Shown here: positions 1-64,000 of the stretch, piece after piece | Position numbering within the stretch: the stretch's first letter is position 1 | How the letters are laid out: each line of letters starts with the position of its first letter | Source: Thiobacillus denitrificans | Lineage (GTDB): Bacteria; Pseudomonadota; Gammaproteobacteria; Burkholderiales; Thiobacillaceae | DNA: 64,000 bases | Direction of reading: 5' to 3' | Assembly: GCA_002403375.1 (NCBI GenBank) | Contig: DHHQ01000027.1 | Coordinates: 142,401 to 206,400, forward strand | The notes under the pieces: generated by a model | Seen by the model: only the letters and a program-made list of their open reading frames with translations | What the model was told of the DNA's origin: nothing | The model's database searches: none | Position numbers and translations under genes: made by a program

Positions 1-199
1 TCTGCGGCGAGATCAGCAGCTCGATGCCGTTGACAATGAGGTGCTCGTCGGCCTCGCGCTCGATGTCGAAGCCCATCCCGTAATTGACGCTGCCGTCGTC
101 CTCCTGGTAGGCGGCGACGCGCAGGATCATCTCGAAAACGTCAGGGTTGTTGTTGGCGGCGCGGATCTGCGCGGCGGCGGCGTCGGTGATCTTGATCAT
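1..199 (-). CDS. dsrR: IscA/HesB-like protein DsrR (5' part only; runs off the window start)
   Basis: Manual translation MIKITDAAAAQIRAANNNPDVFEMILRVAAYQEDDGSVNYGMGFD resembles the IscA-like N-terminus; GAGGA RBS; lies directly after dsrN. Confidence 0.8.
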   Translation of the reverse strand, partial: MIKITDAAAAQIRAANNNPDVFEMILRVAAYQEDDGSVNYGMGFDIEREADEHLIVNGIELLISPQ

Positions 200-217
200 C
201 AGGTGTCCTCGAGAATT

Positions 218-1588
218 TTAGGCGGTCGCACGCGCCTTGCGCGTGCGGACCTGGTTCAGAAATGGCGCGATCCAGCCGGCCGGCCCGGCACCGCGCCGGT
301 GCACGTAGCCCGCCAGCAGGTTGTGCCGCTGATAGCCGTCATGAGTGCCGTCGATGCCGTGACCGCGCACCACCCGGTAAGCGTATATGGAGTCGCCCGG
401 GAGGTTTTCCAAGCTCGAATAGTGAAATTCATGCGCGGGAATGGTTTCCGCCTCCCGCCAGTGGTCGGCGCCGGTCGGCTGCAGGCGGGCGTAGCCCCGC
501 CCGATCGGCCGATCGTGCATGACGGTGTCGCCCGGCACCGCACCGACCATCCGGCAGGTGCGGCCCTGCCAGGTGAGGCTCTTCGACAGGTACATCAGGC
601 CGCCGCACTCCGCATAGGTCGGCAGCCCGGCCTCGACCGCCCGGCGGATGCTCTCGCGCATCGCGGCGTTGGCCTCGAGTTCGGCCATGAACATCTCGGG
701 AAAGCCGCCGCCGATGATCAGCCCGTCGAGCGCGGGAAGCCCCGCGTCGCGCAGCGTGTCGAGTTCGACGAGTTCGACATTGGCTGCGCGCAGCGCATCG
801 AGGTCTTCGCTGTAGTAGAAGCCGAAGGCCGGGTCACGGGCGATGCCGATACGAACGGGAACGCCGGACGCCGGCGGCAGCGTTGCCGCGCCCCCGGCGA
901 ACGCCGACGCGCTGTCGCCGATCGCAAGCAGCCGGTCGAGATCGACCTGCGCCGCCACCCGCTCGCCGACGAGACGGATGCGTTCGAGCGCCGCCCGTTG
1001 CTCGTTGGCGGGAACCAGTCCGAGATGGCGTTCGGCGATCTCCATCGCCGGGTCGTGCTGCACCGCGCCGATCACCTCGACGTCGGTGTAGTGCTCGATC
1101 ACCGCGCGCAGCTTCGACTCGTGCCGGCTGCCGCCGAGCTTGTTGAGGATGACGCCGGCGATGCGGATCTCGCGGTCGAACGCCTGGTAGCCGAGGATCA
1201 GCGGCGCGACGCCGCGCGTCATGCCGCGCGCGTCGATCACCAGCACCACCGGCGCGTCGAGCAGCTTGGCGAGCGCCGCATTGCTGTTGCTGCCGTCGAG
1301 GTCGAGTCCGTCGTAGAGCCCCTTGTTGCCCTCGACCAGGCTGATGCGCGCGCCGCCGGCGGCGGCCGCGAACTGCCGCTCGATCTCGTCGCGCCGCATC
1401 ATGTGGAAGTCAAGGTTGTAGCAGGGCCGCTGTGCCGCGGCTCCGAGCCACAGCGGATCGATGTAGTCGGGGCCCTTCTTGAACGGCTGGACCGCAAGGC
1501 CGCGCGCGTGCAGCGCTGCGCACAGCCCCAGCGTGAGCGTGGTCTTGCCCGACGATTTGTGCGCGGCAGAAATGAAGACGCGGGGCAT
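218..1588 (-). CDS. dsrN: Siroheme amidase / cobyrinate a,c-diamide synthase-like DsrN
   Basis: SAAHKSSGKTT P-loop, KKGPDYIDP, glutaminase motif YAECGG...HEFHYS; position after dsrP; start could be 1636. Confidence 0.9.
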   Translation of the reverse strand: MPRVFISAAHKSSGKTTLTLGLCAALHARGLAVQPFKKGPDYIDPLWLGAAAQRPCYNLDFHMMRRDEIERQFAAAAGGARISLVEGNKGLYDGLDLDGSNSNAALAKLLDAPVVLVIDARGMTRGVAPLILGYQAFDREIRIAGVILNKLGGSRHESKLRAVIEHYTDVEVIGAVQHDPAMEIAERHLGLVPANEQRAALERIRLVGERVAAQVDLDRLLAIGDSASAFAGGAATLPPASGVPVRIGIARDPAFGFYYSEDLDALRAANVELVELDTLRDAGLPALDGLIIGGGFPEMFMAELEANAAMRESIRRAVEAGLPTYAECGGLMYLSKSLTWQGRTCRMVGAVPGDTVMHDRPIGRGYARLQPTGADHWREAETIPAHEFHYSSLENLPGDSIYAYRVVRGHGIDGTHDGYQRHNLLAGYVHRRGAGPAGWIAPFLNQVRTRKARATA

Positions 1589-1646
1589 ATTCGCCCCGCG
1601 TCCGGTTGTTGCGTCGGTGATGGCTTGCGTGGTCATGTCGGACGAT

Positions 1647-1672
1647 CCCCGCCGGGTTTCCGCCCGGCGGGG
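1647..1672 (-). other. Intercistronic GC stem-loop between dsrP and dsrN
   Basis: CCCCGCCGGG-N6-CCCGGCGGGG 10-bp stem with no U-tract. Confidence 0.6.
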
Positions 1673-1681
1673 CTCATGCGA

Positions 1682-2884
1682 TCAATGCTCCAGCTTGGCG
1701 ACGGTGGCGTCGTCCAGGCTGGCCGGCAACAGGCGCAGCACCTTGATGGCGAACGTCGTCACCAGCAGGGCGATGGCAATGCCGCCGAGGCCGAGGAATA
1801 TCTCGGGCATGCTGGGCGAGTAGCCGTGCACTTCACCGTCGAAGAAACTGCTCTTCTCGATCAGGCCCGGGAACATGTCCAGCGGATACGCCTGGGCGCC
1901 GATGATGGTCACGTACATCTGCGCCAGTCCGCCGAGGACGATCAGCGCACACGCGATCATGATCCAGGTCCGGCTGCGGCCCAGGCCGGTCAGCAGGATC
2001 ACCAGCGGGATCACGCCGCCGACGAGGATCTGGCCGACCCAGAACAGCGTGGTGAAGATGCCGCCGTCGCGCAGGATGAAGGCCTCCACGGCGTGGAACT
2101 TGGTGAAGTACAGGTTCGTCATGTGGTGCACGACGACGAAGTACAGCACCGCAGCGACGAACACCGCGAGCAGGGTCTTCAGCCGCATCATGACGGCATC
2201 GCCGAGCGGGCGGCCGGTCCAGGCGTACGCGGCAGCCAGCACCATGAGATAGATCGCCAGGCCGTAGGCGAACGACATGATGATGAACATCGGCGCCAGC
2301 AGGCCGGTGCCGTAGAGTTCACGCGCGACCAGGAAGCCGAACAGCGAACCGGTACCGGTGGTCAGCACCAGGCGCCAGATGAAGGCCGCGGTGCCCGCCG
2401 CCTTCGAGTACGACTTCACGCTGCGGTCGAGCATCGTCCACAGGTAGACGCCGACCAGCGCGAAGAAGCCGCTGTACAGGAACACGTTCCAGGTGAACAT
2501 CGACTTGAAGTTGAAGTTCGTCATCGCCACGATCAGGCGGTCGGAACGTCCGAGGTCGAGCACCAGCACCAGCAGGCCGCCGAGCATCAGCGCCAGCGAC
2601 AGGATCGCCGACAACGGCGCCAGCGGCTTGTACATCGGCTTGTTGAACACCGAGGCGATCGACGCGACGTTGAGCGCCCCCGAGGCCGCGACGATCAGGA
2701 ACACCGCGAACACGTGCGGCAGGCCCCACACGATCTGGTTGTCCATGCCGGTCACGACGTGGCCGTGGTGGTGCATGTAGTTCCAGGCCAGGGCGCCGAA
2801 CAGCACGAACAGGCCGAGGAATCCGAACAGCGCCCAGTACTTCGGGCTGCTGCCCTCTACTTCGCGGAAGGTAATGCTTGCCAT
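1682..2884 (-). CDS. dsrP: DsrP, NrfD/PsrC-type integral membrane subunit
   Basis: Many hydrophobic helices, VVTGMDNQIVWGLP and LDLGRSDR NrfD-like motifs; operon position. Confidence 0.93.
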   Translation of the reverse strand: MASITFREVEGSSPKYWALFGFLGLFVLFGALAWNYMHHHGHVVTGMDNQIVWGLPHVFAVFLIVAASGALNVASIASVFNKPMYKPLAPLSAILSLALMLGGLLVLVLDLGRSDRLIVAMTNFNFKSMFTWNVFLYSGFFALVGVYLWTMLDRSVKSYSKAAGTAAFIWRLVLTTGTGSLFGFLVARELYGTGLLAPMFIIMSFAYGLAIYLMVLAAAYAWTGRPLGDAVMMRLKTLLAVFVAAVLYFVVVHHMTNLYFTKFHAVEAFILRDGGIFTTLFWVGQILVGGVIPLVILLTGLGRSRTWIMIACALIVLGGLAQMYVTIIGAQAYPLDMFPGLIEKSSFFDGEVHGYSPSMPEIFLGLGGIAIALLVTTFAIKVLRLLPASLDDATVAKLEH

Positions 2885-2890
2885 GTTGTT

Positions 2891-3670
2891 TTAGATTCCG
2901 TGATAGCGAACGCCGAGGTTGAGATTGAGGTCGGCACGCACCTGCTTGGTCGGCAGTTCGCGCAGACGCCTGGAAATCTCGCTTTCGGGGTCATTCATGT
3001 CGCCGAACAGCAGGGCGTTGTGGCCGGCGGCGGTGCACGCCTCGGCGCACGCCGTATTGCCGTCGCCACGATCGACCTTCTGCACGCAGAAGGTGCACGC
3101 CTCGACGCAGCCGATGCCGCGCGGAACGTCCGGCTTCTGGGTGTCGTTCAGCGACTCGTGCACCAGCGAACGCGCCTTGTACGGGCACGCCATCATGCAG
3201 TAGCGGCAGCCGATGCAGGTATGGCGGTTGACCAGCACGATGCCGTCGGCGCGCTTGAACGACGCGCCGGTCGGGCACACGTCGACGCACGGCGGCTCGG
3301 CGCAGTGCTGGCACAGCATCGGCAGGTTGGTTTCCATCTGCGTCAGCGGATCCTGCAGCTCGAGCTTGCGGATCCACTGCGGCGCCTGCTTGGGATGCTT
3401 GCTCTCCGCCACCGGGGTCCAGCCGTTCTCGGTGCTGCAAGCCGTCACGCAGTCATTGCAGCCGGTCGCGCACTTGGTCGCGTCGACCAGCATGCCCCAG
3501 CGCACCGCGCTGCTGGCGGGCTGGTCTTCGGGGCGGCCGTGCGCCACTTCGATCAGCATCACGCCGGGCGCGATCGCCAGGCCCGCTGCGGTCGCCGTCG
3601 CGGCGCCGACGAAACGGCGACGCTCGGGCGAGCTGGGCGTGTTGTCGGACATCGGTTTCATATCGCTCAT
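2891..3670 (-). CDS. dsrO: DsrO, Tat-exported 4Fe-4S ferredoxin-like subunit
   Basis: ERRRFV twin-arginine signal; CATGCNDCVTAC, CQHCAEPPCVDVCP, CIGCRYCMMACP clusters. Confidence 0.93.
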   Translation of the reverse strand: MSDMKPMSDNTPSSPERRRFVGAATATAAGLAIAPGVMLIEVAHGRPEDQPASSAVRWGMLVDATKCATGCNDCVTACSTENGWTPVAESKHPKQAPQWIRKLELQDPLTQMETNLPMLCQHCAEPPCVDVCPTGASFKRADGIVLVNRHTCIGCRYCMMACPYKARSLVHESLNDTQKPDVPRGIGCVEACTFCVQKVDRGDGNTACAEACTAAGHNALLFGDMNDPESEISRRLRELPTKQVRADLNLNLGVRYHGI

Positions 3671-4164
3671 TTGGCAATCCCAGCCATCTCTTCGGCACTC
3701 ACCTTGGCATTGGCCTGGGAGGCGAGCTTGTGCTTGTAATGGGCGGTTTCAGCGTTCAGCGAGTGCATCGCCGCCGAGCCTTGCGGCTTGGTGGAGTGGC
3801 AATCGAAGCAGTCGATCTTGACCGCCGCGTAGCTGTGGCAGCTCACGCAGAAGTCCTCCTTGGCGGCTGCGACGCTGCCCGTCTGCTCGCTGGCGTGGCA
3901 GTTGATGCACTCCTTCAGGCTGTGCTTCGGGGTGCGCACCCCCTCGATCACGGTCTTGTCGCGATGCACGTTGAGCAGCTTCATGTGGTTCTTCCGCATG
4001 TACTCGGTGTCTTCCACGCACTGCTCACCCTTTACCGCCTTGGTGATGACCGGCTTGGGCGCGTCGCCCGCCTGGGCCGGGCCGACGGCCAGGCCCAGGC
4101 CGAGGACGGCGGCCGTCAGGACGGCCGAACCCCGCGCCAGCAGACTCTTGATCTTGCTGGCCAC
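3667..4164 (-). CDS. dsrJ: DsrJ periplasmic triheme cytochrome c
   Basis: Signal peptide; three CxxCH motifs (CINCH, CVSCH, CFDCH); between dsrL and dsrO. Confidence 0.92.
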   Translation of the reverse strand: MASKIKSLLARGSAVLTAAVLGLGLAVGPAQAGDAPKPVITKAVKGEQCVEDTEYMRKNHMKLLNVHRDKTVIEGVRTPKHSLKECINCHASEQTGSVAAAKEDFCVSCHSYAAVKIDCFDCHSTKPQGSAAMHSLNAETAHYKHKLASQANAKVSAEEMAGIAK

Positions 4165-4166
4165 GC

Positions 4167-6128
4167 TCAGTCACCCATACCCATGACGATGTAGCCGGTC
4201 GGGCAGACGTCGGCACAGATGTGGCAGCCGATGCACTTCGCGTAGTCGGTGTCGACGTAACGACCCACGGTGGGGTTGTCCTTCTTCTTCACCTTGAACA
4301 CGGCGGTCTGCGGGCAGTAGACCACGCAGTTGTCGCACTCGAAGCACTGGCCACAGGACATGCAGCGCTTGGCTTCGTCGATGACGGCTTTCTCCGACAG
4401 GGCGTGCAGGCGCTCCTCGAAGTTGCCCAGTGCGCCTTCCTTGTCGAGCACGGTCACTTCACGGATGTGACGCGCCACGTTGGGGAAGTGGCCGAGGAAC
4501 AGCTCGTTGTGCGGGATGATGTGGCGCGCCGAGCGGTCTTCGAAGTTGTGCAGGATGTCCTTGCGCTCCGAGGTGCCCCAGATCTGGCCCTTGACTTCGC
4601 TGTACTCGTGGCCGGATTCGAGCCACTTGCGGATCTCGTCGAAGTGGTGGACGTCGACCTTCGGGCGCTTGTCGAGCTCCTTGCCGGCGAGGAAGGCGTC
4701 GATGCCGTCGACGGCGATCGAGGCGTGGCCGATCGCGGTGGTCAGCAGGTGCGGACGGATCACGTCGCCGCCGACGAACACCTTTTCGTTGTTCGGGAAA
4801 CGGTAGTTCTTGTCGGCCTTGATCAGACCGTTGTTGTTGTTGAACTGCTCGAGACCGGTGAAATCGACGCCCTGGCCGATCGCGGAAACGATCAGGTCGG
4901 CCGGCAGGTCACGCTCGGTGCCCTCGACGATCTTGGTCTGGTTGCCTTCCATCACGAAGTCGGCAACGCGCAGCGCAGTGGCGCGGCCGTTGGCGTCGAC
5001 GACCACGGCAACCGGGGTCACCCCGCCGATGATCTCGATGCCTTCCTGCTGGGCATGCTCGACCTCGTGCTTGTTGGCGGCCATCTTGTCGATGGTGGCA
5101 CGCGACACCAGCACGACTTCGGCGCCTTCGCGGGCAGAGATCGAGGCGACGTCGGACGCCATGTGGCCGGCGATGACGTTCTCGGGACGCTCGTCACGGG
5201 TGCCTTCCTTGGTCACGTTGCCCAGACGGCGGGCCACGGTCGCGACGTCGATCGAGGTGTCGCCGCCGCCGATGACGACGACGCGGTTACCGACGTGCTG
5301 CAGGCGGCCCTCGTTGAACGCGCGCAGGAACGCAACGGCGGTCACGCAGTTGGGGGCCTCGGCGCCGGGAACCGGCAGCGGACGGCCAGCCTGGGCACCC
5401 ATCGCCATGAAGATGGCGTCGTAGTTCTTGTCCAGCTCGTCGAAGCTGATGTCGGTGCCGACGCGGGTCTTCAGGCGCGTCTCGACGCCCAGCGCGATGA
5501 TGCGGCCGATTTCGGCGTCGAGCATCTCACGCGGGGTACGGAAGCCGGGAATGCCGTAGCGCATCATGCCGCCGAGCTCTTCGTGCTCGTCGAAGATGGT
5601 GACGGCGTGGCCGCGCAGGCGCAGCTGGTAGGCAGCGGCCAGGCCGGCAGGGCCGGCGCCGATGATGGCGACCTTCTTGCCGGTTTCGGCAGCGGTCGAG
5701 GTGAAGCCCATGTTGTTGGCGATGCCCCAGTCGCCGACGAAGTGCTCGACCGAGTTGATGCCGACGTGGTCTTCGACCATGTTGCGGTTACAGCCGGATT
5801 CGCAAGGCGCCGGGCAGACGCGGCCCATGACGCCAGGGAAGGGGTTGGCTTCGGTGATGCGGCGGAACGCATATTCCTGCCAGGTCACGCCTGCCGGCGG
5901 CTTCTCGATGCCGCGCACGATGTTCAGGTAGCCGCGGATGTCTTCACCGGCCGGGCAGGAACCCTGGCAGGGCGGCGTGGAGAGCATGTATTCCGGGCAC
6001 TTGTGCGTCCAGCTCGACTGGAAAATACGGTCCTGCGAAGAACGGTAGTTCTGGTCGGACTCGCCGTCTTTATAACGACGCCATGTCATGCCTTCGGTCT
6101 TTGATGCTTTGTTCGTCGTGACAGCCAT
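4167..6128 (-). CDS. dsrL: DsrL iron-sulfur flavoprotein, NAD(P)H oxidoreductase
   Basis: N-terminal Fe-S (PPCQGSCP, GRVCPAPCESGC), two GxGxxG motifs, C-terminal 2x4Fe-4S domain. Confidence 0.95.
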   Translation of the reverse strand: MAVTTNKASKTEGMTWRRYKDGESDQNYRSSQDRIFQSSWTHKCPEYMLSTPPCQGSCPAGEDIRGYLNIVRGIEKPPAGVTWQEYAFRRITEANPFPGVMGRVCPAPCESGCNRNMVEDHVGINSVEHFVGDWGIANNMGFTSTAAETGKKVAIIGAGPAGLAAAYQLRLRGHAVTIFDEHEELGGMMRYGIPGFRTPREMLDAEIGRIIALGVETRLKTRVGTDISFDELDKNYDAIFMAMGAQAGRPLPVPGAEAPNCVTAVAFLRAFNEGRLQHVGNRVVVIGGGDTSIDVATVARRLGNVTKEGTRDERPENVIAGHMASDVASISAREGAEVVLVSRATIDKMAANKHEVEHAQQEGIEIIGGVTPVAVVVDANGRATALRVADFVMEGNQTKIVEGTERDLPADLIVSAIGQGVDFTGLEQFNNNNGLIKADKNYRFPNNEKVFVGGDVIRPHLLTTAIGHASIAVDGIDAFLAGKELDKRPKVDVHHFDEIRKWLESGHEYSEVKGQIWGTSERKDILHNFEDRSARHIIPHNELFLGHFPNVARHIREVTVLDKEGALGNFEERLHALSEKAVIDEAKRCMSCGQCFECDNCVVYCPQTAVFKVKKKDNPTVGRYVDTDYAKCIGCHICADVCPTGYIVMGMGD

Positions 6129-6176
6129 GTTGGTTCTCCTAACGCCTACGAAATAAATTGAATATTCAAACGATGA

Positions 6177-7700
6177 TCAATCGAGCTTGATCGCCTTGCT
6201 GACCAGTTGATGGACACCGCCCACCATGCTCATGTCGAAGCCATACTTGGGCAAAACCTTGGTGAACTGCGCCTTGCAGATGGCGCAGATCGTGGCCATG
6301 AAATTGACCTGGTGTTCCTTGACCACGTTGTTGAGCGCGGTCATGCGCGGCAGCGCACCCTTGACGCGGACTTCCATCAGGTCGTCCGTCAGCAGGCCGC
6401 CGCCACCGCCGCAGCAGAACGTCGATTCGTAGATCGTTTCGTCCGCCATGTTGTGGAAGTTGTTCGCCACCGACTTGATCAGCTCGCGCGGAATCGTGAA
6501 CTGGCCGCCGGGCTCGGTGCCCATGCGCGACGCGCGTGCGACGTTGCACGAGTCGTGGTAGGTCACGACCATGTCGTCGTTCTGTGACGGGTCGACCTTG
6601 ATCGTGCCGGCCTTGATCAGGTCGTTGGTCAGTTCGCAGATGTGCTGCGGCTGCGGGTAGTTCGGGTCGAGCTGCTTCTGCAGTTCGATCGAGAACGGAT
6701 CGTTGCCGCCGTAGCCGATGCCGGTCAGCGTGTTCCAGAAGCTGTAGGCGACGCGCCAGGCGTGGCCGCACTCGCCGACGACGATGCGCTTGACGCCGAG
6801 TTCCAGCGCCGCGTCGCGAATGCGCATCGCGACCTTGCGCATGGTCTCGTAGTTGCCGTTGAACAGGCCGAAGTTGCCCGCTTCCGACGCGTGCGAGGAC
6901 AGCGTCCAGCTGATGCCTGCGGCATGGAACACCTTGGCGTAGCCGATCAGCGATTCGACGTGCGGCTCGGAGAAGAAGTCGGCCGAGGGGGTCACCAGCA
7001 GGACTTCGGCGCCCTTCACGTCCATCGGCATCTTCACCGGCACGCCGGTGTCGGCCTCGATGTCCTCTTCCAGGCCTTCCAGCGTGTCTTCCAGCGCCGG
7101 GCCCGGCAGGCCGAGGTTGTTGCCGATCTTCTGGACCTTGCCGAGAATCTCGTTGGAGTACTTCTGCCCCATGCCGACGTGGTTGAGGATCTCACGGCCG
7201 GCCATGGTGATCTCGGCGGTATCGATGCCGTACGGGCAGAACACCGAGCAGCGACGGCACTCCGAGCACTGGTGGTAGTAGCTGTACCACTCGTCGAGAA
7301 TGTCCTTGGTCAGGTCCTTGGCGCCCACCAGCTTGGGGAACAGCTTGCCCGCGGTCGTGAAGTAGCGGCGGTACACCTGGCGCATCAGATCCTGGCGCGC
7401 CACCGGCATGTTCTTCGGATCCGAGGTGCCGAGATAGTAGTGGCACTTGTCGGTGCACGCGCCGCAATGCACGCAGGCGTCGAGGAAGACCTTCAGCGAG
7501 CGGTACTTGCCGAGCAGGTCGCCCATCTTGTCGATGGCGCGCTCTTTCCAGTCGTCGCCCAGCTCGTGCGGGTAACCCATGAAGTCCTGCACCGGCTTGG
7601 CGGCGATAAAGGACTTGACATGCGCCGTCGCGCCTTCCCGCAGCTTGGGAACCTCGATGTAGTCCTTGAGTTCTGGAGTTTCAAATTCAGCAGCAGCCAC
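6177..7700 (-). CDS. dsrK: DsrK, HdrD-like catalytic subunit
   Basis: CVHCGACTDKC and CSECRRCSVFCP clusters; CCG-domain motifs YHDSC, CCGGGG. Confidence 0.95.
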   Translation of the reverse strand: MAAAEFETPELKDYIEVPKLREGATAHVKSFIAAKPVQDFMGYPHELGDDWKERAIDKMGDLLGKYRSLKVFLDACVHCGACTDKCHYYLGTSDPKNMPVARQDLMRQVYRRYFTTAGKLFPKLVGAKDLTKDILDEWYSYYHQCSECRRCSVFCPYGIDTAEITMAGREILNHVGMGQKYSNEILGKVQKIGNNLGLPGPALEDTLEGLEEDIEADTGVPVKMPMDVKGAEVLLVTPSADFFSEPHVESLIGYAKVFHAAGISWTLSSHASEAGNFGLFNGNYETMRKVAMRIRDAALELGVKRIVVGECGHAWRVAYSFWNTLTGIGYGGNDPFSIELQKQLDPNYPQPQHICELTNDLIKAGTIKVDPSQNDDMVVTYHDSCNVARASRMGTEPGGQFTIPRELIKSVANNFHNMADETIYESTFCCGGGGGLLTDDLMEVRVKGALPRMTALNNVVKEHQVNFMATICAICKAQFTKVLPKYGFDMSMVGGVHQLVSKAIKLD

Positions 7701-7750
7701 TTGAGAGTCCTTTGTCCGTACTTATGCGTTCGTCGATTCGCGTCGACGAA

Positions 7751-8485
7751 TCAGTTGTTCTGATCGAGGCGCGCGGCCCACGCCGCCACATGGCGGTGCT
7801 CGCGCGGGTTGTCGGCCTGGTTGCGCGTCGGGCTGAAGAAGATGCCCGGGGCGTGCAGCAGCTTGCTGACCGGGAAGATCACCATCAGCAGCGCGACCAG
7901 CGCCAGGTGCGCCAGCAGGATCGGGTCCGCCGGAAGCGGCTGCACGTCGAAGTACATCAGACCCATGAAGAAGGCCTTCAGGCCGACGATGTCGGTGTGC
8001 GCGACGAAGGTCATCAGCATGCCGGACACGCCGATCGCGATCAGCAGCACCAGCATCAGGTAGTCGGAGGGCGTCGAGATGTAGCGGACGCGGTCGACGA
8101 CGAAACGGCGGGCGAGCAGGCCAGCGAGACCGATCACCATCATGATGCTGGCGTACTTGCCGAACGGCTGGATGAAGCCGACCCACGACCACACCGGCTC
8201 GGTGAAGTAGCGCAGATGGCGGGCCAGCACGAGGAACAGGCCGAAGTGGAACAGCCAGCCGAACACCCAGATCCACTTGTTCGACTTGAACAGGGATTCG
8301 AACAGCACCACTTCCTTCGCCATCCGGTAGACGACGCCCTTCTGCGTCGTCGGCGCCGGGGTGGTGGGAATCTTCAGCGGCGCAGGCGTGCGGCTGTAGT
8401 CATAAATCTTGAAAACCAGGCCGGCCACCAGCAACAGGGTGGCAAGGTAAAACATCCCGGCATAAATGATCGTCAAAGTAGACAA
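7751..8485 (-). CDS. dsrM: DsrM, NarI-like diheme cytochrome b
   Basis: Five hydrophobic helices with His ligands (LFHFG, ARHLRY, LAHLAL, LLHAPG); TTG start. Confidence 0.92.
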   Translation of the reverse strand: MSTLTIIYAGMFYLATLLLVAGLVFKIYDYSRTPAPLKIPTTPAPTTQKGVVYRMAKEVVLFESLFKSNKWIWVFGWLFHFGLFLVLARHLRYFTEPVWSWVGFIQPFGKYASIMMVIGLAGLLARRFVVDRVRYISTPSDYLMLVLLIAIGVSGMLMTFVAHTDIVGLKAFFMGLMYFDVQPLPADPILLAHLALVALLMVIFPVSKLLHAPGIFFSPTRNQADNPREHRHVAAWAARLDQNN

Positions 8486-8570
8486 ACTCTATCCCCTAAC
8501 TTCGTTGTGTTTACGAATCGAACGCAGGGCGGGCCGGCATTCGATTGGGAAACACCGCGTGAAAATCGAA

Positions 8571-8598
8571 GTCGCCCCGGAAACAGCCCCGGGGCGAC
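8571..8598 (-). other. Intercistronic stem-loop after dsrC
   Basis: GTCGCCCCGG-N8-CCGGGGCGAC 10-bp stem with no U-tract. Confidence 0.6.
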
Positions 8599-8613
8599 CC
8601 GACGTGCTACGGC

Positions 8614-8949
8614 TTAGATACAGCCGGTCGGCTTGGGCAGGCCAGCGATCTTACAAGCCTGCTTGGCGGGGCCGTAGGGGAACAACTCGTACAGGTACTT
8701 GTTGTTGCCCTTCTCGGGGCCGAGCTTCTTGCCGATGGCCTTGGTCAGAACGCGCACAGCGGGAGCGATCTGATACTCGGCGTAGTACTCGCGCAGGAAG
8801 TTGACGACTTCCCAGTGAGCGTCGGTCAGGTCGACCTTCTCTTCGACAGCCATGTACTTGGCGATGTCTTCGTTCCACTGCGACAGGTCGACCAGATAGC
8901 CTTCCTCGTCAACTTCGACTTCCTTACCGGCGATGTTCACCATAGGCAT
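8614..8949 (-). CDS. dsrC: DsrC sulfur carrier
   Basis: C-terminus KQACKIAGLPKPTGCI carries both conserved cysteines (C-X10-C); AAGGAG RBS before ATG 8949. Confidence 0.96.
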   Translation of the reverse strand: MPMVNIAGKEVEVDEEGYLVDLSQWNEDIAKYMAVEEKVDLTDAHWEVVNFLREYYAEYQIAPAVRVLTKAIGKKLGPEKGNNKYLYELFPYGPAKQACKIAGLPKPTGCI

Positions 8950-8972
8950 AGCAATACTCCTTCGATTAAAAG

Positions 8973-9272
8973 TTACAGCCAAGACTGACAGTTGCTGTGT
9001 TCTGCGACCAGATCCACAAAACCGCCGTAATCCACGACATTGACACCGTCCAGCACGCGCCCGGCCATGCCGCGCGCCGCCAGGTCGGGACCGAGTGCGT
9101 AAATCTTGAGGTCAGCTTGTGCTGCCTGGATTTTCGCCGCTGCCGCGCCGCCCTTCGTCGCCGCGTAGACCGCGTCTTCGATCAGCAGAACGGCAGAACC
9201 CTTGGTGGCCAGGCGCAGGCAGCTTTCCAGCGAGCTGCGCTCAGTGGCCGATTTATTCACGATATGCAGCAT
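8973..9272 (-). CDS. dsrH: DsrH (TusB-like)
   Basis: MLHIVNKS...LLIEDAVYAA...LAARG; order dsrEFH. Confidence 0.94.
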   Translation of the reverse strand: MLHIVNKSATERSSLESCLRLATKGSAVLLIEDAVYAATKGGAAAAKIQAAQADLKIYALGPDLAARGMAGRVLDGVNVVDYGGFVDLVAEHSNCQSWL

Positions 9273-9282
9273 GTCTGTCCCC

Positions 9283-9678
9283 TTAGAAGCTGATCACGAC
9301 GTCTTGCTCGGCCATGAGATTCTTCATCTCGTCGTCCGACATAACGGTCACATCAACAATCAGATCATCTTCGGTCAGGCCACGCGCTTCCATCGAAGTG
9401 CGGTCGACATAGAGCTTCTCGATGTCATAGCCTTCAAGCGCACGGTAGGTCTTGGAGAAATCCTTGACCTCGATACCCTTGGTATCGATGCCCTTCATCA
9501 ACTGGTAGACACCGTCGTCGGTGAACACCAGGCTTACGTCCTGATCGAAAGCGGCGGTAATCAGCACCACTTCCAGGCCCTCGAGCGCGTACACGGTACC
9601 GTGCGGCGCCTTGCGGTTCAGGAACATGAATTTCTTGACGATGCCGGAGCCGTCGTCTTCCATATCCATATCGCTCAT
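9283..9678 (-). CDS. dsrF: DsrF (TusC-like)
   Basis: KKFMFLNRKAPHGT...FTDDGVYQL; GAGG RBS before ATG 9678. Confidence 0.93.
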   Translation of the reverse strand: MSDMDMEDDGSGIVKKFMFLNRKAPHGTVYALEGLEVVLITAAFDQDVSLVFTDDGVYQLMKGIDTKGIEVKDFSKTYRALEGYDIEKLYVDRTSMEARGLTEDDLIVDVTVMSDDEMKNLMAEQDVVISF

Positions 9679-9689
9679 CTCGTTATTCC

Positions 9690-10049
9690 TCAATCACCGA
9701 ACGTCACGAGACGATCGTACTGAATACCCATTTCCACCAGCTGACCCAGACCGGAAATACGGAAACCCGGTGCCAGCAGTTCGTCCTTGATGCCGCGACG
9801 CAGCGCAGCGGCCACGCACACGACGAGGTCGATGCCGTGCTCTTCGGCCAGCTTCGACCAGCGCGCGGTGACGTTGCGGTCATCCTGCGGCGGCTCAGCC
9901 ATGCGCGTCGAGTTGTTCACGCCGTCATGGTAGAAAAAAATACGCGGAACCTTGTGACCCTTCTCGATCGCCGTGCGGGCGAAGAGGTAGGCGGAGTCAC
10001 TGGCCTGATGGTTGTAAGGCCCTTCGTTTACAAGAATGCCGAATTGCAT
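9690..10049 (-). CDS. dsrE: DsrE (TusD-like) sulfurtransferase
   Basis: IFFYHDGV and VVCVAAALRRG with the active-site Cys. Confidence 0.94.
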   Translation of the reverse strand: MQFGILVNEGPYNHQASDSAYLFARTAIEKGHKVPRIFFYHDGVNNSTRMAEPPQDDRNVTARWSKLAEEHGIDLVVCVAAALRRGIKDELLAPGFRISGLGQLVEMGIQYDRLVTFGD

Positions 10050-10092
10050 GGCTGCTCAAACTCCGAAAAATCCAGTCATTGTTATCAAGCGT

Positions 10093-10119
10093 CCGCCGCA
10101 GCCGGCAAGGCTGCGGCGG
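10093..10119 (-). other. Intercistronic stem-loop between dsrB and dsrE
   Basis: CCGCCGCAGCC-N5-GGCTGCGGCGG 11-bp perfect stem. Confidence 0.6.
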
Positions 10120-10141
10120 TGCTGACAGCTTCCTGAAACGC

Positions 10142-11212
10142 TTAGAAGCGGATGTGCGCCGAAGCGTTCAGGTTGTAACGGCCACCACGCCAGTTATCGA
10201 TGTGATACTTGGTGAAGGGCAGACCGGTCTTCTCGAAGAATGCGGGCCAGCCGATGCGGTCGATCCAGTCGATCATGCGCTCCCACGGCTTGCCGTCTTC
10301 CTTGTAGGTCGCGAGGATCTTCTTGACCACCTCGGCGACTTCCGGCCAACGCGGAGCGTTGTTCGGCAGGCCGGCAGCGACCAGCTTGTGGAAGGTCGGC
10401 TTGGAGCGGGCGTTGGAGTTCTTGCCGCCAACCCAGATCGCGATCTTGGAATGCTCGGGATCGTTGATCTGCATCGGGGGGCAGGGCGGGAAGCAGGCGC
10501 CACAGCAGATGCACTTCTTCTCGTCGACTTCCAGCGAGGGCTTGCCGTTCACCAGGGCGGGACGGATCGCAGCCACCGGGCAGCGTGCCACGACGGAGGG
10601 ACGCTCACACACGTTGGCGACCAGATCGTGGTTGATCTTCGGCGGCTTGGTGTGCTGAACGATGATTGCGATGTCGGCCTGGCCGCCGCAGTTGATCTCG
10701 CAGCAGGAGGTCGACAGCTTGACGCGGTTGGGCATCTCGCACTTGACGAAGTCGTCGTACAGCTCGTCCATCAGCGCCTTCACCACGCCGGAGGCGTCGG
10801 TGCCGGGGATGTCGCAGTGCAGCCAGCCCTGGGTGTGGGCGATCATGGAAACCGAGTTGGCGGTACCACCGATGGGGTAGCCCTTGTCGTTCAGCGCCTT
10901 GATCAGCGGCTCGACCTTGGAGCCGTCGGCAACCATGTACTCGATGTTGGAACGCGCGGTGAAGCGCACGAAACCGTCGCCGTACTGGTCGGCGATGTCG
11001 GCCAGCTCGCGAATGGTGTAGTGGTCCATCTGACGCTGGGTACCGGCCTTGACCGTCCAGATTTCGTCGCCGGACTCAGCGCGGTGATACAGGACACCCG
11101 GCTTCGGATGGCTGTGGAAGGCCCACTTGCCATAGTTCTTCACCATCACGGGGTGCATGTAGGGCATCGGATCCGGTGCGCCGGATTCGATAGGCGGACG
11201 TAGTTCTGCCAT
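10142..11212 (-). CDS. dsrB: Reverse dissimilatory sulfite reductase beta subunit
   Basis: HTQGWLHCDIPGTDASG, STSCCEINCG, ferredoxin CICCGACFPPCP. Confidence 0.97.
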   Translation of the reverse strand: MAELRPPIESGAPDPMPYMHPVMVKNYGKWAFHSHPKPGVLYHRAESGDEIWTVKAGTQRQMDHYTIRELADIADQYGDGFVRFTARSNIEYMVADGSKVEPLIKALNDKGYPIGGTANSVSMIAHTQGWLHCDIPGTDASGVVKALMDELYDDFVKCEMPNRVKLSTSCCEINCGGQADIAIIVQHTKPPKINHDLVANVCERPSVVARCPVAAIRPALVNGKPSLEVDEKKCICCGACFPPCPPMQINDPEHSKIAIWVGGKNSNARSKPTFHKLVAAGLPNNAPRWPEVAEVVKKILATYKEDGKPWERMIDWIDRIGWPAFFEKTGLPFTKYHIDNWRGGRYNLNASAHIRF

Positions 11213-11238
11213 GTTTTATCTCCAACTGATTGATGCAC

Positions 11239-11262
11239 GACCCCGGCCGGAACCGGGGCCGC
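11239..11262 (-). other. Intercistronic stem-loop between dsrA and dsrB
   Basis: mRNA GCGGCCCCGG-UUCCGG-CCGGGGUCGU stem including G-U pairs. Confidence 0.55.
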
Positions 11263-11290
11263 CCTGTATGAAACTGGTACAGCGTGAAAC

Positions 11291-12592
11291 TTAAGCGGCG
11301 GACTGCTTGTACTCGTTCCACTTCTCCACTTGCTCGTCCCAGTCGTCGGAACGGAAGTAGGGGTTGGAACGCGGCTCCTTGATCATGTTGGGATCGACCG
11401 GGATATCCAGACCTTCGAGGAAGTTGGTCAGGCCGATACGCTCGATCATTTCGCCGGTACGCTCGTGCTCCAGCGCGTTTTCCGCGAAGAAGTCGATGAT
11501 GTTGCGGGCCAGCTCGTTCAGCTTCTCGAAGTCCTCGTCCGACTCCATCTTCATGAACGGGATCACCACGGTGCCCATGGTCGCGCCGATCTTCAGCACG
11601 CCCTTGCCGCCCACCAGGATGGTCACGCCCTTGTCGACGCCGGTGCGCAGGCCGCCGGGGATGACGTTCAGGCAGTGCATGCAGCGGACGCAGTTCTTGT
11701 TGTCGATGCACAGGGTGTTGCCGTCGCCCAGGTTGGCGGCGGACACGTGCTCGCTGGCCTTAAACTTGTCGCTCGAAACCAGGGTGATGGCCTTGGTCGG
11801 GCACTTGCTGATCACGTCGTTGACGAGATCGTTCATGCCATGGGCCTTGTAGTAGTCCTGAACCTGCGCTTCGTTGACACGGATGTTGTCGCGCCAGGTG
11901 CCGATGGTCGCCATGTCGGAACGCTGGATGGCGTTGACGCAGTCGTTCGGGCAGCCGGAGAACTTGAACTTGAACTTGTACGGCAGGGACGGACGGTGCA
12001 TGTCGTCCAGGTTGTTGTTGATGACGGTGCGCAGGGCCTTGGCTTCGTCGTAGCAGGAGTGCTCGCAACGGGCGGCGCCAACACAGGACATCGAGGTGCG
12101 CAGCGCGGGGCCGGCGCCACCGAGGTCGAAGCCCATTTCGTTGAATTCGTCGAAGGCACGCTGAACGTCAGCGGTCTTGATGCCCTGGAACATGATGTCG
12201 CCGGACTGACCGTGGAACGCGATCAGGCCCGAGCCACCGGTCGCCGACCAGACGTCGCACATCTTGCGCAGCAGATCGGAGGTGTAGTGCATGCCGGCGG
12301 GCGGCTGGATGCGCAGGGTGTGGAATTCTGCGGCTTCGGGGAACAGGGGCTGATGGTTTTCATCCTTCAGCTCGGTGAAACGGGGGATAACGCCGCCGCC
12401 GTAACCGAACACGCCGACCGTACCGCCCTTCCAGTAACCGAACTTGGTCTTGTAGGAGGTTTCCAGCTGACCCATCAGGTCAACCATCATGTCGTTGTCT
12501 TTAGCCAGACGCTTGAGGCCGGTCACGAAGCTGGGCCACGGGCCTTTCTCGAGCTCGTCCAGATTGGGCGTATCAATCATTTGCTTTGCCAT
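11291..12592 (-). CDS. dsrA: Reverse dissimilatory sulfite reductase alpha subunit
   Basis: SCVGAARCEHSC and FSGCPNDC siroheme-4Fe4S motifs; WKGGTVGVFGYGGG. Confidence 0.97.
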   Translation of the reverse strand: MAKQMIDTPNLDELEKGPWPSFVTGLKRLAKDNDMMVDLMGQLETSYKTKFGYWKGGTVGVFGYGGGVIPRFTELKDENHQPLFPEAAEFHTLRIQPPAGMHYTSDLLRKMCDVWSATGGSGLIAFHGQSGDIMFQGIKTADVQRAFDEFNEMGFDLGGAGPALRTSMSCVGAARCEHSCYDEAKALRTVINNNLDDMHRPSLPYKFKFKFSGCPNDCVNAIQRSDMATIGTWRDNIRVNEAQVQDYYKAHGMNDLVNDVISKCPTKAITLVSSDKFKASEHVSAANLGDGNTLCIDNKNCVRCMHCLNVIPGGLRTGVDKGVTILVGGKGVLKIGATMGTVVIPFMKMESDEDFEKLNELARNIIDFFAENALEHERTGEMIERIGLTNFLEGLDIPVDPNMIKEPRSNPYFRSDDWDEQVEKWNEYKQSAA

Positions 12593-12819
12593 TCTTCTCT
12601 CCTAGAAAATTTCGAAATGCCCGCTCAGCCGACAGCTCAACGGTATTCCAGCATCGTATTGGGTTGACGGTTGCGCCACCATCATTCTCATGGGTAAGAC
12701 GGCTACCCCATCGCGGTAGGACCCCTCCTACCCAAAAGGAGTAGTCCGATTTCCCCAACGCGGGAATGCCTCATCTCGAGAAAGGGTGAGACATTACGGG
12801 TCCGCCACATGAACCCATA

Positions 12820-12848
12820 AGCGTATTAAAATATTGTTGCAAACGCAA
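12820..12848 (-). promoter_or_regulatory. Candidate sigma70 promoter of the dsr operon
   Basis: Minus strand TTGCGT-N17-TACGCT in an AT-rich patch about 220 nt upstream of the dsrA ATG. Confidence 0.5.
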
Positions 12849-12966
12849 GCCCCCGACCCCAACAGGGTTGAAAGCCGCACATCGCGCCCCCACTCATGGA
12901 GCGACGCAATGTTCACGCGCAACACACGACACGCTTAATCCATATCGCGACACGGACCGAGATTCC

Positions 12967-13188
12967 ATGCCTGAGATCACCCCTATCGACAAGATGCGCC
13001 TGCCCTTCGGCGGCCAGGAAGTCGAATTCCAGCACCTGACCCATGAAGCGGGGGGCGTGCCGTTCCTGCGCATCCGCATCCGCGAGAACAAGCGCTTCAC
13101 CATTTTCGACGTCGACCCCGCCAGCGCGGCGAAGTGGGCCGAGCTGATGCAGGCGTGGGCCAGGGACAACGCCGGGGACACGCCATGA
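12967..13188 (+). CDS. Small (73 aa) hypothetical protein
   Basis: MPEITPIDKMRLPFGGQEVEFQ...FLRIRIRENKRFTIFDVD; its stop overlaps the next start (ATGA). Confidence 0.75.
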   Translation: MPEITPIDKMRLPFGGQEVEFQHLTHEAGGVPFLRIRIRENKRFTIFDVDPASAAKWAELMQAWARDNAGDTP

Positions 13189-13841
13189 GCTGGAGCTTCC
13201 CCGAGCACAGGCCGGAGGAGTACACCCCACGCTTGATCGACCTGCAGTTCGATCTGGTCGGCACGACCATTCCGGCAGAAAACGCCCAGATGCTCGCCGA
13301 CGCGCTGCTGGGCATCCTGCCCTGGCTCGGCGAGGACTCCGGCGCCGGCATCCAGCACCTCAAGGGCGCCGAAACGAATACCGGCGACGCCTCGCTCAAC
13401 ATCAACCGCCGCACCAAGCTCTACGTGCGCGTCCCCAAGACGCGAGTCGACGACATGCAGCGGCTCGTCGGCCAGGCGGTCGATCTCGGCGGCCACACCC
13501 TGCGGATCGGCAACTTCAAGACCCGGGACTTCAGCCCGTTCGCCAACATCTATGCACACTTCGTTGACACCGGCAGCGTCACTGAAGAACAATTCGTGCA
13601 GGATGTGATGCGTGAGCTCGACGGCCGCTTCCAGTTGCGTTGCGGCTTCATCTGCGGCAAGCGGCAGACGCTGCTGACCGCGTCCGGCCAGATCTACGGC
13701 TACAGCCTGATGCTGCACGACGTGCCGCCGCACAAGTCCCTGCAACTGCAGGACGAAGGCATGGGACGCAACCGCTTGTTGGGCTGCGGGATTTTCATCC
13801 CGCACAAATCCATCGCGCCGGTCGTTCCGGCAATTCTTTAA
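13185..13841 (+). CDS. Orphan Cas6-like RAMP protein (resembles type I-MYXAN Cas6/Cmx6)
   Basis: N-terminal IDLQFDLVGTTIP strand; C-terminal G-rich loop LQDEGMGRNRLLGCGIFIPHK (GxGx5GxG); 218 aa; no other cas genes in the window. Confidence 0.8.
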   Translation: MSWSFPEHRPEEYTPRLIDLQFDLVGTTIPAENAQMLADALLGILPWLGEDSGAGIQHLKGAETNTGDASLNINRRTKLYVRVPKTRVDDMQRLVGQAVDLGGHTLRIGNFKTRDFSPFANIYAHFVDTGSVTEEQFVQDVMRELDGRFQLRCGFICGKRQTLLTASGQIYGYSLMLHDVPPHKSLQLQDEGMGRNRLLGCGIFIPHKSIAPVVPAIL

Positions 13842-13871
13842 ACCCCGTCCGGTCGTTCCGGCGATTCTTTA
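13818..13871 (+). repeat. Two-copy 23-bp hairpin direct repeat (31-nt period)
   Basis: CCGGTCGTTCCGGCAATTCTTTA (13818-13840) and CCGGTCGTTCCGGCGATTCTTTA (13849-13871), one mismatch, 8-nt spacer. Confidence 0.9.
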
Positions 13872-13895
13872 GCAACCAACCCGAAAGGAGAAACC

Positions 13896-14228
13896 ATGGC
13901 TTATGTTGTAAACGGCGAAGAGCTCGAAACCGGCGAAGAGGACTTTCTGCTGGAAGCCAACTTCAGCGACGATGTCCCCCCGGTGATCGCCGCGGCGGAA
14001 AAAATCACGCTGACCGACGAGCACTGGACGGTCATCAATTTCATGCGCGAGAAGTACAAGGAAGACGGCGCGACCCCGAACTTCCGCAACATGCTGTCCG
14101 AGATGGAAGATCTGTATCCGGGCACCGACTGGAAGAAGAAGCTGTACGAGCTGTTCCCCAACCAGCCCGCACGCCAGTCGGCGCGCGTCGCCGGCCTGAC
14201 CAAGCCTTACGGCAAGGGCGGCTACTAA
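13896..14228 (+). CDS. DsrC/TusE-family paralogue lacking all cysteines
   Basis: ITLTDEHWTVINFMRE and LYELFP...PARQSARVAGLTKP match the DsrC family; no Cys in 110 aa; AAGGAG RBS. Confidence 0.88.
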   Translation: MAYVVNGEELETGEEDFLLEANFSDDVPPVIAAAEKITLTDEHWTVINFMREKYKEDGATPNFRNMLSEMEDLYPGTDWKKKLYELFPNQPARQSARVAGLTKPYGKGGY

Positions 14229-14249
14229 GCCTCAGGCAGCAGTACCGCG

Positions 14250-14279
14250 CGGGCAGCGATGAAACTCGCTGCCCGTTTT
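14250..14279 (+). terminator. Rho-independent terminator
   Basis: CGGGCAGCGA-TGAAAC-TCGCTGCCCG followed by TTTT. Confidence 0.7.
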
Positions 14280-14313
14280 CGTCTCGAAGTTCTCATCACA
14301 GGCTTCAAGCATC

Positions 14314-15162
14314 ATGTTTTCCAACACCCTCGTTACCACTGAAGACCTGGCCGCACACCTGGACGACCCCAACTGGGTCATCCTCGACTGCCGTTTCACC
14401 CTCACCGACACCGAGGCGGGTCGTCAGGCCTACGAGAAAGCACACATCCCGGGTGCACGCTACGTGCATCTGGACAACGACCTGTCGGCCCCGGTCGGGG
14501 AGAAGACCGGCCGCCATCCCCTGCCCGACCCCGAGGTGCTGACCGCCAAACTCTGCGAGTGGGGCGTCGGCGTCAACAAGCAGGTCGTCGTCTACGACGA
14601 CAGCTATGGCTCGATGGCAGTGCGGCTGTGGTGGCTGATGCGCTGGCTCGGCCACCCCGGCGTCGCCGTGCTGGACGGCAACTACCAGAAGTGGACGCGC
14701 GAGAACCGCCCCGTCACTGCCGAAGTGCCCGCGCCGCACAAGGGCGCCTGCGCCTGCCTGCCCGAACCGAGCCAGGTCGTGACGGCCGACGAGATCCTGC
14801 GCGCCTCGCAGACCGGCGAGCAGCTGATACTCGACGCCCGCCCCGATCGCCGCTTCAGCGGCGAATTCGAGCCGCTCGACCCCGTCGCGGGCCACGTTCC
14901 CGGCGCGGTCAACTGGCCCTTCGACGAGAACCTCGACCTCGACGGCACCTTCCTGCCGCCCGAGGCGCTGCGCGAGAACTACCAGGCGATGCTGAAGGGC
15001 AAGGCGCCCTGGCAGGTGCTGCACATGTGCGGCTCCGGCGTCACCGCCTGCCACAACGTCCTGGCGATGGAAATCGCCGGGCTTCCCGGCTCCCGCCTCT
15101 ACCCCGGCTCGTGGAGCGAGTGGATCACCGATCCGTCCCGCCCCGTCGCCACAGGAGAATAA
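14314..15162 (+). CDS. sseA: Tandem-domain rhodanese (SseA / 3-mercaptopyruvate sulfurtransferase type)
   Basis: HIPGARY, GRHPLP, LDGNYQKW, active loop CGSGVTAC, LYPGSWSEW signature. Confidence 0.9.
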   Translation: MFSNTLVTTEDLAAHLDDPNWVILDCRFTLTDTEAGRQAYEKAHIPGARYVHLDNDLSAPVGEKTGRHPLPDPEVLTAKLCEWGVGVNKQVVVYDDSYGSMAVRLWWLMRWLGHPGVAVLDGNYQKWTRENRPVTAEVPAPHKGACACLPEPSQVVTADEILRASQTGEQLILDARPDRRFSGEFEPLDPVAGHVPGAVNWPFDENLDLDGTFLPPEALRENYQAMLKGKAPWQVLHMCGSGVTACHNVLAMEIAGLPGSRLYPGSWSEWITDPSRPVATGE

Positions 15163-15164
15163 GC

Positions 15165-15785
15165 ATGGTCAAACCCGTACGTGTCCGCACCGTCTGGTTC
15201 AAGAAGGACGGCGAACGCAGTGCCGAGGAGATCGCCACCGCGGTCGCCTCCACCGTCTGGCGCGTCGCCGACAAGGCGGTCGACAACCTCGGCCGCGAGA
15301 ACTACGACATCATCACCCCGGCGCGCGGCTTCAAGCTGATCGCCGAGTTCGTCGCCTTCCTGACGCACTACTGCGACCGCATGGCCTACGCCTCGCTCTC
15401 GCCCGAGCGCCGTGTCGCAGTGCTGCAGGCGATCAGCAACCGCCTCGGCGAGGTGATGGAGGAAAACATCATCAGCGTGGTCGGCCCCGACCCCAGCCGC
15501 AACTTCAAGGCCGAGTTCATCGACTTCCTCAACCGCCGCTTCGCCGACTACGCCGAATTCGAGTTTCCCGATGACGAGAAGGCGAGCTTCCCGGCGCTGC
15601 GCTTCCTCGGCCTGCAGATCCGCGAGGAGATGGGCGAGAACGACAAGACCTGGATCATGGACCAGATCATGGACATCGAGATGCCCGAGATGATGGGCAC
15701 GGTCAGGAAGAGCTTCAAGGGCCTGCTGTCCGACGCGCCGGTCAAGCGCGGCTTCGGTTCCCCGGACATGCTGCCGCCGGAATAA
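15165..15785 (+). CDS. Hypothetical protein (206 aa)
   Basis: GGAG RBS, host-like codon usage, 2-bp gap after sseA. Confidence 0.8.
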   Translation: MVKPVRVRTVWFKKDGERSAEEIATAVASTVWRVADKAVDNLGRENYDIITPARGFKLIAEFVAFLTHYCDRMAYASLSPERRVAVLQAISNRLGEVMEENIISVVGPDPSRNFKAEFIDFLNRRFADYAEFEFPDDEKASFPALRFLGLQIREEMGENDKTWIMDQIMDIEMPEMMGTVRKSFKGLLSDAPVKRGFGSPDMLPPE

Positions 15786-15789
15786 GTCC

Positions 15790-16704
15790 TTGAGCCGCTC
15801 GCCCTTCGACCTCGCCAACGAATCCGGCTACCGCGCCTGGCGCGACGCCAAGCTCGCCGCGTACCCGCGCCGCGTCGACGATCTCGTCGTGCCGGTCGCC
15901 GACCCGCGGCACCTGGCGGCAGACGAATTCGCCGCCCTCGAGGGCCGCTGCGCGCGCGCCAACATGGCGATCTACAGCGCGCCGCACCTGCCGGCCGCCG
16001 ACAAGTCGATTCCCCGGCTGCTGGGGCAGCAGCTCGGCCTCACCCGGCTGGAGGGAAACTACCTCGCCGACGAGGACGGCCTCTCGTCGATCACGCCCGC
16101 GGACGGCGAAGCCGGCGGCGTGCGCGGCGACTTCATCCCCTACACCCACAAGCCGATCAACTGGCACACCGACGGCTACTACAACGCGCTCGACCGCCGC
16201 ATCCTCGGCATGACGCTGCACTGCGCGCAGGACGCCGAATCCGGCGGCGAGAACGCACTGCTCGACCACGAGATCGCCTACCTCCAGCTGCGCGACGTGA
16301 ATCCCGACTACGTCGCCGCGCTGATGCAGCCCGACGCAATGACCATCCCGGCGCGCATGGACGAGGACAACGTGGCGCGTCCGGAGCAGTCGGGCCCCGT
16401 GTTCGCGGTCGACCCCGAGCAAGGTTTCCTCGTCATGCGTTACACCGCGCGCACCCGCTCGATCGTGTGGAAGGCCGACCCCGTCACCCAGGACGCAGTC
16501 AGGACGCTGGCCGAGATTCTCGCGAGCTCGGAATACATCCTGACCGCACGGCTCGCCCCCGGCATGGGCCTCGTCTGCAACAACGTGCTGCATACCCGCA
16601 GCGCATTTTCCGATTCGCCCGCCCATCGCCGCCTGCTCTACCGCGGCCGCTACTACGACCGCCTGCGCTTTGACCTGAACCCGCCCGCCGCGCACGCCGC
16701 CTAG
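15790..16704 (+). CDS. TauD/TfdA-like Fe(II)/2-oxoglutarate oxygenase
   Basis: INWHTDGYY (HxD), [18 protein letters not shown] distal His/Arg; TTG start. Confidence 0.8.
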
Positions 16705-16751
16705 CGCGGTCGGGTAAAATAGCGGTCTTTGTTTATCGGCCACCTGCCGTC

Positions 16752-18005
16752 ATGCAGCTTCTCACCCTCGGGGTCAATCATCACACTGCACCGCTCGCGA
16801 TCCGCGAGCGGGTCGCGTTCGGCCCCGACAAGCTGGTGGAAGCGCTGCACGACCTCACGCAGAGCCAGCGCGCGTCCGAAGTCGCAATCCTGTCGACCTG
16901 CAACCGCACCGAGCTGTACGTCAACACGCCTTCACCCGACGCCGTGGCGCAGTGGCTCGCCGACTTCCACCACATCGAACAGCGCGAGCTCGCCCCCTAT
17001 CTCTACACGCTGCCGCGCGAGCAGGCCGCGCAGCACGCCTTCCGCGTCGCCGCCGGGCTGGACTCGATGGTGCTTGGCGAAACCCAGATCCTCGGCCAGA
17101 TGAAGCAGGCGGTCGCCACCGCCGAGGAAGCCGGCACGCTCGGCCTGCTGCTGCACAAGCTGTTCCAGCGCACCTTCTCGGTCGCCAAGGAAGTGCGCAC
17201 CAGCACCGAGATCGGCGCCAATTCGGTTTCCATGGCGGCCGCCGCGGTGCGGCTCGCCGAACGCATCTTCCCCAGCATCGGGGACCAGGCCTGCCTGTTC
17301 ATCGGCGCCGGCGAGATGATCGAGCTGTGCATCACCCACTTCGCCGCCCAGCACCCGCGCCGCATGACGGTCGCCAATCGCACCGCCGAGCGGGCGCGTC
17401 CACTGGCCGAGCGCTTCAACGCGGGCGTGATCCCGCTGACGGCACTGCCCGAGGAACTGCCCGCGTACGACATCATCATCACCTCGACCGCGAGCCCGCT
17501 GCCCATCCTCGGCAAGGGCATGCTGGAGCGCGCGATCAAGCAGCGCCGTCATCGCCCGGTCTTCATCGTCGACCTCGCCGTGCCGCGCGACGTCGAAGCC
17601 GAAGTGGCCGACATGGACGACGTGTTCCTCTACAGCGTCGACGACCTCGGCCAGGTCGTGCGCGAAGGTCTGGACAACCGCGTCGCCCAGGTCGCGCAGG
17701 CCGAAGCGATCATCGAGACCAGCGTCGAAAACTTCGTGCACTGGATGGAAGGCCGCGAACTGGTGCCGGTGATCCGCAGCCTGCGTGATTCCGCCGAACG
17801 CCACCGCCGCCACGAGATCGAGAGAGCCGAACGGGCGCTGGCACGCGGCGACGATCCGCGCGCCGTGCTCGACGCGATGAGCCACGCGCTCGCCAACAAG
17901 CTGCTGCACGCCCCCACCCACGCGCTCAACCATGCCACGCGCGCCGAGCGCGAGCAGATCGCCCGCCTGATCCGCCAGCTCTACGGGCTGCACCAGGACA
18001 GTTGA
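16752..18005 (+). CDS. hemA: Glutamyl-tRNA reductase
   Basis: [30 protein letters not shown]. Confidence 0.97.
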
Positions 18006-18015
18006 GGGTCGCCGC

Positions 18016-19098
18016 ATGAAGGCCTCGCTCGCCGACAAGCTCGCTCGCGCCGACGAGCGGCTGCAGGAGATCGACGCATTGCTCGCGCAGCCCGAGATCG
18101 CGGGCGACATGGACAGCTTCCGCAGGCTCTCCCGCGAGCGCGCCGATCTCGATCCGGTCGTCGCGCTGTACCGCCAGTACAGGCAGGTCGAAGCCGACCA
18201 GAAGGCTGCGGGCGAGATGCTCGCCGACCCCGAACTGCGCGAACTCGCCGAGGCCGAGCTCGCCGACGGCGAGGCGAAGGTCGCCAGGCTCGAAACGGCG
18301 CTGCAGGCGGCGCTCCTGCCGCGTGACCCCAACGACGAGCGCAACATCTTCCTCGAGATCCGCGCCGGCACCGGCGGCGACGAGTCCGCGCTGTTCGCCG
18401 GCAGCCTGCTGCGCATGTACACGCGCTACGCCGAGCGCTGCGGCTGGAAAGTCGAGATCGTGTCGGAAAATCCCGGCGAGGTCGGCGGCTACAAGGAAGT
18501 CATCGTGCGCATCGTCGGCCACGGCGCCTACTCGCGGCTGAAGTTCGAGTCCGGCGGCCACCGCGTGCAACGGGTGCCCGAAACCGAGTCGCAGGGGCGC
18601 ATCCACACCTCCGCCTGCACCGTCGCGGTGATGCCGGAAGCCGACGAGGTCGGCGAGGTCGAGATCAATCCGGCCGACCTCCGGATCGACACCTTCCGCG
18701 CATCGGGTGCCGGCGGCCAGCACATCAACAAGACCGACTCCGCGGTGCGCATCACCCACCTGCCGACCGGCCTCGTGGTCGAGTGCCAGGACGACCGCTC
18801 GCAGCACCGCAACCGCGCGCAGGCACTCGCCGTGCTGGCGGCGCGCCTGAAGGACCGCGAGCTGCATCAGCAGCAGGCGGCCGAGGCGAGCACGCGCAAG
18901 AGCCTCATCGGCACCGGCGACCGCTCCGACCGCATCCGTACCTACAACTTCCCGCAGGGCCGCGTCACCGACCACCGCATCAACCTCACGCTCCACAAGA
19001 TCGACGCGATGATGGACGGCGACCTGACCGAGCTCGTCGACGCGCTGTCGGCCGAGCACCAGGCCGAACAGCTGGCCGCGCTGTCCGGGGAAGCGTGA
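18016..19098 (+). CDS. prfA: Peptide chain release factor 1
   Basis: GGQ motif ([15 protein letters not shown]), RVPETE (PxT). Confidence 0.97.
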
Positions 19099-19099
19099 G

Positions 19100-19996
19100 G
19101 TGAGCGGCGCGGCGGCGACCGTCGCCGGGCTGCTGCACGACGCGACCGCGCGGCTGTCCGACGCGCTCGGCCTCGAGCGACGCGAGGCCCGCATCGAGGC
19201 GCGCGCGCTGGCGGTGCATGCCTGGGGGGTCGAAACCGCCTGGCTGATCGCGCACGACACCGATCGTCCCTCCCCCGCCCAGGCCGCCACCTTCCACGCC
19301 CTGCTCGAGCAACGGCTCGCCGGCCGGCCCGTCGCCTACCTCACCGGGATACGTGAATTCTACGGGCGCGCCTTCGCGGTCGGCCCGGATGTCCTGATTC
19401 CGCGTCCCGAGACCGAACTGCTGGTCGACGAGGCACTCGGCCACCTGCCCCCCGGCCGCCCGCTGCGCGTCCTCGACCTCGGCACCGGAAGCGGCTGCGT
19501 GGCCGTCACCCTCGCGCTCGAGCGCCCGCAGGCGATCGTCACCGCTGTCGACCGTTCGCCGGCGGCCCTGGCGCTCGCCCGGCGCAACGCGGACGCGCTG
19601 CGCGCGCCCGTGCGCTTCCTGCTCAGCGACTGGTTCGACGCGGTCGCCGGGGAGCGCTTCGACCTCATCGTCGGCAACCCCCCCTACATCGCCGCCGCCG
19701 ATCCCCACCTCGGCCGCGGCGACGTGCGCTTCGAACCGCTCGCCGCCCTGGCATCCGGAGACGACGGCTTCGCCGATCTGCGGCGGATCATCCGCGACGC
19801 CCCCGCCCATCTCGCGGCGGGCGGCTGGCTCTGGCTCGAGCACGGGTTCGAGCAGGCCGACGGCGCCCGGCGCCTGCTCCAGGAGGCCGGGTTTCATGAG
19901 GTGGACACGCGAGCCGACGCGGCCGGGCTGCCGCGCATCAGCGGCGGCCGGGTGTCGGAAAATTTTACAGACGGCCGACCCTGTCCTAAGCTGTGA
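19100..19996 (+). CDS. prmC: Release factor glutamine methyltransferase
   Basis: LIPRPETE, LDLGTGSG, NPPY. Confidence 0.95.
   Translation: MSGAAATVAGLLHDATARLSDALGLERREARIEARALAVHAWGVETAWLIAHDTDRPSPAQAATFHALLEQRLAGRPVAYLTGIREFYGRAFAVGPDVLIPRPETELLVDEALGHLPPGRPLRVLDLGTGSGCVAVTLALERPQAIVTAVDRSPAALALARRNADALRAPVRFLLSDWFDAVAGERFDLIVGNPPYIAAADPHLGRGDVRFEPLAALASGDDGFADLRRIIRDAPAHLAAGGWLWLEHGFEQADGARRLLQEAGFHEVDTRADAAGLPRISGGRVSENFTDGRPCPKL
19953..19969 (+). promoter_or_regulatory. TGT-N11-ACA enhancer-type site
   Basis: TGTCGGAAAATTTTACA, about 75 bp upstream of a sigma54 motif. Confidence 0.6.
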
Positions 19997-20044
19997 GCAA
20001 AGGAGGCCGCTGTATGCGGCCCGTAGCGGCACTTTCGCAGCCAC

Positions 20045-20060
20045 TGGCGCAAATCTTGCT
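20045..20060 (+). promoter_or_regulatory. Sigma54 (-24/-12) promoter
   Basis: TGGCGC-AAATC-TTGCT against consensus TGGCAC-N5-TTGCW. Confidence 0.75.
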
Positions 20061-20099
20061 GCGTCGCCAGCGAGCGAATCTCACCCAAGAAGGCCAGTC

Positions 20100-20753
20100 A
20101 TGCCCACACATCCGGACAATGAGATCCCCAAGCACGACCCGCAAGGCGTCGATCTTTCGCGCCGCAAGCTCGGAATGGGCCTGGGCGTGTCGGCAGTCTT
20201 TACACTGGCGAGCCGCCCCGTGCTCGCCGCCGAGTGCCTGGCCGCCTCGTCCGCGGCGTCCGGCAACCTGAGCACGCACGGCGCGGTGCCGCAGTGCACC
20301 GGCCTCACGCCCGCCCAGTGGGTCGCGCTCGCGCAGAACACCCGGCCGAACGCTCCCGACAGTCCCACCCAGAACGGTTTCCCGGGCGGAAACGTGAAAT
20401 TCCACGACGCCTTCGCCAGCGGGGGAAGCGCCAACTGGGGCCAGACCCGCCTCTACGGGGTCATGGCCGACGGCACCGGCGCCAGCTCCGGCCGCGGCGG
20501 TTTCCTCGGCTCGCCCGACAACGAGCAGGCGGCGACGGTCCCCGCAAGCGGGCCGAACCCCGTCTCCATGGAGTTCGCCGCCACGCTCCTGAACATCCGC
20601 GACGGGCGCGTTCCCGACGCAGTATTGAGCGAAACCCGCCTGCTGCAGATGTGGAACGAGTGGCTGATCTCGGGCACCTACGCGCCGATGGCCGGCGCGA
20701 CCTGGGGCACCGACCAGATCGTCGCCTATCTGCGCACCCTCCAGGGCGTCTGA
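20100..20753 (+). CDS. Putative Tat-exported protein
   Basis: SRRKLG twin-arginine motif, hydrophobic stretch, VLA-A cleavage site; two Cys. Confidence 0.75.
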   Translation: MPTHPDNEIPKHDPQGVDLSRRKLGMGLGVSAVFTLASRPVLAAECLAASSAASGNLSTHGAVPQCTGLTPAQWVALAQNTRPNAPDSPTQNGFPGGNVKFHDAFASGGSANWGQTRLYGVMADGTGASSGRGGFLGSPDNEQAATVPASGPNPVSMEFAATLLNIRDGRVPDAVLSETRLLQMWNEWLISGTYAPMAGATWGTDQIVAYLRTLQGV

Positions 20754-20759
20754 CCGGGT

Positions 20760-21011
20760 GTGCGCTTCCAGCTGAAAGAGTACGCATCCGAAGCGGTCGC
20801 CTACGACACGGAATCCGGCGACACGCACTATCTCGCGCCGCTCGCCTTCTCGCTGTACCAGCTTTTCCGCGAGCACCCCGGATTGCCGCGCAAAGCCGCC
20901 GGGCAGTTGCTGGCTCGGCGCCATGGCATCGAGCCCGACCCGTCGCTCGACGCCGAGATCGACGAAACGCTCGAGGGGCTGGTGCGCATCGGCCTGATCC
21001 ATCTCGAATGA
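20760..21011 (+). CDS. PqqD-like (RRE-type) small protein of the HprK-related kinase A system
   Basis: 83 aa, AVAYDTESGDTHYL...TLEGLVRIGLI pattern; ATGA overlap with the kinase gene. Confidence 0.7.
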   Translation: MRFQLKEYASEAVAYDTESGDTHYLAPLAFSLYQLFREHPGLPRKAAGQLLARRHGIEPDPSLDAEIDETLEGLVRIGLIHLE

Positions 21012-21934
21012 AGCTGCTGCAACTCCCGCACGCCGAGCTGCGCGAACGCCTGCGCGACACCGGCATCTGGCTCCGCACCGGCCCGTTCTCGCTGCAGATC
21101 CGCTCGCGCGTGCCGAGCGTGGCCGAGGGCCTGGCCGAGCTTTACGGACAGTTCGAGGTCCGCCATCCGCGCGAGACCTTCGCCGACTTCCACGTGGAAG
21201 TGAATGCGCCCGGTGCCCTGCGGCGCTGGCTGCGGCCGCAGGTCGACTTTTCCTTCGACGGGCAGCTGCCGTTCAAGCCCCTGCCCTACGGCCAGGCCTA
21301 CCCGATGCTCGAATGGGGCCTCAACTGGTGCGTGTCGATGCACGCGCACCACTACCTCGTGATCCACGCGGCGGTGGTGGAAAAGAACGGCGGCGCGGCG
21401 ATCCTGCCGGCGCCGCCCGGATCGGGCAAGAGCACGCTGACCGCCGGCCTGGTGCTGTCGGGGTGGCGCCTGCTGTCGGACGAACTCGCGCTGGTCGACC
21501 GCAGGAGCGGCATGATCCATCCGCTACCGCGCCCAGTGAGCCTGAAGAACGCGTCGATCCCGCTGATCCGGGCGTTCAGCCCCGAGGCCTTCATCAACCG
21601 CCCGTCGCACGACACCGCCAAGGGCACCGTCGCCCACATGCGTCCGCCCAAGGAGAGTGTGCGCCGCCAGCACGAACCCGCGCGGCCCGCCTGGGTGATC
21701 TTCCCGCGCTGGATCGCGGGTGCCACCACCGCGCTGACGCCCCGCTCGCCCGCCCAGACCTTCATGTTCCTGGCGCAGAACGCGTTCAACTACAGCCACC
21801 TCGGCGCCGACGGCTTCCGCACCGGCACCCGCCTCATCGACGAGGTGGCGTGCTACGACTTCGCCTACAGCCGCCTCGACGAGGCCGTGCGGACGTTCGA
21901 CCGCCTCGCCGACGCGCACGCCGGAGCCGACTGA
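21008..21934 (+). CDS. HprK-related kinase A
   Basis: IHAAVV, Walker A PAPPGSGKSTL, LLSDE. Confidence 0.8.
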   Translation: MKLLQLPHAELRERLRDTGIWLRTGPFSLQIRSRVPSVAEGLAELYGQFEVRHPRETFADFHVEVNAPGALRRWLRPQVDFSFDGQLPFKPLPYGQAYPMLEWGLNWCVSMHAHHYLVIHAAVVEKNGGAAILPAPPGSGKSTLTAGLVLSGWRLLSDELALVDRRSGMIHPLPRPVSLKNASIPLIRAFSPEAFINRPSHDTAKGTVAHMRPPKESVRRQHEPARPAWVIFPRWIAGATTALTPRSPAQTFMFLAQNAFNYSHLGADGFRTGTRLIDEVACYDFAYSRLDEAVRTFDRLADAHAGAD

Positions 21935-21935
21935 G

Positions 21936-23036
21936 ATGCGCCCCGCCGACGACCTGCTGGTCCGCGCCCTGAGGGCCCCCGAAGGCGTCGCGACCCTTTC
22001 GCTCGCACAGTGGGATCGCCTGGTCAGGCAGGCGCGCCACGCCGGCCTGCTGGCGCGCCTGCACGGTCGCCTGGACGCACTCGGCCTCGTCGACGCGATC
22101 CCCGATCCGGCACGCTGGCACTTCGAGGCCGCGACGACGCTTGCGCACAAGCAGCAGGTCGCCGTGCGCTGGGAGGTCGGCCAGATCCGCGACGCCCTCG
22201 CCACGCTCGACGGCCCCATGGTCGTGATGAAGGGCGCGGCCTACGTGATCGCTGGACTCCCCGCCGCGCGCGGGCGGCTGTTCAACGACATCGACATCCT
22301 GGTGCCGCGCCGGCTGCTGAACCAGGCGGAAGCCGCGCTGATGCTGGCGGGCTGGCACGCGAGCGGGCTGTCCGCCTACGACGAGCGCTACTACCGACGC
22401 TGGATGCACGAGATTCCGCCGATGCGGCACCTGCGGCGCGCCACCGTGATCGACGTGCACCACGCCATCCTGCCGGACACCGCGCGCGATTTCCCCGACC
22501 CCGAGAAGCTGCTCGGCCGCATCGTTCCGGTCGCGGGGCTGCCGCGCGTATACGTGCTGTCCGCCGAGGACCGCATCCTGCATTCGGCCACGCACCTGTT
22601 CCACGACGGCGAGCTGCCGCACGGGCTGCGCGACCTCTCCGACCTCGACCTGCTGCTGCGCCACGAATCGGCTGCGGCCGGGTTCTGGCCACGGCTGGTC
22701 GCGCGCGCCGGCGAGCTGCAGCTCGGCCGCCCGCTCTTCTACGCACTGCGCTACGCGAGGCATTTCCTCGCCACCCCGGTGCCCGCCGAGGTATGGGACG
22801 CGCTGCGCCCGGCCGCGCCTTCTCCCCTGCTGCTGCGGGTGATGGACGGCATGTTCAGCCGCGCGCTGGCCCCCCTGCATGCGAGCTGCGACGACGCGCT
22901 GAGTCCACTCGCGCGCCAGGCGGCCTACGTCCGCGCCCACTGGCTCAGGATGCCCGCGCACCTGCTGCTGCCACACCTGTTCCACAAGGCCTTCGTCAGC
23001 CCCTGGCAGGACGCCGAATCGCCCAGGGCCGCTTGA
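21936..23036 (+). CDS. Nucleotidyltransferase family protein (NTP_transf_5-like)
   Basis: VMKGAAY and RLFNDIDILV (DxD) motifs. Confidence 0.78.
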   Translation: MRPADDLLVRALRAPEGVATLSLAQWDRLVRQARHAGLLARLHGRLDALGLVDAIPDPARWHFEAATTLAHKQQVAVRWEVGQIRDALATLDGPMVVMKGAAYVIAGLPAARGRLFNDIDILVPRRLLNQAEAALMLAGWHASGLSAYDERYYRRWMHEIPPMRHLRRATVIDVHHAILPDTARDFPDPEKLLGRIVPVAGLPRVYVLSAEDRILHSATHLFHDGELPHGLRDLSDLDLLLRHESAAAGFWPRLVARAGELQLGRPLFYALRYARHFLATPVPAEVWDALRPAAPSPLLLRVMDGMFSRALAPLHASCDDALSPLARQAAYVRAHWLRMPAHLLLPHLFHKAFVSPWQDAESPRAA

Positions 23037-23060
23037 CTCGGTTCCGGCCCTGCGTATAAT
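23033..23060 (+). promoter_or_regulatory. Sigma70 promoter for grxD
   Basis: TTGACT-N16-TATAAT. Confidence 0.7.
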
Positions 23061-23099
23061 TCCCGAGTATTCCACTCAAGTATTGTTCAGGAGCCCCGC

Positions 23100-23420
23100 A
23101 TGACCCCTCTCGATCGCATCCGTGACCAGGTCACCAACAACACCGTCGTGCTGTACATGAAAGGCACCCCGCAGTTTCCGCAGTGCGGCTTCTCGGCGCG
23201 CGCCGCCCAGGTCCTGCAGGCCTGCGGCGTGAAGGATTTCCTCGCGGTGAACGTGCTGATGGATCCGGAAATCTTCGAAAACCTGAAGTACTACGCCAAC
23301 TGGCCGACCTTTCCGCAGCTCTACGTCAAGGGCGAGCTGATCGGCGGGTCCGACATCATGCTCGAGATGTACCAGAAGGGCGAAATCCAGAAGCTGCTGG
23401 CCGAAGCGCAAGCCGCCTGA
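23100..23420 (+). CDS. grxD: Monothiol glutaredoxin
   Basis: PQCGFS, WPTFPQLY, IGGSDI. Confidence 0.96.
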   Translation: MTPLDRIRDQVTNNTVVLYMKGTPQFPQCGFSARAAQVLQACGVKDFLAVNVLMDPEIFENLKYYANWPTFPQLYVKGELIGGSDIMLEMYQKGEIQKLLAEAQAA

Positions 23421-23435
23421 GCCGGGCCAGCCCGC

Positions 23436-23465
23436 AAAAAAAGCCGACCCCGGGTCGGCTTTTTT
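23436..23465. terminator. Bidirectional Rho-independent terminator
   Basis: A7-GCCGACC-CCG-GGTCGGC-T6 between convergent grxD and ntrC. Confidence 0.85.
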
Positions 23466-23484
23466 GTTGCCTGGCGCGCAGCCC

Positions 23485-24903
<1,419 letters not shown>

Positions 24904-24908
24904 GGCGT

Positions 24909-26000
24909 TCAGGTGGGTAGCGGCAGGAAGATGGAAAAAACGGTGTGGCCGGGGCGGCTCTCGCAATCGATGGTGCCGTGGTTCTGCGCGACCAGCGTCT
25001 GCGCGACCGCGAGGCCGAGCCCGCTGCCCCCCTCGCGTCCCGACACCAGCGGATAGAAGATCTGCTCGCGGATCTCGTCGGGGATGCCGGGGCCGTTGTC
25101 GATGATCTCGATCCGCATGCCAAGACGGTAGCGGCGGCTCTCGAGCGTGATCTGGCGGGCCACCCGGGTGCGGAAGACGATCTCGCACGGTCCGTGCCCA
25201 TGCCCGTTGCCGTGCCCATGCCCGTGACCGTGCATTGCCTGCACGGCGTTGCGCGCGATGTTCAGCGTCGCCTGGATCAACTGCTCGGCGTCGGCGCGGA
25301 TCTCGGGCAGGCTGATGTCGTAGTCGCGACGCACGGTCACGCTCGGCGTCTCCGCCAGGATCAGGCTGCGGACGCGCTCCAGGACTTCGTGGATATTGAC
25401 CGCACCATAATGGGGCATGCGGTGCGGCGTCAGCAGACGCTCCATCAGCGACTGCAGACGGTCCGATTCCTTGATGATGACCTGGGTGTATTCGCGCAGG
25501 CTCTCACGCGGCAGTTCGTGCTCGAGCAGCTGCGCCGCGCCGCGGATGCCGCCGAGCGGATTCTTGATCTCATGGGCGAGATTGCGCAGCAGCTCGCGGT
25601 TCGCCTCCTGCTGCATGCGCGCCTGCTCGAGGCGGGCGATGCGCATGTGGGGATCGACCGCCCGCATCTCGAGCAGCACGGCGTGCGGCGGGTTCTCCAG
25701 CGGGGACACGCTGCAGCCGACCCGGATGGGCGGATGTCCGCTCACCGTGACGTCGAGTTCGTACTCGATGACGGTTTCCTGCTCGGTGCGCGCGGTGCGG
25801 ATCGCAGCGAGCAGTTCGGGGCTGCGCTCGAAGACGTGGTCGGCATCCTCGCCGACCAGCAGGGCGCCTGACACCCCCAGCAAGGTCTCCGCCGCGGGGT
25901 TGACGTAGAGGATGCGGCCGTCGGCATCGAGCAGCACGGTGCTGGTCGATAGGCAATCAAGTCCGGAAAACGTGCTCGGGGAAGACGTCATGAGGGGCAT
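24909..26000 (-). CDS. ntrB: Nitrogen regulation sensor kinase NtrB
   Basis: PAS domain, LAHEIKNPLGGIRGAAQLL, DNGPGIP, GSGLGL. Confidence 0.95.
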   Translation of the reverse strand: MPLMTSSPSTFSGLDCLSTSTVLLDADGRILYVNPAAETLLGVSGALLVGEDADHVFERSPELLAAIRTARTEQETVIEYELDVTVSGHPPIRVGCSVSPLENPPHAVLLEMRAVDPHMRIARLEQARMQQEANRELLRNLAHEIKNPLGGIRGAAQLLEHELPRESLREYTQVIIKESDRLQSLMERLLTPHRMPHYGAVNIHEVLERVRSLILAETPSVTVRRDYDISLPEIRADAEQLIQATLNIARNAVQAMHGHGHGHGNGHGHGPCEIVFRTRVARQITLESRRYRLGMRIEIIDNGPGIPDEIREQIFYPLVSGREGGSGLGLAVAQTLVAQNHGTIDCESRPGHTVFSIFLPLPT

Positions 26001-26070
26001 GACACCATATAAGCACCGATTGTGCCAGCGCTCCCGTGCATTGCCCCCGGTGCCGGAAAGCGGGGAAAGG

Positions 26071-26547
26071 CTACTTCAGGTTGGCCAGTTCGCGCTGGAT
26101 CGAAACGACGTTCTGCTCGTGCCGCTGCACGGTTGCGCGCAGCGTCTCAACCCGGTTGCGATAGGTCGCGTCGGTCTCGCGCTCGCCGGGCTGCAGCCGC
26201 TCGCCGAGCGCGAGCTGGCGGCGCGCTTCTTCGGCGTTGCGCCGCTCGCTGGAGATTTCGTCCTGCAGGACCTGGCGCCGGATGTCGTCGCGACGCTTCT
26301 GCGTGCCCGCATCGATGCGCGGAAATTCGGCCGGGCTCGGCTGATACGACGCCTTGCTGGGGGACTTGCTTGCGCGCGCGGCCGGCAACGGGGCGGGCGC
26401 GCCCGGCAGCTCGATGCGCTTTCCTCCCTTGCGGTAGACATCGCTGAAGGTCACCTGCCCGTTCTCGTCGACGTACTTGTAGATCTCCGCCTGCACGGGC
26501 GCAGCCAGGATCAGGCACAGCAGGAAGGGGAAGCGGGCGATCTGCAT
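26071..26547 (-). CDS. Exported DUF4124-type protein
   Basis: Signal peptide then EIYKYVDENGQVTFSD; C-terminal coiled coil; lies between glnA and ntrB. Confidence 0.8.
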   Translation of the reverse strand: MQIARFPFLLCLILAAPVQAEIYKYVDENGQVTFSDVYRKGGKRIELPGAPAPLPAARASKSPSKASYQPSPAEFPRIDAGTQKRRDDIRRQVLQDEISSERRNAEEARRQLALGERLQPGERETDATYRNRVETLRATVQRHEQNVVSIQRELANLK

Positions 26548-26633
26548 GGGGAACGAGTGTAGCCTACCCCCTCATTTCGGACAAAAGCCGGGAATCTTGA
26601 CGCTCGCCGCGTCGCGCGCCGGGCCGGAAAAGA

Positions 26634-26659
26634 AAAAGGGCGGCCGAAGCCGCCCTTTT
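26634..26659 (-). terminator. Terminator after glnA
   Basis: AAAAGGGCGGC-CGAA-GCCGCCCTTTT. Confidence 0.85.
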
Positions 26660-26676
26660 CCGGGTGCGCGATCGCC

Positions 26677-28086
<1,410 letters not shown>

Positions 28087-28157
28087 GCTGAATCTCCTCA
28101 AACTGAAATGAATGAAACGACGACACCACGATGGCGCATCGCTATGCTCTGTAACTT

Positions 28158-28173
28158 AGCAGCAACCGTGCCA
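28158..28173 (-). promoter_or_regulatory. Sigma54 promoter of glnA
   Basis: Minus strand TGGCAC-GGTTG-CTGCT. Confidence 0.75.
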
Positions 28174-28235
28174 TGTAAGAAATCGGGGCAAATCATTGTG
28201 CCACAGGGCTGATGCGTCAGGATAGTGCACTTTTG

Positions 28236-28283
28236 CGCACCATGACGGCGCATGGCGGAGTCCAGATGCACCACAACGGTGCG
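28236..28283. promoter_or_regulatory. Pair of NtrC binding sites
   Basis: CGCACCATGACGGCGCA (28236-28252) and TGCACCACAACGGTGCG (28267-28283) against TGCACC-N5-GGTGCA, 31 bp apart. Confidence 0.75.
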
Positions 28284-28339
28284 CATTGCGCCGCCCCCCC
28301 GGTTTCATATACTGAATTGACATAATCGAGGGGGCCGCC

Positions 28340-28795
28340 ATGGGACGCATCACAGAGTTGCTCGACACCGCACACGGCCGCAGCCGGGACAATTCCTGGT
28401 CCTTCCCGGGCGGGCTGCTTCCGCACGAAGCGTACGAATTGCTGCAGATCGCACCCGGAGCACGCCTGATCGACGTTCGTTCGCGCGCGGAACTCGAACT
28501 CACCGGCACCATCCCCAACGCCGTGCACGTGGAATGGCAATCGTGGCCCGGCTGGGTACTCAATCCCCATTTCCTGACCCAGGTCGCCCACGCCACCGAT
28601 CCCGAATCGCTGCTCCTCTTCATCTGCCGCAACGGCCACTTCTCCCACAGCGCAGCCGCCGCCTGCACCGAGGCCGGTCGCGGCAGCTGCTACAGCGTGC
28701 TCGAAGGTTTCGAAGGCGACCTCAACAGGGCCACGGGTCATCGCAACGAAATCAACGGCTGGAAGGCGCGCGGCCTGCCCTGGACGCAGAGCTGA
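28340..28795 (+). CDS. Single-domain rhodanese-like protein
   Basis: LIDVRS, LFICRNG, VLEGFEG...NGWKARGLPW. Confidence 0.85.
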   Translation: MGRITELLDTAHGRSRDNSWSFPGGLLPHEAYELLQIAPGARLIDVRSRAELELTGTIPNAVHVEWQSWPGWVLNPHFLTQVAHATDPESLLLFICRNGHFSHSAAAACTEAGRGSCYSVLEGFEGDLNRATGHRNEINGWKARGLPWTQS

Positions 28796-28825
28796 GCGCG
28801 CCACGCGGCCGCGGCAACGGCTAGA

Positions 28826-29635
28826 ATGGCGGTCGCCATGACCGACCGCTACGCCGTATTCGGGCACCCGATTGCCCATTCCAAATCCCCGCTGATCCAC
28901 GCCGCCTTCGCCCGCCAGACCGCGCAGGACATGACGTACGAGGCGATCCTCGCGCCGCTCGACGGCTTCGCCGCCAGCGTCGCGGCGTTCGTCGCCGCCG
29001 GCGGGCGCGGCGCCAACGTCACCGTCCCGTTCAAGGAAGAAGCGTACCGGCTGGCCAGCCGCCTCACACCGCGGGCAGAGCACGCCGGTGCCGTGAACAC
29101 CCTGGTGTTCGGCAGCGACGGCATCCTCGGCGACAACACCGACGGCGCCGGCCTGGTCGCCGACCTCACCCGCAACCTGCAGCGGACCCTGAACGGCCGC
29201 CGCATCCTGCTGCTCGGCGCCGGCGGCGCGGCGCGCGGCGTCATCGAGCCCCTGCTCGACCAGCAGCCGGCCGCCCTCGTCATCGCCAACCGCACCGTGA
29301 GCCGGGCACAGGAACTCGCCGAACAATTCGGCCGCGGCGTCCGCGCGAGCGGCTTCGAGGCGCTCGACGGCGCCTTCGACCTCGTCATCAACGCCACCGC
29401 GGCAAGCCTCGCCGGCGAACTGCCCCCGCTGTCGCCGCGCATCTTCACCGCGGACACGCTGGCCTACGACATGATGTACGGTCGCGACACCCCCTTCCTC
29501 GCCTTCGCCCGCGCGCAGGGCGCGGCCACCGCCGACGGCCTCGGCATGCTGGTCGAACAGGCCGCCGAAGCGTTTCATCTATGGCGCGGCGTACGCCCCG
29601 ACACCGCCCCCGTCATCGCAAGCCTGCGCGCATGA
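28826..29635 (+). CDS. aroE: Shikimate dehydrogenase
   Basis: [40 protein letters not shown]. Confidence 0.96.
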
Positions 29636-30333
29636 TGCGCAGCGTCCTGCGCGGGCTCGGCAAGGGCCTGGCCGCGGTCGTCGCCCTGGTGCTGCTGTAC
29701 CAGCTGTGGATCTTCGCCCACGTGCTGTGGTGGATCGATCACAACCCCACCTCCACCGCCTTCATGGAAGCGGGTCTCGCGCGCCAGCAGGAAAAGAACC
29801 CCGATGCCGAGTTGCGCCACAAGTGGGTGCCCTACGACCGCATCTCCATCCACCTCAAGCGCGCCGTCGTCGCCGCCGAGGACGCGCGCTTCATCGAGCA
29901 CGAGGGCTTCGACGTCGAGGGCATCCAGAAGGCCGTCGAAAAGAACCTGAAGAAGGGAAAACTCGTCGCCGGCGGCTCGACCATCAGCCAGCAGCTCGCC
30001 AAGAACCTGTTCCTCTCCGGCGAGCGCAGCTTCATCCGCAAGGGCCAGGAAGCGGTCATCACCCTGATGATCGAATCGACCTGGAGCAAGCGCCGCATCC
30101 TCGAGGTGTATCTGAACGTCATCGAGTGGGGCAACGGCATCTATGGCGCAGAGGCCGCCGCGCGCCGCTACTACAGGACCTCCGCCGCCAACCTCGACCG
30201 CGACCAGGCCGCCCGCATGGCGGCGATGATCCCCAACCCGCGCTGGTACGAGCACAACCGCGGCTCGCGCACCTACCAGCGCCGGGTTGCGGTCATCAAG
30301 CGCTACATGGGGAGTGCGCAGGTGCCGCGCTGA
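29632..30333 (+). CDS. mtgA: Monofunctional peptidoglycan transglycosylase
   Basis: [34 protein letters not shown]. Confidence 0.95.
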
Positions 30334-30366
30334 GGCCGCGCGCTGTTTGCGCAGCCTGTCAGCCCG

Positions 30367-30981
30367 TCACGAATCGCGCGAGGTGGACCGGGTCGCCATC
30401 CCGGCGTTTGAGCCAAGATCCCCGCTGCTCTGGTACCAGAGGTCCGACTCAGGACACCGCCGAAATGGCAGCCTGTTCAGCGGCGCAGGCGAGGTCGTGA
30501 TGTTCCCGCCAAGGCCAGGTACAAATTTGCGCACCTCGACACCCTGGCAAACACCGCGACGAAACTTCATGAAAGTATCGTAATCGCGCCCGGCCTCCGG
30601 GGTGAACATCATGTGAATCGGGCCGCAGTGCTCCCAGGTGCCGCTGGCATTTTGCGCCTGCCAGTACAGCGTCACAGTGACCGGTTCGCCAGCCGGAATG
30701 ACATATTCGTGGAAGGAGCGAGGCATGTCATCAGTCGCTGGCATGCCGATCGTCTTGTTAGGCACAAGATACGAAAAGCCCCCGGCAGCCGCGTGAATAA
30801 CGGGGTGGGTGTCACCGTCGCAGATGTCGCCCAGGTGAAGGTAGGCTGCAGTTCCGTGAAAGACGCGGATTCTCGCCTGCCGTTCTGGAACGTATGCCAG
30901 CGAAGCCGGATCCGGGCTGGCACAAGCTGCAAGCAGGCCAGGGAGAAGCAAGACAACGATCGACCGACCGGCTTGCCGCAA
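30367..30981 (-). CDS. Lipoprotein, candidate immunity or accessory protein 3
   Basis: TTG start MRQAGRSIVVLLLPGLLAAC with lipobox LAAC; four further Cys. Confidence 0.65.
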   Translation of the reverse strand: MRQAGRSIVVLLLPGLLAACASPDPASLAYVPERQARIRVFHGTAAYLHLGDICDGDTHPVIHAAAGGFSYLVPNKTIGMPATDDMPRSFHEYVIPAGEPVTVTLYWQAQNASGTWEHCGPIHMMFTPEAGRDYDTFMKFRRGVCQGVEVRKFVPGLGGNITTSPAPLNRLPFRRCPESDLWYQSSGDLGSNAGMATRSTSRDS

Positions 30982-31132
30982 GACTTGCGGTACAGCGTTG
31001 CCAATTACAGCGACACGCTCACCTCGCACGCAACACATGCTCAGCACGTCGGCTCGGCGCGGACGCACGCTGGACGATTGAAGAGCGGGTTTCGATGACG
31101 ATGCAGAATGAGAGGTCATCTGCACGTCCGCC

Positions 31133-31405
31133 TCATGGGCATTGATAAGGGCTTTCGCTTTCCAGCTCCTTCCCTGTTTGCAGCGAGCGTATCGTGACCA
31201 CCGCCTTGGGGTGGGCTGCGCAGATGCCATTTCTCACCGTGTAAATATGGCGTCCCTGAACGTGAGCCACGGCGTTTATGGCTTTCCCCTCCACATCGAC
31301 CGCTGTTAAGGTGAATTGACCTGTCATGGTCACACACCCGGTCAGCAGCACCACGCCGGACATCATCAACAAAGCAGAATGTTTCAGGTCAGAACGCGTC
31401 ATCAT
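31133..31405 (-). CDS. Small lipoprotein, candidate immunity or accessory protein 2
   Basis: Lipobox LTGC; two further Cys; start overlaps the upstream stop. Confidence 0.75.
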   Translation of the reverse strand: MMTRSDLKHSALLMMSGVVLLTGCVTMTGQFTLTAVDVEGKAINAVAHVQGRHIYTVRNGICAAHPKAVVTIRSLQTGKELESESPYQCP

Positions 31406-31911
31406 GGCCGGCACTCCGGAGGCGGGTTGTCGTAATCCTTTTTCGGGTCATCGCAGGCGGATGGGCTGAAAGCGTGCTTGCGGCAGTACTCTCGATCGGT
31501 CTTGAGCCTGCAGTACCAGCTGTTCAGGCGGCGCTCAACACTGCGCTCGGGAATGGCGGTGTTGGGCTGGCAGGCAGGATAGGTCTTGTATTTAGGGAAT
31601 TTCCTGCAGGATTGCTCAACGCTGTCCCATCTCGCGACAAATCCTGATTTTTCCATGCATGCTGACACCATGAATGCATAGCTGAGCTGTTCGTCGAGTG
31701 TTTTGAGCCCTAATGCCTTTTCATACATAAAACCCGTAACAGCGTAATGCGGCGCACCGCACTCAAGCATAGCCTTCTTAACATCAATCTGGCTCAAGCC
31801 AGGTTTCATCCACTTTTCGTACGCTTCGGGAGCGGGTTTGTCTATGTTATGGATGCTGTATCCACCGCAACCGGATAGAACCAACATAGCAATTACAACC
31901 GATCGATTCAT
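31402..31911 (-). CDS. Cys-rich lipoprotein, candidate cognate immunity protein
   Basis: Lipobox LSGC; eight further Cys; ATGA overlap with the TpsA stop. Confidence 0.8.
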   Translation of the reverse strand: MNRSVVIAMLVLSGCGGYSIHNIDKPAPEAYEKWMKPGLSQIDVKKAMLECGAPHYAVTGFMYEKALGLKTLDEQLSYAFMVSACMEKSGFVARWDSVEQSCRKFPKYKTYPACQPNTAIPERSVERRLNSWYCRLKTDREYCRKHAFSPSACDDPKKDYDNPPPECRP

Positions 31912-34900
31912 GGTTTTCCTCCATTCTGGGCTGCTGGTTTGGACGGCACCTCAATGGTTTTGGGTGAGCCATAGCTCCCTTTGCAGCCTTCAGGGTCCAC
32001 CGCACCTGTCCCATAACAACTATGCACCGTGGGCGCATCGCCGAAGATCCGCCACCATTCGTTCAGCCGGCTGCTCTCGGCCGGGCGCTGGTCGTAAGTC
32101 GCCGGGTTGTTACCAATCAGGCCGCCCACGAAGTCGTCCGCATGATTCTGCAACAGCACCACCGAATGATTTCCGTTGCTCATGGCATCGAGCAGGGTGG
32201 CGGCATCTTGTGCATCGTAGGCCGGGCCCACGAATTTGATCTCGGTGTTCGCCAGCACGCCGCTGGATCCGGCCTCGCCAGCTAGGGACTCCATCGCGTT
32301 CCCGATGGTCATTGCACCGCGGCTGTGGCCCACCAGGTTGAGCCCGTCGGCTCCATACTGCCCCATCAGATTTTTTATCTCCTGGGTGGCGTTCGCAAGG
32401 TCGCCAACGCCACCTTCCAGAAATTTCTGGTAACCCGCAACCATCAGTTCGGAAATAGCGTTGTCGGCCTCGGGATAGTAGACAAGATAAACATCCTGGC
32501 CGGGAGGCAGCTCGCTCATCTGCACGGCATACCCGCCCGCTGCGGCCTCGTCGTTGAAGATGCCATTGGTGAAAACGTTCAGCCTCTCTCCGGCTTCGGG
32601 CTTGAGCGCACCCTTTTCGGTATCGGAGAGTTCAGTCATGACCGGTTTGCCGTCTTCACCCTTTACGACCTCACCCGTTTCCGCGTCACGTACCACCCTA
32701 TATATTTTCGCCTTCTCCAGGAAGGAGACGCGGTAGGCCTCGTCACTGAACTTAACCGCTTCCTTGAACGTCGCCTCCTTGATTGACCTCTCGGCCTCGA
32801 CGATCTGTCTCATTGCCTCGACGTCCTGTCGTTCCGCGACAGTATGCGCGTTAGCCGTGTCACGGTTCAGCCTGGCAATGGCTTCTTCCGCGGTATGGCC
32901 AGTCTGTTCAAGCTGTTGCGCCTCGTCGGTAATACGAACAGAGCCACTGCTGATAGCCGCCAGCGTCTGGCCGCTACTGCTGCCCGATTCGTTGGCATTG
33001 TTCAGTCCAGTCCCAATAGCCGCTTTGGCAGCACCGTATTTGCCCTGCGTGGCCATGCTGCTATCCAGGCTGATGCCGCTCGATTTAGCACTGGCGTCCG
33101 CGCGGTTCTGAATATCGCTGGTAGTGAGCGTTCCAGTAATGAGGCTGTTCCTGCCTTGGTGAACGGCAACTTGGGTGGATTCGATCACCGCTCCCTTGAG
33201 GTCGGTGTTGCCGCTCACGACAATATCGAAGCCGCCGTCGCCCGCCTTGATGCCGGACTGCTCGACGACGCTGGCGTGGTCACCGTGAACTTTGCTCTTG
33301 CTCGCGCTGACACTGCCGCTGACGCCGGCGCCGATGGTGACGCTGCCGCCGACGTTCTGCTGTTTGCTGTCGTAGCGACTGGTGTCCTGCAGGCTTTCGA
33401 TGGCGAGGTTGCCCCCGACATCGGCGACGACCTGGTTGCCGCTGGCGACCGCGCCCTTGAGGATGGTGTCGCCACCGCTTTTCAGGCTGAGCTGGTTGCC
33501 GGCTTCGACATGGGTGTTGGTATAGCTCACGTCGCTGCCGTCGGCGTTGCCACGGCCTTTGCTTCCGCTTGCGGTCACGCCGAAGCCGTTGGTGCCAAAG
33601 CTAACACCAATGCTGGCACTGCTGCTCTCGTTGGTGCTGTGCTGGTCCGCGGTATTTTGGGCGGCGAGGAGTTGGACTTCGTCGTCCGCCTGAAGGCTGA
33701 CGTTGTTGCCCGCGCTGATGGCGCTGCCCTGGGCGGTGAGGTCGCTGGCCTCGCCTGCGCCAGTGGCACGGATGTCGACGTTGCCGGCCGCGGCGACGGT
33801 CGAGCCCTGCGCGGTGCTTGCGGCCTGTACGCTGTTGCTCTTGCTCCGGCTTCCGCCGACGCTGATGCTGACGTTGATGCCGCCGGCTTGCTGGGCCAGG
33901 CTGGCACTCTCGATCGCCCGGCCGGCCTGGGTGGCGTCGTAGGCATCTTTTGCGGCCAGCGCGGCGGTGCCGCCGGCGAGCGCCCGCATCCGCGGGTCGT
34001 CCGTATGGCCGGCGGCATTCCGCATCTCTTGCGCGGTCTGCGCGGCGGAGATGACGGGGCTGGACAGGGCGACGGTGAGGCCGCTTTGCTCGAAACGGGT
34101 TTCATTCTCGCTGCGGCCGGCATTCTGCGCCTCCACGATATCGACGCGTTGCGCTGCGATCGCGATATCGCCCTGCGGAGCCAGCACGCTGCTGCCGGTC
34201 TGGGTGTAGGCGTCACCGGCCCGGATCTCGACATTGCCCCGGGTGCTTCCCACCGTGCTGGCAGCGGCGTAGGTGGAAACGCTGTCGGCGGTTTGCGTGG
34301 TCCGCAGGTTACCGTAGGTGATCGACAGGCCACCGCTGGTGAAGAGCCCTGACTTCTGCTTGTCCGCAAAATGCGTCGCGCTGCGTGTCTCGGTAGCGGT
34401 TGCAATCGCCACATCGTTGCCCGCCACCAGCCGGGTATCTGCATCCGACACGACATTGCTGCCGGCGACCCGGATGTCGCGGCCGGCTTGGAGATCGATG
34501 CTGTCAGCGCTGAAGGTGGACGCCACCGCCACGGTGTCGCGCGTCTCGTCCAGATTGGTCGTGGTGGTGGAGGAAAGGAAACCGCTCTTGGTGGCGTGAC
34601 GCGCCTCACTCCAGTTCTGGCTGGCCTCGCCTGACTCGATGCGCAGGTCGCGGCCCACCGTGGCCTGAACCGCCCCGTTTTCGCTGTTCACCTGCGCCGC
34701 GCGGGCGGCGAGGTCCTGTCCGGCGGAGAGCGTCACGTCGCCCCGGGTCTGGATGACCGTGCCGACTTCCCACGTGCTGCCCTGTTTGAGATGGTTTTTC
34801 GCATCCCACACGACGTTGTCCTGTTGGCCGGTGGTGACGGTGGCGAGGTTCAGATCGTTGCCGGCCTGGACCAGGGTCTGGCCGTCCGCGCCGCTGTTGG

Positions 34901-37900
34901 CGATGACGGCGGCGGCGAGGGTGACGTCGCGGCCGGCGGATGCGACGAGCACGCCGGCGGGGCCGCTGACGTAGAGGCCGGCGACGCGTTCGACGCCGGT
35001 GCGGGTGAAGCTGCTCTGGCCAGCCGTGTTCTCGCTGTCGCGGGTAGTGGTCACCACATTGATATCGCGCCCGGCGATGGCGGTCAGGCGGTCGGTGGCG
35101 TCGACGGTGCCGCCGAGGTTGTCGATATCCTGCTGCGCCATCAGGGCGACATCGCTGCCGCTGATGCGGCCGCCCAGATTTCGGATATTGGCGGCATCAA
35201 TTCTTACCAGCTGTCGTCCGGCGAGCGTGCCGCTGTTGACGACGTCGCCGGTCAGCTTGAGATTGACCGCGGCGCCCGACAGCAGGCTGCCGGATCCGTC
35301 GATGTCACCCGGCCGCACGCGGACGTAGACCTGCGGCACCAGCACGTTCTCGCTGCGGCCATCGGGCAGGGTCACCTGCTCCGCGACCAGCCACACGATG
35401 TCGCTGGTCAGCTGTGCGATCTGCGCGTCGGTGAGCGCCACGCCGGGGATCAGGTTCCATTCCTGCGCATAGGTCAGGCCGGCGTCCATCAGCGCGCGGT
35501 ATTGCGCTTCGTCGTCGGCGTACCCGTCGAGGAAGCGGCGGCCGGTGAGCTGCGCCACCTGCTCGCGGATCAGGCGCTGTTCGTAGAAGCCGTCTCCCAG
35601 CCGCTTTTGCATGAAGGTGGGGTCCATCCCGAGCTGTCCGAGCAGGTAGTCGGAACTGAGCCAGGTGCGGTAATCGGCAAAGCGCGGATCGGTTTCGATC
35701 AGGTAGCCCGCCGTGGGGTCGGGGCTCGGCTGGAACAGCGCGTTACCGGGCAGCGCGACGGGGGCAATGGCGCCGATCGCGGCTGGGCCGCTGGCGTCGG
35801 CGAGAGTGGTGCCGCTGCCAGCGGGTGCGGTGTTCTGCGCCAGTTGCGCGGTGGGCAGGTCGTAGGGGGTGCCGTAAGTCGGAGCAGGGTTATAGGCGGT
35901 GACGGGATCCCACCTGCGGCAATGCTTGTTGCCAAAAGTGCCGCAGGATTCGACATGGGTAAATTGCGCGGTGCCCGCGTAGGTTGTGATGTCCTGCCCC
36001 TGGGTGGCCAGGTTGGCGACACTGGCGCCGCCAAGGTCGAGCAGGCCGCCTGCCACGATGTGGCTGTCCTGGTTGAGGACGCTGCCGCCGGTCAGAACCA
36101 TACCCCCGCCCGAAAGCAATTGGCCGGGCTGGGTGTAGAGCACTTCGGTATGCGAAGGCGCGGAAGTGACCTTGAACCAGGTGTAGTCCTCGAAGGTGCC
36201 GGGGTAGCCTGTGCAACCGTTCTTGTCCTGGCCGCCGCCGATGCCCCAGCAATCGGAGATGGGATAGCTGGTGGCGCTCCCCCAGGGCTGTACGCGCTCC
36301 TCGTAGGTGGCGGGGTCGTTGACCTGCTGGGTGACGAGATGGGCGTTCAGGTTGCGCAGCTCAAGCGCGTCGATCGTGAGCGTGCCCAGCGCTTCGACGG
36401 TGGCGCCGGTGTTGACGACCAAGCTCGCTTCGCCGGTGGCCTGCCGGTTGGCGTCCAGCGCGCCGCCGATGGCGAGGTCTCCAGCGCTGAAGATCAGCGC
36501 TTTGTCCTGGTTGGTCAGGGTTTCTACACCGATGTCGAGGCGATCCCGGCCAGCGATGACGGCACCTACGCCGTTTTCCGAGGTGTTGTTGAGCGTGGTG
36601 GCGGCGATCGCCAGGTGGTCGCCGAAGATGCGTCCGGTGCCGAGATTGTCGAGGGTGCCGGAGATGACGAGTGTTTCGCCGCCATCGACGAAGCCGCGGT
36701 TGACGAGCACACCGGTTGCAGAGAGCGTGGTGGCGGCAGCACTGAATTCACCGGCGGCGGTATTGTCGATCGCGGCTGCGGAAACGGCGAGCGCACTGCC
36801 TGCCAGCATCTGCGCCTGGTTGGTGAGCGTGCCGGCGGTTTCGAACACGGCGTTGCCGTTGGCAATGAGTTCGCCGCTGTTGACGTAGTCGCTGGTGAGC
36901 CGGACGTCGAGATTGCCTTGCGACAACAGGCTGCCGTCGCCGGCGAGGCTCGCGGCGTTCACCTGCAAAAGCTCCCCGGCGATGAGGGTGCCCGAGCTGT
37001 TGGTGATGACGAGCGTTCTGGCGGTGGGGGCGGCATCCAGCAGCGCGAGGGTGCCACTCGCAGCCATGTAGCCTTGCGTGTTGTCGAGCGTGCCGCTGCT
37101 GGTGAGGGAAAGTACGCCATCGGCGTTGATCGTGCCGGAAGTGTTGTCGATCCGGTTGGCGTGGATGGCGACCGCGCCTGCCTGAATGCCCTGGTCTGCG
37201 CCCTGTGTGCTGCGGTTGTCGAGCGTGTCGGCCTGGATGTTGAGCGTGCCGCCTGCGTTCAGCAGGGCGCCGCGGTTGTCGATGCTGTGCGCGCTGAGGC
37301 TGAGATCGGCTCCGGCTGCCAGCACCCCCGCGTTGCTCAGGTCGGTGCTGCTTAGCACGGCGTGGTTCTGCCCGATGAGCGTGCCGCTGTTGGTCAGGCC
37401 GCCGCTAGTGATTTTGATGCTGGCAGCGCTGGTGATCTGTCCGCTGTTTTGCAGGCGGCCGTCGGCGGTGATGACGACATCGCCTGCCGAGGCGCCGATC
37501 TGGCCGGCGGTGCGGACCCCCACGCCAGCCTCGGTGCCGACCAGTGTGATCTTGCGGGCGTACATGCCGCCGAGTGCGGCTACGTCGATCGACACGGTGG
37601 GGGCGGTGCCGCTGCCGTCGATCGGGGTCGCCGCGGCGTTGGTGGCATCGACCTGGTTGGTGCCCGTAGTCACTGCGAGCTGCTGCGCCCAGATGCCGGC
37701 GTTGACCTCCACGGCGCGCGCGATGAGGTCGGTGTAGTCGGTCTGGCTCGCGTCAAGGCCGGCGCCTTGCACGGTGATCTGGCCACGTTGCACGCGATAG
37801 CCGTCTAGGCTGCCGCCATTCAGGATGGGCGTGCCGGTAGTGAGGGTGGCGCGGCTGGCGTTGATGAACCCGCAGCCGTCGCAGGTGATGCCGGCAGGGT

Positions 37901-38453
37901 TGGCGATGACCACCTGGGCGCGGCTGCCGCCGACTTCGATGTAGCCCAGCAGCTGGCTGGGGTTGGCGGAATTCACTTCGTTCAGGATGACGCGCGCGCT
38001 GCCGCCGGCCAGATACGGGTTGCCCTGGACCCAGCCGCCCAGCTGGGTGGACGCGTTGGTCACGGCGTTGTTGAGGATGACACCCTGCCGGTCGACATCG
38101 AACTGGCTGTAGAGGTTGCGCGACACACCCGCCGCGCTGGGCGTCTGGATGTTGACCAGCGGCACGCCATTTGCGGCCTGGGTGACGATCGGTTGCTGAT
38201 TGCCGGGCGCGCCCGGATCGGCAACGATTTGCGCATCGGCGGGCTGGCTCAGGACAGCGACCATGCCCAGGGCGGCCAGCAGGCGAAAGGCCAGCGGATG
38301 CAAGCTTGCGCTCATGGCCGCTGAAGGCCAGCTGGAAGGCGCCGGGCCGGCCGCGGTACCGGCGACTTTGCTCCGGCTCACGGCGATTTCGGAAACGGCC
38401 ATCAGCTGATTGCGGGCCGGGTTGAAGACGAGACGATGGCGATTCTTGTTCAT
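31908..38453 (-). CDS. Filamentous haemagglutinin-like TpsA (CdiA-like) exoprotein with C-terminal alpha/beta-hydrolase domain
   Basis: Extended signal peptide MNKNRHRLVFN, TPS domain NPAGITCDGCGFINA, haemagglutinin repeats, RLGDGFYEQRL, C-terminal GHSRG. Confidence 0.92.
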   Translation of the reverse strand: MNKNRHRLVFNPARNQLMAVSEIAVSRSKVAGTAAGPAPSSWPSAAMSASLHPLAFRLLAALGMVAVLSQPADAQIVADPGAPGNQQPIVTQAANGVPLVNIQTPSAAGVSRNLYSQFDVDRQGVILNNAVTNASTQLGGWVQGNPYLAGGSARVILNEVNSANPSQLLGYIEVGGSRAQVVIANPAGITCDGCGFINASRATLTTGTPILNGGSLDGYRVQRGQITVQGAGLDASQTDYTDLIARAVEVNAGIWAQQLAVTTGTNQVDATNAAATPIDGSGTAPTVSIDVAALGGMYARKITLVGTEAGVGVRTAGQIGASAGDVVITADGRLQNSGQITSAASIKITSGGLTNSGTLIGQNHAVLSSTDLSNAGVLAAGADLSLSAHSIDNRGALLNAGGTLNIQADTLDNRSTQGADQGIQAGAVAIHANRIDNTSGTINADGVLSLTSSGTLDNTQGYMAASGTLALLDAAPTARTLVITNSSGTLIAGELLQVNAASLAGDGSLLSQGNLDVRLTSDYVNSGELIANGNAVFETAGTLTNQAQMLAGSALAVSAAAIDNTAAGEFSAAATTLSATGVLVNRGFVDGGETLVISGTLDNLGTGRIFGDHLAIAATTLNNTSENGVGAVIAGRDRLDIGVETLTNQDKALIFSAGDLAIGGALDANRQATGEASLVVNTGATVEALGTLTIDALELRNLNAHLVTQQVNDPATYEERVQPWGSATSYPISDCWGIGGGQDKNGCTGYPGTFEDYTWFKVTSAPSHTEVLYTQPGQLLSGGGMVLTGGSVLNQDSHIVAGGLLDLGGASVANLATQGQDITTYAGTAQFTHVESCGTFGNKHCRRWDPVTAYNPAPTYGTPYDLPTAQLAQNTAPAGSGTTLADASGPAAIGAIAPVALPGNALFQPSPDPTAGYLIETDPRFADYRTWLSSDYLLGQLGMDPTFMQKRLGDGFYEQRLIREQVAQLTGRRFLDGYADDEAQYRALMDAGLTYAQEWNLIPGVALTDAQIAQLTSDIVWLVAEQVTLPDGRSENVLVPQVYVRVRPGDIDGSGSLLSGAAVNLKLTGDVVNSGTLAGRQLVRIDAANIRNLGGRISGSDVALMAQQDIDNLGGTVDATDRLTAIAGRDINVVTTTRDSENTAGQSSFTRTGVERVAGLYVSGPAGVLVASAGRDVTLAAAVIANSGADGQTLVQAGNDLNLATVTTGQQDNVVWDAKNHLKQGSTWEVGTVIQTRGDVTLSAGQDLAARAAQVNSENGAVQATVGRDLRIESGEASQNWSEARHATKSGFLSSTTTTNLDETRDTVAVASTFSADSIDLQAGRDIRVAGSNVVSDADTRLVAGNDVAIATATETRSATHFADKQKSGLFTSGGLSITYGNLRTTQTADSVSTYAAASTVGSTRGNVEIRAGDAYTQTGSSVLAPQGDIAIAAQRVDIVEAQNAGRSENETRFEQSGLTVALSSPVISAAQTAQEMRNAAGHTDDPRMRALAGGTAALAAKDAYDATQAGRAIESASLAQQAGGINVSISVGGSRSKSNSVQAASTAQGSTVAAAGNVDIRATGAGEASDLTAQGSAISAGNNVSLQADDEVQLLAAQNTADQHSTNESSSASIGVSFGTNGFGVTASGSKGRGNADGSDVSYTNTHVEAGNQLSLKSGGDTILKGAVASGNQVVADVGGNLAIESLQDTSRYDSKQQNVGGSVTIGAGVSGSVSASKSKVHGDHASVVEQSGIKAGDGGFDIVVSGNTDLKGAVIESTQVAVHQGRNSLITGTLTTSDIQNRADASAKSSGISLDSSMATQGKYGAAKAAIGTGLNNANESGSSSGQTLAAISSGSVRITDEAQQLEQTGHTAEEAIARLNRDTANAHTVAERQDVEAMRQIVEAERSIKEATFKEAVKFSDEAYRVSFLEKAKIYRVVRDAETGEVVKGEDGKPVMTELSDTEKGALKPEAGERLNVFTNGIFNDEAAAGGYAVQMSELPPGQDVYLVYYPEADNAISELMVAGYQKFLEGGVGDLANATQEIKNLMGQYGADGLNLVGHSRGAMTIGNAMESLAGEAGSSGVLANTEIKFVGPAYDAQDAATLLDAMSNGNHSVVLLQNHADDFVGGLIGNNPATYDQRPAESSRLNEWWRIFGDAPTVHSCYGTGAVDPEGCKGSYGSPKTIEVPSKPAAQNGGKP

Positions 38454-38461
38454 GTTATGTC

Positions 38462-40192
38462 TCAGAATGACGCGTTGAGATTGAAGCCTGTCGTGGTGTC
38501 AGCCGTCTTGAAGCCTTCCGGCTTGCTGAGCGGTTGCCCGGCGAAAATGTCGTAGCTGAAGCGTTTGTAGCCGCCGCGCAGCCCCAGCACCACGCCAGCC
38601 AGCCGTTTTCCGGCGAGGAATGCGGACGACGGCCCGCTCACTTCGCCGTAGTCGGCGCCCAGATAAAGCGCCTGACCGCTTCCTCCCAGGGCCAGCCCCA
38701 GGTCATTGCGGATCAGCCAGCCACGATCGGCAGACAGCAGGTTCTCTCCGTCGAATCCCCGCACCGCGTAGCGCCCGCCAATCGCGAACCGGTCCTGCGG
38801 CACCAGCGGCGTGCGATTCCATTGGGCGCGCCACGCCAGGCCGTAGTGGAGCGACTGGTCGCCGACCTTGAATGGCAGGGCAAGGTGAGCGTCGGCCGTG
38901 ACGAGCTTGAGGCGCGAGGCGCCCGCCCCGACGGCCTCCTCGGGGGCAGGCAGGGCGTCCATCGCGCCGGTCCCGCGACGGTAGGCGAGGTTCAGGTCGA
39001 GCGCGGCCGGGCCGATGAATTCACGGTGCCCGACGCCCGCCTCCCACCCCGAGGTGCGGCGGCGCTGAATTTCGATTTCGGTGTCGTCGATGAAGTTTTT
39101 CGAGGCGCGCGTCCAGCCGCGCATGGAGAGGGTGGTCTTGCGCACCGCATCGCGGTAGACCAGGCGCGAAAGCCTGACGTCGTTGGTCTGGCTTTCGCCG
39201 CTGAATCGATAGGTTTGGTTGATGCCGGCAACCGACTGGCGGTAGGTGTGATCGTTGGCTGTCAGCCCCAGCAGCCAGTATCCATAGGGGAGCGAATAGT
39301 GTCCGGTCCGGCTGCGGGTGCCGTTGTCGCCGGTTTCGCCGCCGCCCAGGTCGCGATTGAGGCTCAGATAGAACAGGTCGTTCAGTTTCAGCATGTGGTC
39401 AAAGGCCACGGTGACGCCGCCGAGATACTGGCCAGTGGACTTGCTGCCTGAATCGTCCGCGGACAGAGTGAGCCGGAATGGAAAATCCTGTTTCCAGCGG
39501 ATGATGATGTCGCTCTCGCCAGGCTGCTCTCCAGGCTCGATCTGGATATCGGCATCGGCGGTGGGAAGGCGCTTGAAGTTTTCCAGGCTCTGCTCGATGT
39601 CGCGCAGGTTCAGCAGGTCGCCAGGGCGGGCGGGAATGGCGTTCCACAGGGCCGCCCTCTCATCGGTTCCCTCGGCAAAACGGATCGCGCGAATGCGCCC
39701 CGGAATGAGCGTCATAACCAGATTGCCGGTCCGGAGATCCTGCGGCTCGGCCAGCACGCGGCTCGTCACGAAGCCCCGTGCAATGATGGCGTTCTGGATG
39801 CGCCGCATCACCAGATTGATGCCGCTTGCACCCAGGCAACGGTCGACAGCCGGGTCGTCCTCTGGATTGGCTGCGCCAAGCGCCCACTGGAAGCGTTCCG
39901 AGAGTTCACCCTTGAGCACGATGCGGTGAATAGGAAAACAGGGCGTTTCGCCTATCGGGATGCGTTGCCGGGCAAGCTCGACTTCGGGCCTTTGCAGGCG
40001 CACGTCGGGAGTACGTTGCAGCTGTTCGCGCAGCACGCGCTCCCGCTCGATCTGTCGCAGCCGCTCCTCCTCTACGGACGTTGGTTCGACCGCCAGGACC
40101 GGGACCGGCAGGGCCAGACAGCCTGCCGCCAAGCAAAACGCGAGAAAGCACTCACTTTTCATTGTCGTTGGATCTGGACTGATCAAGTTCAC
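38462..40192 (-). CDS. TpsB (ShlB/FhaC/CdiB family) outer-membrane transporter
   Basis: POTRA-like region (GFVTSRV, LNLRDIEQ), VRGF motif, terminal Phe. Confidence 0.93.
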   Translation of the reverse strand: MNLISPDPTTMKSECFLAFCLAAGCLALPVPVLAVEPTSVEEERLRQIERERVLREQLQRTPDVRLQRPEVELARQRIPIGETPCFPIHRIVLKGELSERFQWALGAANPEDDPAVDRCLGASGINLVMRRIQNAIIARGFVTSRVLAEPQDLRTGNLVMTLIPGRIRAIRFAEGTDERAALWNAIPARPGDLLNLRDIEQSLENFKRLPTADADIQIEPGEQPGESDIIIRWKQDFPFRLTLSADDSGSKSTGQYLGGVTVAFDHMLKLNDLFYLSLNRDLGGGETGDNGTRSRTGHYSLPYGYWLLGLTANDHTYRQSVAGINQTYRFSGESQTNDVRLSRLVYRDAVRKTTLSMRGWTRASKNFIDDTEIEIQRRRTSGWEAGVGHREFIGPAALDLNLAYRRGTGAMDALPAPEEAVGAGASRLKLVTADAHLALPFKVGDQSLHYGLAWRAQWNRTPLVPQDRFAIGGRYAVRGFDGENLLSADRGWLIRNDLGLALGGSGQALYLGADYGEVSGPSSAFLAGKRLAGVVLGLRGGYKRFSYDIFAGQPLSKPEGFKTADTTTGFNLNASF

Positions 40193-40701
40193 TTGCCGCC
40201 ACGGCCCCGGCGGTACAAAAGTCCTTTTCAGATCTCGTCGTCGTGTCGGGTGAACACATCTGGCGGGTCGGGGGCATCACGGCCAAGAATCCCAGCGACA
40301 GCCGAACCAGGCTGCTGCCTACCTCCTCTGTGGCTGGCGCCCCCGCTGCCTTCCGGATTTGCTGCGCCGACCGAAGTTCGATTCATCGTCATGTGGCACT
40401 CCCTTGCCGTCGTTTTTTCTTGTCATGCCGGTGCCCCGGCCTTTTCGTAGCCTGCACAAGGGATCCGCGACGGTCTATACAACTTTAGTTGAATACAAAT
40501 CTAATCCACTGATTTACTTATTGTTTTTTCTGCCGGGCGCAAACACCCAGCAGGAGACCCCCGGATCGCCCGTCATCCCCGTCCGGTCTCGACGAGACTG
40601 CCATACAGCCGTGCTGTGACTTGCCAGCTACCGAGCAACGCCAGCCGCCGCCCATCCTCCATAGCGCGTTACAATCGCGGGGCTTTTTCCCGACCGCCCC
40701 C

Positions 40702-42140
40702 ATGACCGACGCCCTCGAAAACCAGTCGCAGGACGACCTCGAATCGCACCTCGCGCAGGTGCAGACCCTGCTCGCCAAGATGCGGCTGGTGGAGGAGCTC
40801 GTCCATCGGCAGGGGGGGCCGCGCCAGGATCTGGTCGAGAACCTGGTGCACAAGCAGAACCTGGCGGAGCTGCAGCGCAAGCTCGACGAGCTGCACCCGG
40901 CGGACGTGGCCTACATCCTGGAGGCGCTGCCGCTCGACGAGCGCCAGCTGGTGTGGGACCTGGTCAAGGCGGAGCGCGACGGCGAAATCCTGCTGGAGGT
41001 GTCGGACTCGGTCCGCGAATCGCTGATCCGCACCATGGACAAGGCGGAGCTGCTGGCCGCCGCCGAGTCGCTCGACACCGACGAGATCGCCGACATCGCG
41101 CCCGACCTGCCGCGCGACGTGATCCAGGAGCTGCTGACGACGCTCGACGCGCAGAAACGCGCGCTGCTGCAGTCGGCGCTGGCCTACCCGGAGGACACGG
41201 TCGGCGCGCTGATGGACTTCGAGATGGTGACGATCCGCGCCGACGTCACGCTGGAAGTCGCGCTGCGCTACCTGCGCCGGCTGGGCGAGCTGCCCGACCA
41301 GCTCGACAAGCTGTTCGTGGTCGACCGCGACGACGCCATCATCGGCGTGCTGCCGCTCAAGAGACTGCTGACCACCGATCCCGAGGCCTCGGTGGCGGCG
41401 GTGATGGTCGAGGATTTCGTGAAGTTCCACCCCGAGGACGAGGCGCACGAGGCGGCGCAGGCGTTCGAGCGCTACGACCTAGTGATGGCGCCGGTGGTCG
41501 ACGCCGCCGGGCGGCTGATCGGCCGCCTCACGGTCGACGCGGTGGTCGACTACATCCGCGAGTCGGCCGATGCCGACATGCTGTCGATGGCGGGCCTGAA
41601 GGAGGAGGAAGACCTGTTCTCCTCGGTGTGGCGCTCGGCCAAGAACCGCTGGATGTGGCTGTCGGTCAACCTCGCCACCGCCTTCATCGCCTCGCGCGTG
41701 ATCGGCGTGTTCGAAGGCAGCATCGAGAAGCTCGCGGCGCTGGCGGCGCTGATGCCCATCATCGCCGGCATCGGGGGCAACACCGGCAACCAGACCATCG
41801 CGCTCATCGTGCGCGGCCTCGCGCTCGGCCACATCACCCACGCCAACGCGCGCCGGCTGGTGGTGAAGGAGCTCGGCGTCGCGCTTTTGAACGGTGCGGT
41901 GTGGGGCTCGGTGGTCGGCCTGTTCGCCTGGCTGCTGTATGACAGCACGGCGCTCGGTGGCGTGATGGCGCTGGCGATGCTGCTGAACCTGCTGGTCGCG
42001 GCGCTCGCCGGCATCTTTATCCCGATGACGCTGGAGAAGCTGAAGCGCGACCCGGCCATCGGCTCGTCGGTCCTGCTCACCTTCACCACCGACAGCATGG
42101 GCTTCTTCATCTTCCTCGGCCTCGCCACGATTCTGCTGCT

Positions 42141-42144
<4 letters not shown>
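40702..42144 (+). CDS. mgtE: Magnesium transporter MgtE
   Basis: LHPAD N-domain, CBS pair, GGNTGNQ, TTDSMGF. Confidence 0.93.
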
Positions 42145-43870
<1,726 letters not shown>

Positions 43871-43874
<4 letters not shown>

Positions 43875-44620
43875 GCGAAGCGGCGACCTGGGTCAGACCC
43901 TCGCGCTCGCTGGTGACGGCGGCCGGCCGCGCGATCGGCGACTTCCGCATGATCCGCGAAGGCGACCGCATCCTGCTCGGGCTGTCGGGCGGCAAGGACT
44001 CGCTGTCGCTGCTGCACACGCTGCACCACCTGCAACAAAAAGCGCCGGTGAAGTTCGAACTGCTGGCGTGCACCGTCGACCCGCAGTCCGACCAGTTCGA
44101 CCCCTCGCCGCTCAAGCCCTACATGGCGGAACTCGGCGTGCCCTACTTCCTCGAATCGCAGCCGATCGTCGAGGAAGCGCAGAAGACACTGACGAAAGAC
44201 AGCGACTCCTACTGCGCGTACTGCTCGCGGATGCGGCGCGGCATCCTCTACCGCGTCGCGCGCGAACAGGGCTGCAACGTGATCGCGCTGGCGCAGCACC
44301 TCGACGACCTCGCCGAGACGCTGATGATGTCGATGCTGTTCGGCGGCAAGCTCAGGACCATGTCGCCGCACTACCTCAACGACGCGGGCGACCTCAGGAT
44401 CATCCGCCCCTTCGCCTACGCGCGCGAGCGCCAGACCCGCGCCTTCGCGCACGATTCGGGCCTGCCGGTGATCTTCGAGAACTGCCCGGCCTGCTTCGCC
44501 AAGCCGCAGCAGCGCTTCGCGATGAAGCAGATGCTCGCCGAACAGGAGAAGCTGCACCCGCGCATCTTCAACAGCCTCCTGACCGCGATGCGGCCGCTGA
44601 TGGGCGAGCCGCCGGCATAG
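43871..44620 (+). CDS. ttcA: tRNA 2-thiocytidine biosynthesis protein TtcA
   Basis: PP-loop SGGKDS, CAYCSRMRRG, HLDD, CPAC. Confidence 0.85.
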
Positions 44621-44712
44621 CACGTCCCGTCGGCGCGATTTCCGGCGGACGACGTTTCCCCGTAGAATCAACCCCTTGTTTTGATTGGCATTTCCACATA
44701 GAGACCAAGGTT

Positions 44713-45828
<1,116 letters not shown>

Positions 45829-45869
45829 GCGCATCACCTGCCCTTGCCGGGCAGGCCCAGGAAATATGG

Positions 45870-45897
45870 AAACCGGCCGTGCGCCGGTTTTTCTTTT
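45870..45897 (+). terminator. Rho-independent terminator
   Basis: AAACCGGC-CGTGC-GCCGGTTT then TTCTTTT. Confidence 0.75.
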
Positions 45898-46060
45898 GCG
45901 TCCCGAAACGTGTTGCGGCGCCAGGCATGCAAGCCCGCGCCCGAGCCGGGCTTCCCCGCGTCGATGGACTATGGTGTAGGAGGGACTGCCGCTCGGGCTG
46001 TCCGCACACATGTCGCAGCGCCGATCCCGGCGCCACAACGCTCACGACCAGGAGGAAGCA

Positions 46061-46537
46061 ATGGGACTCTTTTCTTTCATCAAGGAAGCCGGCGAGAAAC
46101 TGCTCGGCGTCGGCGAGACGAAGGCCGGCGCGCCGGCCGCGGACCCTGCCGCAGCGAATGACGCGGCCGCCAGGGCCATCGAGAACTACATCGCGAAGAT
46201 GAACCTGGGCGCGGACAACCTCAAGGTCGCCTTCGACGGCGCGACGGGTGAAGTGACCGTGAGCGGCAAGGCGGCGACACAGGAAATCAAGGAGAAGATC
46301 CTGCTCTGCTGCGGCAACGTCAAGGGCGTCGCCAACGTCGTCGACAACCTGGAGGTGGCGGAACAGGCCGCCGCGCCGCGCTTCTACACGGTGGTCAGCG
46401 GCGACACGCTGTCCAAGATCGCGAAGCAGCACTATGGCAACGCCAACGCCTACATGAAGATCTTCGAGGCCAACAAGCCGATGCTGACCGACCCGGACAA
46501 GATCTACCCGGGCCAGACCCTGCGCATCCCCGATTGA
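46061..46537 (+). CDS. BON-LysM protein (Kbp/YgaU type)
   Basis: MGLFSFIKEAGEKL start, BON domain, LysM YTVVSGDTLSKIA; GGAGG RBS. Confidence 0.9.
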   Translation: MGLFSFIKEAGEKLLGVGETKAGAPAADPAAANDAAARAIENYIAKMNLGADNLKVAFDGATGEVTVSGKAATQEIKEKILLCCGNVKGVANVVDNLEVAEQAAAPRFYTVVSGDTLSKIAKQHYGNANAYMKIFEANKPMLTDPDKIYPGQTLRIPD

Positions 46538-46562
46538 TCATTCGCCTCGAAAGGAACGAACC

Positions 46563-46763
46563 ATGAACGTGCTCACGAAATCGCTGATCGCCCTGTCATT
46601 CGCCGGCCTGCTGGTTGCAGGCTGCGGCAAGAAGGAGGAGCAGGTCTCGGCACCCGCCGTCATCGAACAGTCCGCGGAGGAAGCCGGCGCCGCGGCCGAA
46701 GAGGCAAAAACCGAAGCCGAGCGCGCCGTCGAAGCCGCCAGGGAGGCGGCCGAGGCCAAGTAA
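46563..46763 (+). CDS. Small Ala/Glu-rich lipoprotein
   Basis: Lipobox VAGC; low-complexity helical tail. Confidence 0.75.
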   Translation: MNVLTKSLIALSFAGLLVAGCGKKEEQVSAPAVIEQSAEEAGAAAEEAKTEAERAVEAAREAAEAK

Positions 46764-46797
46764 GCCCCCGCAACGGCGTGCGCGGCGGACCGGGCCG

Positions 46798-48114
46798 CTA
46801 GGCCTGCCCGCCGTCCGCCGCGCGCGTAGCCACCCGCGTCGCCAGCACCTGGTCCACCCGGTTGCGGTCGACGTCGACCACCTCGAATTCCCAGTCGGCC
46901 CACGCGAAGCGCTCGGCCTTGCGCGGGATGTGCCCCAGCGACGCGAGCACGAAGCCGCCCACCGTGTGATAGTTGCCCAGCGACTCCTGCGGCACGTGGC
47001 GGATGTCGAGCTTTTCCTTCATCTCGTCGATCGGCAGCAGCCCGTCGAGCAGCCACGACCCGTCGGCGCGCCGCACGGCCAGTGCATCTTCGGTATCGTC
47101 GGCGACCGGCAGCATGTCACCGACCAGCGAATACATCAGGTCGTCCAGCGTGACGATGCCCTCGGTGAGGCCGAACTCGCTGACCACCAGGGCGAAATTG
47201 GCGCGCTGCTGGCGGAAGGTGCGCAAGAGGTCGATCAGGTTGAGGCTGGACGGAACGAACAGCGGTGCCGCCAGCGGAAGCTCGGCGAAGTCGACCTCCC
47301 CCTCCATCGCGGCCTTGAGGATGTCATGGCTCTCGGCGATGCCGATCACCTGCTGCAGATCGCCCTTGCAGACCGGCAGGCGCGAGTGCGGCGCGTCCAT
47401 GAGAACGCGCAGGTTGTGCTCGCGCGGCGAGAGCAGGTCGAGCCAGGCGACGTCGGCCACCGGCGTCATGATCGTCGCGAGCCGCCAGTCCTCGAGGCGC
47501 AGCACGTTGCCGAACAGCCTGCTCTCCTCGGGCGCGATGGCGCCTGCCCGTTCGCCCTCGTCGACGAAAGCCAGGATGTCCTCGATGCTCGTCACCGCCG
47601 GCGCCGCGCGGATCGGCAGCAGCGCGAGCACGCGGTCCGCCATGAAGGAAAGGAAGCGGATCGCCGGCGACAGCAGCCGGATGAACAGCGACATGAAAGG
47701 CGCGCTGATCGCGGCGACCCGCTCGGGATGGGCGAGCGCGATCCGCTTCGGCACGATCTCGCCGAGGATGATCGACACCGCGGTCACGACGACGATGGTG
47801 GTGGTGAAGGCGATGGGCCGCCCCCACTCCGCGAGCACCGGCAGCGCGGTGACGATTGCCGACTCCAGCGACGCCGACAGCGCCGACTCCCCGTAGATGC
47901 CCATCAGCAGCGCGGCGGCCGTGATGCCCGTCTGGGTCGCCGCGAGCAGCCGGCTCGGATGCTCGCGGATCGCGAGCGCGGTGGCGGCGCCGCCGTCTCC
48001 CGCCTCGGCCAGTTGGGCAAGGCGTGCCCGGCGGGCCGAGGCGAGTGCCATTTCCGCCAGCGAAAACAGTCCGGACAACAGGATGAGCAGGATCAGGATC
48101 CACAAGGCATTCAT
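46798..48114 (-). CDS. CNNM/HlyC-CorC family membrane protein (DUF21-CBS-CorC)
   Basis: LFSLAEMALAS, GEIVPKRIA, HSRLPV, EFGLTEGIVTLDDL, TVGGFV. Confidence 0.9.
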   Translation of the reverse strand: MNALWILILLILLSGLFSLAEMALASARRARLAQLAEAGDGGAATALAIREHPSRLLAATQTGITAAALLMGIYGESALSASLESAIVTALPVLAEWGRPIAFTTTIVVVTAVSIILGEIVPKRIALAHPERVAAISAPFMSLFIRLLSPAIRFLSFMADRVLALLPIRAAPAVTSIEDILAFVDEGERAGAIAPEESRLFGNVLRLEDWRLATIMTPVADVAWLDLLSPREHNLRVLMDAPHSRLPVCKGDLQQVIGIAESHDILKAAMEGEVDFAELPLAAPLFVPSSLNLIDLLRTFRQQRANFALVVSEFGLTEGIVTLDDLMYSLVGDMLPVADDTEDALAVRRADGSWLLDGLLPIDEMKEKLDIRHVPQESLGNYHTVGGFVLASLGHIPRKAERFAWADWEFEVVDVDRNRVDQVLATRVATRAADGGQA

Positions 48115-48185
48115 GATCGGGAACCGGCAGGAAGAATGGATGGATTCTACATGCCGCGCCGGCGCCCCCCGGCCCCCACAAACGA

Positions 48186-48211
48186 CAAGGCCCGCCTGAC
48201 GGCGGGCCTTG
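48186..48211 (-). terminator. Terminator after metF
   Basis: CAAGGCCCGCC-N4-GGCGGGCCTTG with a U-rich tail on the minus strand. Confidence 0.7.
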
Positions 48212-48231
48212 CGCGGCGAAGGCGTCCGGGA

Positions 48232-49062
48232 CTACAGGCCCAGCCGTTGCCAGATGGTGGTGCTCGGCCCCGCCTGGTTCATCGTGTAGAAGTGCAGGCC
48301 CGGCGCGCCGCCGGCGAGCAGGCGGTCGCACAGGTCGGTCACCACGTCGAGACCGAAGGCGCGCAGCGACGCCAGGTCGTCGCCGTAGGTCTCGAGCTTC
48401 TTCCTCAGCCAGCGCGGAATCTCGGCGCCGCAGGCGTCGGAGAAGCGCGCCAGCTGCACGTAGTTGCCGATCGGCATGATGCCCGGGACGATGGGAATGG
48501 ACACCCCGATCGCGCGCGCCTCGTCGACGAAGCGGAAGTAGGCGTCGGCGTTGAAGAAGTACTGGGTAATCGCCGCGTTGGCGCCGGCGTCGACCTTGCG
48601 CTTGAAGTTGGCGAGGTCCTCGGTGTAGGAGCGCGCCTGCGGGTGCACCTCGGGATACGCGGCGACCTCGATCTCGAACCAGTCGCCGGTCTCCCTGCGG
48701 ATGAAGGCGACCAGCTCGTTGGCGTACTGGAATTCGCCGACGTCCATGCTGCCTGACGGCAGGTCGCCGCGCAGCGCGACCAGATGGCGGATGCCCTGCC
48801 GCTTGTACTCGGCGAGGATGTCGCAGATGTTCTCCTCGGTCGAGCCGATGCATGACAGGTGCGGCGCGGCCTCGGAGCCGTCGGCCTGGATCTCGCGAAC
48901 GGTCTCCAGGGTGCGGTCGCGCGTCGAGCCGCCGGCGCCGAAGGTCACCGAGAAGAACTTGGGATGGAGCTGCGCCAGCTGCTTGCGGGTCGCGCGCAGC
49001 TTCTCCGCGGCTTCCTCGGTCTTGGGCGGGAAAAACTCGAAGCTGAATGTGCGTTCGGTCAT
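48232..49062 (-). CDS. metF: 5,10-methylenetetrahydrofolate reductase
   Basis: SFEFFPPKT, SVTFGAGG, PHLSC, LRGD, ITQYFF, HFYTMN. Confidence 0.96.
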   Translation of the reverse strand: MTERTFSFEFFPPKTEEAAEKLRATRKQLAQLHPKFFSVTFGAGGSTRDRTLETVREIQADGSEAAPHLSCIGSTEENICDILAEYKRQGIRHLVALRGDLPSGSMDVGEFQYANELVAFIRRETGDWFEIEVAAYPEVHPQARSYTEDLANFKRKVDAGANAAITQYFFNADAYFRFVDEARAIGVSIPIVPGIMPIGNYVQLARFSDACGAEIPRWLRKKLETYGDDLASLRAFGLDVVTDLCDRLLAGGAPGLHFYTMNQAGPSTTIWQRLGL

Positions 49063-49065
49063 GAG

Positions 49066-49413
49066 TCAAGCCTTCGTGTCGGGAATGAGCGCGGACAGCG
49101 CCCAGGCGATCACGCCATAGAGGATCGCGCCGACCAGCGCGGAGCCGAAGCCGGCGACATGGAAGCCCGGCAGCACTGCGCTGGCGAACCAGAACAGCAG
49201 GCCGTTCAGCACCAGGTAGAAAATCCCCAGCGTGAGCACCGTGAGCGGCAGCGTGAGCAGCGTCAGCACCGGCCGCACCAGGGTGTTGATGAAGCCGAGC
49301 CCGAGCGCGGCCACCAGCGCCGAGCCGAAGCCCGACAGCTGGATCGACGGCAGGAGCCAGGTCACCGCCAGCAACGCGACGGCATTGAGTATCCACAGCA
49401 GCAGCAGGCGCAT
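49066..49413 (-). CDS. Four-TM membrane protein (YvlD / phage-holin-4-like family)
   Basis: LGFINTLVRPVL...LTLGIF signature. Confidence 0.8.
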   Translation of the reverse strand: MRLLLLWILNAVALLAVTWLLPSIQLSGFGSALVAALGLGFINTLVRPVLTLLTLPLTVLTLGIFYLVLNGLLFWFASAVLPGFHVAGFGSALVGAILYGVIAWALSALIPDTKA

Positions 49414-49431
49414 CGCGTGCTCCTTTCTCGA

Positions 49432-50853
<1,422 letters not shown>

Positions 50854-50958
50854 GTGAAGCTCCGTTGCATGTGGCCGGGAGGGCGGGGGGCGGTTGCGCC
50901 CCGGGCTGGCGATGGCGTCGCTCACCCAACGTCCCGAACCCGGCAGGGTTGAGAAAAA

Positions 50959-51027
50959 GGTGAGCGCGGTTGTTGCCTTTTCCGAGCCTGGGGACGGACG
51001 AACCCGCCTCGCAGCGCTCCTCGGAAG
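50959..51027 (-). ncRNA. SAH riboswitch
   Basis: Minus strand CCGAGGAGCGCTGCGA...CCAGGCTCGG...AACCGCGCTCACC matches the SAH aptamer P1/P4 and GAGCGC/GCGCTC pseudoknot; upstream of ahcY. Confidence 0.9.
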
Positions 51028-51039
51028 CGAAATTATAGC

Positions 51040-52113
51040 CTAGCCGGCGGCGCCCCGTCTGCGCATGAAGCTGACCACCAGCGTCACCACGGTCAGCGGC
51101 ATGACGTAGCTCAGCATGACGCTGGAATACGCCGGCAGGCTGTCGTGCTGCTGGGCGGCCAGCACCAGGTACAGCAGATACGCGGCGTAGTAGCCGAGAA
51201 ACACCGCGCCTTCCCAGCGCGCGATCTCGCGCCCGGTGATCAGGATCGGCAGGCAGGCGAAGGCGACCGCCAGCATCACCCACAGGTCGAAATTGCGCGC
51301 GGCGTCGGGCACGGATAGTCCGCCGGTCGAGACGATGCCGGCGGCGCCGAGCACGGCAAGCAGGTTGAAGATGTTGCTGCCGACGACGTTGCCGACGGCG
51401 ATGTCGCGCTGGCCGCGCAGCGCGGCGATCAGCGAGGTGGCGATCTCCGGCATCGAGGTGCCGACCGCGACCACGGTAAGGCCGATGACGAGATCGCTCA
51501 CGCCCATCACCTTGGCGAACACCACCGCCGCGCCGACCAGCCAGTCGGCGCCGAGCACGAGGAGCGCGAGGCCTCCGACGACGAGCAGCGCCTGTACGCC
51601 CCAGTGGCGATCCCACTGGCTGGTCGGAATTTCGCTGGCGAATTCGTCCTCGGCGTCTTGCGAGGCCCGCCGCGACTGCACGACGAGGAACACGGTGTAG
51701 GCGATCACCAGCGCGAACAGCAGCGCCGCTTCGATACGGCCGATGTTGCCGTCGAGCGCCATCGCCACCACCACCAGCGACGCCCCGATCATGATCGGGA
51801 TTTCCTGGCGGATGATCTGCTCGTGCACCAGCAGCGGCGCCACCAGCGCCGAGATCCCGAGGATCAGCAGGACGTTGGCGACGTTGCTGCCGACGACGTT
51901 GCCGATCGCCAGGTCGGATGACCCGCCGAGCGCGGCGCCGACCGACACCGCCATCTCCGGCGCGCTGGTGCCGAAGGCGACGACGGTGAGGCCGACCACC
52001 AGCGGCGAGATCCCCCACGACACCGCCAGCCGCGAGGCGCCGCGCACCATGGCCTCGGCGCCGGCGATCAGCGCCACCAGCCCGAGCACGAACAGCAACG
52101 CCTGCGTCAGCAT
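51040..52113 (-). CDS. Ca2+/Na+ antiporter (YrbG/CaCA family)
   Basis: Two alpha repeats GTSAPE/GTSMPE with GNVVGSN. Confidence 0.92.
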   Translation of the reverse strand: MLTQALLFVLGLVALIAGAEAMVRGASRLAVSWGISPLVVGLTVVAFGTSAPEMAVSVGAALGGSSDLAIGNVVGSNVANVLLILGISALVAPLLVHEQIIRQEIPIMIGASLVVVAMALDGNIGRIEAALLFALVIAYTVFLVVQSRRASQDAEDEFASEIPTSQWDRHWGVQALLVVGGLALLVLGADWLVGAAVVFAKVMGVSDLVIGLTVVAVGTSMPEIATSLIAALRGQRDIAVGNVVGSNIFNLLAVLGAAGIVSTGGLSVPDAARNFDLWVMLAVAFACLPILITGREIARWEGAVFLGYYAAYLLYLVLAAQQHDSLPAYSSVMLSYVMPLTVVTLVVSFMRRRGAAG

Positions 52114-52116
52114 GGC

Positions 52117-53283
52117 TTACAGCCCCGCCGCCGCCTTCAGCGCGGCCGCCTTGTCGGTGATTTCCCAGGTGAAGTCCGGCTCGTCGCGGCCGAAGTGGCC
52201 GTAGCTCGCGGTACGGGTGTAGATCGGCCGCAAGAGGTCGAGCATCTGGATGATGCCCTTGGGGCGCAGGTCGAAGTGGCTCTGGATCAGCTCGACGATC
52301 TTGGCCTCGGGCACCTTGCCGGTGCCGTAGGTCTCGACCATCAGCGAGGTCGGCCTGGCGACGCCGATCGCGTAGCTCACCTGGATCAGGCACTTGTCGG
52401 CGAGGCCCGCGGCGACGATGTTCTTCGCCACGTAGCGCGCGGCATAGGCGGCCGAGCGGTCGACCTTGGACGGATCCTTGCCGGAGAACGCGCCGCCGCC
52501 GTGCGGGGCCGCGCCGCCGTAGGTGTCGACGATGATCTTGCGACCGGTGAGGCCGGCGTCGCCCATCGGGCCGCCCACCACGAAGCGGCCGGTCGGGTTG
52601 ACCAGGTAGCGGGTGTCGGCGGTCAGCATCTCCTTCGGCATCACCGGCTTGACGATTTCCTCGATCACCGCCTCGGTCAGCACCGCGTGCGACACCTCGG
52701 GATGGTGCTGGGTCGACAGCACGACGGTGTCGATCGAATGCGGCTTGCCGTCGACGTAGCGGATCGACACCTGCGACTTGGCGTCGGGACGCAGCCACGG
52801 CAGGCGGCCGTCCTTGCGCAGCTCGGACTGGCGCTCGGTGAGGCGGTGGGCGAGGTAGATCGGCATCGGCATCAGCGCCGGCGTCTCGTTGCAGGCGTAG
52901 CCGAACATCAGGCCCTGGTCGCCGGCGCCCTGGTCGAGAAACAGCCCCTCGCCCTCGTTGACGCCCTGCGCGATGTCGGGCGACTGCTTGCCGACCGCCG
53001 TCATCACCGCGCAGGTGTGGTAGTCGAAGCCGGTGTCGGACGAGTCGTAGCCGATGCGCTTGATGGTCTTGCGCGCGATGTCGCTGAAATCGATGACCGC
53101 CGAGGTGGTGATCTCGCCGGCCATGACGACCAGGCCGGTCGTCAGCAGCGTCTCGCACGCGACGCGGGCGTGTTTGTCCTGGGTTAGAATCGCGTCCAGA
53201 ACCGCATCCGAGATTTGATCGGCCATCTTGTCGGGATGGCCCTCAGACACCGACTCCGAAGTGAAAATGAAATCCTTCTGCAT
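52117..53283 (-). CDS. metK: S-adenosylmethionine synthetase
   Basis: [28 protein letters not shown]. Confidence 0.98.
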
Positions 53284-53349
53284 GACTGCTCCTGCTGTCC
53301 CGGTTACCGACTGCGTAACCGACTCGTGGGACCAACGGAGCGGCGACGC

Positions 53350-53400
53350 TTTAGCTGTACTTGTATCCCGCCCGCAAGTTGTCAAGATTAACCCGGCGGC
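53350..53400 (-). ncRNA. Candidate SAM-II-like riboswitch aptamer
   Basis: CCGCC/GGCGG P1, UUGC and 3' AGCUAAA elements; 5' loop deviates from consensus. Confidence 0.4.
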
Positions 53401-53406
53401 TGCCGC

Positions 53407-53436
53407 ATTGTGCCGCGGCTCGTCCATGAGCGTCAA
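53407..53436 (-). promoter_or_regulatory. Candidate sigma70 promoter of metK
   Basis: Minus strand TTGACG-N18-CACAAT; predicted start near 53400. Confidence 0.5.
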
Positions 53437-53463
53437 TTGCCGCGCGCGGAGCCGCCTCTGCGC

Positions 53464-54336
53464 ATGATGTTCCTGTTCAGACTGCTGGCGAGCCTGCCGC
53501 TGCCGCTGCTGCACGGGCTCGGCATCGTGCTCGGCTGGCTGATCTACTGGGCGCCCGGCCGCCATGCCGCGCGCATGCGCAACAACCTGGTCGACAGCGG
53601 CGTGTGCGCGCCGGGGCGCGATTGCCGCCGCCTGCTGCGCCAGGCCATCGGCGAGTCCGGCAAGGGCATCGTCGAACTCGCCACCGTGTGGCTGCGCCCG
53701 CACGACCAGGTGGTGAAGCTCGTCCGCGGCACGACCGGGTGGGACGCCATCGATGCGGCGCGCGCGGCCGGCAAGGGCGTGATCCTGCTGTCTCCGCATA
53801 TCGGCTGCTTCGAGATCATCAGCCTGTACTGCGCCTCGCGCCACCCCTTCACCGCGATGTACAAGCCGCCGCGCCAGCCCGCGCTCGACGCGCTGATGCT
53901 GGCCGGCCGCCAGCGCGGCCAGGCGACGCTGGTGCCGACCGACATGTCCGGCGTGCGCGCGCTGCTGACCGCGCTGAAGCGCGGCGAGGCGATCGGCGTG
54001 CTGCCCGACCAGGTGGCGTCGAGCGGCGACGGCGTATGGGCCCCGTTCTTCGGCCGTCCGGCATTCACGCCGACGCTGGTCGCGAGCCTGCAGCGCAAGA
54101 CCGGCGCGGCGGCATTCTTCGTCGCTGCCGAGCGCCTCGGCCGGGGCCGCGGCTTCCATCTGCACGTTTTCCCGCTCGACGGCCTGCTGCCGGAAGACAA
54201 GGTGGCGGCCGCGACGCGCATCAACCAGAGCGTCGAAGCCATCGTGCGCCGGTTCCCGGCGCAGTATCTTTGGAGCTACAACCGCTACAAGCGGCCGGGC
54301 GGCGCCCCGCCCCCGGAAGGCGAAGCCGCAGCATGA
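53464..54336 (+). CDS. Lipid A late acyltransferase (LpxL/HtrB family) 1
   Basis: SPHIGCFE (H-X4-E), [17 protein letters not shown]. Confidence 0.88.
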
Positions 54337-55247
54337 GCCGCGCCGCGCCCCCCGCGCTGCTGCGCCTTGGGCTGCTGCCCGCCTGGCTCGGCGTCGGCGT
54401 GCTGTGGCTTCTGCACTGGCTGCCGCTGTCGCTGCAGGCCGCCCTCGGCAACGCGCTGGGGTGGCTGCTGTCGCAGTTGCCCGGCAAGCGCCGCCACATC
54501 GTCGAAACCAACCTCGCGCTGTGCTTCCCCGACGTTTCGCCCGCGACGCGCCGCCGCTGGCTGCGCCAGACCTTCCAGGCATCGGCGCGCGCGACGCTCG
54601 AACACGGCGTGCTGTGGTGGGGGTCGCAAGCGAGGCTGCGCCGCCTGATCCGCATCGAAAATCCCGAAGCCGCGCTGGGCGACGGCAAGCGGCCGGTGAT
54701 CTGGCTCGCCCCGCACTTCGTCGGCCTCGACATGGGCGGTGCGCGCCTCGCGATGGATCACGCCGCCGCGTCGATGTACGCGCGTGCCCGCAACCCGGTT
54801 TCCGACCGCATGATGCTGCGCGGCCGTTCGCGCTTCATCCCGCCGGTGCTGATCGCCAAGCACGATGGCATCAAGCCGGTGCTCAGGGTGCTCAAGGATC
54901 GCCTGCCGTTCTACTACCTGCCGGACCAGGATCACGGCCGCCTCAACGCCGTGTTCGCGCCGTTCTTCGGCATCCCCGCCGCGACCGTGTCGGCGCTGCC
55001 GCGGCTGGCGAAGCTCACCGGCGCCCAGGTGGTCCCGGTGGTCACCCGCCAGCTGCCCGGAGGCCAGGGTTATGTCGTGCGCTTCTACCCGCCGTGGGAC
55101 GACTTCCCGGGCGACGATCTGGACGCCGACGTCGCGCGGATGAACGCATTCATCGAGGACCGCGTCCGCGAACTGCCCACGCAGTACCTGTGGCTGCACC
55201 GCCGCTTCAAGACCCGCCCCGAGGGCGAAGCCAGCCTCTATGGATGA
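54333..55247 (+). CDS. Lipid A late acyltransferase (LpxL/HtrB family) 2
   Basis: APHFVGLD (H-X4-D), [22 protein letters not shown]. Confidence 0.9.
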
Positions 55248-55743
55248 GGCACCGGCGACCATCGATCGCATGGCGCCGCACGAGGTCGACGCCGTCAGCA
55301 CGCTGGCGCGCGTCGTCTGGCAGGCCACCTACCCCTCGCTGATCCCGCAGGCGCAGATCGACGCCATGCTCGCCGACCGCTACGCGCCCGCAAGGATGCG
55401 CGAGCAGCTCGACGACCCGCGTCACGCCTGGCGGGTGGCGCGGCAGGCCGGCGCGGTGGTCGGTTTCGCCCACGCCGTGCTGGAGGACGCCGGCTGCAAG
55501 CTCGACAAGCTCTACGTGCATCCCGGCCGCCAGCGCCGCGGCATCGGTGCCGCGCTACTCGCCGCGATCGAGGACTGGGCGCGCACGCAACAGGCGCCGC
55601 GACTGCGGCTGCAGGTCAACCGCGGCAACGTGCAGGCGATCCATGCCTACGAGAAGTACGGCTTCCGCATCGTCGAGTCGCGCGTGTTCGACATCGGCGG
55701 CGGCTTCGTGATGGACGACCACGTGATGGAGAAGCGGCTCTGA
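55240..55743 (+). CDS. GNAT family acetyltransferase
   Basis: KLYVHPGRQRRGIG acetyl-CoA motif; LQVNRGN...YEKYGF. Confidence 0.88.
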   Translation: MDEAPATIDRMAPHEVDAVSTLARVVWQATYPSLIPQAQIDAMLADRYAPARMREQLDDPRHAWRVARQAGAVVGFAHAVLEDAGCKLDKLYVHPGRQRRGIGAALLAAIEDWARTQQAPRLRLQVNRGNVQAIHAYEKYGFRIVESRVFDIGGGFVMDDHVMEKRL

Positions 55744-55905
55744 GCGTGCGCAGCCCCGCCACGGCCGGCTATCGTCGGACGGTGCCTGGCGCTACACTTG
55801 CCAACCGTCTGCTCCGCGAAGTCGGCGCCGCAACCGCGCGGCAGGCGACATGGCGGTCGCGATGGGCCACTGCCTGCCAACGTCAATCCTCAGGCTGAAA
55901 ACCGA

Positions 55906-56754
55906 ATGACTACCCGACAGGGCACAAGACTGAAATTCACCAAGATGCAGGGGCTCGGCAACGACTTCGTCGTGTTCGACGGCGTCAGCCAGTCGGTGGC
56001 GCTCACCCCCGAGCAGTGCCGCCGCATCGCCGACCGCCACTTCGGGGTCGGCTGCGACCAGATCCTGCTGGTCGAAAGGCCGACGCTTCCCGACGTCGAC
56101 TTCCGCTACCGCATCTTCAACGCCGACGGCGGCGAGGTCGAGCAGTGCGGCAACGGCGCGCGCTGCTTCGTGCGCTTCGTGCACGACAAGGGGCTGACCG
56201 ACAAGACCGCGATCCGCGTGGAAACCGCGTCCGGCGTGATCGAGCCGCGCCTGCTCGCCGACGGGCAGGTCACCGTCGACATGGGCGCGCCGCGCTTCGC
56301 GCCCGCCGAGATTCCGTTCGCCGCCGAGGCCGAGGCGCTGACCTACCCGCTCAAGGTCGGCCAGCACGTGATCGAGATCGCCGTCGTGTCGATGGGCAAC
56401 CCGCACGCGGTGCTCAAGGTCAACGACCTCGACAGCGCGCCGGTGGACATCCTCGGCGCCGCGATCGAGTCGCACCAGCGCTTCCCGCAGCGCGTCAACG
56501 CCGGCTTCATGCAGGTGCTCACCGCCCACGACATCCGCCTGCGCGTCTACGAGCGCGGCGCCGGCGAGACGCTCGCCTGCGGCACCGGCGCGTGTGCCGC
56601 CGCGGTCGCCGGCATCCGCCAGGGCTGGCTCGCGAGCCCCGTCCACGTGCACACCCGCGGCGGCGACCTCGTCATCGAATGGGCGGGCGCCGGCCAGCCC
56701 GTGTACATGACCGGCCCCGCCGTCACCGTATTTGAAGGAGAAATCGAACTCTGA
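55906..56754 (+). CDS. dapF: Diaminopimelate epimerase
   Basis: [34 protein letters not shown]. Confidence 0.96.
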
Positions 56755-57431
56755 TGGACATGCAGCCCTCCCCCCTCGATCCCCGGGCCGTCGCAGAATT
56801 CCTCACCCGGCATCCGAACTTCTTCAACGAGTTCCCCGCCCTGCTGACGGACCTGCACATCCCGCATCCGCACGGCACCCACGCGGTGTCGATGAGCGAG
56901 CGCCAGCTGATCGCGATGCGCGACAAGGTGCGCCTGCTGGAGAACAAGCTCGCCGAGCTGATCCAGTTCGGTGAAGAGAACGACGCCATTTCCGACAAGC
57001 TGCACGCGCTGACGCTCGCGCTGCTCGCTTCGCCGACGCCGCAGGAACTCGCCGCCGCGCTCGCGCTGCACCTGCGCGAGGGCTTCGCGGTGCCGCATCA
57101 CGCGCTGCGCGCGTGGAACCTGCCGGAAGGCAGCGCGCCCGGCGTCTCCGACCCGGTCGCGCCGGCCACGCGCGACAGCGTGACGGCGATGGCACAGCCC
57201 GCCTGCGGTCCGCTCGCGGTGGAGGACGCAGCCGCCTGGTTCGGCGAGGTGGCGCCCCACCTGCGTGCCTTCGCCAGCATTCCGCTGCGCCCGGCGGCCC
57301 ACGTGGCGCCGGTCGGCCTGCTGGTGCTGGCGTCCGAAGAGCCCAAGCGCTTCTATCCCGGGATGGGGACGCTGTATCTGGAACGCCTGGGGCAGCTCGT
57401 CGGCGCCGCGCTGGTGCGGATGCAGGGCTGA
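56754..57431 (+). CDS. DUF484 (YigA-like) protein
   Basis: VAEFLTRHPNFF, SERQL, FYPGMGTLYL; dapF-DUF484-xerC order. Confidence 0.88.
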   Translation: MDMQPSPLDPRAVAEFLTRHPNFFNEFPALLTDLHIPHPHGTHAVSMSERQLIAMRDKVRLLENKLAELIQFGEENDAISDKLHALTLALLASPTPQELAAALALHLREGFAVPHHALRAWNLPEGSAPGVSDPVAPATRDSVTAMAQPACGPLAVEDAAAWFGEVAPHLRAFASIPLRPAAHVAPVGLLVLASEEPKRFYPGMGTLYLERLGQLVGAALVRMQG

Positions 57432-57439
57432 TCCGGGCG

Positions 57440-58327
57440 GTGGACGCGGTCGCGCAGTACCTGCAGCACCTCGCCGCCGAACGGCGGCTGTCGCCGCACA
57501 CCGTCGAGGCCTACCAGCGCGACCTCGACAATCTGTCCAGGCTGACCGCGGGCAAGCCGCTCGCCGAACTCACGGTCACCGACATCCGCGGCGCCATCGT
57601 CAGGCTGCGCAGCCAGGCCCTCGCCGCGACCAGCCTGGCGCGGCAGCTGTCGAGCTGGCGCGGCTTCTACACGTACGCCTGCCGGCGGCTGGGCTTCACC
57701 GGCAACCCCTGCACCGGCCTGCGTCCGCCCAAGGCAGGCAAGAAACTTCCCGAGATCCTGTCGCCCGACGCCTGCGCGCGGCTGCTCGACACGGAGGCGC
57801 CCGCCCAGGGCGACGCTGCGCTGGCCGCCCGCGACCGCGCGATGTTCGAGTTGTTCTATTCGTCGGGATTGCGGCTGGCCGAGCTCGCCGGCATCGACCT
57901 CGGCGACGTCGACCTGCAATCCGGCGAGGCGAAGGTCACCGGCAAGGGGCGCAAGACGCGCATCGTTCCGGTCGGCCGGCAGGCGCTCGACGCGCTGGCC
58001 GCCTGGCTGCCGCAGCGGCAGCAGCTGGCGCGCGACACCGCCGCGCTTTTCGTCGGCCAGCGCGGCACCCGCCTGAGCCCGCGCAGCATCCAGCTGCGGC
58101 TCGACCGCTGGGCACGCCAGGCGGGACTCGGCCAGCACGTGCACCCGCACATGCTGCGCCACGCCTTCGCCACCCACGTGCTGCAATCGTCGGGCGACCT
58201 GCGCGCGGTGCAGGAGATGCTCGGCCACGCCAGCATCAGCACCACCCAGGTCTACACGCACCTCGACTGGCAGCACCTCGCCAAGGTTTACGACCAGGCG
58301 CATCCGCGCGCCCGCAAGAAGGGCTGA
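57440..58327 (+). CDS. xerC: Tyrosine recombinase XerC
   Basis: SGLRLAEL, VTGKGRKTR, HPHMLRHAFATH, LGHASISTTQVYT. Confidence 0.93.
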   Translation: MDAVAQYLQHLAAERRLSPHTVEAYQRDLDNLSRLTAGKPLAELTVTDIRGAIVRLRSQALAATSLARQLSSWRGFYTYACRRLGFTGNPCTGLRPPKAGKKLPEILSPDACARLLDTEAPAQGDAALAARDRAMFELFYSSGLRLAELAGIDLGDVDLQSGEAKVTGKGRKTRIVPVGRQALDALAAWLPQRQQLARDTAALFVGQRGTRLSPRSIQLRLDRWARQAGLGQHVHPHMLRHAFATHVLQSSGDLRAVQEMLGHASISTTQVYTHLDWQHLAKVYDQAHPRARKKG

Positions 58328-58330
58328 GCG

Positions 58331-59140
58331 TCAGTCGATCTTGATGTCGGTGATGCCGGGCGCCGGATCCGGATAGCGCATCTTCAGGCCTTCCAGCGTC
58401 TCGATCAGCAGGCTCGACACCATCAGGTTGCGCGCCAGCTTGCTGTTCGCCGGGATCACGTGCCACGGCGCGTAATCGGTGCTGGTCGCCGCCAGCGCGT
58501 CCCCGTAGGCGTCCATGTAGTCGTCCCACTGCGCGCGGACCGGCAGGTCGCCCGGCTGGAATTTCCACTGCTTCTGCGGGTTGTCGCGGCGCTCCTCGAG
58601 ACGCTTCTTCTGCTCGTCCTTCGAGATGTGCAGATAGAACTTGCGGATCGTGGTGCCGGTTTCCGCGAGCATCCGCTCGAAGTCGTTGATCTGCCGGTAG
58701 CGCCGCTTGCACTCGTCCTTGTCGATCCAGCCGTTGACCCGGGTGACCAGCACGTCCTCGTAGTGCGAACGGTTGAATATGGCGATCTCGCCGGCACCCG
58801 GCACGTGGTGGTGCACCCGCCACAGGTAGTCGCGCGCCAGCTCGTAATGGGTCGGCGCCCTGAAGCCCGCGACCTTGACGCCGAGCGGGTCGACACCTTG
58901 GAACACGTGGCGGATCGTCGAATCCTTGCCGGCCGTGTCCATCGCCTGCAGCACGACCAGCAGCTTGTTCCTGCCCTCCGCGTAGAGCAGCTCCTGCAGG
59001 GTTTCGAGCCGGGCGCGGTAGGTGTCGAGCTGCTCGCGCGCATCCGACTTGTCCTTGCCGATGACGTCGGTATCGTCGGGATTCCATTTCGACAGCTTCA
59101 CCTTGCTGCCGGGTTCGATGCGGGTATCGGTGGGCTTCAC
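58331..59140 (-). CDS. Polyphosphate kinase 2 family protein
   Basis: QAMDTAGKD Walker A, FNRSHYEDVL, YLHISKDEQ, PWHVIPANSK. Confidence 0.92.
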   Translation of the reverse strand: MKPTDTRIEPGSKVKLSKWNPDDTDVIGKDKSDAREQLDTYRARLETLQELLYAEGRNKLLVVLQAMDTAGKDSTIRHVFQGVDPLGVKVAGFRAPTHYELARDYLWRVHHHVPGAGEIAIFNRSHYEDVLVTRVNGWIDKDECKRRYRQINDFERMLAETGTTIRKFYLHISKDEQKKRLEERRDNPQKQWKFQPGDLPVRAQWDDYMDAYGDALAATSTDYAPWHVIPANSKLARNLMVSSLLIETLEGLKMRYPDPAPGITDIKID

Positions 59141-59691
59141 AGGGTCTCCTTCGGGGGAATCAGGGTGATCCAGCCGCCCAGCGCGCTGCGGATCTCGTCG
59201 AGCGTGAGATGCCGCATCAGCGCGCGGTTGCCGGGCGCCATCTGGTTCCAGGCGCAGCGCAGGGCGCGCAGTTCCGGCTGCGCCGAATCGCGCAGGCGGA
59301 ACTCGGTAATGAAATAGAGGAAGCTCGGGTCGCCGTCGTCGTCGACGTAGCGCGCCTTGACCAGACCAGGCGTCGCGCCGGCGGTGACCGGATTGATGCT
59401 GCGCGTCACCCGCCACACCTCGAAGCGCCCGGGCTGCAGGACCTGCGGCGCGGCGCGCACCGTGTCGAGCTCGACGACGCAGAACGGGTCCTGCTCCTGC
59501 ACGCTGTTGCGCGGCACGATGCGGCCGTATTGCAGGCGCACCGTCGCCTCGCCCGGCGGGATCGTCAGCGGCCGGTGGAGCGCCGCCGCCCAGCCGGTGG
59601 TCCAGGCGTAGTGCGGCGAGGCCGGGTCCGGGGATTCGAGTCCCGCACAGCCACCTAGAAGCAACGCCAGTCCAAGTCCGATCGCTTTCAT
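59137..59691 (-). CDS. Lipoprotein of unknown function
   Basis: MKAIGLGLALLLGGC lipobox; two further Cys; stop overlaps the ppk2 start. Confidence 0.75.
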   Translation of the reverse strand: MKAIGLGLALLLGGCAGLESPDPASPHYAWTTGWAAALHRPLTIPPGEATVRLQYGRIVPRNSVQEQDPFCVVELDTVRAAPQVLQPGRFEVWRVTRSINPVTAGATPGLVKARYVDDDGDPSFLYFITEFRLRDSAQPELRALRCAWNQMAPGNRALMRHLTLDEIRSALGGWITLIPPKETL

Positions 59692-59723
59692 CTGCGCCTC
59701 CATGCTATGGAATGTAGACGCTG

Positions 59724-62700
59724 TTACTCGGGCCTGACGCGGAACCACGCCGCATAGAGCGCCGGCAGGAAGAACAGCGTCAGCAGCGTCGCCGCGATCA
59801 GCCCGCCCATCACCGCCACCGCCATCGGCCCCCAGAAGATCGAGCGCGACAGCGGGATCATCGCCAGCACCGCCGCCGCCGCGGTGAGGCTGATCGGGCG
59901 CATGCGCCGCACCGTCGACTCGATGATCGCGTCCCACTGCGACAGGCCGCGGGCGATGTCCTGGCGGATCTGGTCGACCAGGATCACCGAGTTGCGCATG
60001 ATCATGCCGGCCAGCGAAATGATGCCCAGAAGCGCGACGAAGCCCATCGGCCGGCCGCTCACCAGGAGCGCGATCGCCACGCCGATGAGGCCGAGCGGTG
60101 CGGTCAGCACCACCAGCATCGAGCGCGAGAAGCTGCCGAGCTGCAGCATCAGCAGCGTCAGCGTGGTGATCACGATCAGCGGCCACGATGCGCCGATCGC
60201 AACGTTCGCCTTGGCGCTGCTTTCGACCGGCCCGCCGATCTCGATCCGGAACCCCTGCGGCAACTGCGCCGCGAACTGCGCGACCTGCGGCGCGATCGCA
60301 TCGATGATCGTCGCCGGCTGCGTGCTGCCGACCGGGTCGCCGCGCACGGTGATCGTCGGCAGGCGGTCGCGCCGCCAGATCACGCCGTCCTCGAAGACGG
60401 GCTCGAAGGTGGCGATCTGCCCCAGCGTCACGCTCCGGCCGTCGAAGCGCCCGATCGGAAGCGCCTTCAGCGCGTCGACGTCGCGATGCTCGTGGCGCGG
60501 CGTGCGCAGCACCACGTCGATCAGCAGGTCGTCCTCGCGGAACTGGGTCGCGGCCACGCCGGAGAGCTGCAGCGCGACCAGCCGCCCGACCGCATCGGAG
60601 CTCAGGCCGAGCGCCTTGATCTTGTCCTGGTCGAGCTGCGCCCTCACCGCCAGCGACTGCTCGTTCCAGTCGAGGTTCACCGCGGTCACCTGCGGATGCG
60701 CGGCGAGGATGCGGCGCAGCGTCTCGGCCTCAGTCTTGAGCCGGGGGATGTCGCTGCCGGACAGCCGGTACTGCACCGGATAGCCCGCCGGCGGACCATA
60801 CTCGAAGCGCACCGCGCGACCGCGCACGTTGGGAAAGTCGCTGTCGAACAGCGAGCGCAGCCGCGTGACGATGCGCTCGCGCGCCGCCACGTCCTGGGCG
60901 ATCACCACCAGCTGCGCGAAGTTGCGGTTGGCGAGCCGCTGGTCGAGGCCGAGCACGAAGCGCGGCGCGCCCTGGCCGATGTAGTTGAGCACGTGCGCCA
61001 CGTCCTCGTCCTGCCGCAGCAGCGTTTCGAGCCGCACCGCCTCGGCGTGCGTCGCCTCGTACGAGGCCCCCTCGGGCAGCCACATCTCGACCAGCACCTC
61101 GAGCCGGTCGGACGCGGGAAAGAACTGCTTCTCGACGCGCTGCATCGCCGCCACCCCGACCGCGAGCGCGACGACGGTCAGCCCGATCACGCTCCAGCGC
61201 CGCGCCACGCACCAGGTGACCGCGGCGCGGAAACGCCTGTAGAACGGCGTGCGGTAGGCGTCGTCCTCGTTCTCGACCGCGTGCCCCGGCTTCAGCAGCG
61301 CGTGCCCGAAATACGGGGTGACGACGACCGCGACCACCCACGACGCCAGCAGCGCGATCGTCGTCACTGCGAAGATCGCGAAGGTGTATTCGCCCACCAT
61401 CGACTTGGCGAGCGCGATCGGCAGGAAGGCGGTGGCGGTCAGCAGGGTGCCGGTCAGCATCGGAAACGCGGTCGACTGGAACGCGTAGGTCGCCGCCTCG
61501 AAGCGCCCCCACCCCGCCTCGAGCTTGTGGGCCATCATTTCCACCGCGATGATGGCGTCGTCGACCAGCAGGCCGAGCGCGATGATGAGCGCGCCGGTCG
61601 AGATGCGGTGCAGGTCGATGCCGAACAGCCACATCGCGGTGAAGGTGATCGCCAGCACCACCGGGATCGACAGCATGACCACCAGGCCGGCGCGCCACTT
61701 CAGCGCCAGGAAGGTCACCGCCAGCACGATCGCGAGCGCCTCGGCGAACGCCTTCATGAACAGCCCCACCGACTTCTTGACGATGCGCGGCTGGTCGTGG
61801 ATCTGCTCGATCTCCAGCCCCACCGGCAGGGTCTGCTGCAGCGTCTCGATGGTGGCCGCGACGTCGCGCCCCAGCGCCAGCACGTCGCCGCCGTCGGCGA
61901 GCGACACGCCGAGCAGCACGGCGGGCTCGCCCTGCGAGCGGATCTCGGCGGCCGGCGGATCCTCGTAGCGCCGCGTCACCTCGGCGATATCGCCGAGGCG
62001 CAGGCTGCGCGTCCCCACCCGGATGATGGTCTCGCGCAGGCGTTCGACGTCGGCATACGGCCCCGACACCCTGAGCGGAATCGACAGCGTGGCGTTGTCG
62101 ACGCGGCCGTTCGCCACCACGCCGTTCTGCTCCTGCACCGCCTGCACGATTTCCTGCGGCGTCACGCCGAGGGTGGCGAGCTTCTGTACCGGCACCTCGA
62201 TGTAGAGCTTCTCCGGCACGATGCCGAACAGCTCGACCTTGCCGACGTTGGGCAGCCGCCGTACCTCGCGCTGCGCGTCCTCCGCCACGCGCCTGAGCTC
62301 GGCGCGCGTGAAGCCGTCGCCGGTGAAGGCGTAGATCGAGCCGAAGGTGTCGCCGAATTCGTCGTTGAAGAACGGCCCCTGCACACCGGCCGGCAGCTGC
62401 GGCCCGAGGTCGCCGACCTTCTTGCGGATCCGGTACCACGCCTCGGCCACGTCGCGGCCGCGCACGGTCTCCTTGAGATTGACGAACAGCGCGGTCTCGC
62501 CCGGCTTGGCGTAGCTCTGCACGAAGTCGAGCTCGGGCATTTCCTGCAGTTTCTTCTCGATGCGCTCGGTGAGCTGCTCCGACACCTCCTGCGCGGTGGC
62601 GCCCGGCCACTGCGCCTGAATCAGCATGGTCTTGAAGGTGAACGGCGGGTCCTCCGCCTGGCCGAGACCGAAATACGCGCGCACCCCGAGCAGCAGGATG

Positions 62701-62792
62701 AGCACGACGAAGAAGCGCAGCAGCGCGGGATGCTCGATCGCCCAGCGCGACAGGTTGCCGCGCCCGGGCACGAAATTCGGCGCAGCGCTCAT
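59724..62792 (-). CDS. RND efflux permease (AcrB/AcrD/AcrF family)
   Basis: AEDPPF, GLLVDDAII, RMRPISLTAAAAVLAMIPL; about 1020 aa. Confidence 0.93.
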   Translation of the reverse strand: MSAAPNFVPGRGNLSRWAIEHPALLRFFVVLILLLGVRAYFGLGQAEDPPFTFKTMLIQAQWPGATAQEVSEQLTERIEKKLQEMPELDFVQSYAKPGETALFVNLKETVRGRDVAEAWYRIRKKVGDLGPQLPAGVQGPFFNDEFGDTFGSIYAFTGDGFTRAELRRVAEDAQREVRRLPNVGKVELFGIVPEKLYIEVPVQKLATLGVTPQEIVQAVQEQNGVVANGRVDNATLSIPLRVSGPYADVERLRETIIRVGTRSLRLGDIAEVTRRYEDPPAAEIRSQGEPAVLLGVSLADGGDVLALGRDVAATIETLQQTLPVGLEIEQIHDQPRIVKKSVGLFMKAFAEALAIVLAVTFLALKWRAGLVVMLSIPVVLAITFTAMWLFGIDLHRISTGALIIALGLLVDDAIIAVEMMAHKLEAGWGRFEAATYAFQSTAFPMLTGTLLTATAFLPIALAKSMVGEYTFAIFAVTTIALLASWVVAVVVTPYFGHALLKPGHAVENEDDAYRTPFYRRFRAAVTWCVARRWSVIGLTVVALAVGVAAMQRVEKQFFPASDRLEVLVEMWLPEGASYEATHAEAVRLETLLRQDEDVAHVLNYIGQGAPRFVLGLDQRLANRNFAQLVVIAQDVAARERIVTRLRSLFDSDFPNVRGRAVRFEYGPPAGYPVQYRLSGSDIPRLKTEAETLRRILAAHPQVTAVNLDWNEQSLAVRAQLDQDKIKALGLSSDAVGRLVALQLSGVAATQFREDDLLIDVVLRTPRHEHRDVDALKALPIGRFDGRSVTLGQIATFEPVFEDGVIWRRDRLPTITVRGDPVGSTQPATIIDAIAPQVAQFAAQLPQGFRIEIGGPVESSAKANVAIGASWPLIVITTLTLLMLQLGSFSRSMLVVLTAPLGLIGVAIALLVSGRPMGFVALLGIISLAGMIMRNSVILVDQIRQDIARGLSQWDAIIESTVRRMRPISLTAAAAVLAMIPLSRSIFWGPMAVAVMGGLIAATLLTLFFLPALYAAWFRVRPE

Positions 62793-63859
62793 TGCCGCGG
62801 CTCGACCAGGCGTACCGTCTGTCCCGGCGCCAGCTTGTGCACGCCTGCGGTCACCACCCATTCGCCGGCGGCGAGTCCCGACACGATCGTCGCGCGCTCG
62901 CCGGCCAGCGCGCCCAGCTCGACGCCGCGCGCGGCCACCTTTCCCGTCTGCCGGTCGACCACCCAGACCTGGGGCTCGCCGTTGACCCGGAACAGTGCGC
63001 TCTGCGCGACCGAAAGTCCCGAAGCCGGTTCGCGACCGGCTTCCACCGTCGCGGTCATGCCGAGCTTCACCGCGTCGTCGGGCTTCGCGAGGCTCACGCG
63101 CGCGCTGTAGGTGCGGCTCGCCGCGTCGGCCATCGGCGAGAGCTCGCGCAGCCGCCCGGCGTAGGTCCGGTCCGGCAGCGACCACAGCCGCACCGTCAGC
63201 GACTTCGCGGCGCGCAGTTCGTCGAGCGCGTTCTCCGGCACGTCGATGCGCACCTCCAGCTCGCCGCGGCGCGCCAGCTGCGCCAGCGGCTGTCCGGCGG
63301 CCACCACCTGCCCGGCCTCGAAGTCGATCGCCGTCACCACCCCTGCATGCGGCGCGGTGAGCCGCGTGTAGGCCTGCTGGTTGCGCTGGCCCGCAGCGTC
63401 CGCCTGCAGCTGGGCAACCCGCGCCTGCGCCGCATCGGCGACGGCGCGCCGGCGGTCGAGCTCGGCCTGGGAAATGAAATTCTGCGCGCGCAATTCGGTG
63501 AACCGTTCCAGGTCCTGGCGGGCGAGTTTCGCCTCGGCCTCGGCTGCGGCGAGCTGCGCCTCGACGGCCTGCACCGCCAGAGCGTAGTCCTGCGGGTCGA
63601 GCGTGGCGATCACCTGCCCTGCCTGCACGGTCGTGCCGACCTCCACCAGGCGCGCGCTGACGCGTCCGCCCACGCGGAAGGCGAGCGCCGTCTCGTGGCG
63701 CGCACGGATTTCGCCGGCGTAGCGGGCGGGCGTGGCGTCGCTGCCGGCGGCGACCTGCTCGGCACGCACCGGCCGGACGTCGGCAGGCGGAGGCGGCGCC
63801 TGGCGCTCGCAGCCGACGACCAGCGCGAGGAGAACGAGGGGGATCAGATGGCTTCGCAT
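62789..63859 (-). CDS. RND membrane fusion protein
   Basis: Lipobox VVGC, LAFRVGG, LTAPHAGVV, GQVVAAGQP. Confidence 0.92.
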   Translation of the reverse strand: MRSHLIPLVLLALVVGCERQAPPPPADVRPVRAEQVAAGSDATPARYAGEIRARHETALAFRVGGRVSARLVEVGTTVQAGQVIATLDPQDYALAVQAVEAQLAAAEAEAKLARQDLERFTELRAQNFISQAELDRRRAVADAAQARVAQLQADAAGQRNQQAYTRLTAPHAGVVTAIDFEAGQVVAAGQPLAQLARRGELEVRIDVPENALDELRAAKSLTVRLWSLPDRTYAGRLRELSPMADAASRTYSARVSLAKPDDAVKLGMTATVEAGREPASGLSVAQSALFRVNGEPQVWVVDRQTGKVAARGVELGALAGERATIVSGLAAGEWVVTAGVHKLAPGQTVRLVEPRQ

Positions 63860-64000
63860 CGGCGGATTATCCTGCAATCGTCGCGCAAACTGCACGGCGT
63901 TCCAGCCCGCGCCCGCGCTCGCGGCTTGCACCTTTTGCGCTTGACGTTCAGACTGCCCCCCTTCGCGCCGCGCCGCCGGCGCACGATCACCCCTTGTTCG

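Follow-up and report, generated by a model that had tools for sequence, protein, structure and literature searches.

A tandem hairpin-and-tail repeat between a stand-alone cas6-family gene and a DsrC-like gene in Thiobacillus: possibly a duplicated boundary module, and not a mini-CRISPR array

Why should a pair of short repeats reminiscent of CRISPR stand between a cas6-family gene and the gene for a DsrC paralogue? In the stretch of DNA analysed here (the window, 64 kb), sequence reading and a repeat search identify two 23-nt copies on the + strand, CCGGTCGTTCCGGCAATTCTTTA at 13818-13840 and CCGGTCGTTCCGGCGATTCTTTA at 13849-13871. They are near-identical (22 of 23 positions), loops included, and recur with a period of 31 nt across a gap of 8 nt. 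An earlier note, made from the sequence, had called them a CRISPR-like mini-repeat pair, with hairpins and 3' tails of the kind recognised by Cas6 enzymes. That two such copies exist, 8 nt apart, is real: with up to 3 mismatches allowed, the 23-mer matched just these 2 places in 64 kb, and 0 of 100 dinucleotide shuffles gave any match. TRF reported no array in the window; the pair is missing from its output because it has too few copies. An Rfam search of the whole window returned a SAH riboswitch elsewhere as its sole match and no CRISPR array, and neither the rest of the window nor 486 kb of flanks from orthologous loci contained the motif again.

The coordinates confirm the placement given in the earlier note. 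Copy 1 spells the codons PVVPAIL and runs two bases into the TAA stop (13839-13841) of the cas6-family gene, whose ORF ends at 13841; the tail of copy 1 is AATTCTTTA. Copy 2 is a non-coding duplicate, and the ATG of the DsrC-like gene (13896) starts 24 nt after its end. Read in its own frame, copy 2 also encodes PVVPAIL followed by a stop (TAG), which the earlier note had missed; copy 2 is therefore a duplicated gene end.

The upstream gene (13185..13841, + strand, 218 aa) is, to judge from its profile matches, a true and full-length member of the Cas6/Cmx6 family, above curated cut-offs, so that the earlier gene call is borne out. Its product matches PF09559 (2e-58, 197.8 bits against a cut-off of 26.7), TIGR02807 (3e-67, 226.3 bits against 98.85) and the PADLOC model Cas6a MYXAN (7e-68). 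The nearest solved structure is the type I-B Cas6 8FCJ_B (E 7e-13). The true start is the ATG at 13185, not the GTG at 13134, and homologs have 218-219 aa. The protein is under purifying selection, and its G-rich loop, GxGxxRxxGCGxFxP, is invariant relative to cyanobacterial Cmx6. The Pfam Cas6 domain stops at residue 226 of the 235-aa ORF and leaves a C-terminal tail outside; CRISPR-linked Cmx6 proteins are without this tail. An AlphaFold model built on a shallow alignment is poor: its mean pLDDT is 57, and its last 40 residues score below 50.

The surroundings of this gene are those of a conserved cluster of six genes, encoding DUF6967, Cas6, DsrC-like, rhodanese, an unnamed protein and a TauD-like protein, which persists down to 42-45% identity; relatives in that range show the order DUF6967-Cas6-DsrC-rhodanese as well. 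The setting is a Thiobacillus dsr locus. The first gene, for DUF6967 (12868..13188, + strand; Pfam PF22295, 6e-30), has a stop that overlaps the cas6-family start. The DsrC/TusE-family gene (13896..14228, + strand, 110 aa; PF04358 2e-29; TIGR03342) is preceded by a Shine-Dalgarno sequence, AAAGGAG (13884..13890, + strand), kept in 81/81 loci. Its product ends ...KPYGKGGY and thus lacks the two C-terminal cysteines of DsrC. After it a pattern scan finds a strong terminator-like hairpin of 11 bp followed by a T run (14249..14276, + strand); RNA depth drops at the equivalent position (4086-4106) of the ortholog L053, discussed below.

The claim that each copy folds into a CCGG stem-loop followed by a 3' tail was borne out by folding and by compensatory substitutions. 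Hairpin 1, GCCGG-TCGTT-CCGGC (13817..13831, + strand), lies within the last cas6-family codons and has a predicted energy of -9.8 kcal/mol. Hairpin 2, CCGG-TCGTT-CCGG with an outer CG/CG pair (13846-13863), is predicted at -8.4 kcal/mol and is followed by the tail GATTCTTTA. These energies are unexceptional by themselves (7 of 200 shuffles fold as well as copy 1, 20 of 200 as well as copy 2), so the case for the hairpins rests on comparative data. The window has 10 occurrences of the string CCGG-N5-CCGG, where 5.25 would be expected.

The comparative set contains 80 orthologous loci, 81 with the window. Across 60 distinct orthologous sequences, 92% of the cells of hairpin 1 are paired, and 17 cells carry double changes compared with 3.0 ± 1.4 in shuffles, 0 of 500 shuffles being as high. 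One of its pairs shows three Watson-Crick types by way of a synonymous Ala wobble base: the wobble base of codon 207 and the middle base of codon 212 change together (G:C 54, A:T 19, T:A 3, other 5). The outer pairs of copy 2 are G-C in 18 and G.U in 4 cases, and C-G in 8 and U.G in 8. Such wobbles pair in + strand RNA alone and therefore support selection on a hairpin at the RNA level. The loop is free to vary in sequence, and its length ranges from 3 to 18 nt among orthologs with pairing retained. Compensatory changes in copy 1 and G.U wobbles in copy 2 demonstrate, as a matter of sequence comparison, selection on the pairing. Among deep relatives, one (L083) carries a hairpin of 7 bp across the stop and then U5, another (L086) has a hairpin over the cas6 stop, a different next gene and no U run, and in two (L084, L085) a clear G+C hairpin was not found.

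The tail is conserved in its own right. Its consensus, GAWTC(T/A)TT(A), is sequence-specific and includes the stop codon, and GAWTCTTTA is intact in at least one copy at each locus. The copy 2 tail CTTTA is kept in 21-22 of 22 distinct sequences, while loop and spacer are variable; in species with a diverged copy 1, the copy 2 stems and tail greatly exceed the loop, the spacer and fourfold sites of the neighbouring gene in conservation. The last 12 cas6-family codons are constrained at synonymous sites, and the last 60 nt of the gene carry constraints at the nucleotide level. Of the single-copy loci, 19 have the Asn codon AAT and 0 have AAC; of the two-copy loci, 2 have AAT and 17 have AAC (Fisher 1e-8). 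On the gene tree AAC arose at least 3 times, each in two-copy lineages. The copy 1 tail decays solely where copy 2 exists. Conversely, one clade (L010, L014, L027, L028, L031) has a degenerate copy 2 and an intact copy 1. This complementary decay establishes, on comparative grounds, that the two copies are redundant.

Copy number itself is fluid. Orthologous loci carry one unit (about half of them), two or three, copy 2 being present in about 38 of the 81, and the gene tree requires at least 12 changes of state. Three single-copy loci (L017, L020, L025) end ...CTTTAG|TGACC, a chimera of copy 1 and copy 2 that marks a recombinant junction. Certain types of copy 2 are common to several species and must therefore have been inherited. 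Since the unit is found one to three times across 80 orthologous loci, it is not a recent local accident; judged by this distribution, the tandem duplication behind the pair is old and its copy number has turned over. The earlier note had proposed looking for the repeat beside orthologous genes. The duplicate stands at about half of the 80, and the absence by which the note would have recognised a simple recent duplication was not seen. Lineages with one, two and three copies, together with the complementary decay, offer a natural experiment in how small regulatory modules duplicate and share a function.

What happens to RNA at this site can be read from stranded RNA-seq of the two-copy ortholog in T. 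denitrificans DSM 12475 (L053; runs X44, X58 and X59, conditions unknown). L053 has 78% protein identity to the window; no RNA run contained the window's own sequence, and all RNA evidence comes from L053, not from the window's organism; the libraries do not separate primary from processed 5' ends. A sharp 5' end lies at G3668, 12 nt after copy 1 and inside the 5' arm of copy 2. It appears as a single-nucleotide pile-up of 59 molecules in X44 and 189 in X58 and as a step in X59 too, with a 30-fold step in RNA level. By homology to G3668, the major 5' end of the DsrC-like mRNA is predicted at 13851..13852 (+ strand) in the window. Read-start density also rises 2.3-2.7-fold at 3698-3704 in three runs, about 12 nt past copy 2, and homology to ~3699/3700 predicts a second 5' end or cut site (CCC|GAAAGGAG) at 13883 (+ strand), 12 nt beyond the end of copy 2. 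Some 95 reads of X59 stop at 3692-3700, 12-20 nt beyond the stem, among them molecules that come from inside cas6 and cross 3668 uncut; no such 3' ends were found in X44 or X58.

The DsrC-like RNA is the most abundant RNA of the L053 locus, at a depth of 2279-11589 versus 10-25 in mid-cas6 (215-550 times the mid-cas6 RNA). Upstream of the site, RNA is less abundant than DsrC-like RNA by a factor of 10-550 that shifts between runs; a separate start fits this better than cleavage of a common precursor. The suspicion that the downstream cistron is uncoupled at this site proved correct, as DsrC-like RNA starts here in T. denitrificans. A start is thereby located for the most abundant RNA of a dsr-adjacent locus, that of a cysteine-less DsrC paralogue.

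The site resembles a promoter embedded in the end of an upstream gene in its sharp 5' end, its 30-fold step, a level independent of upstream RNA and the synonymous constraint in the last codons of that gene, and it resembles tandem duplicated promoters in that the second start lies one repeat period downstream. It differs from an embedded promoter in that a pattern scan and reading recognised neither a -35/-10 (sigma-70) nor a -24/-12 (sigma-54) consensus upstream of G3668, and in that selection on base-pairing in the spacer is not a promoter feature. Near the module there are no -35 and -10 hexamers at proper spacing from the start; the best -10-like strings near G3668, TTTAAC and TAACCC, are without A-11 or T-7. 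A sigma-54 reading of GG-N10-GC in copy 2 of the window and L053 was rejected: the GC occurs in just 3 of the 22 different copy 2 sequences, and after copy 1 it is missing. Reading the tail as a sigma-28, ECF or IHF-like site gave no fit to the sequence.

A terminator or stabilising stem-loop is resembled in other respects. Here too a G+C hairpin at a stop codon appears to run on into a U-rich tract, upstream RNAs end soon after copy 2 (in one run), and some relatives (L065-type, L083) have clear runs of U5-U7 after the stem. For an intrinsic terminator, RNA 3' ends are expected 7-9 nt after the stem. The role of terminator is weakened because the 3' ends, found in one of three runs, are 12-20 nt beyond the stem, because the stem is short (just 4-6 bp) and because the U tract of the window is weak and interrupted (AAUUCUUUAA). 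It is further weakened by the conservation of the non-U bases of the tail and by about ten single-copy loci with a U-poor tail (GAAUCAUUGA). Unlike a terminator, moreover, the second stem contains the beginning of an abundant RNA. A terminator pattern scan picks out copy 1 in the window and, in L053, copy 2, the number of such sites being no higher than in shuffles (3 versus 2.0 ± 1.5).

The best explanation, which we give about an even chance of being right, is that the pair is a duplicated boundary module, a hairpin plus a 5'-end determinant, between two transcription units. The module would be 31 nt long, situated at the very end of the stand-alone cas6-family gene, tandem-duplicated and variable in copy number. 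It would comprise a 5-6-bp G+C hairpin in + strand RNA and a sequence-specific tail bearing the stop codon, and would separate the weakly expressed DUF6967 and cas6-like genes from the very strongly and separately expressed DsrC-like gene. The tail and its flanks may be part of a non-consensus, probably activator-dependent, promoter or of some other 5'-end determinant; a promoter is the part of this explanation weakened by the missing sigma-70 and sigma-54 consensus before G3668. The hairpin would act on RNAs arriving from upstream, in 3'-end formation or stabilisation. The main DsrC-like mRNA would escape the copy 2 hairpin, because its start inside the stem of copy 2 leaves it unable to form that hairpin. 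Slippage or unequal recombination probably made two tandem modules of one, and the duplicate would then have been repeatedly lost and regained.

It is also conceivable, if somewhat unlikely, that the site is one of processing by a host ribonuclease. DsrC-like mRNA would then come from a strong internal cas6 promoter or from the operon promoter, and cleavage within the module (CC|GG in copy 2, CCC|GAAAGGAG, or both) would leave a rapidly decaying leader and a stable DsrC-like part. In favour of this, the internal promoter, the sigma-70-like TTGACA-18-AACAAT (13564..13593, + strand), has a 10/12 match to the consensus in the window, L053 and L080, coincides with the lowest synonymous variation of the cas6-family gene across 81 orthologs and is followed by RNA 5' ends 18-23 nt downstream (L053, run X59), and the start at G3668 has no consensus promoter before it. 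The 3' ends at 3692-3700 in X59 abut the 5' rise at 3698-3704, as from one cut, and both 5' ends lie about 20 nt past a stem, as a structure-guided cut would give. Against this, the precursor would have to be 10-175 times rarer than its product, in a ratio that does not track between runs, X59 accumulates molecules uncut across 3668, and no 3' pile-up was seen at 3667 in L053. RNase E prefers A/U-rich sites, and the sites here are not A/U-rich. Cleavage by RNase III of a duplex between the two copies, predicted at -26 kcal/mol, is not supported; a staggered cut there would put a partner end at 3647, and the minor ends are found at 3641-3646.

The proximity of a Cas6-family gene raises the two related questions of whether the pair is a CRISPR array and whether the protein recognises it. 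CRISPR arrays have direct repeats of 23-47 nt and unique spacers of similar length. The pair, with its period of 31 nt, 8-nt gap, coding copy 1 and 1-3 units in orthologs, is not a mini-CRISPR array, and the notion of a CRISPR-like repeat pair finds no support. The ORFs flanking the cas6-family gene gave no Cas matches (the neighbours being DUF6967, DsrC-like, rhodanese and TauD-like) in a check that covered the window genes beside cas6 and 6.6-kb ortholog flanks; bona fide loci carry cas3-cas8-cas7-cas5-cas4/1-cas2. The cognate type I-MYXAN repeat, GTGTCCAAACCATTGATGCCGTAAGGCGTTGAGCAC (36 nt, 12 copies in L082), has the general shape of the 23-mer and not its sequence. CRISPR repeats that serve as Cas6 substrates in types I-B and I-MYXAN (an example array is on Synechocystis sp. 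PCC 6714 plasmid pSYLB; structure 8FCJ) share with the pair a short stem of G+C, a small loop, a conserved tail of about 8-10 unpaired nt, direct repetition and a place beside a Cas6/Cmx6-family gene. They have unique spacers of about 35 nt, where the pair has its 8-nt gap, a coding copy 1 and, in L053, RNA ends away from the stem base. For annotation, then, a repeat beside a Cas6-family gene need not be CRISPR-related; here it is a tandem gene-end hairpin module at a transcription-unit boundary.

Binding by the protein is a separate matter. Cas6 enzymes cut at the 3' base of the stem and leave an 8-nt handle on the downstream product. Cleavage of this type, which the earlier note had envisaged, finds no support in the 5' ends mapped in L053: neither stem has a step at its 3' base (3648-3650 and 3680-3682) in three runs with low cas6-like RNA, and the observed ends (3668 and about 3700) lie about 20 nt further downstream. 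The protein might nevertheless bind the hairpin and tail at the 3' end of its own mRNA, possibly cutting at a non-canonical distance, and so autoregulate or set the fate of RNAs that cross the boundary; this we regard as unlikely. A stem with compensatory changes and a conserved, sequence-specific 3' flank is the conservation pattern of Cas6 substrates, the I-MYXAN repeat having the same short G+C stem, short loop and 8-nt tail, the protein retains its G-rich loop under purifying selection, and hairpins at the cas6 stop are found again in deep relatives, L086 with its other next gene and no U run among them. On the other side are the bare stem bases, the lack of sequence in common with the cognate repeat, the main DsrC-like mRNA that starts in the copy 2 stem and so is without the hairpin, mid-cas6 depths of 10-25 in the two runs with prominent ends, the absence of the motif elsewhere in the window and in the orthologous flanks, and the two relatives (L084, L085) without a clear hairpin.

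The prospects are slim for the fuller proposal that the stand-alone protein has been recruited as an RNA-binding regulator of the hairpin-plus-tail modules of its own transcript, setting RNA fate at the DsrC-like boundary. If true, a CRISPR nuclease would have been domesticated for control of a sulfur-metabolism gene, with the duplicated module as a minimal 'repeat'. The role of a conserved stand-alone Cas6 in a sulfur-relay operon is the main question at this locus, and the module is the obvious first candidate RNA. Literature searches on Cas6 with DsrC, Cmx6, DUF6967 and orphan Cas6 found nothing on this locus; one paper (PMC12102369) treats Cas6 competition inside CRISPR systems, mRNA hairpins not being its subject.

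That copy 2 is a neutral relic, the coding copy alone or nothing at all being functional and the duplicate being slippage debris, young or refreshed by gene conversion, is very unlikely. The at least 12 copy-number changes, the visible recombination deletions (L017, L020, L025), the clade with a degenerate copy 2 and the near-identity of the window copies even in their loops, as recent conversion would give, are what such a relic predicts. They are outweighed by the inheritance of copy 2 types, by stems and tail that out-conserve loop, spacer and neighbouring fourfold sites, and by the reciprocal decay, in which the copy 1 tail is relaxed just where copy 2 exists and copy 2 degenerates where copy 1 is intact. 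Least credible is a DNA-level operator, in which the dyad CCGG-N5-CCGG and the palindromic GAWTC form a transcription-factor site repeated three helical turns apart around the start: the 31-32-bp spacing does set both copies on one helix face, their positions relative to the 3668 end (-34 to -12 and -2 to +21) are classical for operators and the tail is conserved sequence-specifically, but loops of 3 to 18 nt with pairing kept, wobbles (G.U or U.G in 12 of 46 outer-pair cells) that preserve RNA pairing and not DNA symmetry, and compensatory changes that preserve complementarity and not a fixed sequence all speak against it.

A possible further hairpin, GCGGGAU-UUUC-AUCCCGC, was read from the sequence in the CGIFIPH codons of the cas6-family gene (13786..13803, + strand), on weak evidence. 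In pair counts over 81 loci, five of its pairs are near-invariant and one varies with weak covariation (G:C 57, A:T 6, G:T 3, non-pairs 15). Synonymous entropy is low at the codons TGC, CCG, AAA and TCC of this stretch.

The two 23-nt copies lie at 13818-13840 and 13849-13871 of the window, agree at 22 of 23 positions and start 31 nt apart. Window sequence, repeat search and folding bear out the arrangement described in the earlier note: the copies are 8 nt apart, each carries a hairpin of the CCGG-TCGTT-CCGG type (predicted fold energies -9.8 kcal/mol for copy 1 and -8.4 for copy 2), copy 1 overlaps the end of the Cas6-like gene, whose ORF runs to 13841 and takes its codons PVVPAIL and its TAA stop from this copy, and 24 nt separate copy 2 from the ATG (13896) of the DsrC-like gene. 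Since copy 2 also reads PVVPAIL-stop in its own frame, the pair represents a duplicated gene end. Equally good folds arose in 7 (copy 1) and 20 (copy 2) of 200 shuffles, and hairpins this small are common in the window (CCGG-N5-CCGG occurs 10 times, with 5.25 expected). No further match to the 23-mer at up to 3 mismatches was found in the 64-kb window (0 of 100 shuffles gave any), and the hairpin-plus-tail motif was found neither elsewhere in the window nor in 486 kb of orthologous flanks. The repeat is real and old, and it is functional-looking. The best-supported reading, to which we give an even chance, is a duplicated boundary module, an element of an ordinary kind: a hairpin at the end of a gene, on the boundary between transcription units, tandemly duplicated.

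The surroundings are a Thiobacillus dsr locus (the closest proteins carry Thiobacillus names), whose dsrAB and dsrEFH genes are on the minus strand. Four plus-strand genes diverge from dsrA: DUF6967 (12868-13188), a Cas6/Cmx6-family gene of 218 amino acids (13185-13841; PF09559 2e-58, TIGR02807 226 bits, PADLOC Cas6a-MYXAN 7e-68), a DsrC/TusE-family gene (13896-14228) and a rhodanese gene. The nearest solved structure to the Cas6-family protein is Cas6 of a type I-B Cascade (8FCJ_B, E 7e-13). The DsrC/TusE paralogue ends in ...KPYGKGGY and is missing both conserved C-terminal cysteines. The plus-strand cluster (12868-16704) continues past the rhodanese with an unnamed protein of ~190-205 amino acids and a TauD-family dioxygenase; no published description of a DUF6967-Cas6-DsrC-like cluster was found in the literature searched.

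The pair of cas6-like and DsrC-like genes is present in all 80 orthologous loci, drawn from Thiobacillaceae and Sulfuriferula at 76-86% protein identity. In 43 loci the distance from cas6 stop to Shine-Dalgarno is ~10-30 nt and there is no second unit; in 36 it is ~37-50 nt, with one extra unit. Outside both classes are L021, with two extra units, and L032, with an extra unit and a 177-nt insertion. This insertion separates the cas6 stop from copy 2 (about 3660-3840); inverted repeats, AACCCGGATAATCCATTAGG ... CCTAATGGATTATCCGGGTT, bound it, and it resembles a miniature inverted-repeat element that has inserted into the module. Lineages that branch early are single-copy, and the gene tree implies at least 12 changes in copy-number state. 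Three single-copy loci (L017, L020 and L025) terminate in ...CTTTAG|TGACC, the signature of the copy 2 right flank, which shows that the copies recombined, deleting one. Copy 2 sequence types are common to species with diverged copy 1, so the duplicate is inherited. A simple recent local duplication, absent from orthologous loci, is not what was found; the window, where the two copies are nearly identical, is the exception among loci.

No RNA run matched the window's own sequence, and the RNA data come from stranded raw-read runs (X44, X58 and X59) of T. denitrificans DSM 12475, whose ortholog (L053) has two copies and whose RNA picture probably transfers to the window. In L053 copy 1 lies at 3634-3656, copy 2 at 3666-3688 and the DsrC-like gene at 3713-4045 (ATG 3713). 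RNA 5' ends were taken as the 'end' of molecules with the first mate on the minus strand, a reading that agrees with coverage onset at the DsrC-like gene and dsrA. Depth is 350-770 over DUF6967, 10-25 in mid-cas6 (X58, X59) and 46-230 in the last third of cas6, and steps up to 2279 (X59), about 4100 (X44) and 11589 (X58) over the DsrC-like gene, whose RNA is by far the most abundant of the locus. The main 5' end is a single-nucleotide pile-up at G3668 (59 molecules in X44, 189 in X58, a clear step in X59), 12 nt past copy 1. This is the third base of the 5' arm of copy 2, so the main DsrC-like RNA is unable to form hairpin 2. At 3698-3704, ~12 nt past copy 2, read-start density rises a further 2.3-2.7-fold in all three runs, and X58 has minor 5' ends at 3641-3646. 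In X59 only, ~95 reads (116 first mates) of upstream RNAs terminate at 3692-3700; 3' ends there show no excess over random expectation in X44 and X58.

On the boundary-module reading, the hairpin would act on plus-strand RNAs coming from upstream, by 3'-end formation or stabilisation, and probably terminates or stabilises them. The tail and flanks would help to fix where the DsrC-like mRNA begins; in the simplest case they would be a non-consensus promoter lying within the end of the cas6 gene. The main start is inside copy 2's stem, and the 5' ends at the boundary are probably primary. The upstream RNAs of X59 start at 3427/3432, a short way past a sigma-70-like site within cas6. Cleavage by a host RNase of precursors made from the internal promoter is a possible, if unlikely, source of the ends. 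DsrC-like RNA exceeds upstream RNA by a factor of about 10 up to about 550, and this factor does not track from run to run. The site itself (TTGACA-18-AACAAT, 10/12; window 13564-13593, plus strand; L053 3380-3409) is the gene's stretch of lowest synonymous variation in 81 orthologs. The X59 5' ends follow it by 18-23 nt, beside the in-frame ATG of Met142, and the site is missing from relatives at 42-45% identity. A read-start spike at 3716-3718, just past the DsrC-like ATG, is reproducible in three runs with start density not raised, which suggests a hot spot, either of cleavage or of the library. Most RNAs that start at the operon promoter end shortly past the DUF6967 stop codon, no more than 200 nt into the cas6-like gene (3034, 3201-3202; X59, X58), so full-length cas6-like mRNA is scarce in these samples.

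That the Cas6-like protein binds the hairpins is rather improbable. The solo proteins retain the G-rich loop of the family, and of the Cas6-like architecture proposed earlier the selected stem and conserved 3' tail stand. A bona fide type I-MYXAN locus, that of Synechocystis 6714 pSYLB (cas6-cas3-cas8-cas7-cas5-cas4/1-cas2), has an array of 12 repeats, 36 nt long, which fold to a G+C stem, GUAA loop and 8-nt tail; the general shape is the same, but the Thiobacillus module shares no sequence with it and has neither spacers nor the expected cleavage position. The CRISPR-like interpretation fails three tests, and no CRISPR array was found in the window. Nor is there a sign of the canonical Cas6 cut: in the L053 runs, RNA ends show no step where either stem closes on its 3' side (3648-3650, 3680-3682). 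The copy 1-encoded C-terminal tail of the solo proteins, IAPVVPAIL, is outside the Pfam domain and missing from CRISPR-linked proteins.

That the duplicate is a neutral relic is very improbable. Among 60 distinct orthologous copy 1 sequences, 92% of the cells of a 6-bp helix (CGCCGG/CCGGCG type) form pairs, as against 15-48% in shifted registers, and double-change cells number 17 vs 3.0±1.4 in shuffles (0 of 500 as high). The Ala codon 207 wobble base covaries with the codon 212 middle base (G:C 54, A:T 19, T:A 3, other 5), and a second pair goes from G:C to T:A in two lineages, where CCT, a rare Pro codon, stands opposite CAG. CCG is the codon for the two stem prolines in 74/78 and 70/71 sequences, the remaining Pro columns being mixed. 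The loop of non-coding copy 2 differs between loci in both sequence and length (3-18 nt), yet each locus keeps a hairpin in that position. These patterns show selection on pairing. A DNA operator is the least probable reading; the outer pairs of copy 2 (G-C 18, G.U 4; C-G 8, U.G 8) include G.U and U.G combinations that pair in plus-strand RNA only. The conserved tail core GAWTC (13832-13836; 13864-13868) is a palindrome of the GANTC class, the HinfI/CcrM-type methylation motif. A possible further hairpin, a perfect 7-bp GCGGGAU-UUUC-AUCCCGC (13786-13803, plus strand), sits in the CGIFIPH codons of the Cas6 G-rich loop, ~31 nt (one repeat period) upstream of hairpin 1; its codons TGC, CCG, AAA and TCC are nearly invariant synonymously, and covariation at its single variable pair is weak (A:T 6 vs 15 non-pairs).

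The tail is likewise conserved. A16 and CTTTA are retained in 21-22 of 22 distinct canonical copy 2 sequences, unlike the loop, the spacer and the gene's fourfold sites, where entropy reaches 1.1-1.7 bits. Where codon 213 encodes Asn, AAT, which preserves GAAUC, is used by 19 loci with a single copy and 2 with two, and AAC by 0 and 17 (Fisher 1e-8, kinship ignored); on the gene tree AAC has at least 3 origins, all in two-copy lineages. Conversely, copy 2 is degenerate in a clade with an intact copy 1 tail (L010, L014, L027, L028, L031). The tail's conservation and the decay of one copy where the other is intact show selection on the tail and redundancy of the copies, so that each locus seems to need at least one intact hairpin-plus-tail.

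The solo Cas6 clade is one cluster in a library clustered at 50% identity, its next relatives being 36-45% identical. The DUF6967-Cas6-DsrC order holds in 5 of 6 deeper relatives looked up, and rhodanese, unnamed protein and TauD follow in those five where the contig extends far enough; in the sixth a TusA-domain gene follows Cas6. The cluster with its stand-alone Cas6-family gene is kept down to 42-45% protein identity (L083, L085, L087, L089). At L084 and L085 the cas6 end has no clear G+C hairpin, and a T-rich stretch and CAACC precede the Shine-Dalgarno. The cas6 gene ends in a 7-bp hairpin across the stop and then U5 in L083, a 6-bp hairpin and U-rich tail in L089, and an 11-bp hairpin across the stop, directly into the next start codon, in L086. 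Elsewhere in the window, an SAH riboswitch lies at 50955-51028 on the minus strand (RF01057, 56 bits).

Follow-up and report, generated by a model that had tools for sequence, protein, structure and literature searches.

An HPr-rel-A cassette and its putative twin-arginine-leader substrate

Genes and features of the locus

Four closely packed genes occupy positions 20100-23036 on the + strand of the window (the whole 64-kb stretch of DNA analysed here), encoding, in order, a protein that we call X, a PqqD-like RRE, an HprK-related kinase A, and a nucleotidyltransferase. An earlier note, made from the sequence alone, had described this cassette, and its coordinates and family assignments held exactly. 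The genes and their associated features are as follows.

20045..20060, + strand: sigma-54-type (-24/-12) promoter-like site, TGGCGCAAATCTTGCT, 40 nt 5' of the X start codon; function inferred
20100..20753, + strand: gene X, putative substrate, 217 aa; twin-arginine leader, no family match in Pfam or NCBIfam 20.0
20157..20228, + strand: twin-arginine leader of X; S20-R21-R22-K23-L24, hydrophobic region, T35-L-A-S-R-P-V-L-A43
20235..20297, + strand: conserved Cys/Ser motif at the start of mature X; C46-x3-S50-x3-S54-G-N-x-S58-x7-C66
20760..21011, + strand: PqqD-family RRE (peptide chaperone), 83 aa; TIGR04353, 46.2 bits (cutoff 35)
21008..21934, + strand: HprK-related kinase A, 308 aa; TIGR04352, 411.9 bits (cutoff 200), E 1e-123, full profile length
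21419-21436, + strand: kinase Walker A, G138-S-G-K-S-T143 (GSGKST)
21479-21484, + strand: kinase D158-E159, invariant
21936..23036, + strand: PF14907 nucleotidyltransferase-fold enzyme, 366 aa; PF14907 NTP_transf_5, E 1.4e-57
22230-22295, + strand: nucleotidyltransferase pol-beta-type signature, K99-G100…D118-x-D120, catalytic motif

Successive genes are separated by 6 nt (X/PqqD), by a 4-nt ATGA overlap in which the PqqD stop codon overlaps the kinase start codon, and by 1 nt (kinase/nucleotidyltransferase). The gene identities and this architecture are shown; given such spacing, the cassette looks like a single operon, a likely conclusion that rests on gene spacing without expression data (the public sequencing runs containing the locus are metagenomic DNA only, with no RNA runs). 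The same spacing leaves no space for a small ORF between the four genes. According to the window ORFs and the Pfam annotation of a syntenic locus (L001), the upstream neighbours are hemA, prfA, and prmC, and the downstream neighbours are grxD, ntrC, ntrB, a DUF4124 gene, and glnA. The same sources show no lasso cyclase (Asn_synthase-like, C protein), no transglutaminase-like B2 leader protease, and no short precursor within ~8 kb, and over that distance the earlier statement that cyclase, peptidase, and short precursor are lacking held. A hidden short precursor in the window was dismissed on the window ORF check, as was a second copy of X, the X profile matching a single copy in a six-frame translation of the 64-kb window. 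TRF detected no CRISPR array near a Cas6-like gene.

The promoter-like site fits the consensus tested (TGGCAC-N5-TTGCW, with GG and GC 10 nt apart) and is the only place in the 64 kb that matches TGGYRCN5TTGCW exactly, 0.15 such sites being expected by chance. A match recurs at the equivalent position 5' of X in ~50 of 80 Thiobacillaceae loci and also in L084, L148, L161, L165, and L169; at least 9 of 11 promoter positions are matched 5' of X in 85 of 129 loci, versus 36 of 560 random 300-nt windows. The promoter scan found no sigma-70-like site upstream of X, and its only terminator-like match lies inside the kinase gene, at chance level. The motif and its conservation are thus shown, and positions 20045-23036 likely constitute a sigma-54-type operon, with RpoN dependence and function inferred. 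Another strong promoter-like sequence, of sigma-70 type, at 23033-23060 is that of grxD.

Both the kinase (TIGR04352) and the adjacent PqqD (TIGR04353) score above their curated cutoffs, and the locus is therefore a member of the HPr-rel-A system. Taken singly, 18 of the 44 members of the window's PqqD family match Pfam PqqD (PF05402). A profile of the family matches two proteins that bind lasso leaders, TfuB1 (6jx3_B; E 2e-4, full length) and TbiB1 (5v1u; E 0.03), by which the window's PqqD meets the criterion of a B1-type RRE as found in lasso clusters. The kinase has more than 6000 homologues and, at E<1e-30, 448 homologue clusters at the 50% identity level. Diverse alignments show no variation at the G, K, S, and T of its Walker A motif or at D158 and E159. 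A sequence search of the PDB with the kinase gave no meaningful match. Its AlphaFold2 model (pLDDT 72.6) was matched by Foldseek to ATP-dependent PEP carboxykinase (E 1e-6) and next to HprK/P (E 6e-3); Walker A and this structural match together satisfy the criterion of an HprK/PEPCK-like P-loop kinase fold. The nucleotidyltransferase has no relative in the PDB by sequence search; across 101 homologues, conservation is 93% or higher at K99, G100, D118, D120, D173, and several His positions. The catalytic motifs of both enzymes are intact. The two genes adjoin each other in nearly all of 170 loci, and natural kinase-nucleotidyltransferase fusions of ~700 aa (P0242, P0258, P0330, and P0364) show that they can form one protein.

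Gene X and its distribution

Protein X has 131 homologues, none of them named. Its leader reads SRRKL, then GMGLGVSAVFTLA, then SRPVLA|A, with a basic c-region residue and an AxA-like end, matching the pattern of Tat substrates (S/T-R-R-x-F/L followed by a moderately hydrophobic h-region); relatives carry the twin-arginine motifs SRRHFTK or NRRRFLR. Across 116 homologues of class 1 (defined below), R21 and R22 are 100% conserved, and T35, L36, S38, P40, V41, L42, and A43 are 62-84% conserved (~36 effective clusters). X is accordingly likely to be a Tat-targeted protein, on motif and conservation only, export and cleavage after A43 both being inferred. The TLASRPVLA-type segment is proposed, by inference, to serve both RRE binding and Tat targeting.

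Immediately beyond the leader, weighted conservation among the same 116 homologues reaches 97% for C46, 100% for S50 and S54, 89% for S58, 92% for C66, and 95% for G68. This conservation, like that of the leader, is shown. The AlphaFold2 model of X has a helical domain as its mature part (pLDDT 80-94), medium confidence around the Cys/Ser motif (pLDDT 65-68), and disordered residues 1-40. Foldseek of this model against the PDB returned nothing below E 5, so no fold-based function can be assigned, and the X profile likewise had no meaningful match in a sequence search of the PDB. The possibility that X is a lipoprotein was dropped: a lipobox-like arrangement, with the Cys immediately after (V/M)-(L/M)-A, occurs in a few distant homologues, but most homologues, like the X of the window, have one to three residues in between.

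The earlier note had called for a co-occurrence analysis, which was run: an X-like gene with the conserved twin-arginine leader lies directly 5' of PqqD in essentially every locus examined. This adjacency is shown. Among Thiobacillaceae, the order prmC-X-PqqD-kinase-nucleotidyltransferase-grxD is kept in ~75 of 77 informative genomes, and X is also directly 5' of PqqD in nine other genomic contexts (Janthinobacterium, Noviherbaspirillum, Sulfurirhabdus, a Methylophilaceae genome, and five more long contigs). A metagenome scan with a three-sequence kinase alignment as the query yielded 80 loci with kinases only ~40% identical to that of the window; 43 had enough upstream sequence, and a leader-bearing ORF precedes PqqD in 42 of them, the exception, L102, also having one (43/43). 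Such an ORF is likewise present in L132, which lacks a PqqD match. When the search was begun from distant X homologues instead, the cassette was always found downstream. One locus, L006, contains an extra PqqD-kinase-nucleotidyltransferase set without X directly upstream, with a degraded X and a second cassette 2 kb away.

The leader, RR…TLxS[R/G]P…A…C, is common to at least two unrelated classes of cargo next to related cassettes: class 1 comprises helical-domain proteins, whereas the unrelated class 2 includes peptides of 70-85 aa. The kinases group by cargo class: for 57 of 60, the nearest neighbour goes with cargo of the matching class. A conserved leader, a variable core, and an adjacent RRE gene are what a RiPP system requires, and all three are present; the combination of conserved leader and variable cargo is RiPP-like in its logic. 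RiPP pathways in general are expected to yield a peptide-sized product, however, whereas X is protein-sized (217 aa), with its class-2 relatives at 70-85 aa.

Outside the Thiobacillaceae, the module (found via kinase homologues) sits inside PEP-CTERM/exosortase polysaccharide loci in seven of the nine contexts, among genes for Poly_export, Wzz/GNVR, Bac_transf, PEP-CTERM proteins, and PrsK/PrsR-like regulators. In the Thiobacillaceae, Sulfurirhabdus, and the Methylophilaceae genome, the four genes are found side by side at sites without EPS genes, so that what is conserved as a unit is X-PqqD-kinase-nucleotidyltransferase, to the exclusion of the EPS genes.

Proposed pathway and rival explanations

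We interpret positions 20045-23036 as a complete HPr-rel-A module, consisting of a putative substrate and three processing proteins that would covalently modify X before export. X would be synthesised with its N-terminal twin-arginine leader, which the cytoplasmic PqqD-like RRE would bind, probably at TLASRPVLA beside the RR pair, offering X to the enzymes. With ATP, the kinase may then phosphorylate at least one invariant serine past the leader (S50, S54, perhaps S58), and the PF14907 enzyme would elaborate the phospho-serine, adding a hexose by analogy with PsmN or, alternatively, a nucleotidyl group. Folded, modified X is predicted to leave via the Tat pathway, with the leader removed near A43, and a C46-C66 disulfide would probably enclose the modified loop. 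Because the module lies inside PEP-CTERM/exosortase polysaccharide loci in most other lineages, modified X is probably periplasmic or part of the extracellular matrix.

On balance, we lean modestly towards this model as a whole, its chemistry being untested. As to the substrate, that the Tat protein is acted upon was a guess of the earlier note, and comparison (adjacency, conserved leader versus variable cargo, RRE match, and enzyme fusions) now supports it strongly, making X a likely substrate that remains untested biochemically. Phosphorylation followed by nucleotidylation, also put forward there, stays inferred; if the second enzyme behaves like PsmN, its step could instead be phospho-glycosylation. 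Also inferred are the binding of the leader by the RRE, the identity of the acceptor residues, export through Tat, and the biological role. S50 and S54 are possible acceptors, but the site is a guess from conservation, because the characterised lasso kinases use a C-terminal Ser and X has no conserved C-terminal Ser. Against the main model it must be said that there is no biochemical or expression evidence for it, that the conserved leader may reflect Tat or chaperone constraints and not RRE recognition, that L006 has a cassette with no X directly upstream, and that, with the module so often placed in polysaccharide loci, the substrate may yet be a sugar or EPS.

The last of these points is the basis of a rival explanation in which the kinase and nucleotidyltransferase serve the PEP-CTERM/exosortase pathway by modifying sugars or lipid-linked EPS intermediates, X being a separate periplasmic accessory and PqqD merely its chaperone. 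The seven of nine non-Thiobacillaceae contexts speak for it, and nucleotidyltransferases commonly activate sugars. Yet in the three groups named above the cassette stays whole without EPS genes around it, the kinases co-vary with cargo class, the PF14907-type PsmN of the lasso precedent modifies a phosphopeptide, and PqqD/RRE proteins are not, to our knowledge, involved in sugar chemistry. We therefore regard this explanation as unlikely: the EPS link, which the earlier note had named as a potential refutation, is real as context but does not displace the protein-substrate reading.

Two further alternatives appear no more probable. Under cofactor loading, X would be a ligand- or cofactor-binding Tat passenger, PqqD a proofreading chaperone of the TorD/NapD/DmsD kind holding the signal peptide, and the two enzymes would produce or activate a small ligand, phospho- or nucleotidyl-, for insertion into X before export, without covalent serine modification of X. 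Tat passengers typically fold or acquire their cofactor before leaving the cytoplasm, their signal peptides being bound by dedicated chaperones; furthermore, the mature part of X forms a compact helical domain whose fold is unknown, and the kinase fold is nearer to PEP carboxykinase, a small-molecule enzyme, than to HprK. This account is nonetheless doubtful, since the 70-85-aa peptides of class 2 are unlikely cofactor holders, the closest characterised relatives of the kinase/nucleotidyltransferase pair modify peptides (PMC6993621), the 100% conserved serines lie in a flexible N-terminal loop and not in a pocket, and those PqqD relatives whose structures have been solved bind RiPP leaders. 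A regulatory role, finally, would have the kinase reversibly phosphorylate X, gating its Tat export or activity, and the nucleotidyltransferase adenylylate X or a partner as a switch, that is, signalling and not biosynthetic tailoring. HprK/P is a bifunctional regulatory kinase/phosphorylase, and Foldseek matches it too; the sigma-54 promoter and neighbouring sigma-54 activators also suggest regulated expression. This role is improbable in turn, because enzymes and X in one operon and a kinase-nucleotidyltransferase fusion are typical of stoichiometric maturation systems, and because a non-biosynthetic RRE-plus-leader logic is not known among characterised cases.

Returning to covalent modification of X, a bolder reading, which we see as slightly less likely than not, holds that the Tat signal peptide is a RiPP-style leader read by a lasso-B1-like RRE on folded proteins and short peptides alike, and that the kinase and nucleotidyltransferase-fold enzyme recruited by this RRE place a phospho-linked glycosyl or nucleotidyl group on invariant serines before export, as a new, widespread modification class tied to PEP-CTERM/exosortase matrix systems of Proteobacteria. 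If covalent modification of X holds, RRE-guided (RiPP) chemistry would reach from small peptides to exported folded proteins, a signal peptide would double as a recognition leader, phospho-linked modification would join the repertoire of bacterial secreted proteins, and a link would be made from this chemistry to the biofilm-matrix systems of the PEP-CTERM/exosortase type, which are poorly understood, and to their sigma-54 regulation. The HPr-rel-A cassette occurs in thousands of genomes and metagenomes, and a conserved putative substrate makes its function testable with four genes, with a defined leader and two invariant serines as the target. An annotation is also gained for the orphan family X.

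Relation to known systems

The three-enzyme cassette has already been named by NCBIfam (‘HPr-rel-A system’) and is common, not peculiar to the window. That entry was defined bioinformatically and names neither a substrate nor a function, and searches of the literature for the HPr-rel-A system, TIGR04352/TIGR04353, or PF14907 returned nothing relevant, as did those for twin-arginine with RRE and for PEP-CTERM with PqqD; the RRE survey papers searched mention neither kinases nor Tat. The cassette, which the earlier note had taken for an uncharacterised pathway, is catalogued, without a paper in the literature searched. To this definition we add a gene for a putative twin-arginine-leader substrate, whose function is inferred, a constant PF14907 partner (our working definition and not that of NCBI, which the window meets), a sigma-54 promoter, and two cargo classes.

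Two systems offer more distant comparisons. SynChlorMet ScmC (TIGR04249/PF27840) is another HprK-like protein of a putative peptide-modification cassette and a distant homologue of the kinase (27.8 bits to TIGR04249; precomputed PF27840 assignment), but this score is far under the 125-bit cutoff, and the window lacks radical-SAM/SPASM partners. The Tat proofreading chaperones TorD, DmsD, and NapD are well established and provide an analogy for PqqD, which would likewise be a small dedicated cytoplasmic protein, encoded beside its Tat passenger and proposed to bind the signal peptide until the passenger has matured. PqqD, however, belongs to another fold family (PqqD/RRE), with no homology claimed, and those chaperones serve metal cofactor insertion, in contrast to the covalent modification proposed here.

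The experimental precedent is lasso-peptide tailoring, as the earlier note had recognised, and this part of it held (PMC6993621, PMC9266682, PMC7533575). Lasso clusters are known that combine an HPr kinase and PqqD with a nucleotidyltransferase that is uncharacterised (PMC7533575), and in pseudomycoidin biosynthesis PsmK phosphorylates a peptide Ser, to which, as phospho-Ser, the nucleotidyltransferase-like PsmN adds a hexose (PMC6993621, PMC9266682). The lasso tailoring set of paeninodin and pseudomycoidin (a B1 RRE; the HprK-type PadeK, ThcoK, and PsmK; and PsmN) thus comprises the same three protein types as the window, a likeness reinforced by the match of the PqqD profile to the B1 proteins TfuB1 and TbiB1 and by conservation of the nucleotidyltransferase DxD pair in the window family. 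The window differs from lasso clusters in having no cyclase, B2 protease, or short precursor with a lasso leader. Whereas the lasso substrate is a ~40-aa peptide with a C-terminal acceptor Ser, found in the cited examples from Bacillus and Paenibacillus, the putative substrate here is a 217-aa twin-arginine-leader protein with candidate serines near its mature N-terminus, encoded in Proteobacteria by an exosortase-linked module.

The four-gene cassette and its distribution

The cassette begins with X, a 217-aa twin-arginine-leader protein and putative substrate, followed by a PqqD-like protein of the RRE type, a kinase and a nucleotidyltransferase (NTase). The earlier note had described these four genes and the absence of a lasso cyclase, peptidase or short precursor; the first claim held in full, with exact coordinates and all four genes on the forward strand, and so did the second, as no lasso cyclase, B2 protease or short precursor is present among the flanking genes, which were those checked.

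Genes of the cassette and its immediate flanks
19100-19996: prmC, flank before X
20100-20753 (+): X, 217 aa, no Pfam or NCBIfam match
20760-21011 (+): PqqD-like protein, 83 aa, TIGR04353 'HPr-rel-A system PqqD family peptide chaperone' (46 bits; cutoff 35)
21008-21934 (+): kinase, 308 aa, equivalog-level TIGR04352 'HprK-related kinase A' (412 bits; cutoff 200)
21936-23036 (+): NTase, 366 aa, PF14907 NTP_transf_5 (E 1e-57)
23100-23420: grxD, flank after the NTase gene

The genes for X and the PqqD-like protein are 6 nt apart, those for the PqqD-like protein and the kinase overlap by 4 nt (ATGA), and 1 nt separates the kinase and NTase genes. Upstream lie hemA, prfA and prmC; downstream come grxD, ntrC, ntrB, a DUF4124 gene and glnA. 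The last bases of the NTase gene fall within a strong sigma-70-like promoter (23033-23060 (+); TTGACT-16-TATAAT, 11 of 12 positions); because this promoter stands in front of grxD, that gene is probably transcribed on its own.

The host belongs to the Thiobacillaceae and is a sulfur-oxidising betaproteobacterium of high GC content. A dsr gene cluster is present on the window, and the nearest genome loci come from Thiobacillus and Thiobacillaceae metagenome-assembled genomes (MAGs). A search with the kinase recovered 80 genome loci, all from Thiobacillaceae, which share the order hemA-prfA-prmC-X-PqqD-kinase-NTase-grxD. An open reading frame (ORF) of ~190-260 aa ends 30-60 nt before the PqqD gene in every one of these loci not cut by a contig end, except L039, which is fragmentary, and L006, which is degraded. 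Across Thiobacillaceae genomes the kinase is 73-93% identical and X only 30-70%. The exceptional locus L006, from an uncultured betaproteobacterial MAG, holds two cassettes in tandem after prmC (3727-6028 and 6100-10043): the first, a PqqD-kinase-NTase set, is divergent and lacks an X gene immediately before it; pieces of X and PqqD follow (frameshifted or decayed, perhaps because of an assembly error), and then a second kinase-NTase pair, which is intact.

Kinase homologues number more than 6000 in the protein collection, where the 120th best match is still 77% identical, and form 448 clusters below E 1e-30 in a 50%-identity library. Cassettes outside the Thiobacillaceae were sought by a profile search with diverse kinases, after which the encoding contigs were looked up. 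The four-gene unit was thereby found in Janthinobacterium, Noviherbaspirillum, Sulfurirhabdus, a Methylophilaceae genome and five further long contigs, and in every context PqqD is preceded by a homologue of X that had no annotation; in the reverse search, started from distant X homologues, the cassette follows every time. A metagenome scan seeded with kinases ~40% identical to that of the window yielded 80 diverse loci, nearly all with PqqD before the kinase and the NTase after it (divergent upstream in a subset). An iterated X profile recovered the upstream ORF in 42 of the 43 metagenomic loci in which ≥750 nt of sequence precede PqqD; the single miss, L102, has a leader-bearing ORF on inspection, as does L132, which lacks a PqqD match.

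The literature searched contains no mention of HprK-related kinase A, HPr-rel-A or the TIGR accessions, and its sole match to PF14907 is an unrelated phosphonate survey. The enzyme trio is thus a bioinformatic entity already catalogued, without a described function or substrate, and the window locus, as a member of this named but uncharacterised system, is not itself unique.

Leader, cargo and enzymes

The N-terminus of X contains VDLSRRKLGMGLGVSAVFTLASRPVLAAEC, in which a twin-arginine motif is followed by a hydrophobic stretch, then by a basic residue in the c-region and an end that resembles AxA. The upstream ORFs sort into two classes. Class 1, which includes X of the window, has the leader, then C-x3-S-x3-S-G-N-x-S-x7-C-x-G-(T/S)-P-G-Y-W, then a helical domain with an 'H-x-V-A-A-L-L-N-A' motif. 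The mature parts of class 2 are unrelated, range from peptides of 70-85 aa to proteins of ~230 aa and often end in 'S-C-W-(A/T)-S-F' or Ser-rich tails, but the N-terminal pattern is again a shared one, (R)RR-(L/F)-x-(K/R)-G-x4-6-P-x-(V/I)-x-T-L-x-S-(G/R)-x-A-x-A…C. Ordinary Tat signals have little in common beyond the RR motif; because here, unlike in those, one leader heads unrelated cargo, leader-directed processing is indicated. The short class-2 peptides (L114, 474-737; L149, 5228-5521; L091, 187-444; L117, 1070-1348) adjoin related cassettes and carry two cysteines and a twin-arginine/TLxSG leader. Judged from sequence alone, they resemble true RiPP precursors of the short kind. The NTase is divergently encoded upstream in several class-2 loci (L102, L114, L119, L126, L149 and L163). 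Kinases group with cargo class: for 57 of 60, the nearest neighbour belongs to the same class, which may reflect enzyme-substrate co-diversification or, at the least, that the genes are inherited together.

Weighted over an alignment of 116 class-1 sequences (~36 effective clusters), conservation reaches 100% at R21, R22, S50 and S54, followed by C46 (97%), G68 (95%), C66 (92%) and S58 (89%). The serines are spaced i, i+4, i+8, directly past the predicted cleavage site. We infer that S50 and S54 are the best candidate acceptor residues and that C46-C66 is a likely periplasmic disulfide. In an AlphaFold2 model built with 64 homologues, the mature domain is helical and confidently predicted (pLDDT 80-94 at residues 61-125 and 151-217), the leader (residues 1-40) is disordered and the Cys/Ser motif has medium confidence; no relative of X turned up in the PDB, either with Foldseek or when its sequences were searched with a profile.

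A profile of 44 diverse PqqD-like members matches the lasso leader-binding RRE TfuB1 (6jx3_B) end to end at E 2e-4 and its counterpart TbiB1 (5v1u) at E 0.03; individually, 18 of the 44 match Pfam PqqD. In the kinase, Walker A GSGKST (residues 138-143) and D158-E159 are invariant, and its AlphaFold2 model (pLDDT 72.6) retrieves ATP-dependent PEP carboxykinases (E ~1e-6) and then HprK/P (E ~6e-3); a P-loop fold is common to HprK/P and PEPCK. In the NTase, K99-G100…D118-x-D120 is conserved at ≥93%, as are other acidic residues and histidines. Nine of the best 150 kinase representatives are ~700 aa long, and the kinase-PF14907 fusions of ~690-720 aa are P0242, P0250, P0254, P0258, P0270, P0288, P0329, P0330 and P0364; the C-terminal PF14907 domain is present in all four tested with Pfam. 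Since such Rosetta-stone fusions exist, it can be argued that kinase and NTase act in one pathway.

Promoter, genomic setting and other features of the window

A sigma-54-type site, TGGCGCAAATCTTGCT (20045-20060), lies 40 nt ahead of the X start codon and is the sole exact TGGYRCN5TTGCW match in the 64 kb (0.15 expected). A match at the equivalent position occurs in ~50 of 80 Thiobacillaceae loci and also in Sulfurirhabdus and loci L148, L161, L165 and L169; of 129 loci, 85 have a match at ≥9 of 11 positions upstream of X, versus 36 of 560 random windows. In several Thiobacillus loci (L021, L025, L027, L028, L032, L037, L038, L043 and L053) a second exact match recurs on the (-) strand of the ntrC/ntrB region, near 11355-11380 or the equivalent position; it may be a glnA-ntrBC-related promoter.

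The module lies between prmC and grxD in Thiobacillaceae, Sulfurirhabdus and the related metagenomic contigs L172 and L174, and at yet another place in the Methylophilaceae genome. Seven of nine genomic contexts from non-Thiobacillaceae kinase homologues are PEP-CTERM/exosortase-type polysaccharide loci, with PEP-CTERM proteins, Poly_export, Wzz/GNVR and Bac_transf, as well as a large TPR protein, a Sel1/SLT protein, a carrier protein with two hydrolases, a GAF histidine kinase and a sigma-54 activator. Because the setting differs between lineages, the four genes are the mobile, conserved unit, and its usual habitat points, by inference from context, to a function in the envelope or the matrix.

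Other features of the window
218-12592 (-): reverse-type dsr cluster, also with Nitrate_red_gam-like, CCG/Fer4, Pyr_redox_2 (dsrL-like), Fer4 and NrfD-like genes (dsrMKLOP-type)
218-1636 (-): CobB/CobQ-like amidotransferase, dsrN-like
10142-12592 (-): NIR_SIR pairs, dsrA/B
13134-13841 (+): Cas6-family gene (PF09559, E 2e-58), isolated, with dsrAB on one side and a dsrC-like gene (13896-14228) on the other
25192-25233: tandem repeat of 18 nt within the ntrB-like gene, through which the sensor kinase has a His-Gly repeat (…HGHGHGHGNGHGHG…)
31908-40192 (-): two-partner secretion pair, a TpsA-like protein (2181 aa; ESPR, TPS domain, haemagglutinin repeats) and a ShlB/FhaC-type transporter (576 aa; POTRA domains)

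TRF found no CRISPR array in the 64-kb window, and the Cas6-DsrC-rhodanese arrangement recurs in the related genome locus L001; the gene is an orphan Cas6 within a sulfur-oxidation cluster.

Proposed pathway, rivals and precedent

The explanation that we favour, with moderate confidence and with its chemistry inferred in the absence of biochemistry, is that the RRE would bind the twin-arginine leader of X, the kinase would phosphorylate S50/S54 and perhaps S58, the PF14907 enzyme would extend the phosphate with a hexose (the precedent of PsmN, the pseudomycoidin enzyme) or a nucleotide, and Tat would export X folded and modified. The earlier note's reading, RRE-guided kinase/NTase modification of a Tat protein, is to that extent supported by comparison.

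Three other explanations appear unlikely: that the system loads a cofactor, with PqqD as a TorD/NapD-like signal-peptide chaperone; that the enzymes act on EPS sugars, with X a bystander; or that they form a reversible regulatory switch. None of the three can be excluded without biochemistry. Covalent modification of the leader-bearing product is favoured by the existence of short class-2 peptides, by the homology of the RRE and by the co-variation of enzymes and cargo. The comparative work yields a sharply testable hypothesis: four genes, one leader, two serines.

The precedent is experimental: in the biosynthesis of the lasso peptide pseudomycoidin, the kinase PsmK phosphorylates one serine and PsmN then glycosylates the same serine (PMC6993621, PMC9266682). 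D118-x-D120 of the NTase is the counterpart of the PsmN D134/D136 pair, which is required for activity (PMC6993621), and many lasso clusters combine an HPr kinase, PqqD and an uncharacterised nucleotidyltransferase (PMC7533575). Unlike these systems, the window cassette has neither cyclase nor protease, its substrate is protein-sized and Tat-targeted, and the probable acceptor is N-terminal in X whereas it is C-terminal in lasso peptides. With substrate and chemistry both inferred, the system would be a variant of RRE-guided tailoring on Tat-leader cargo, in which the lasso core has been lost or was never present.
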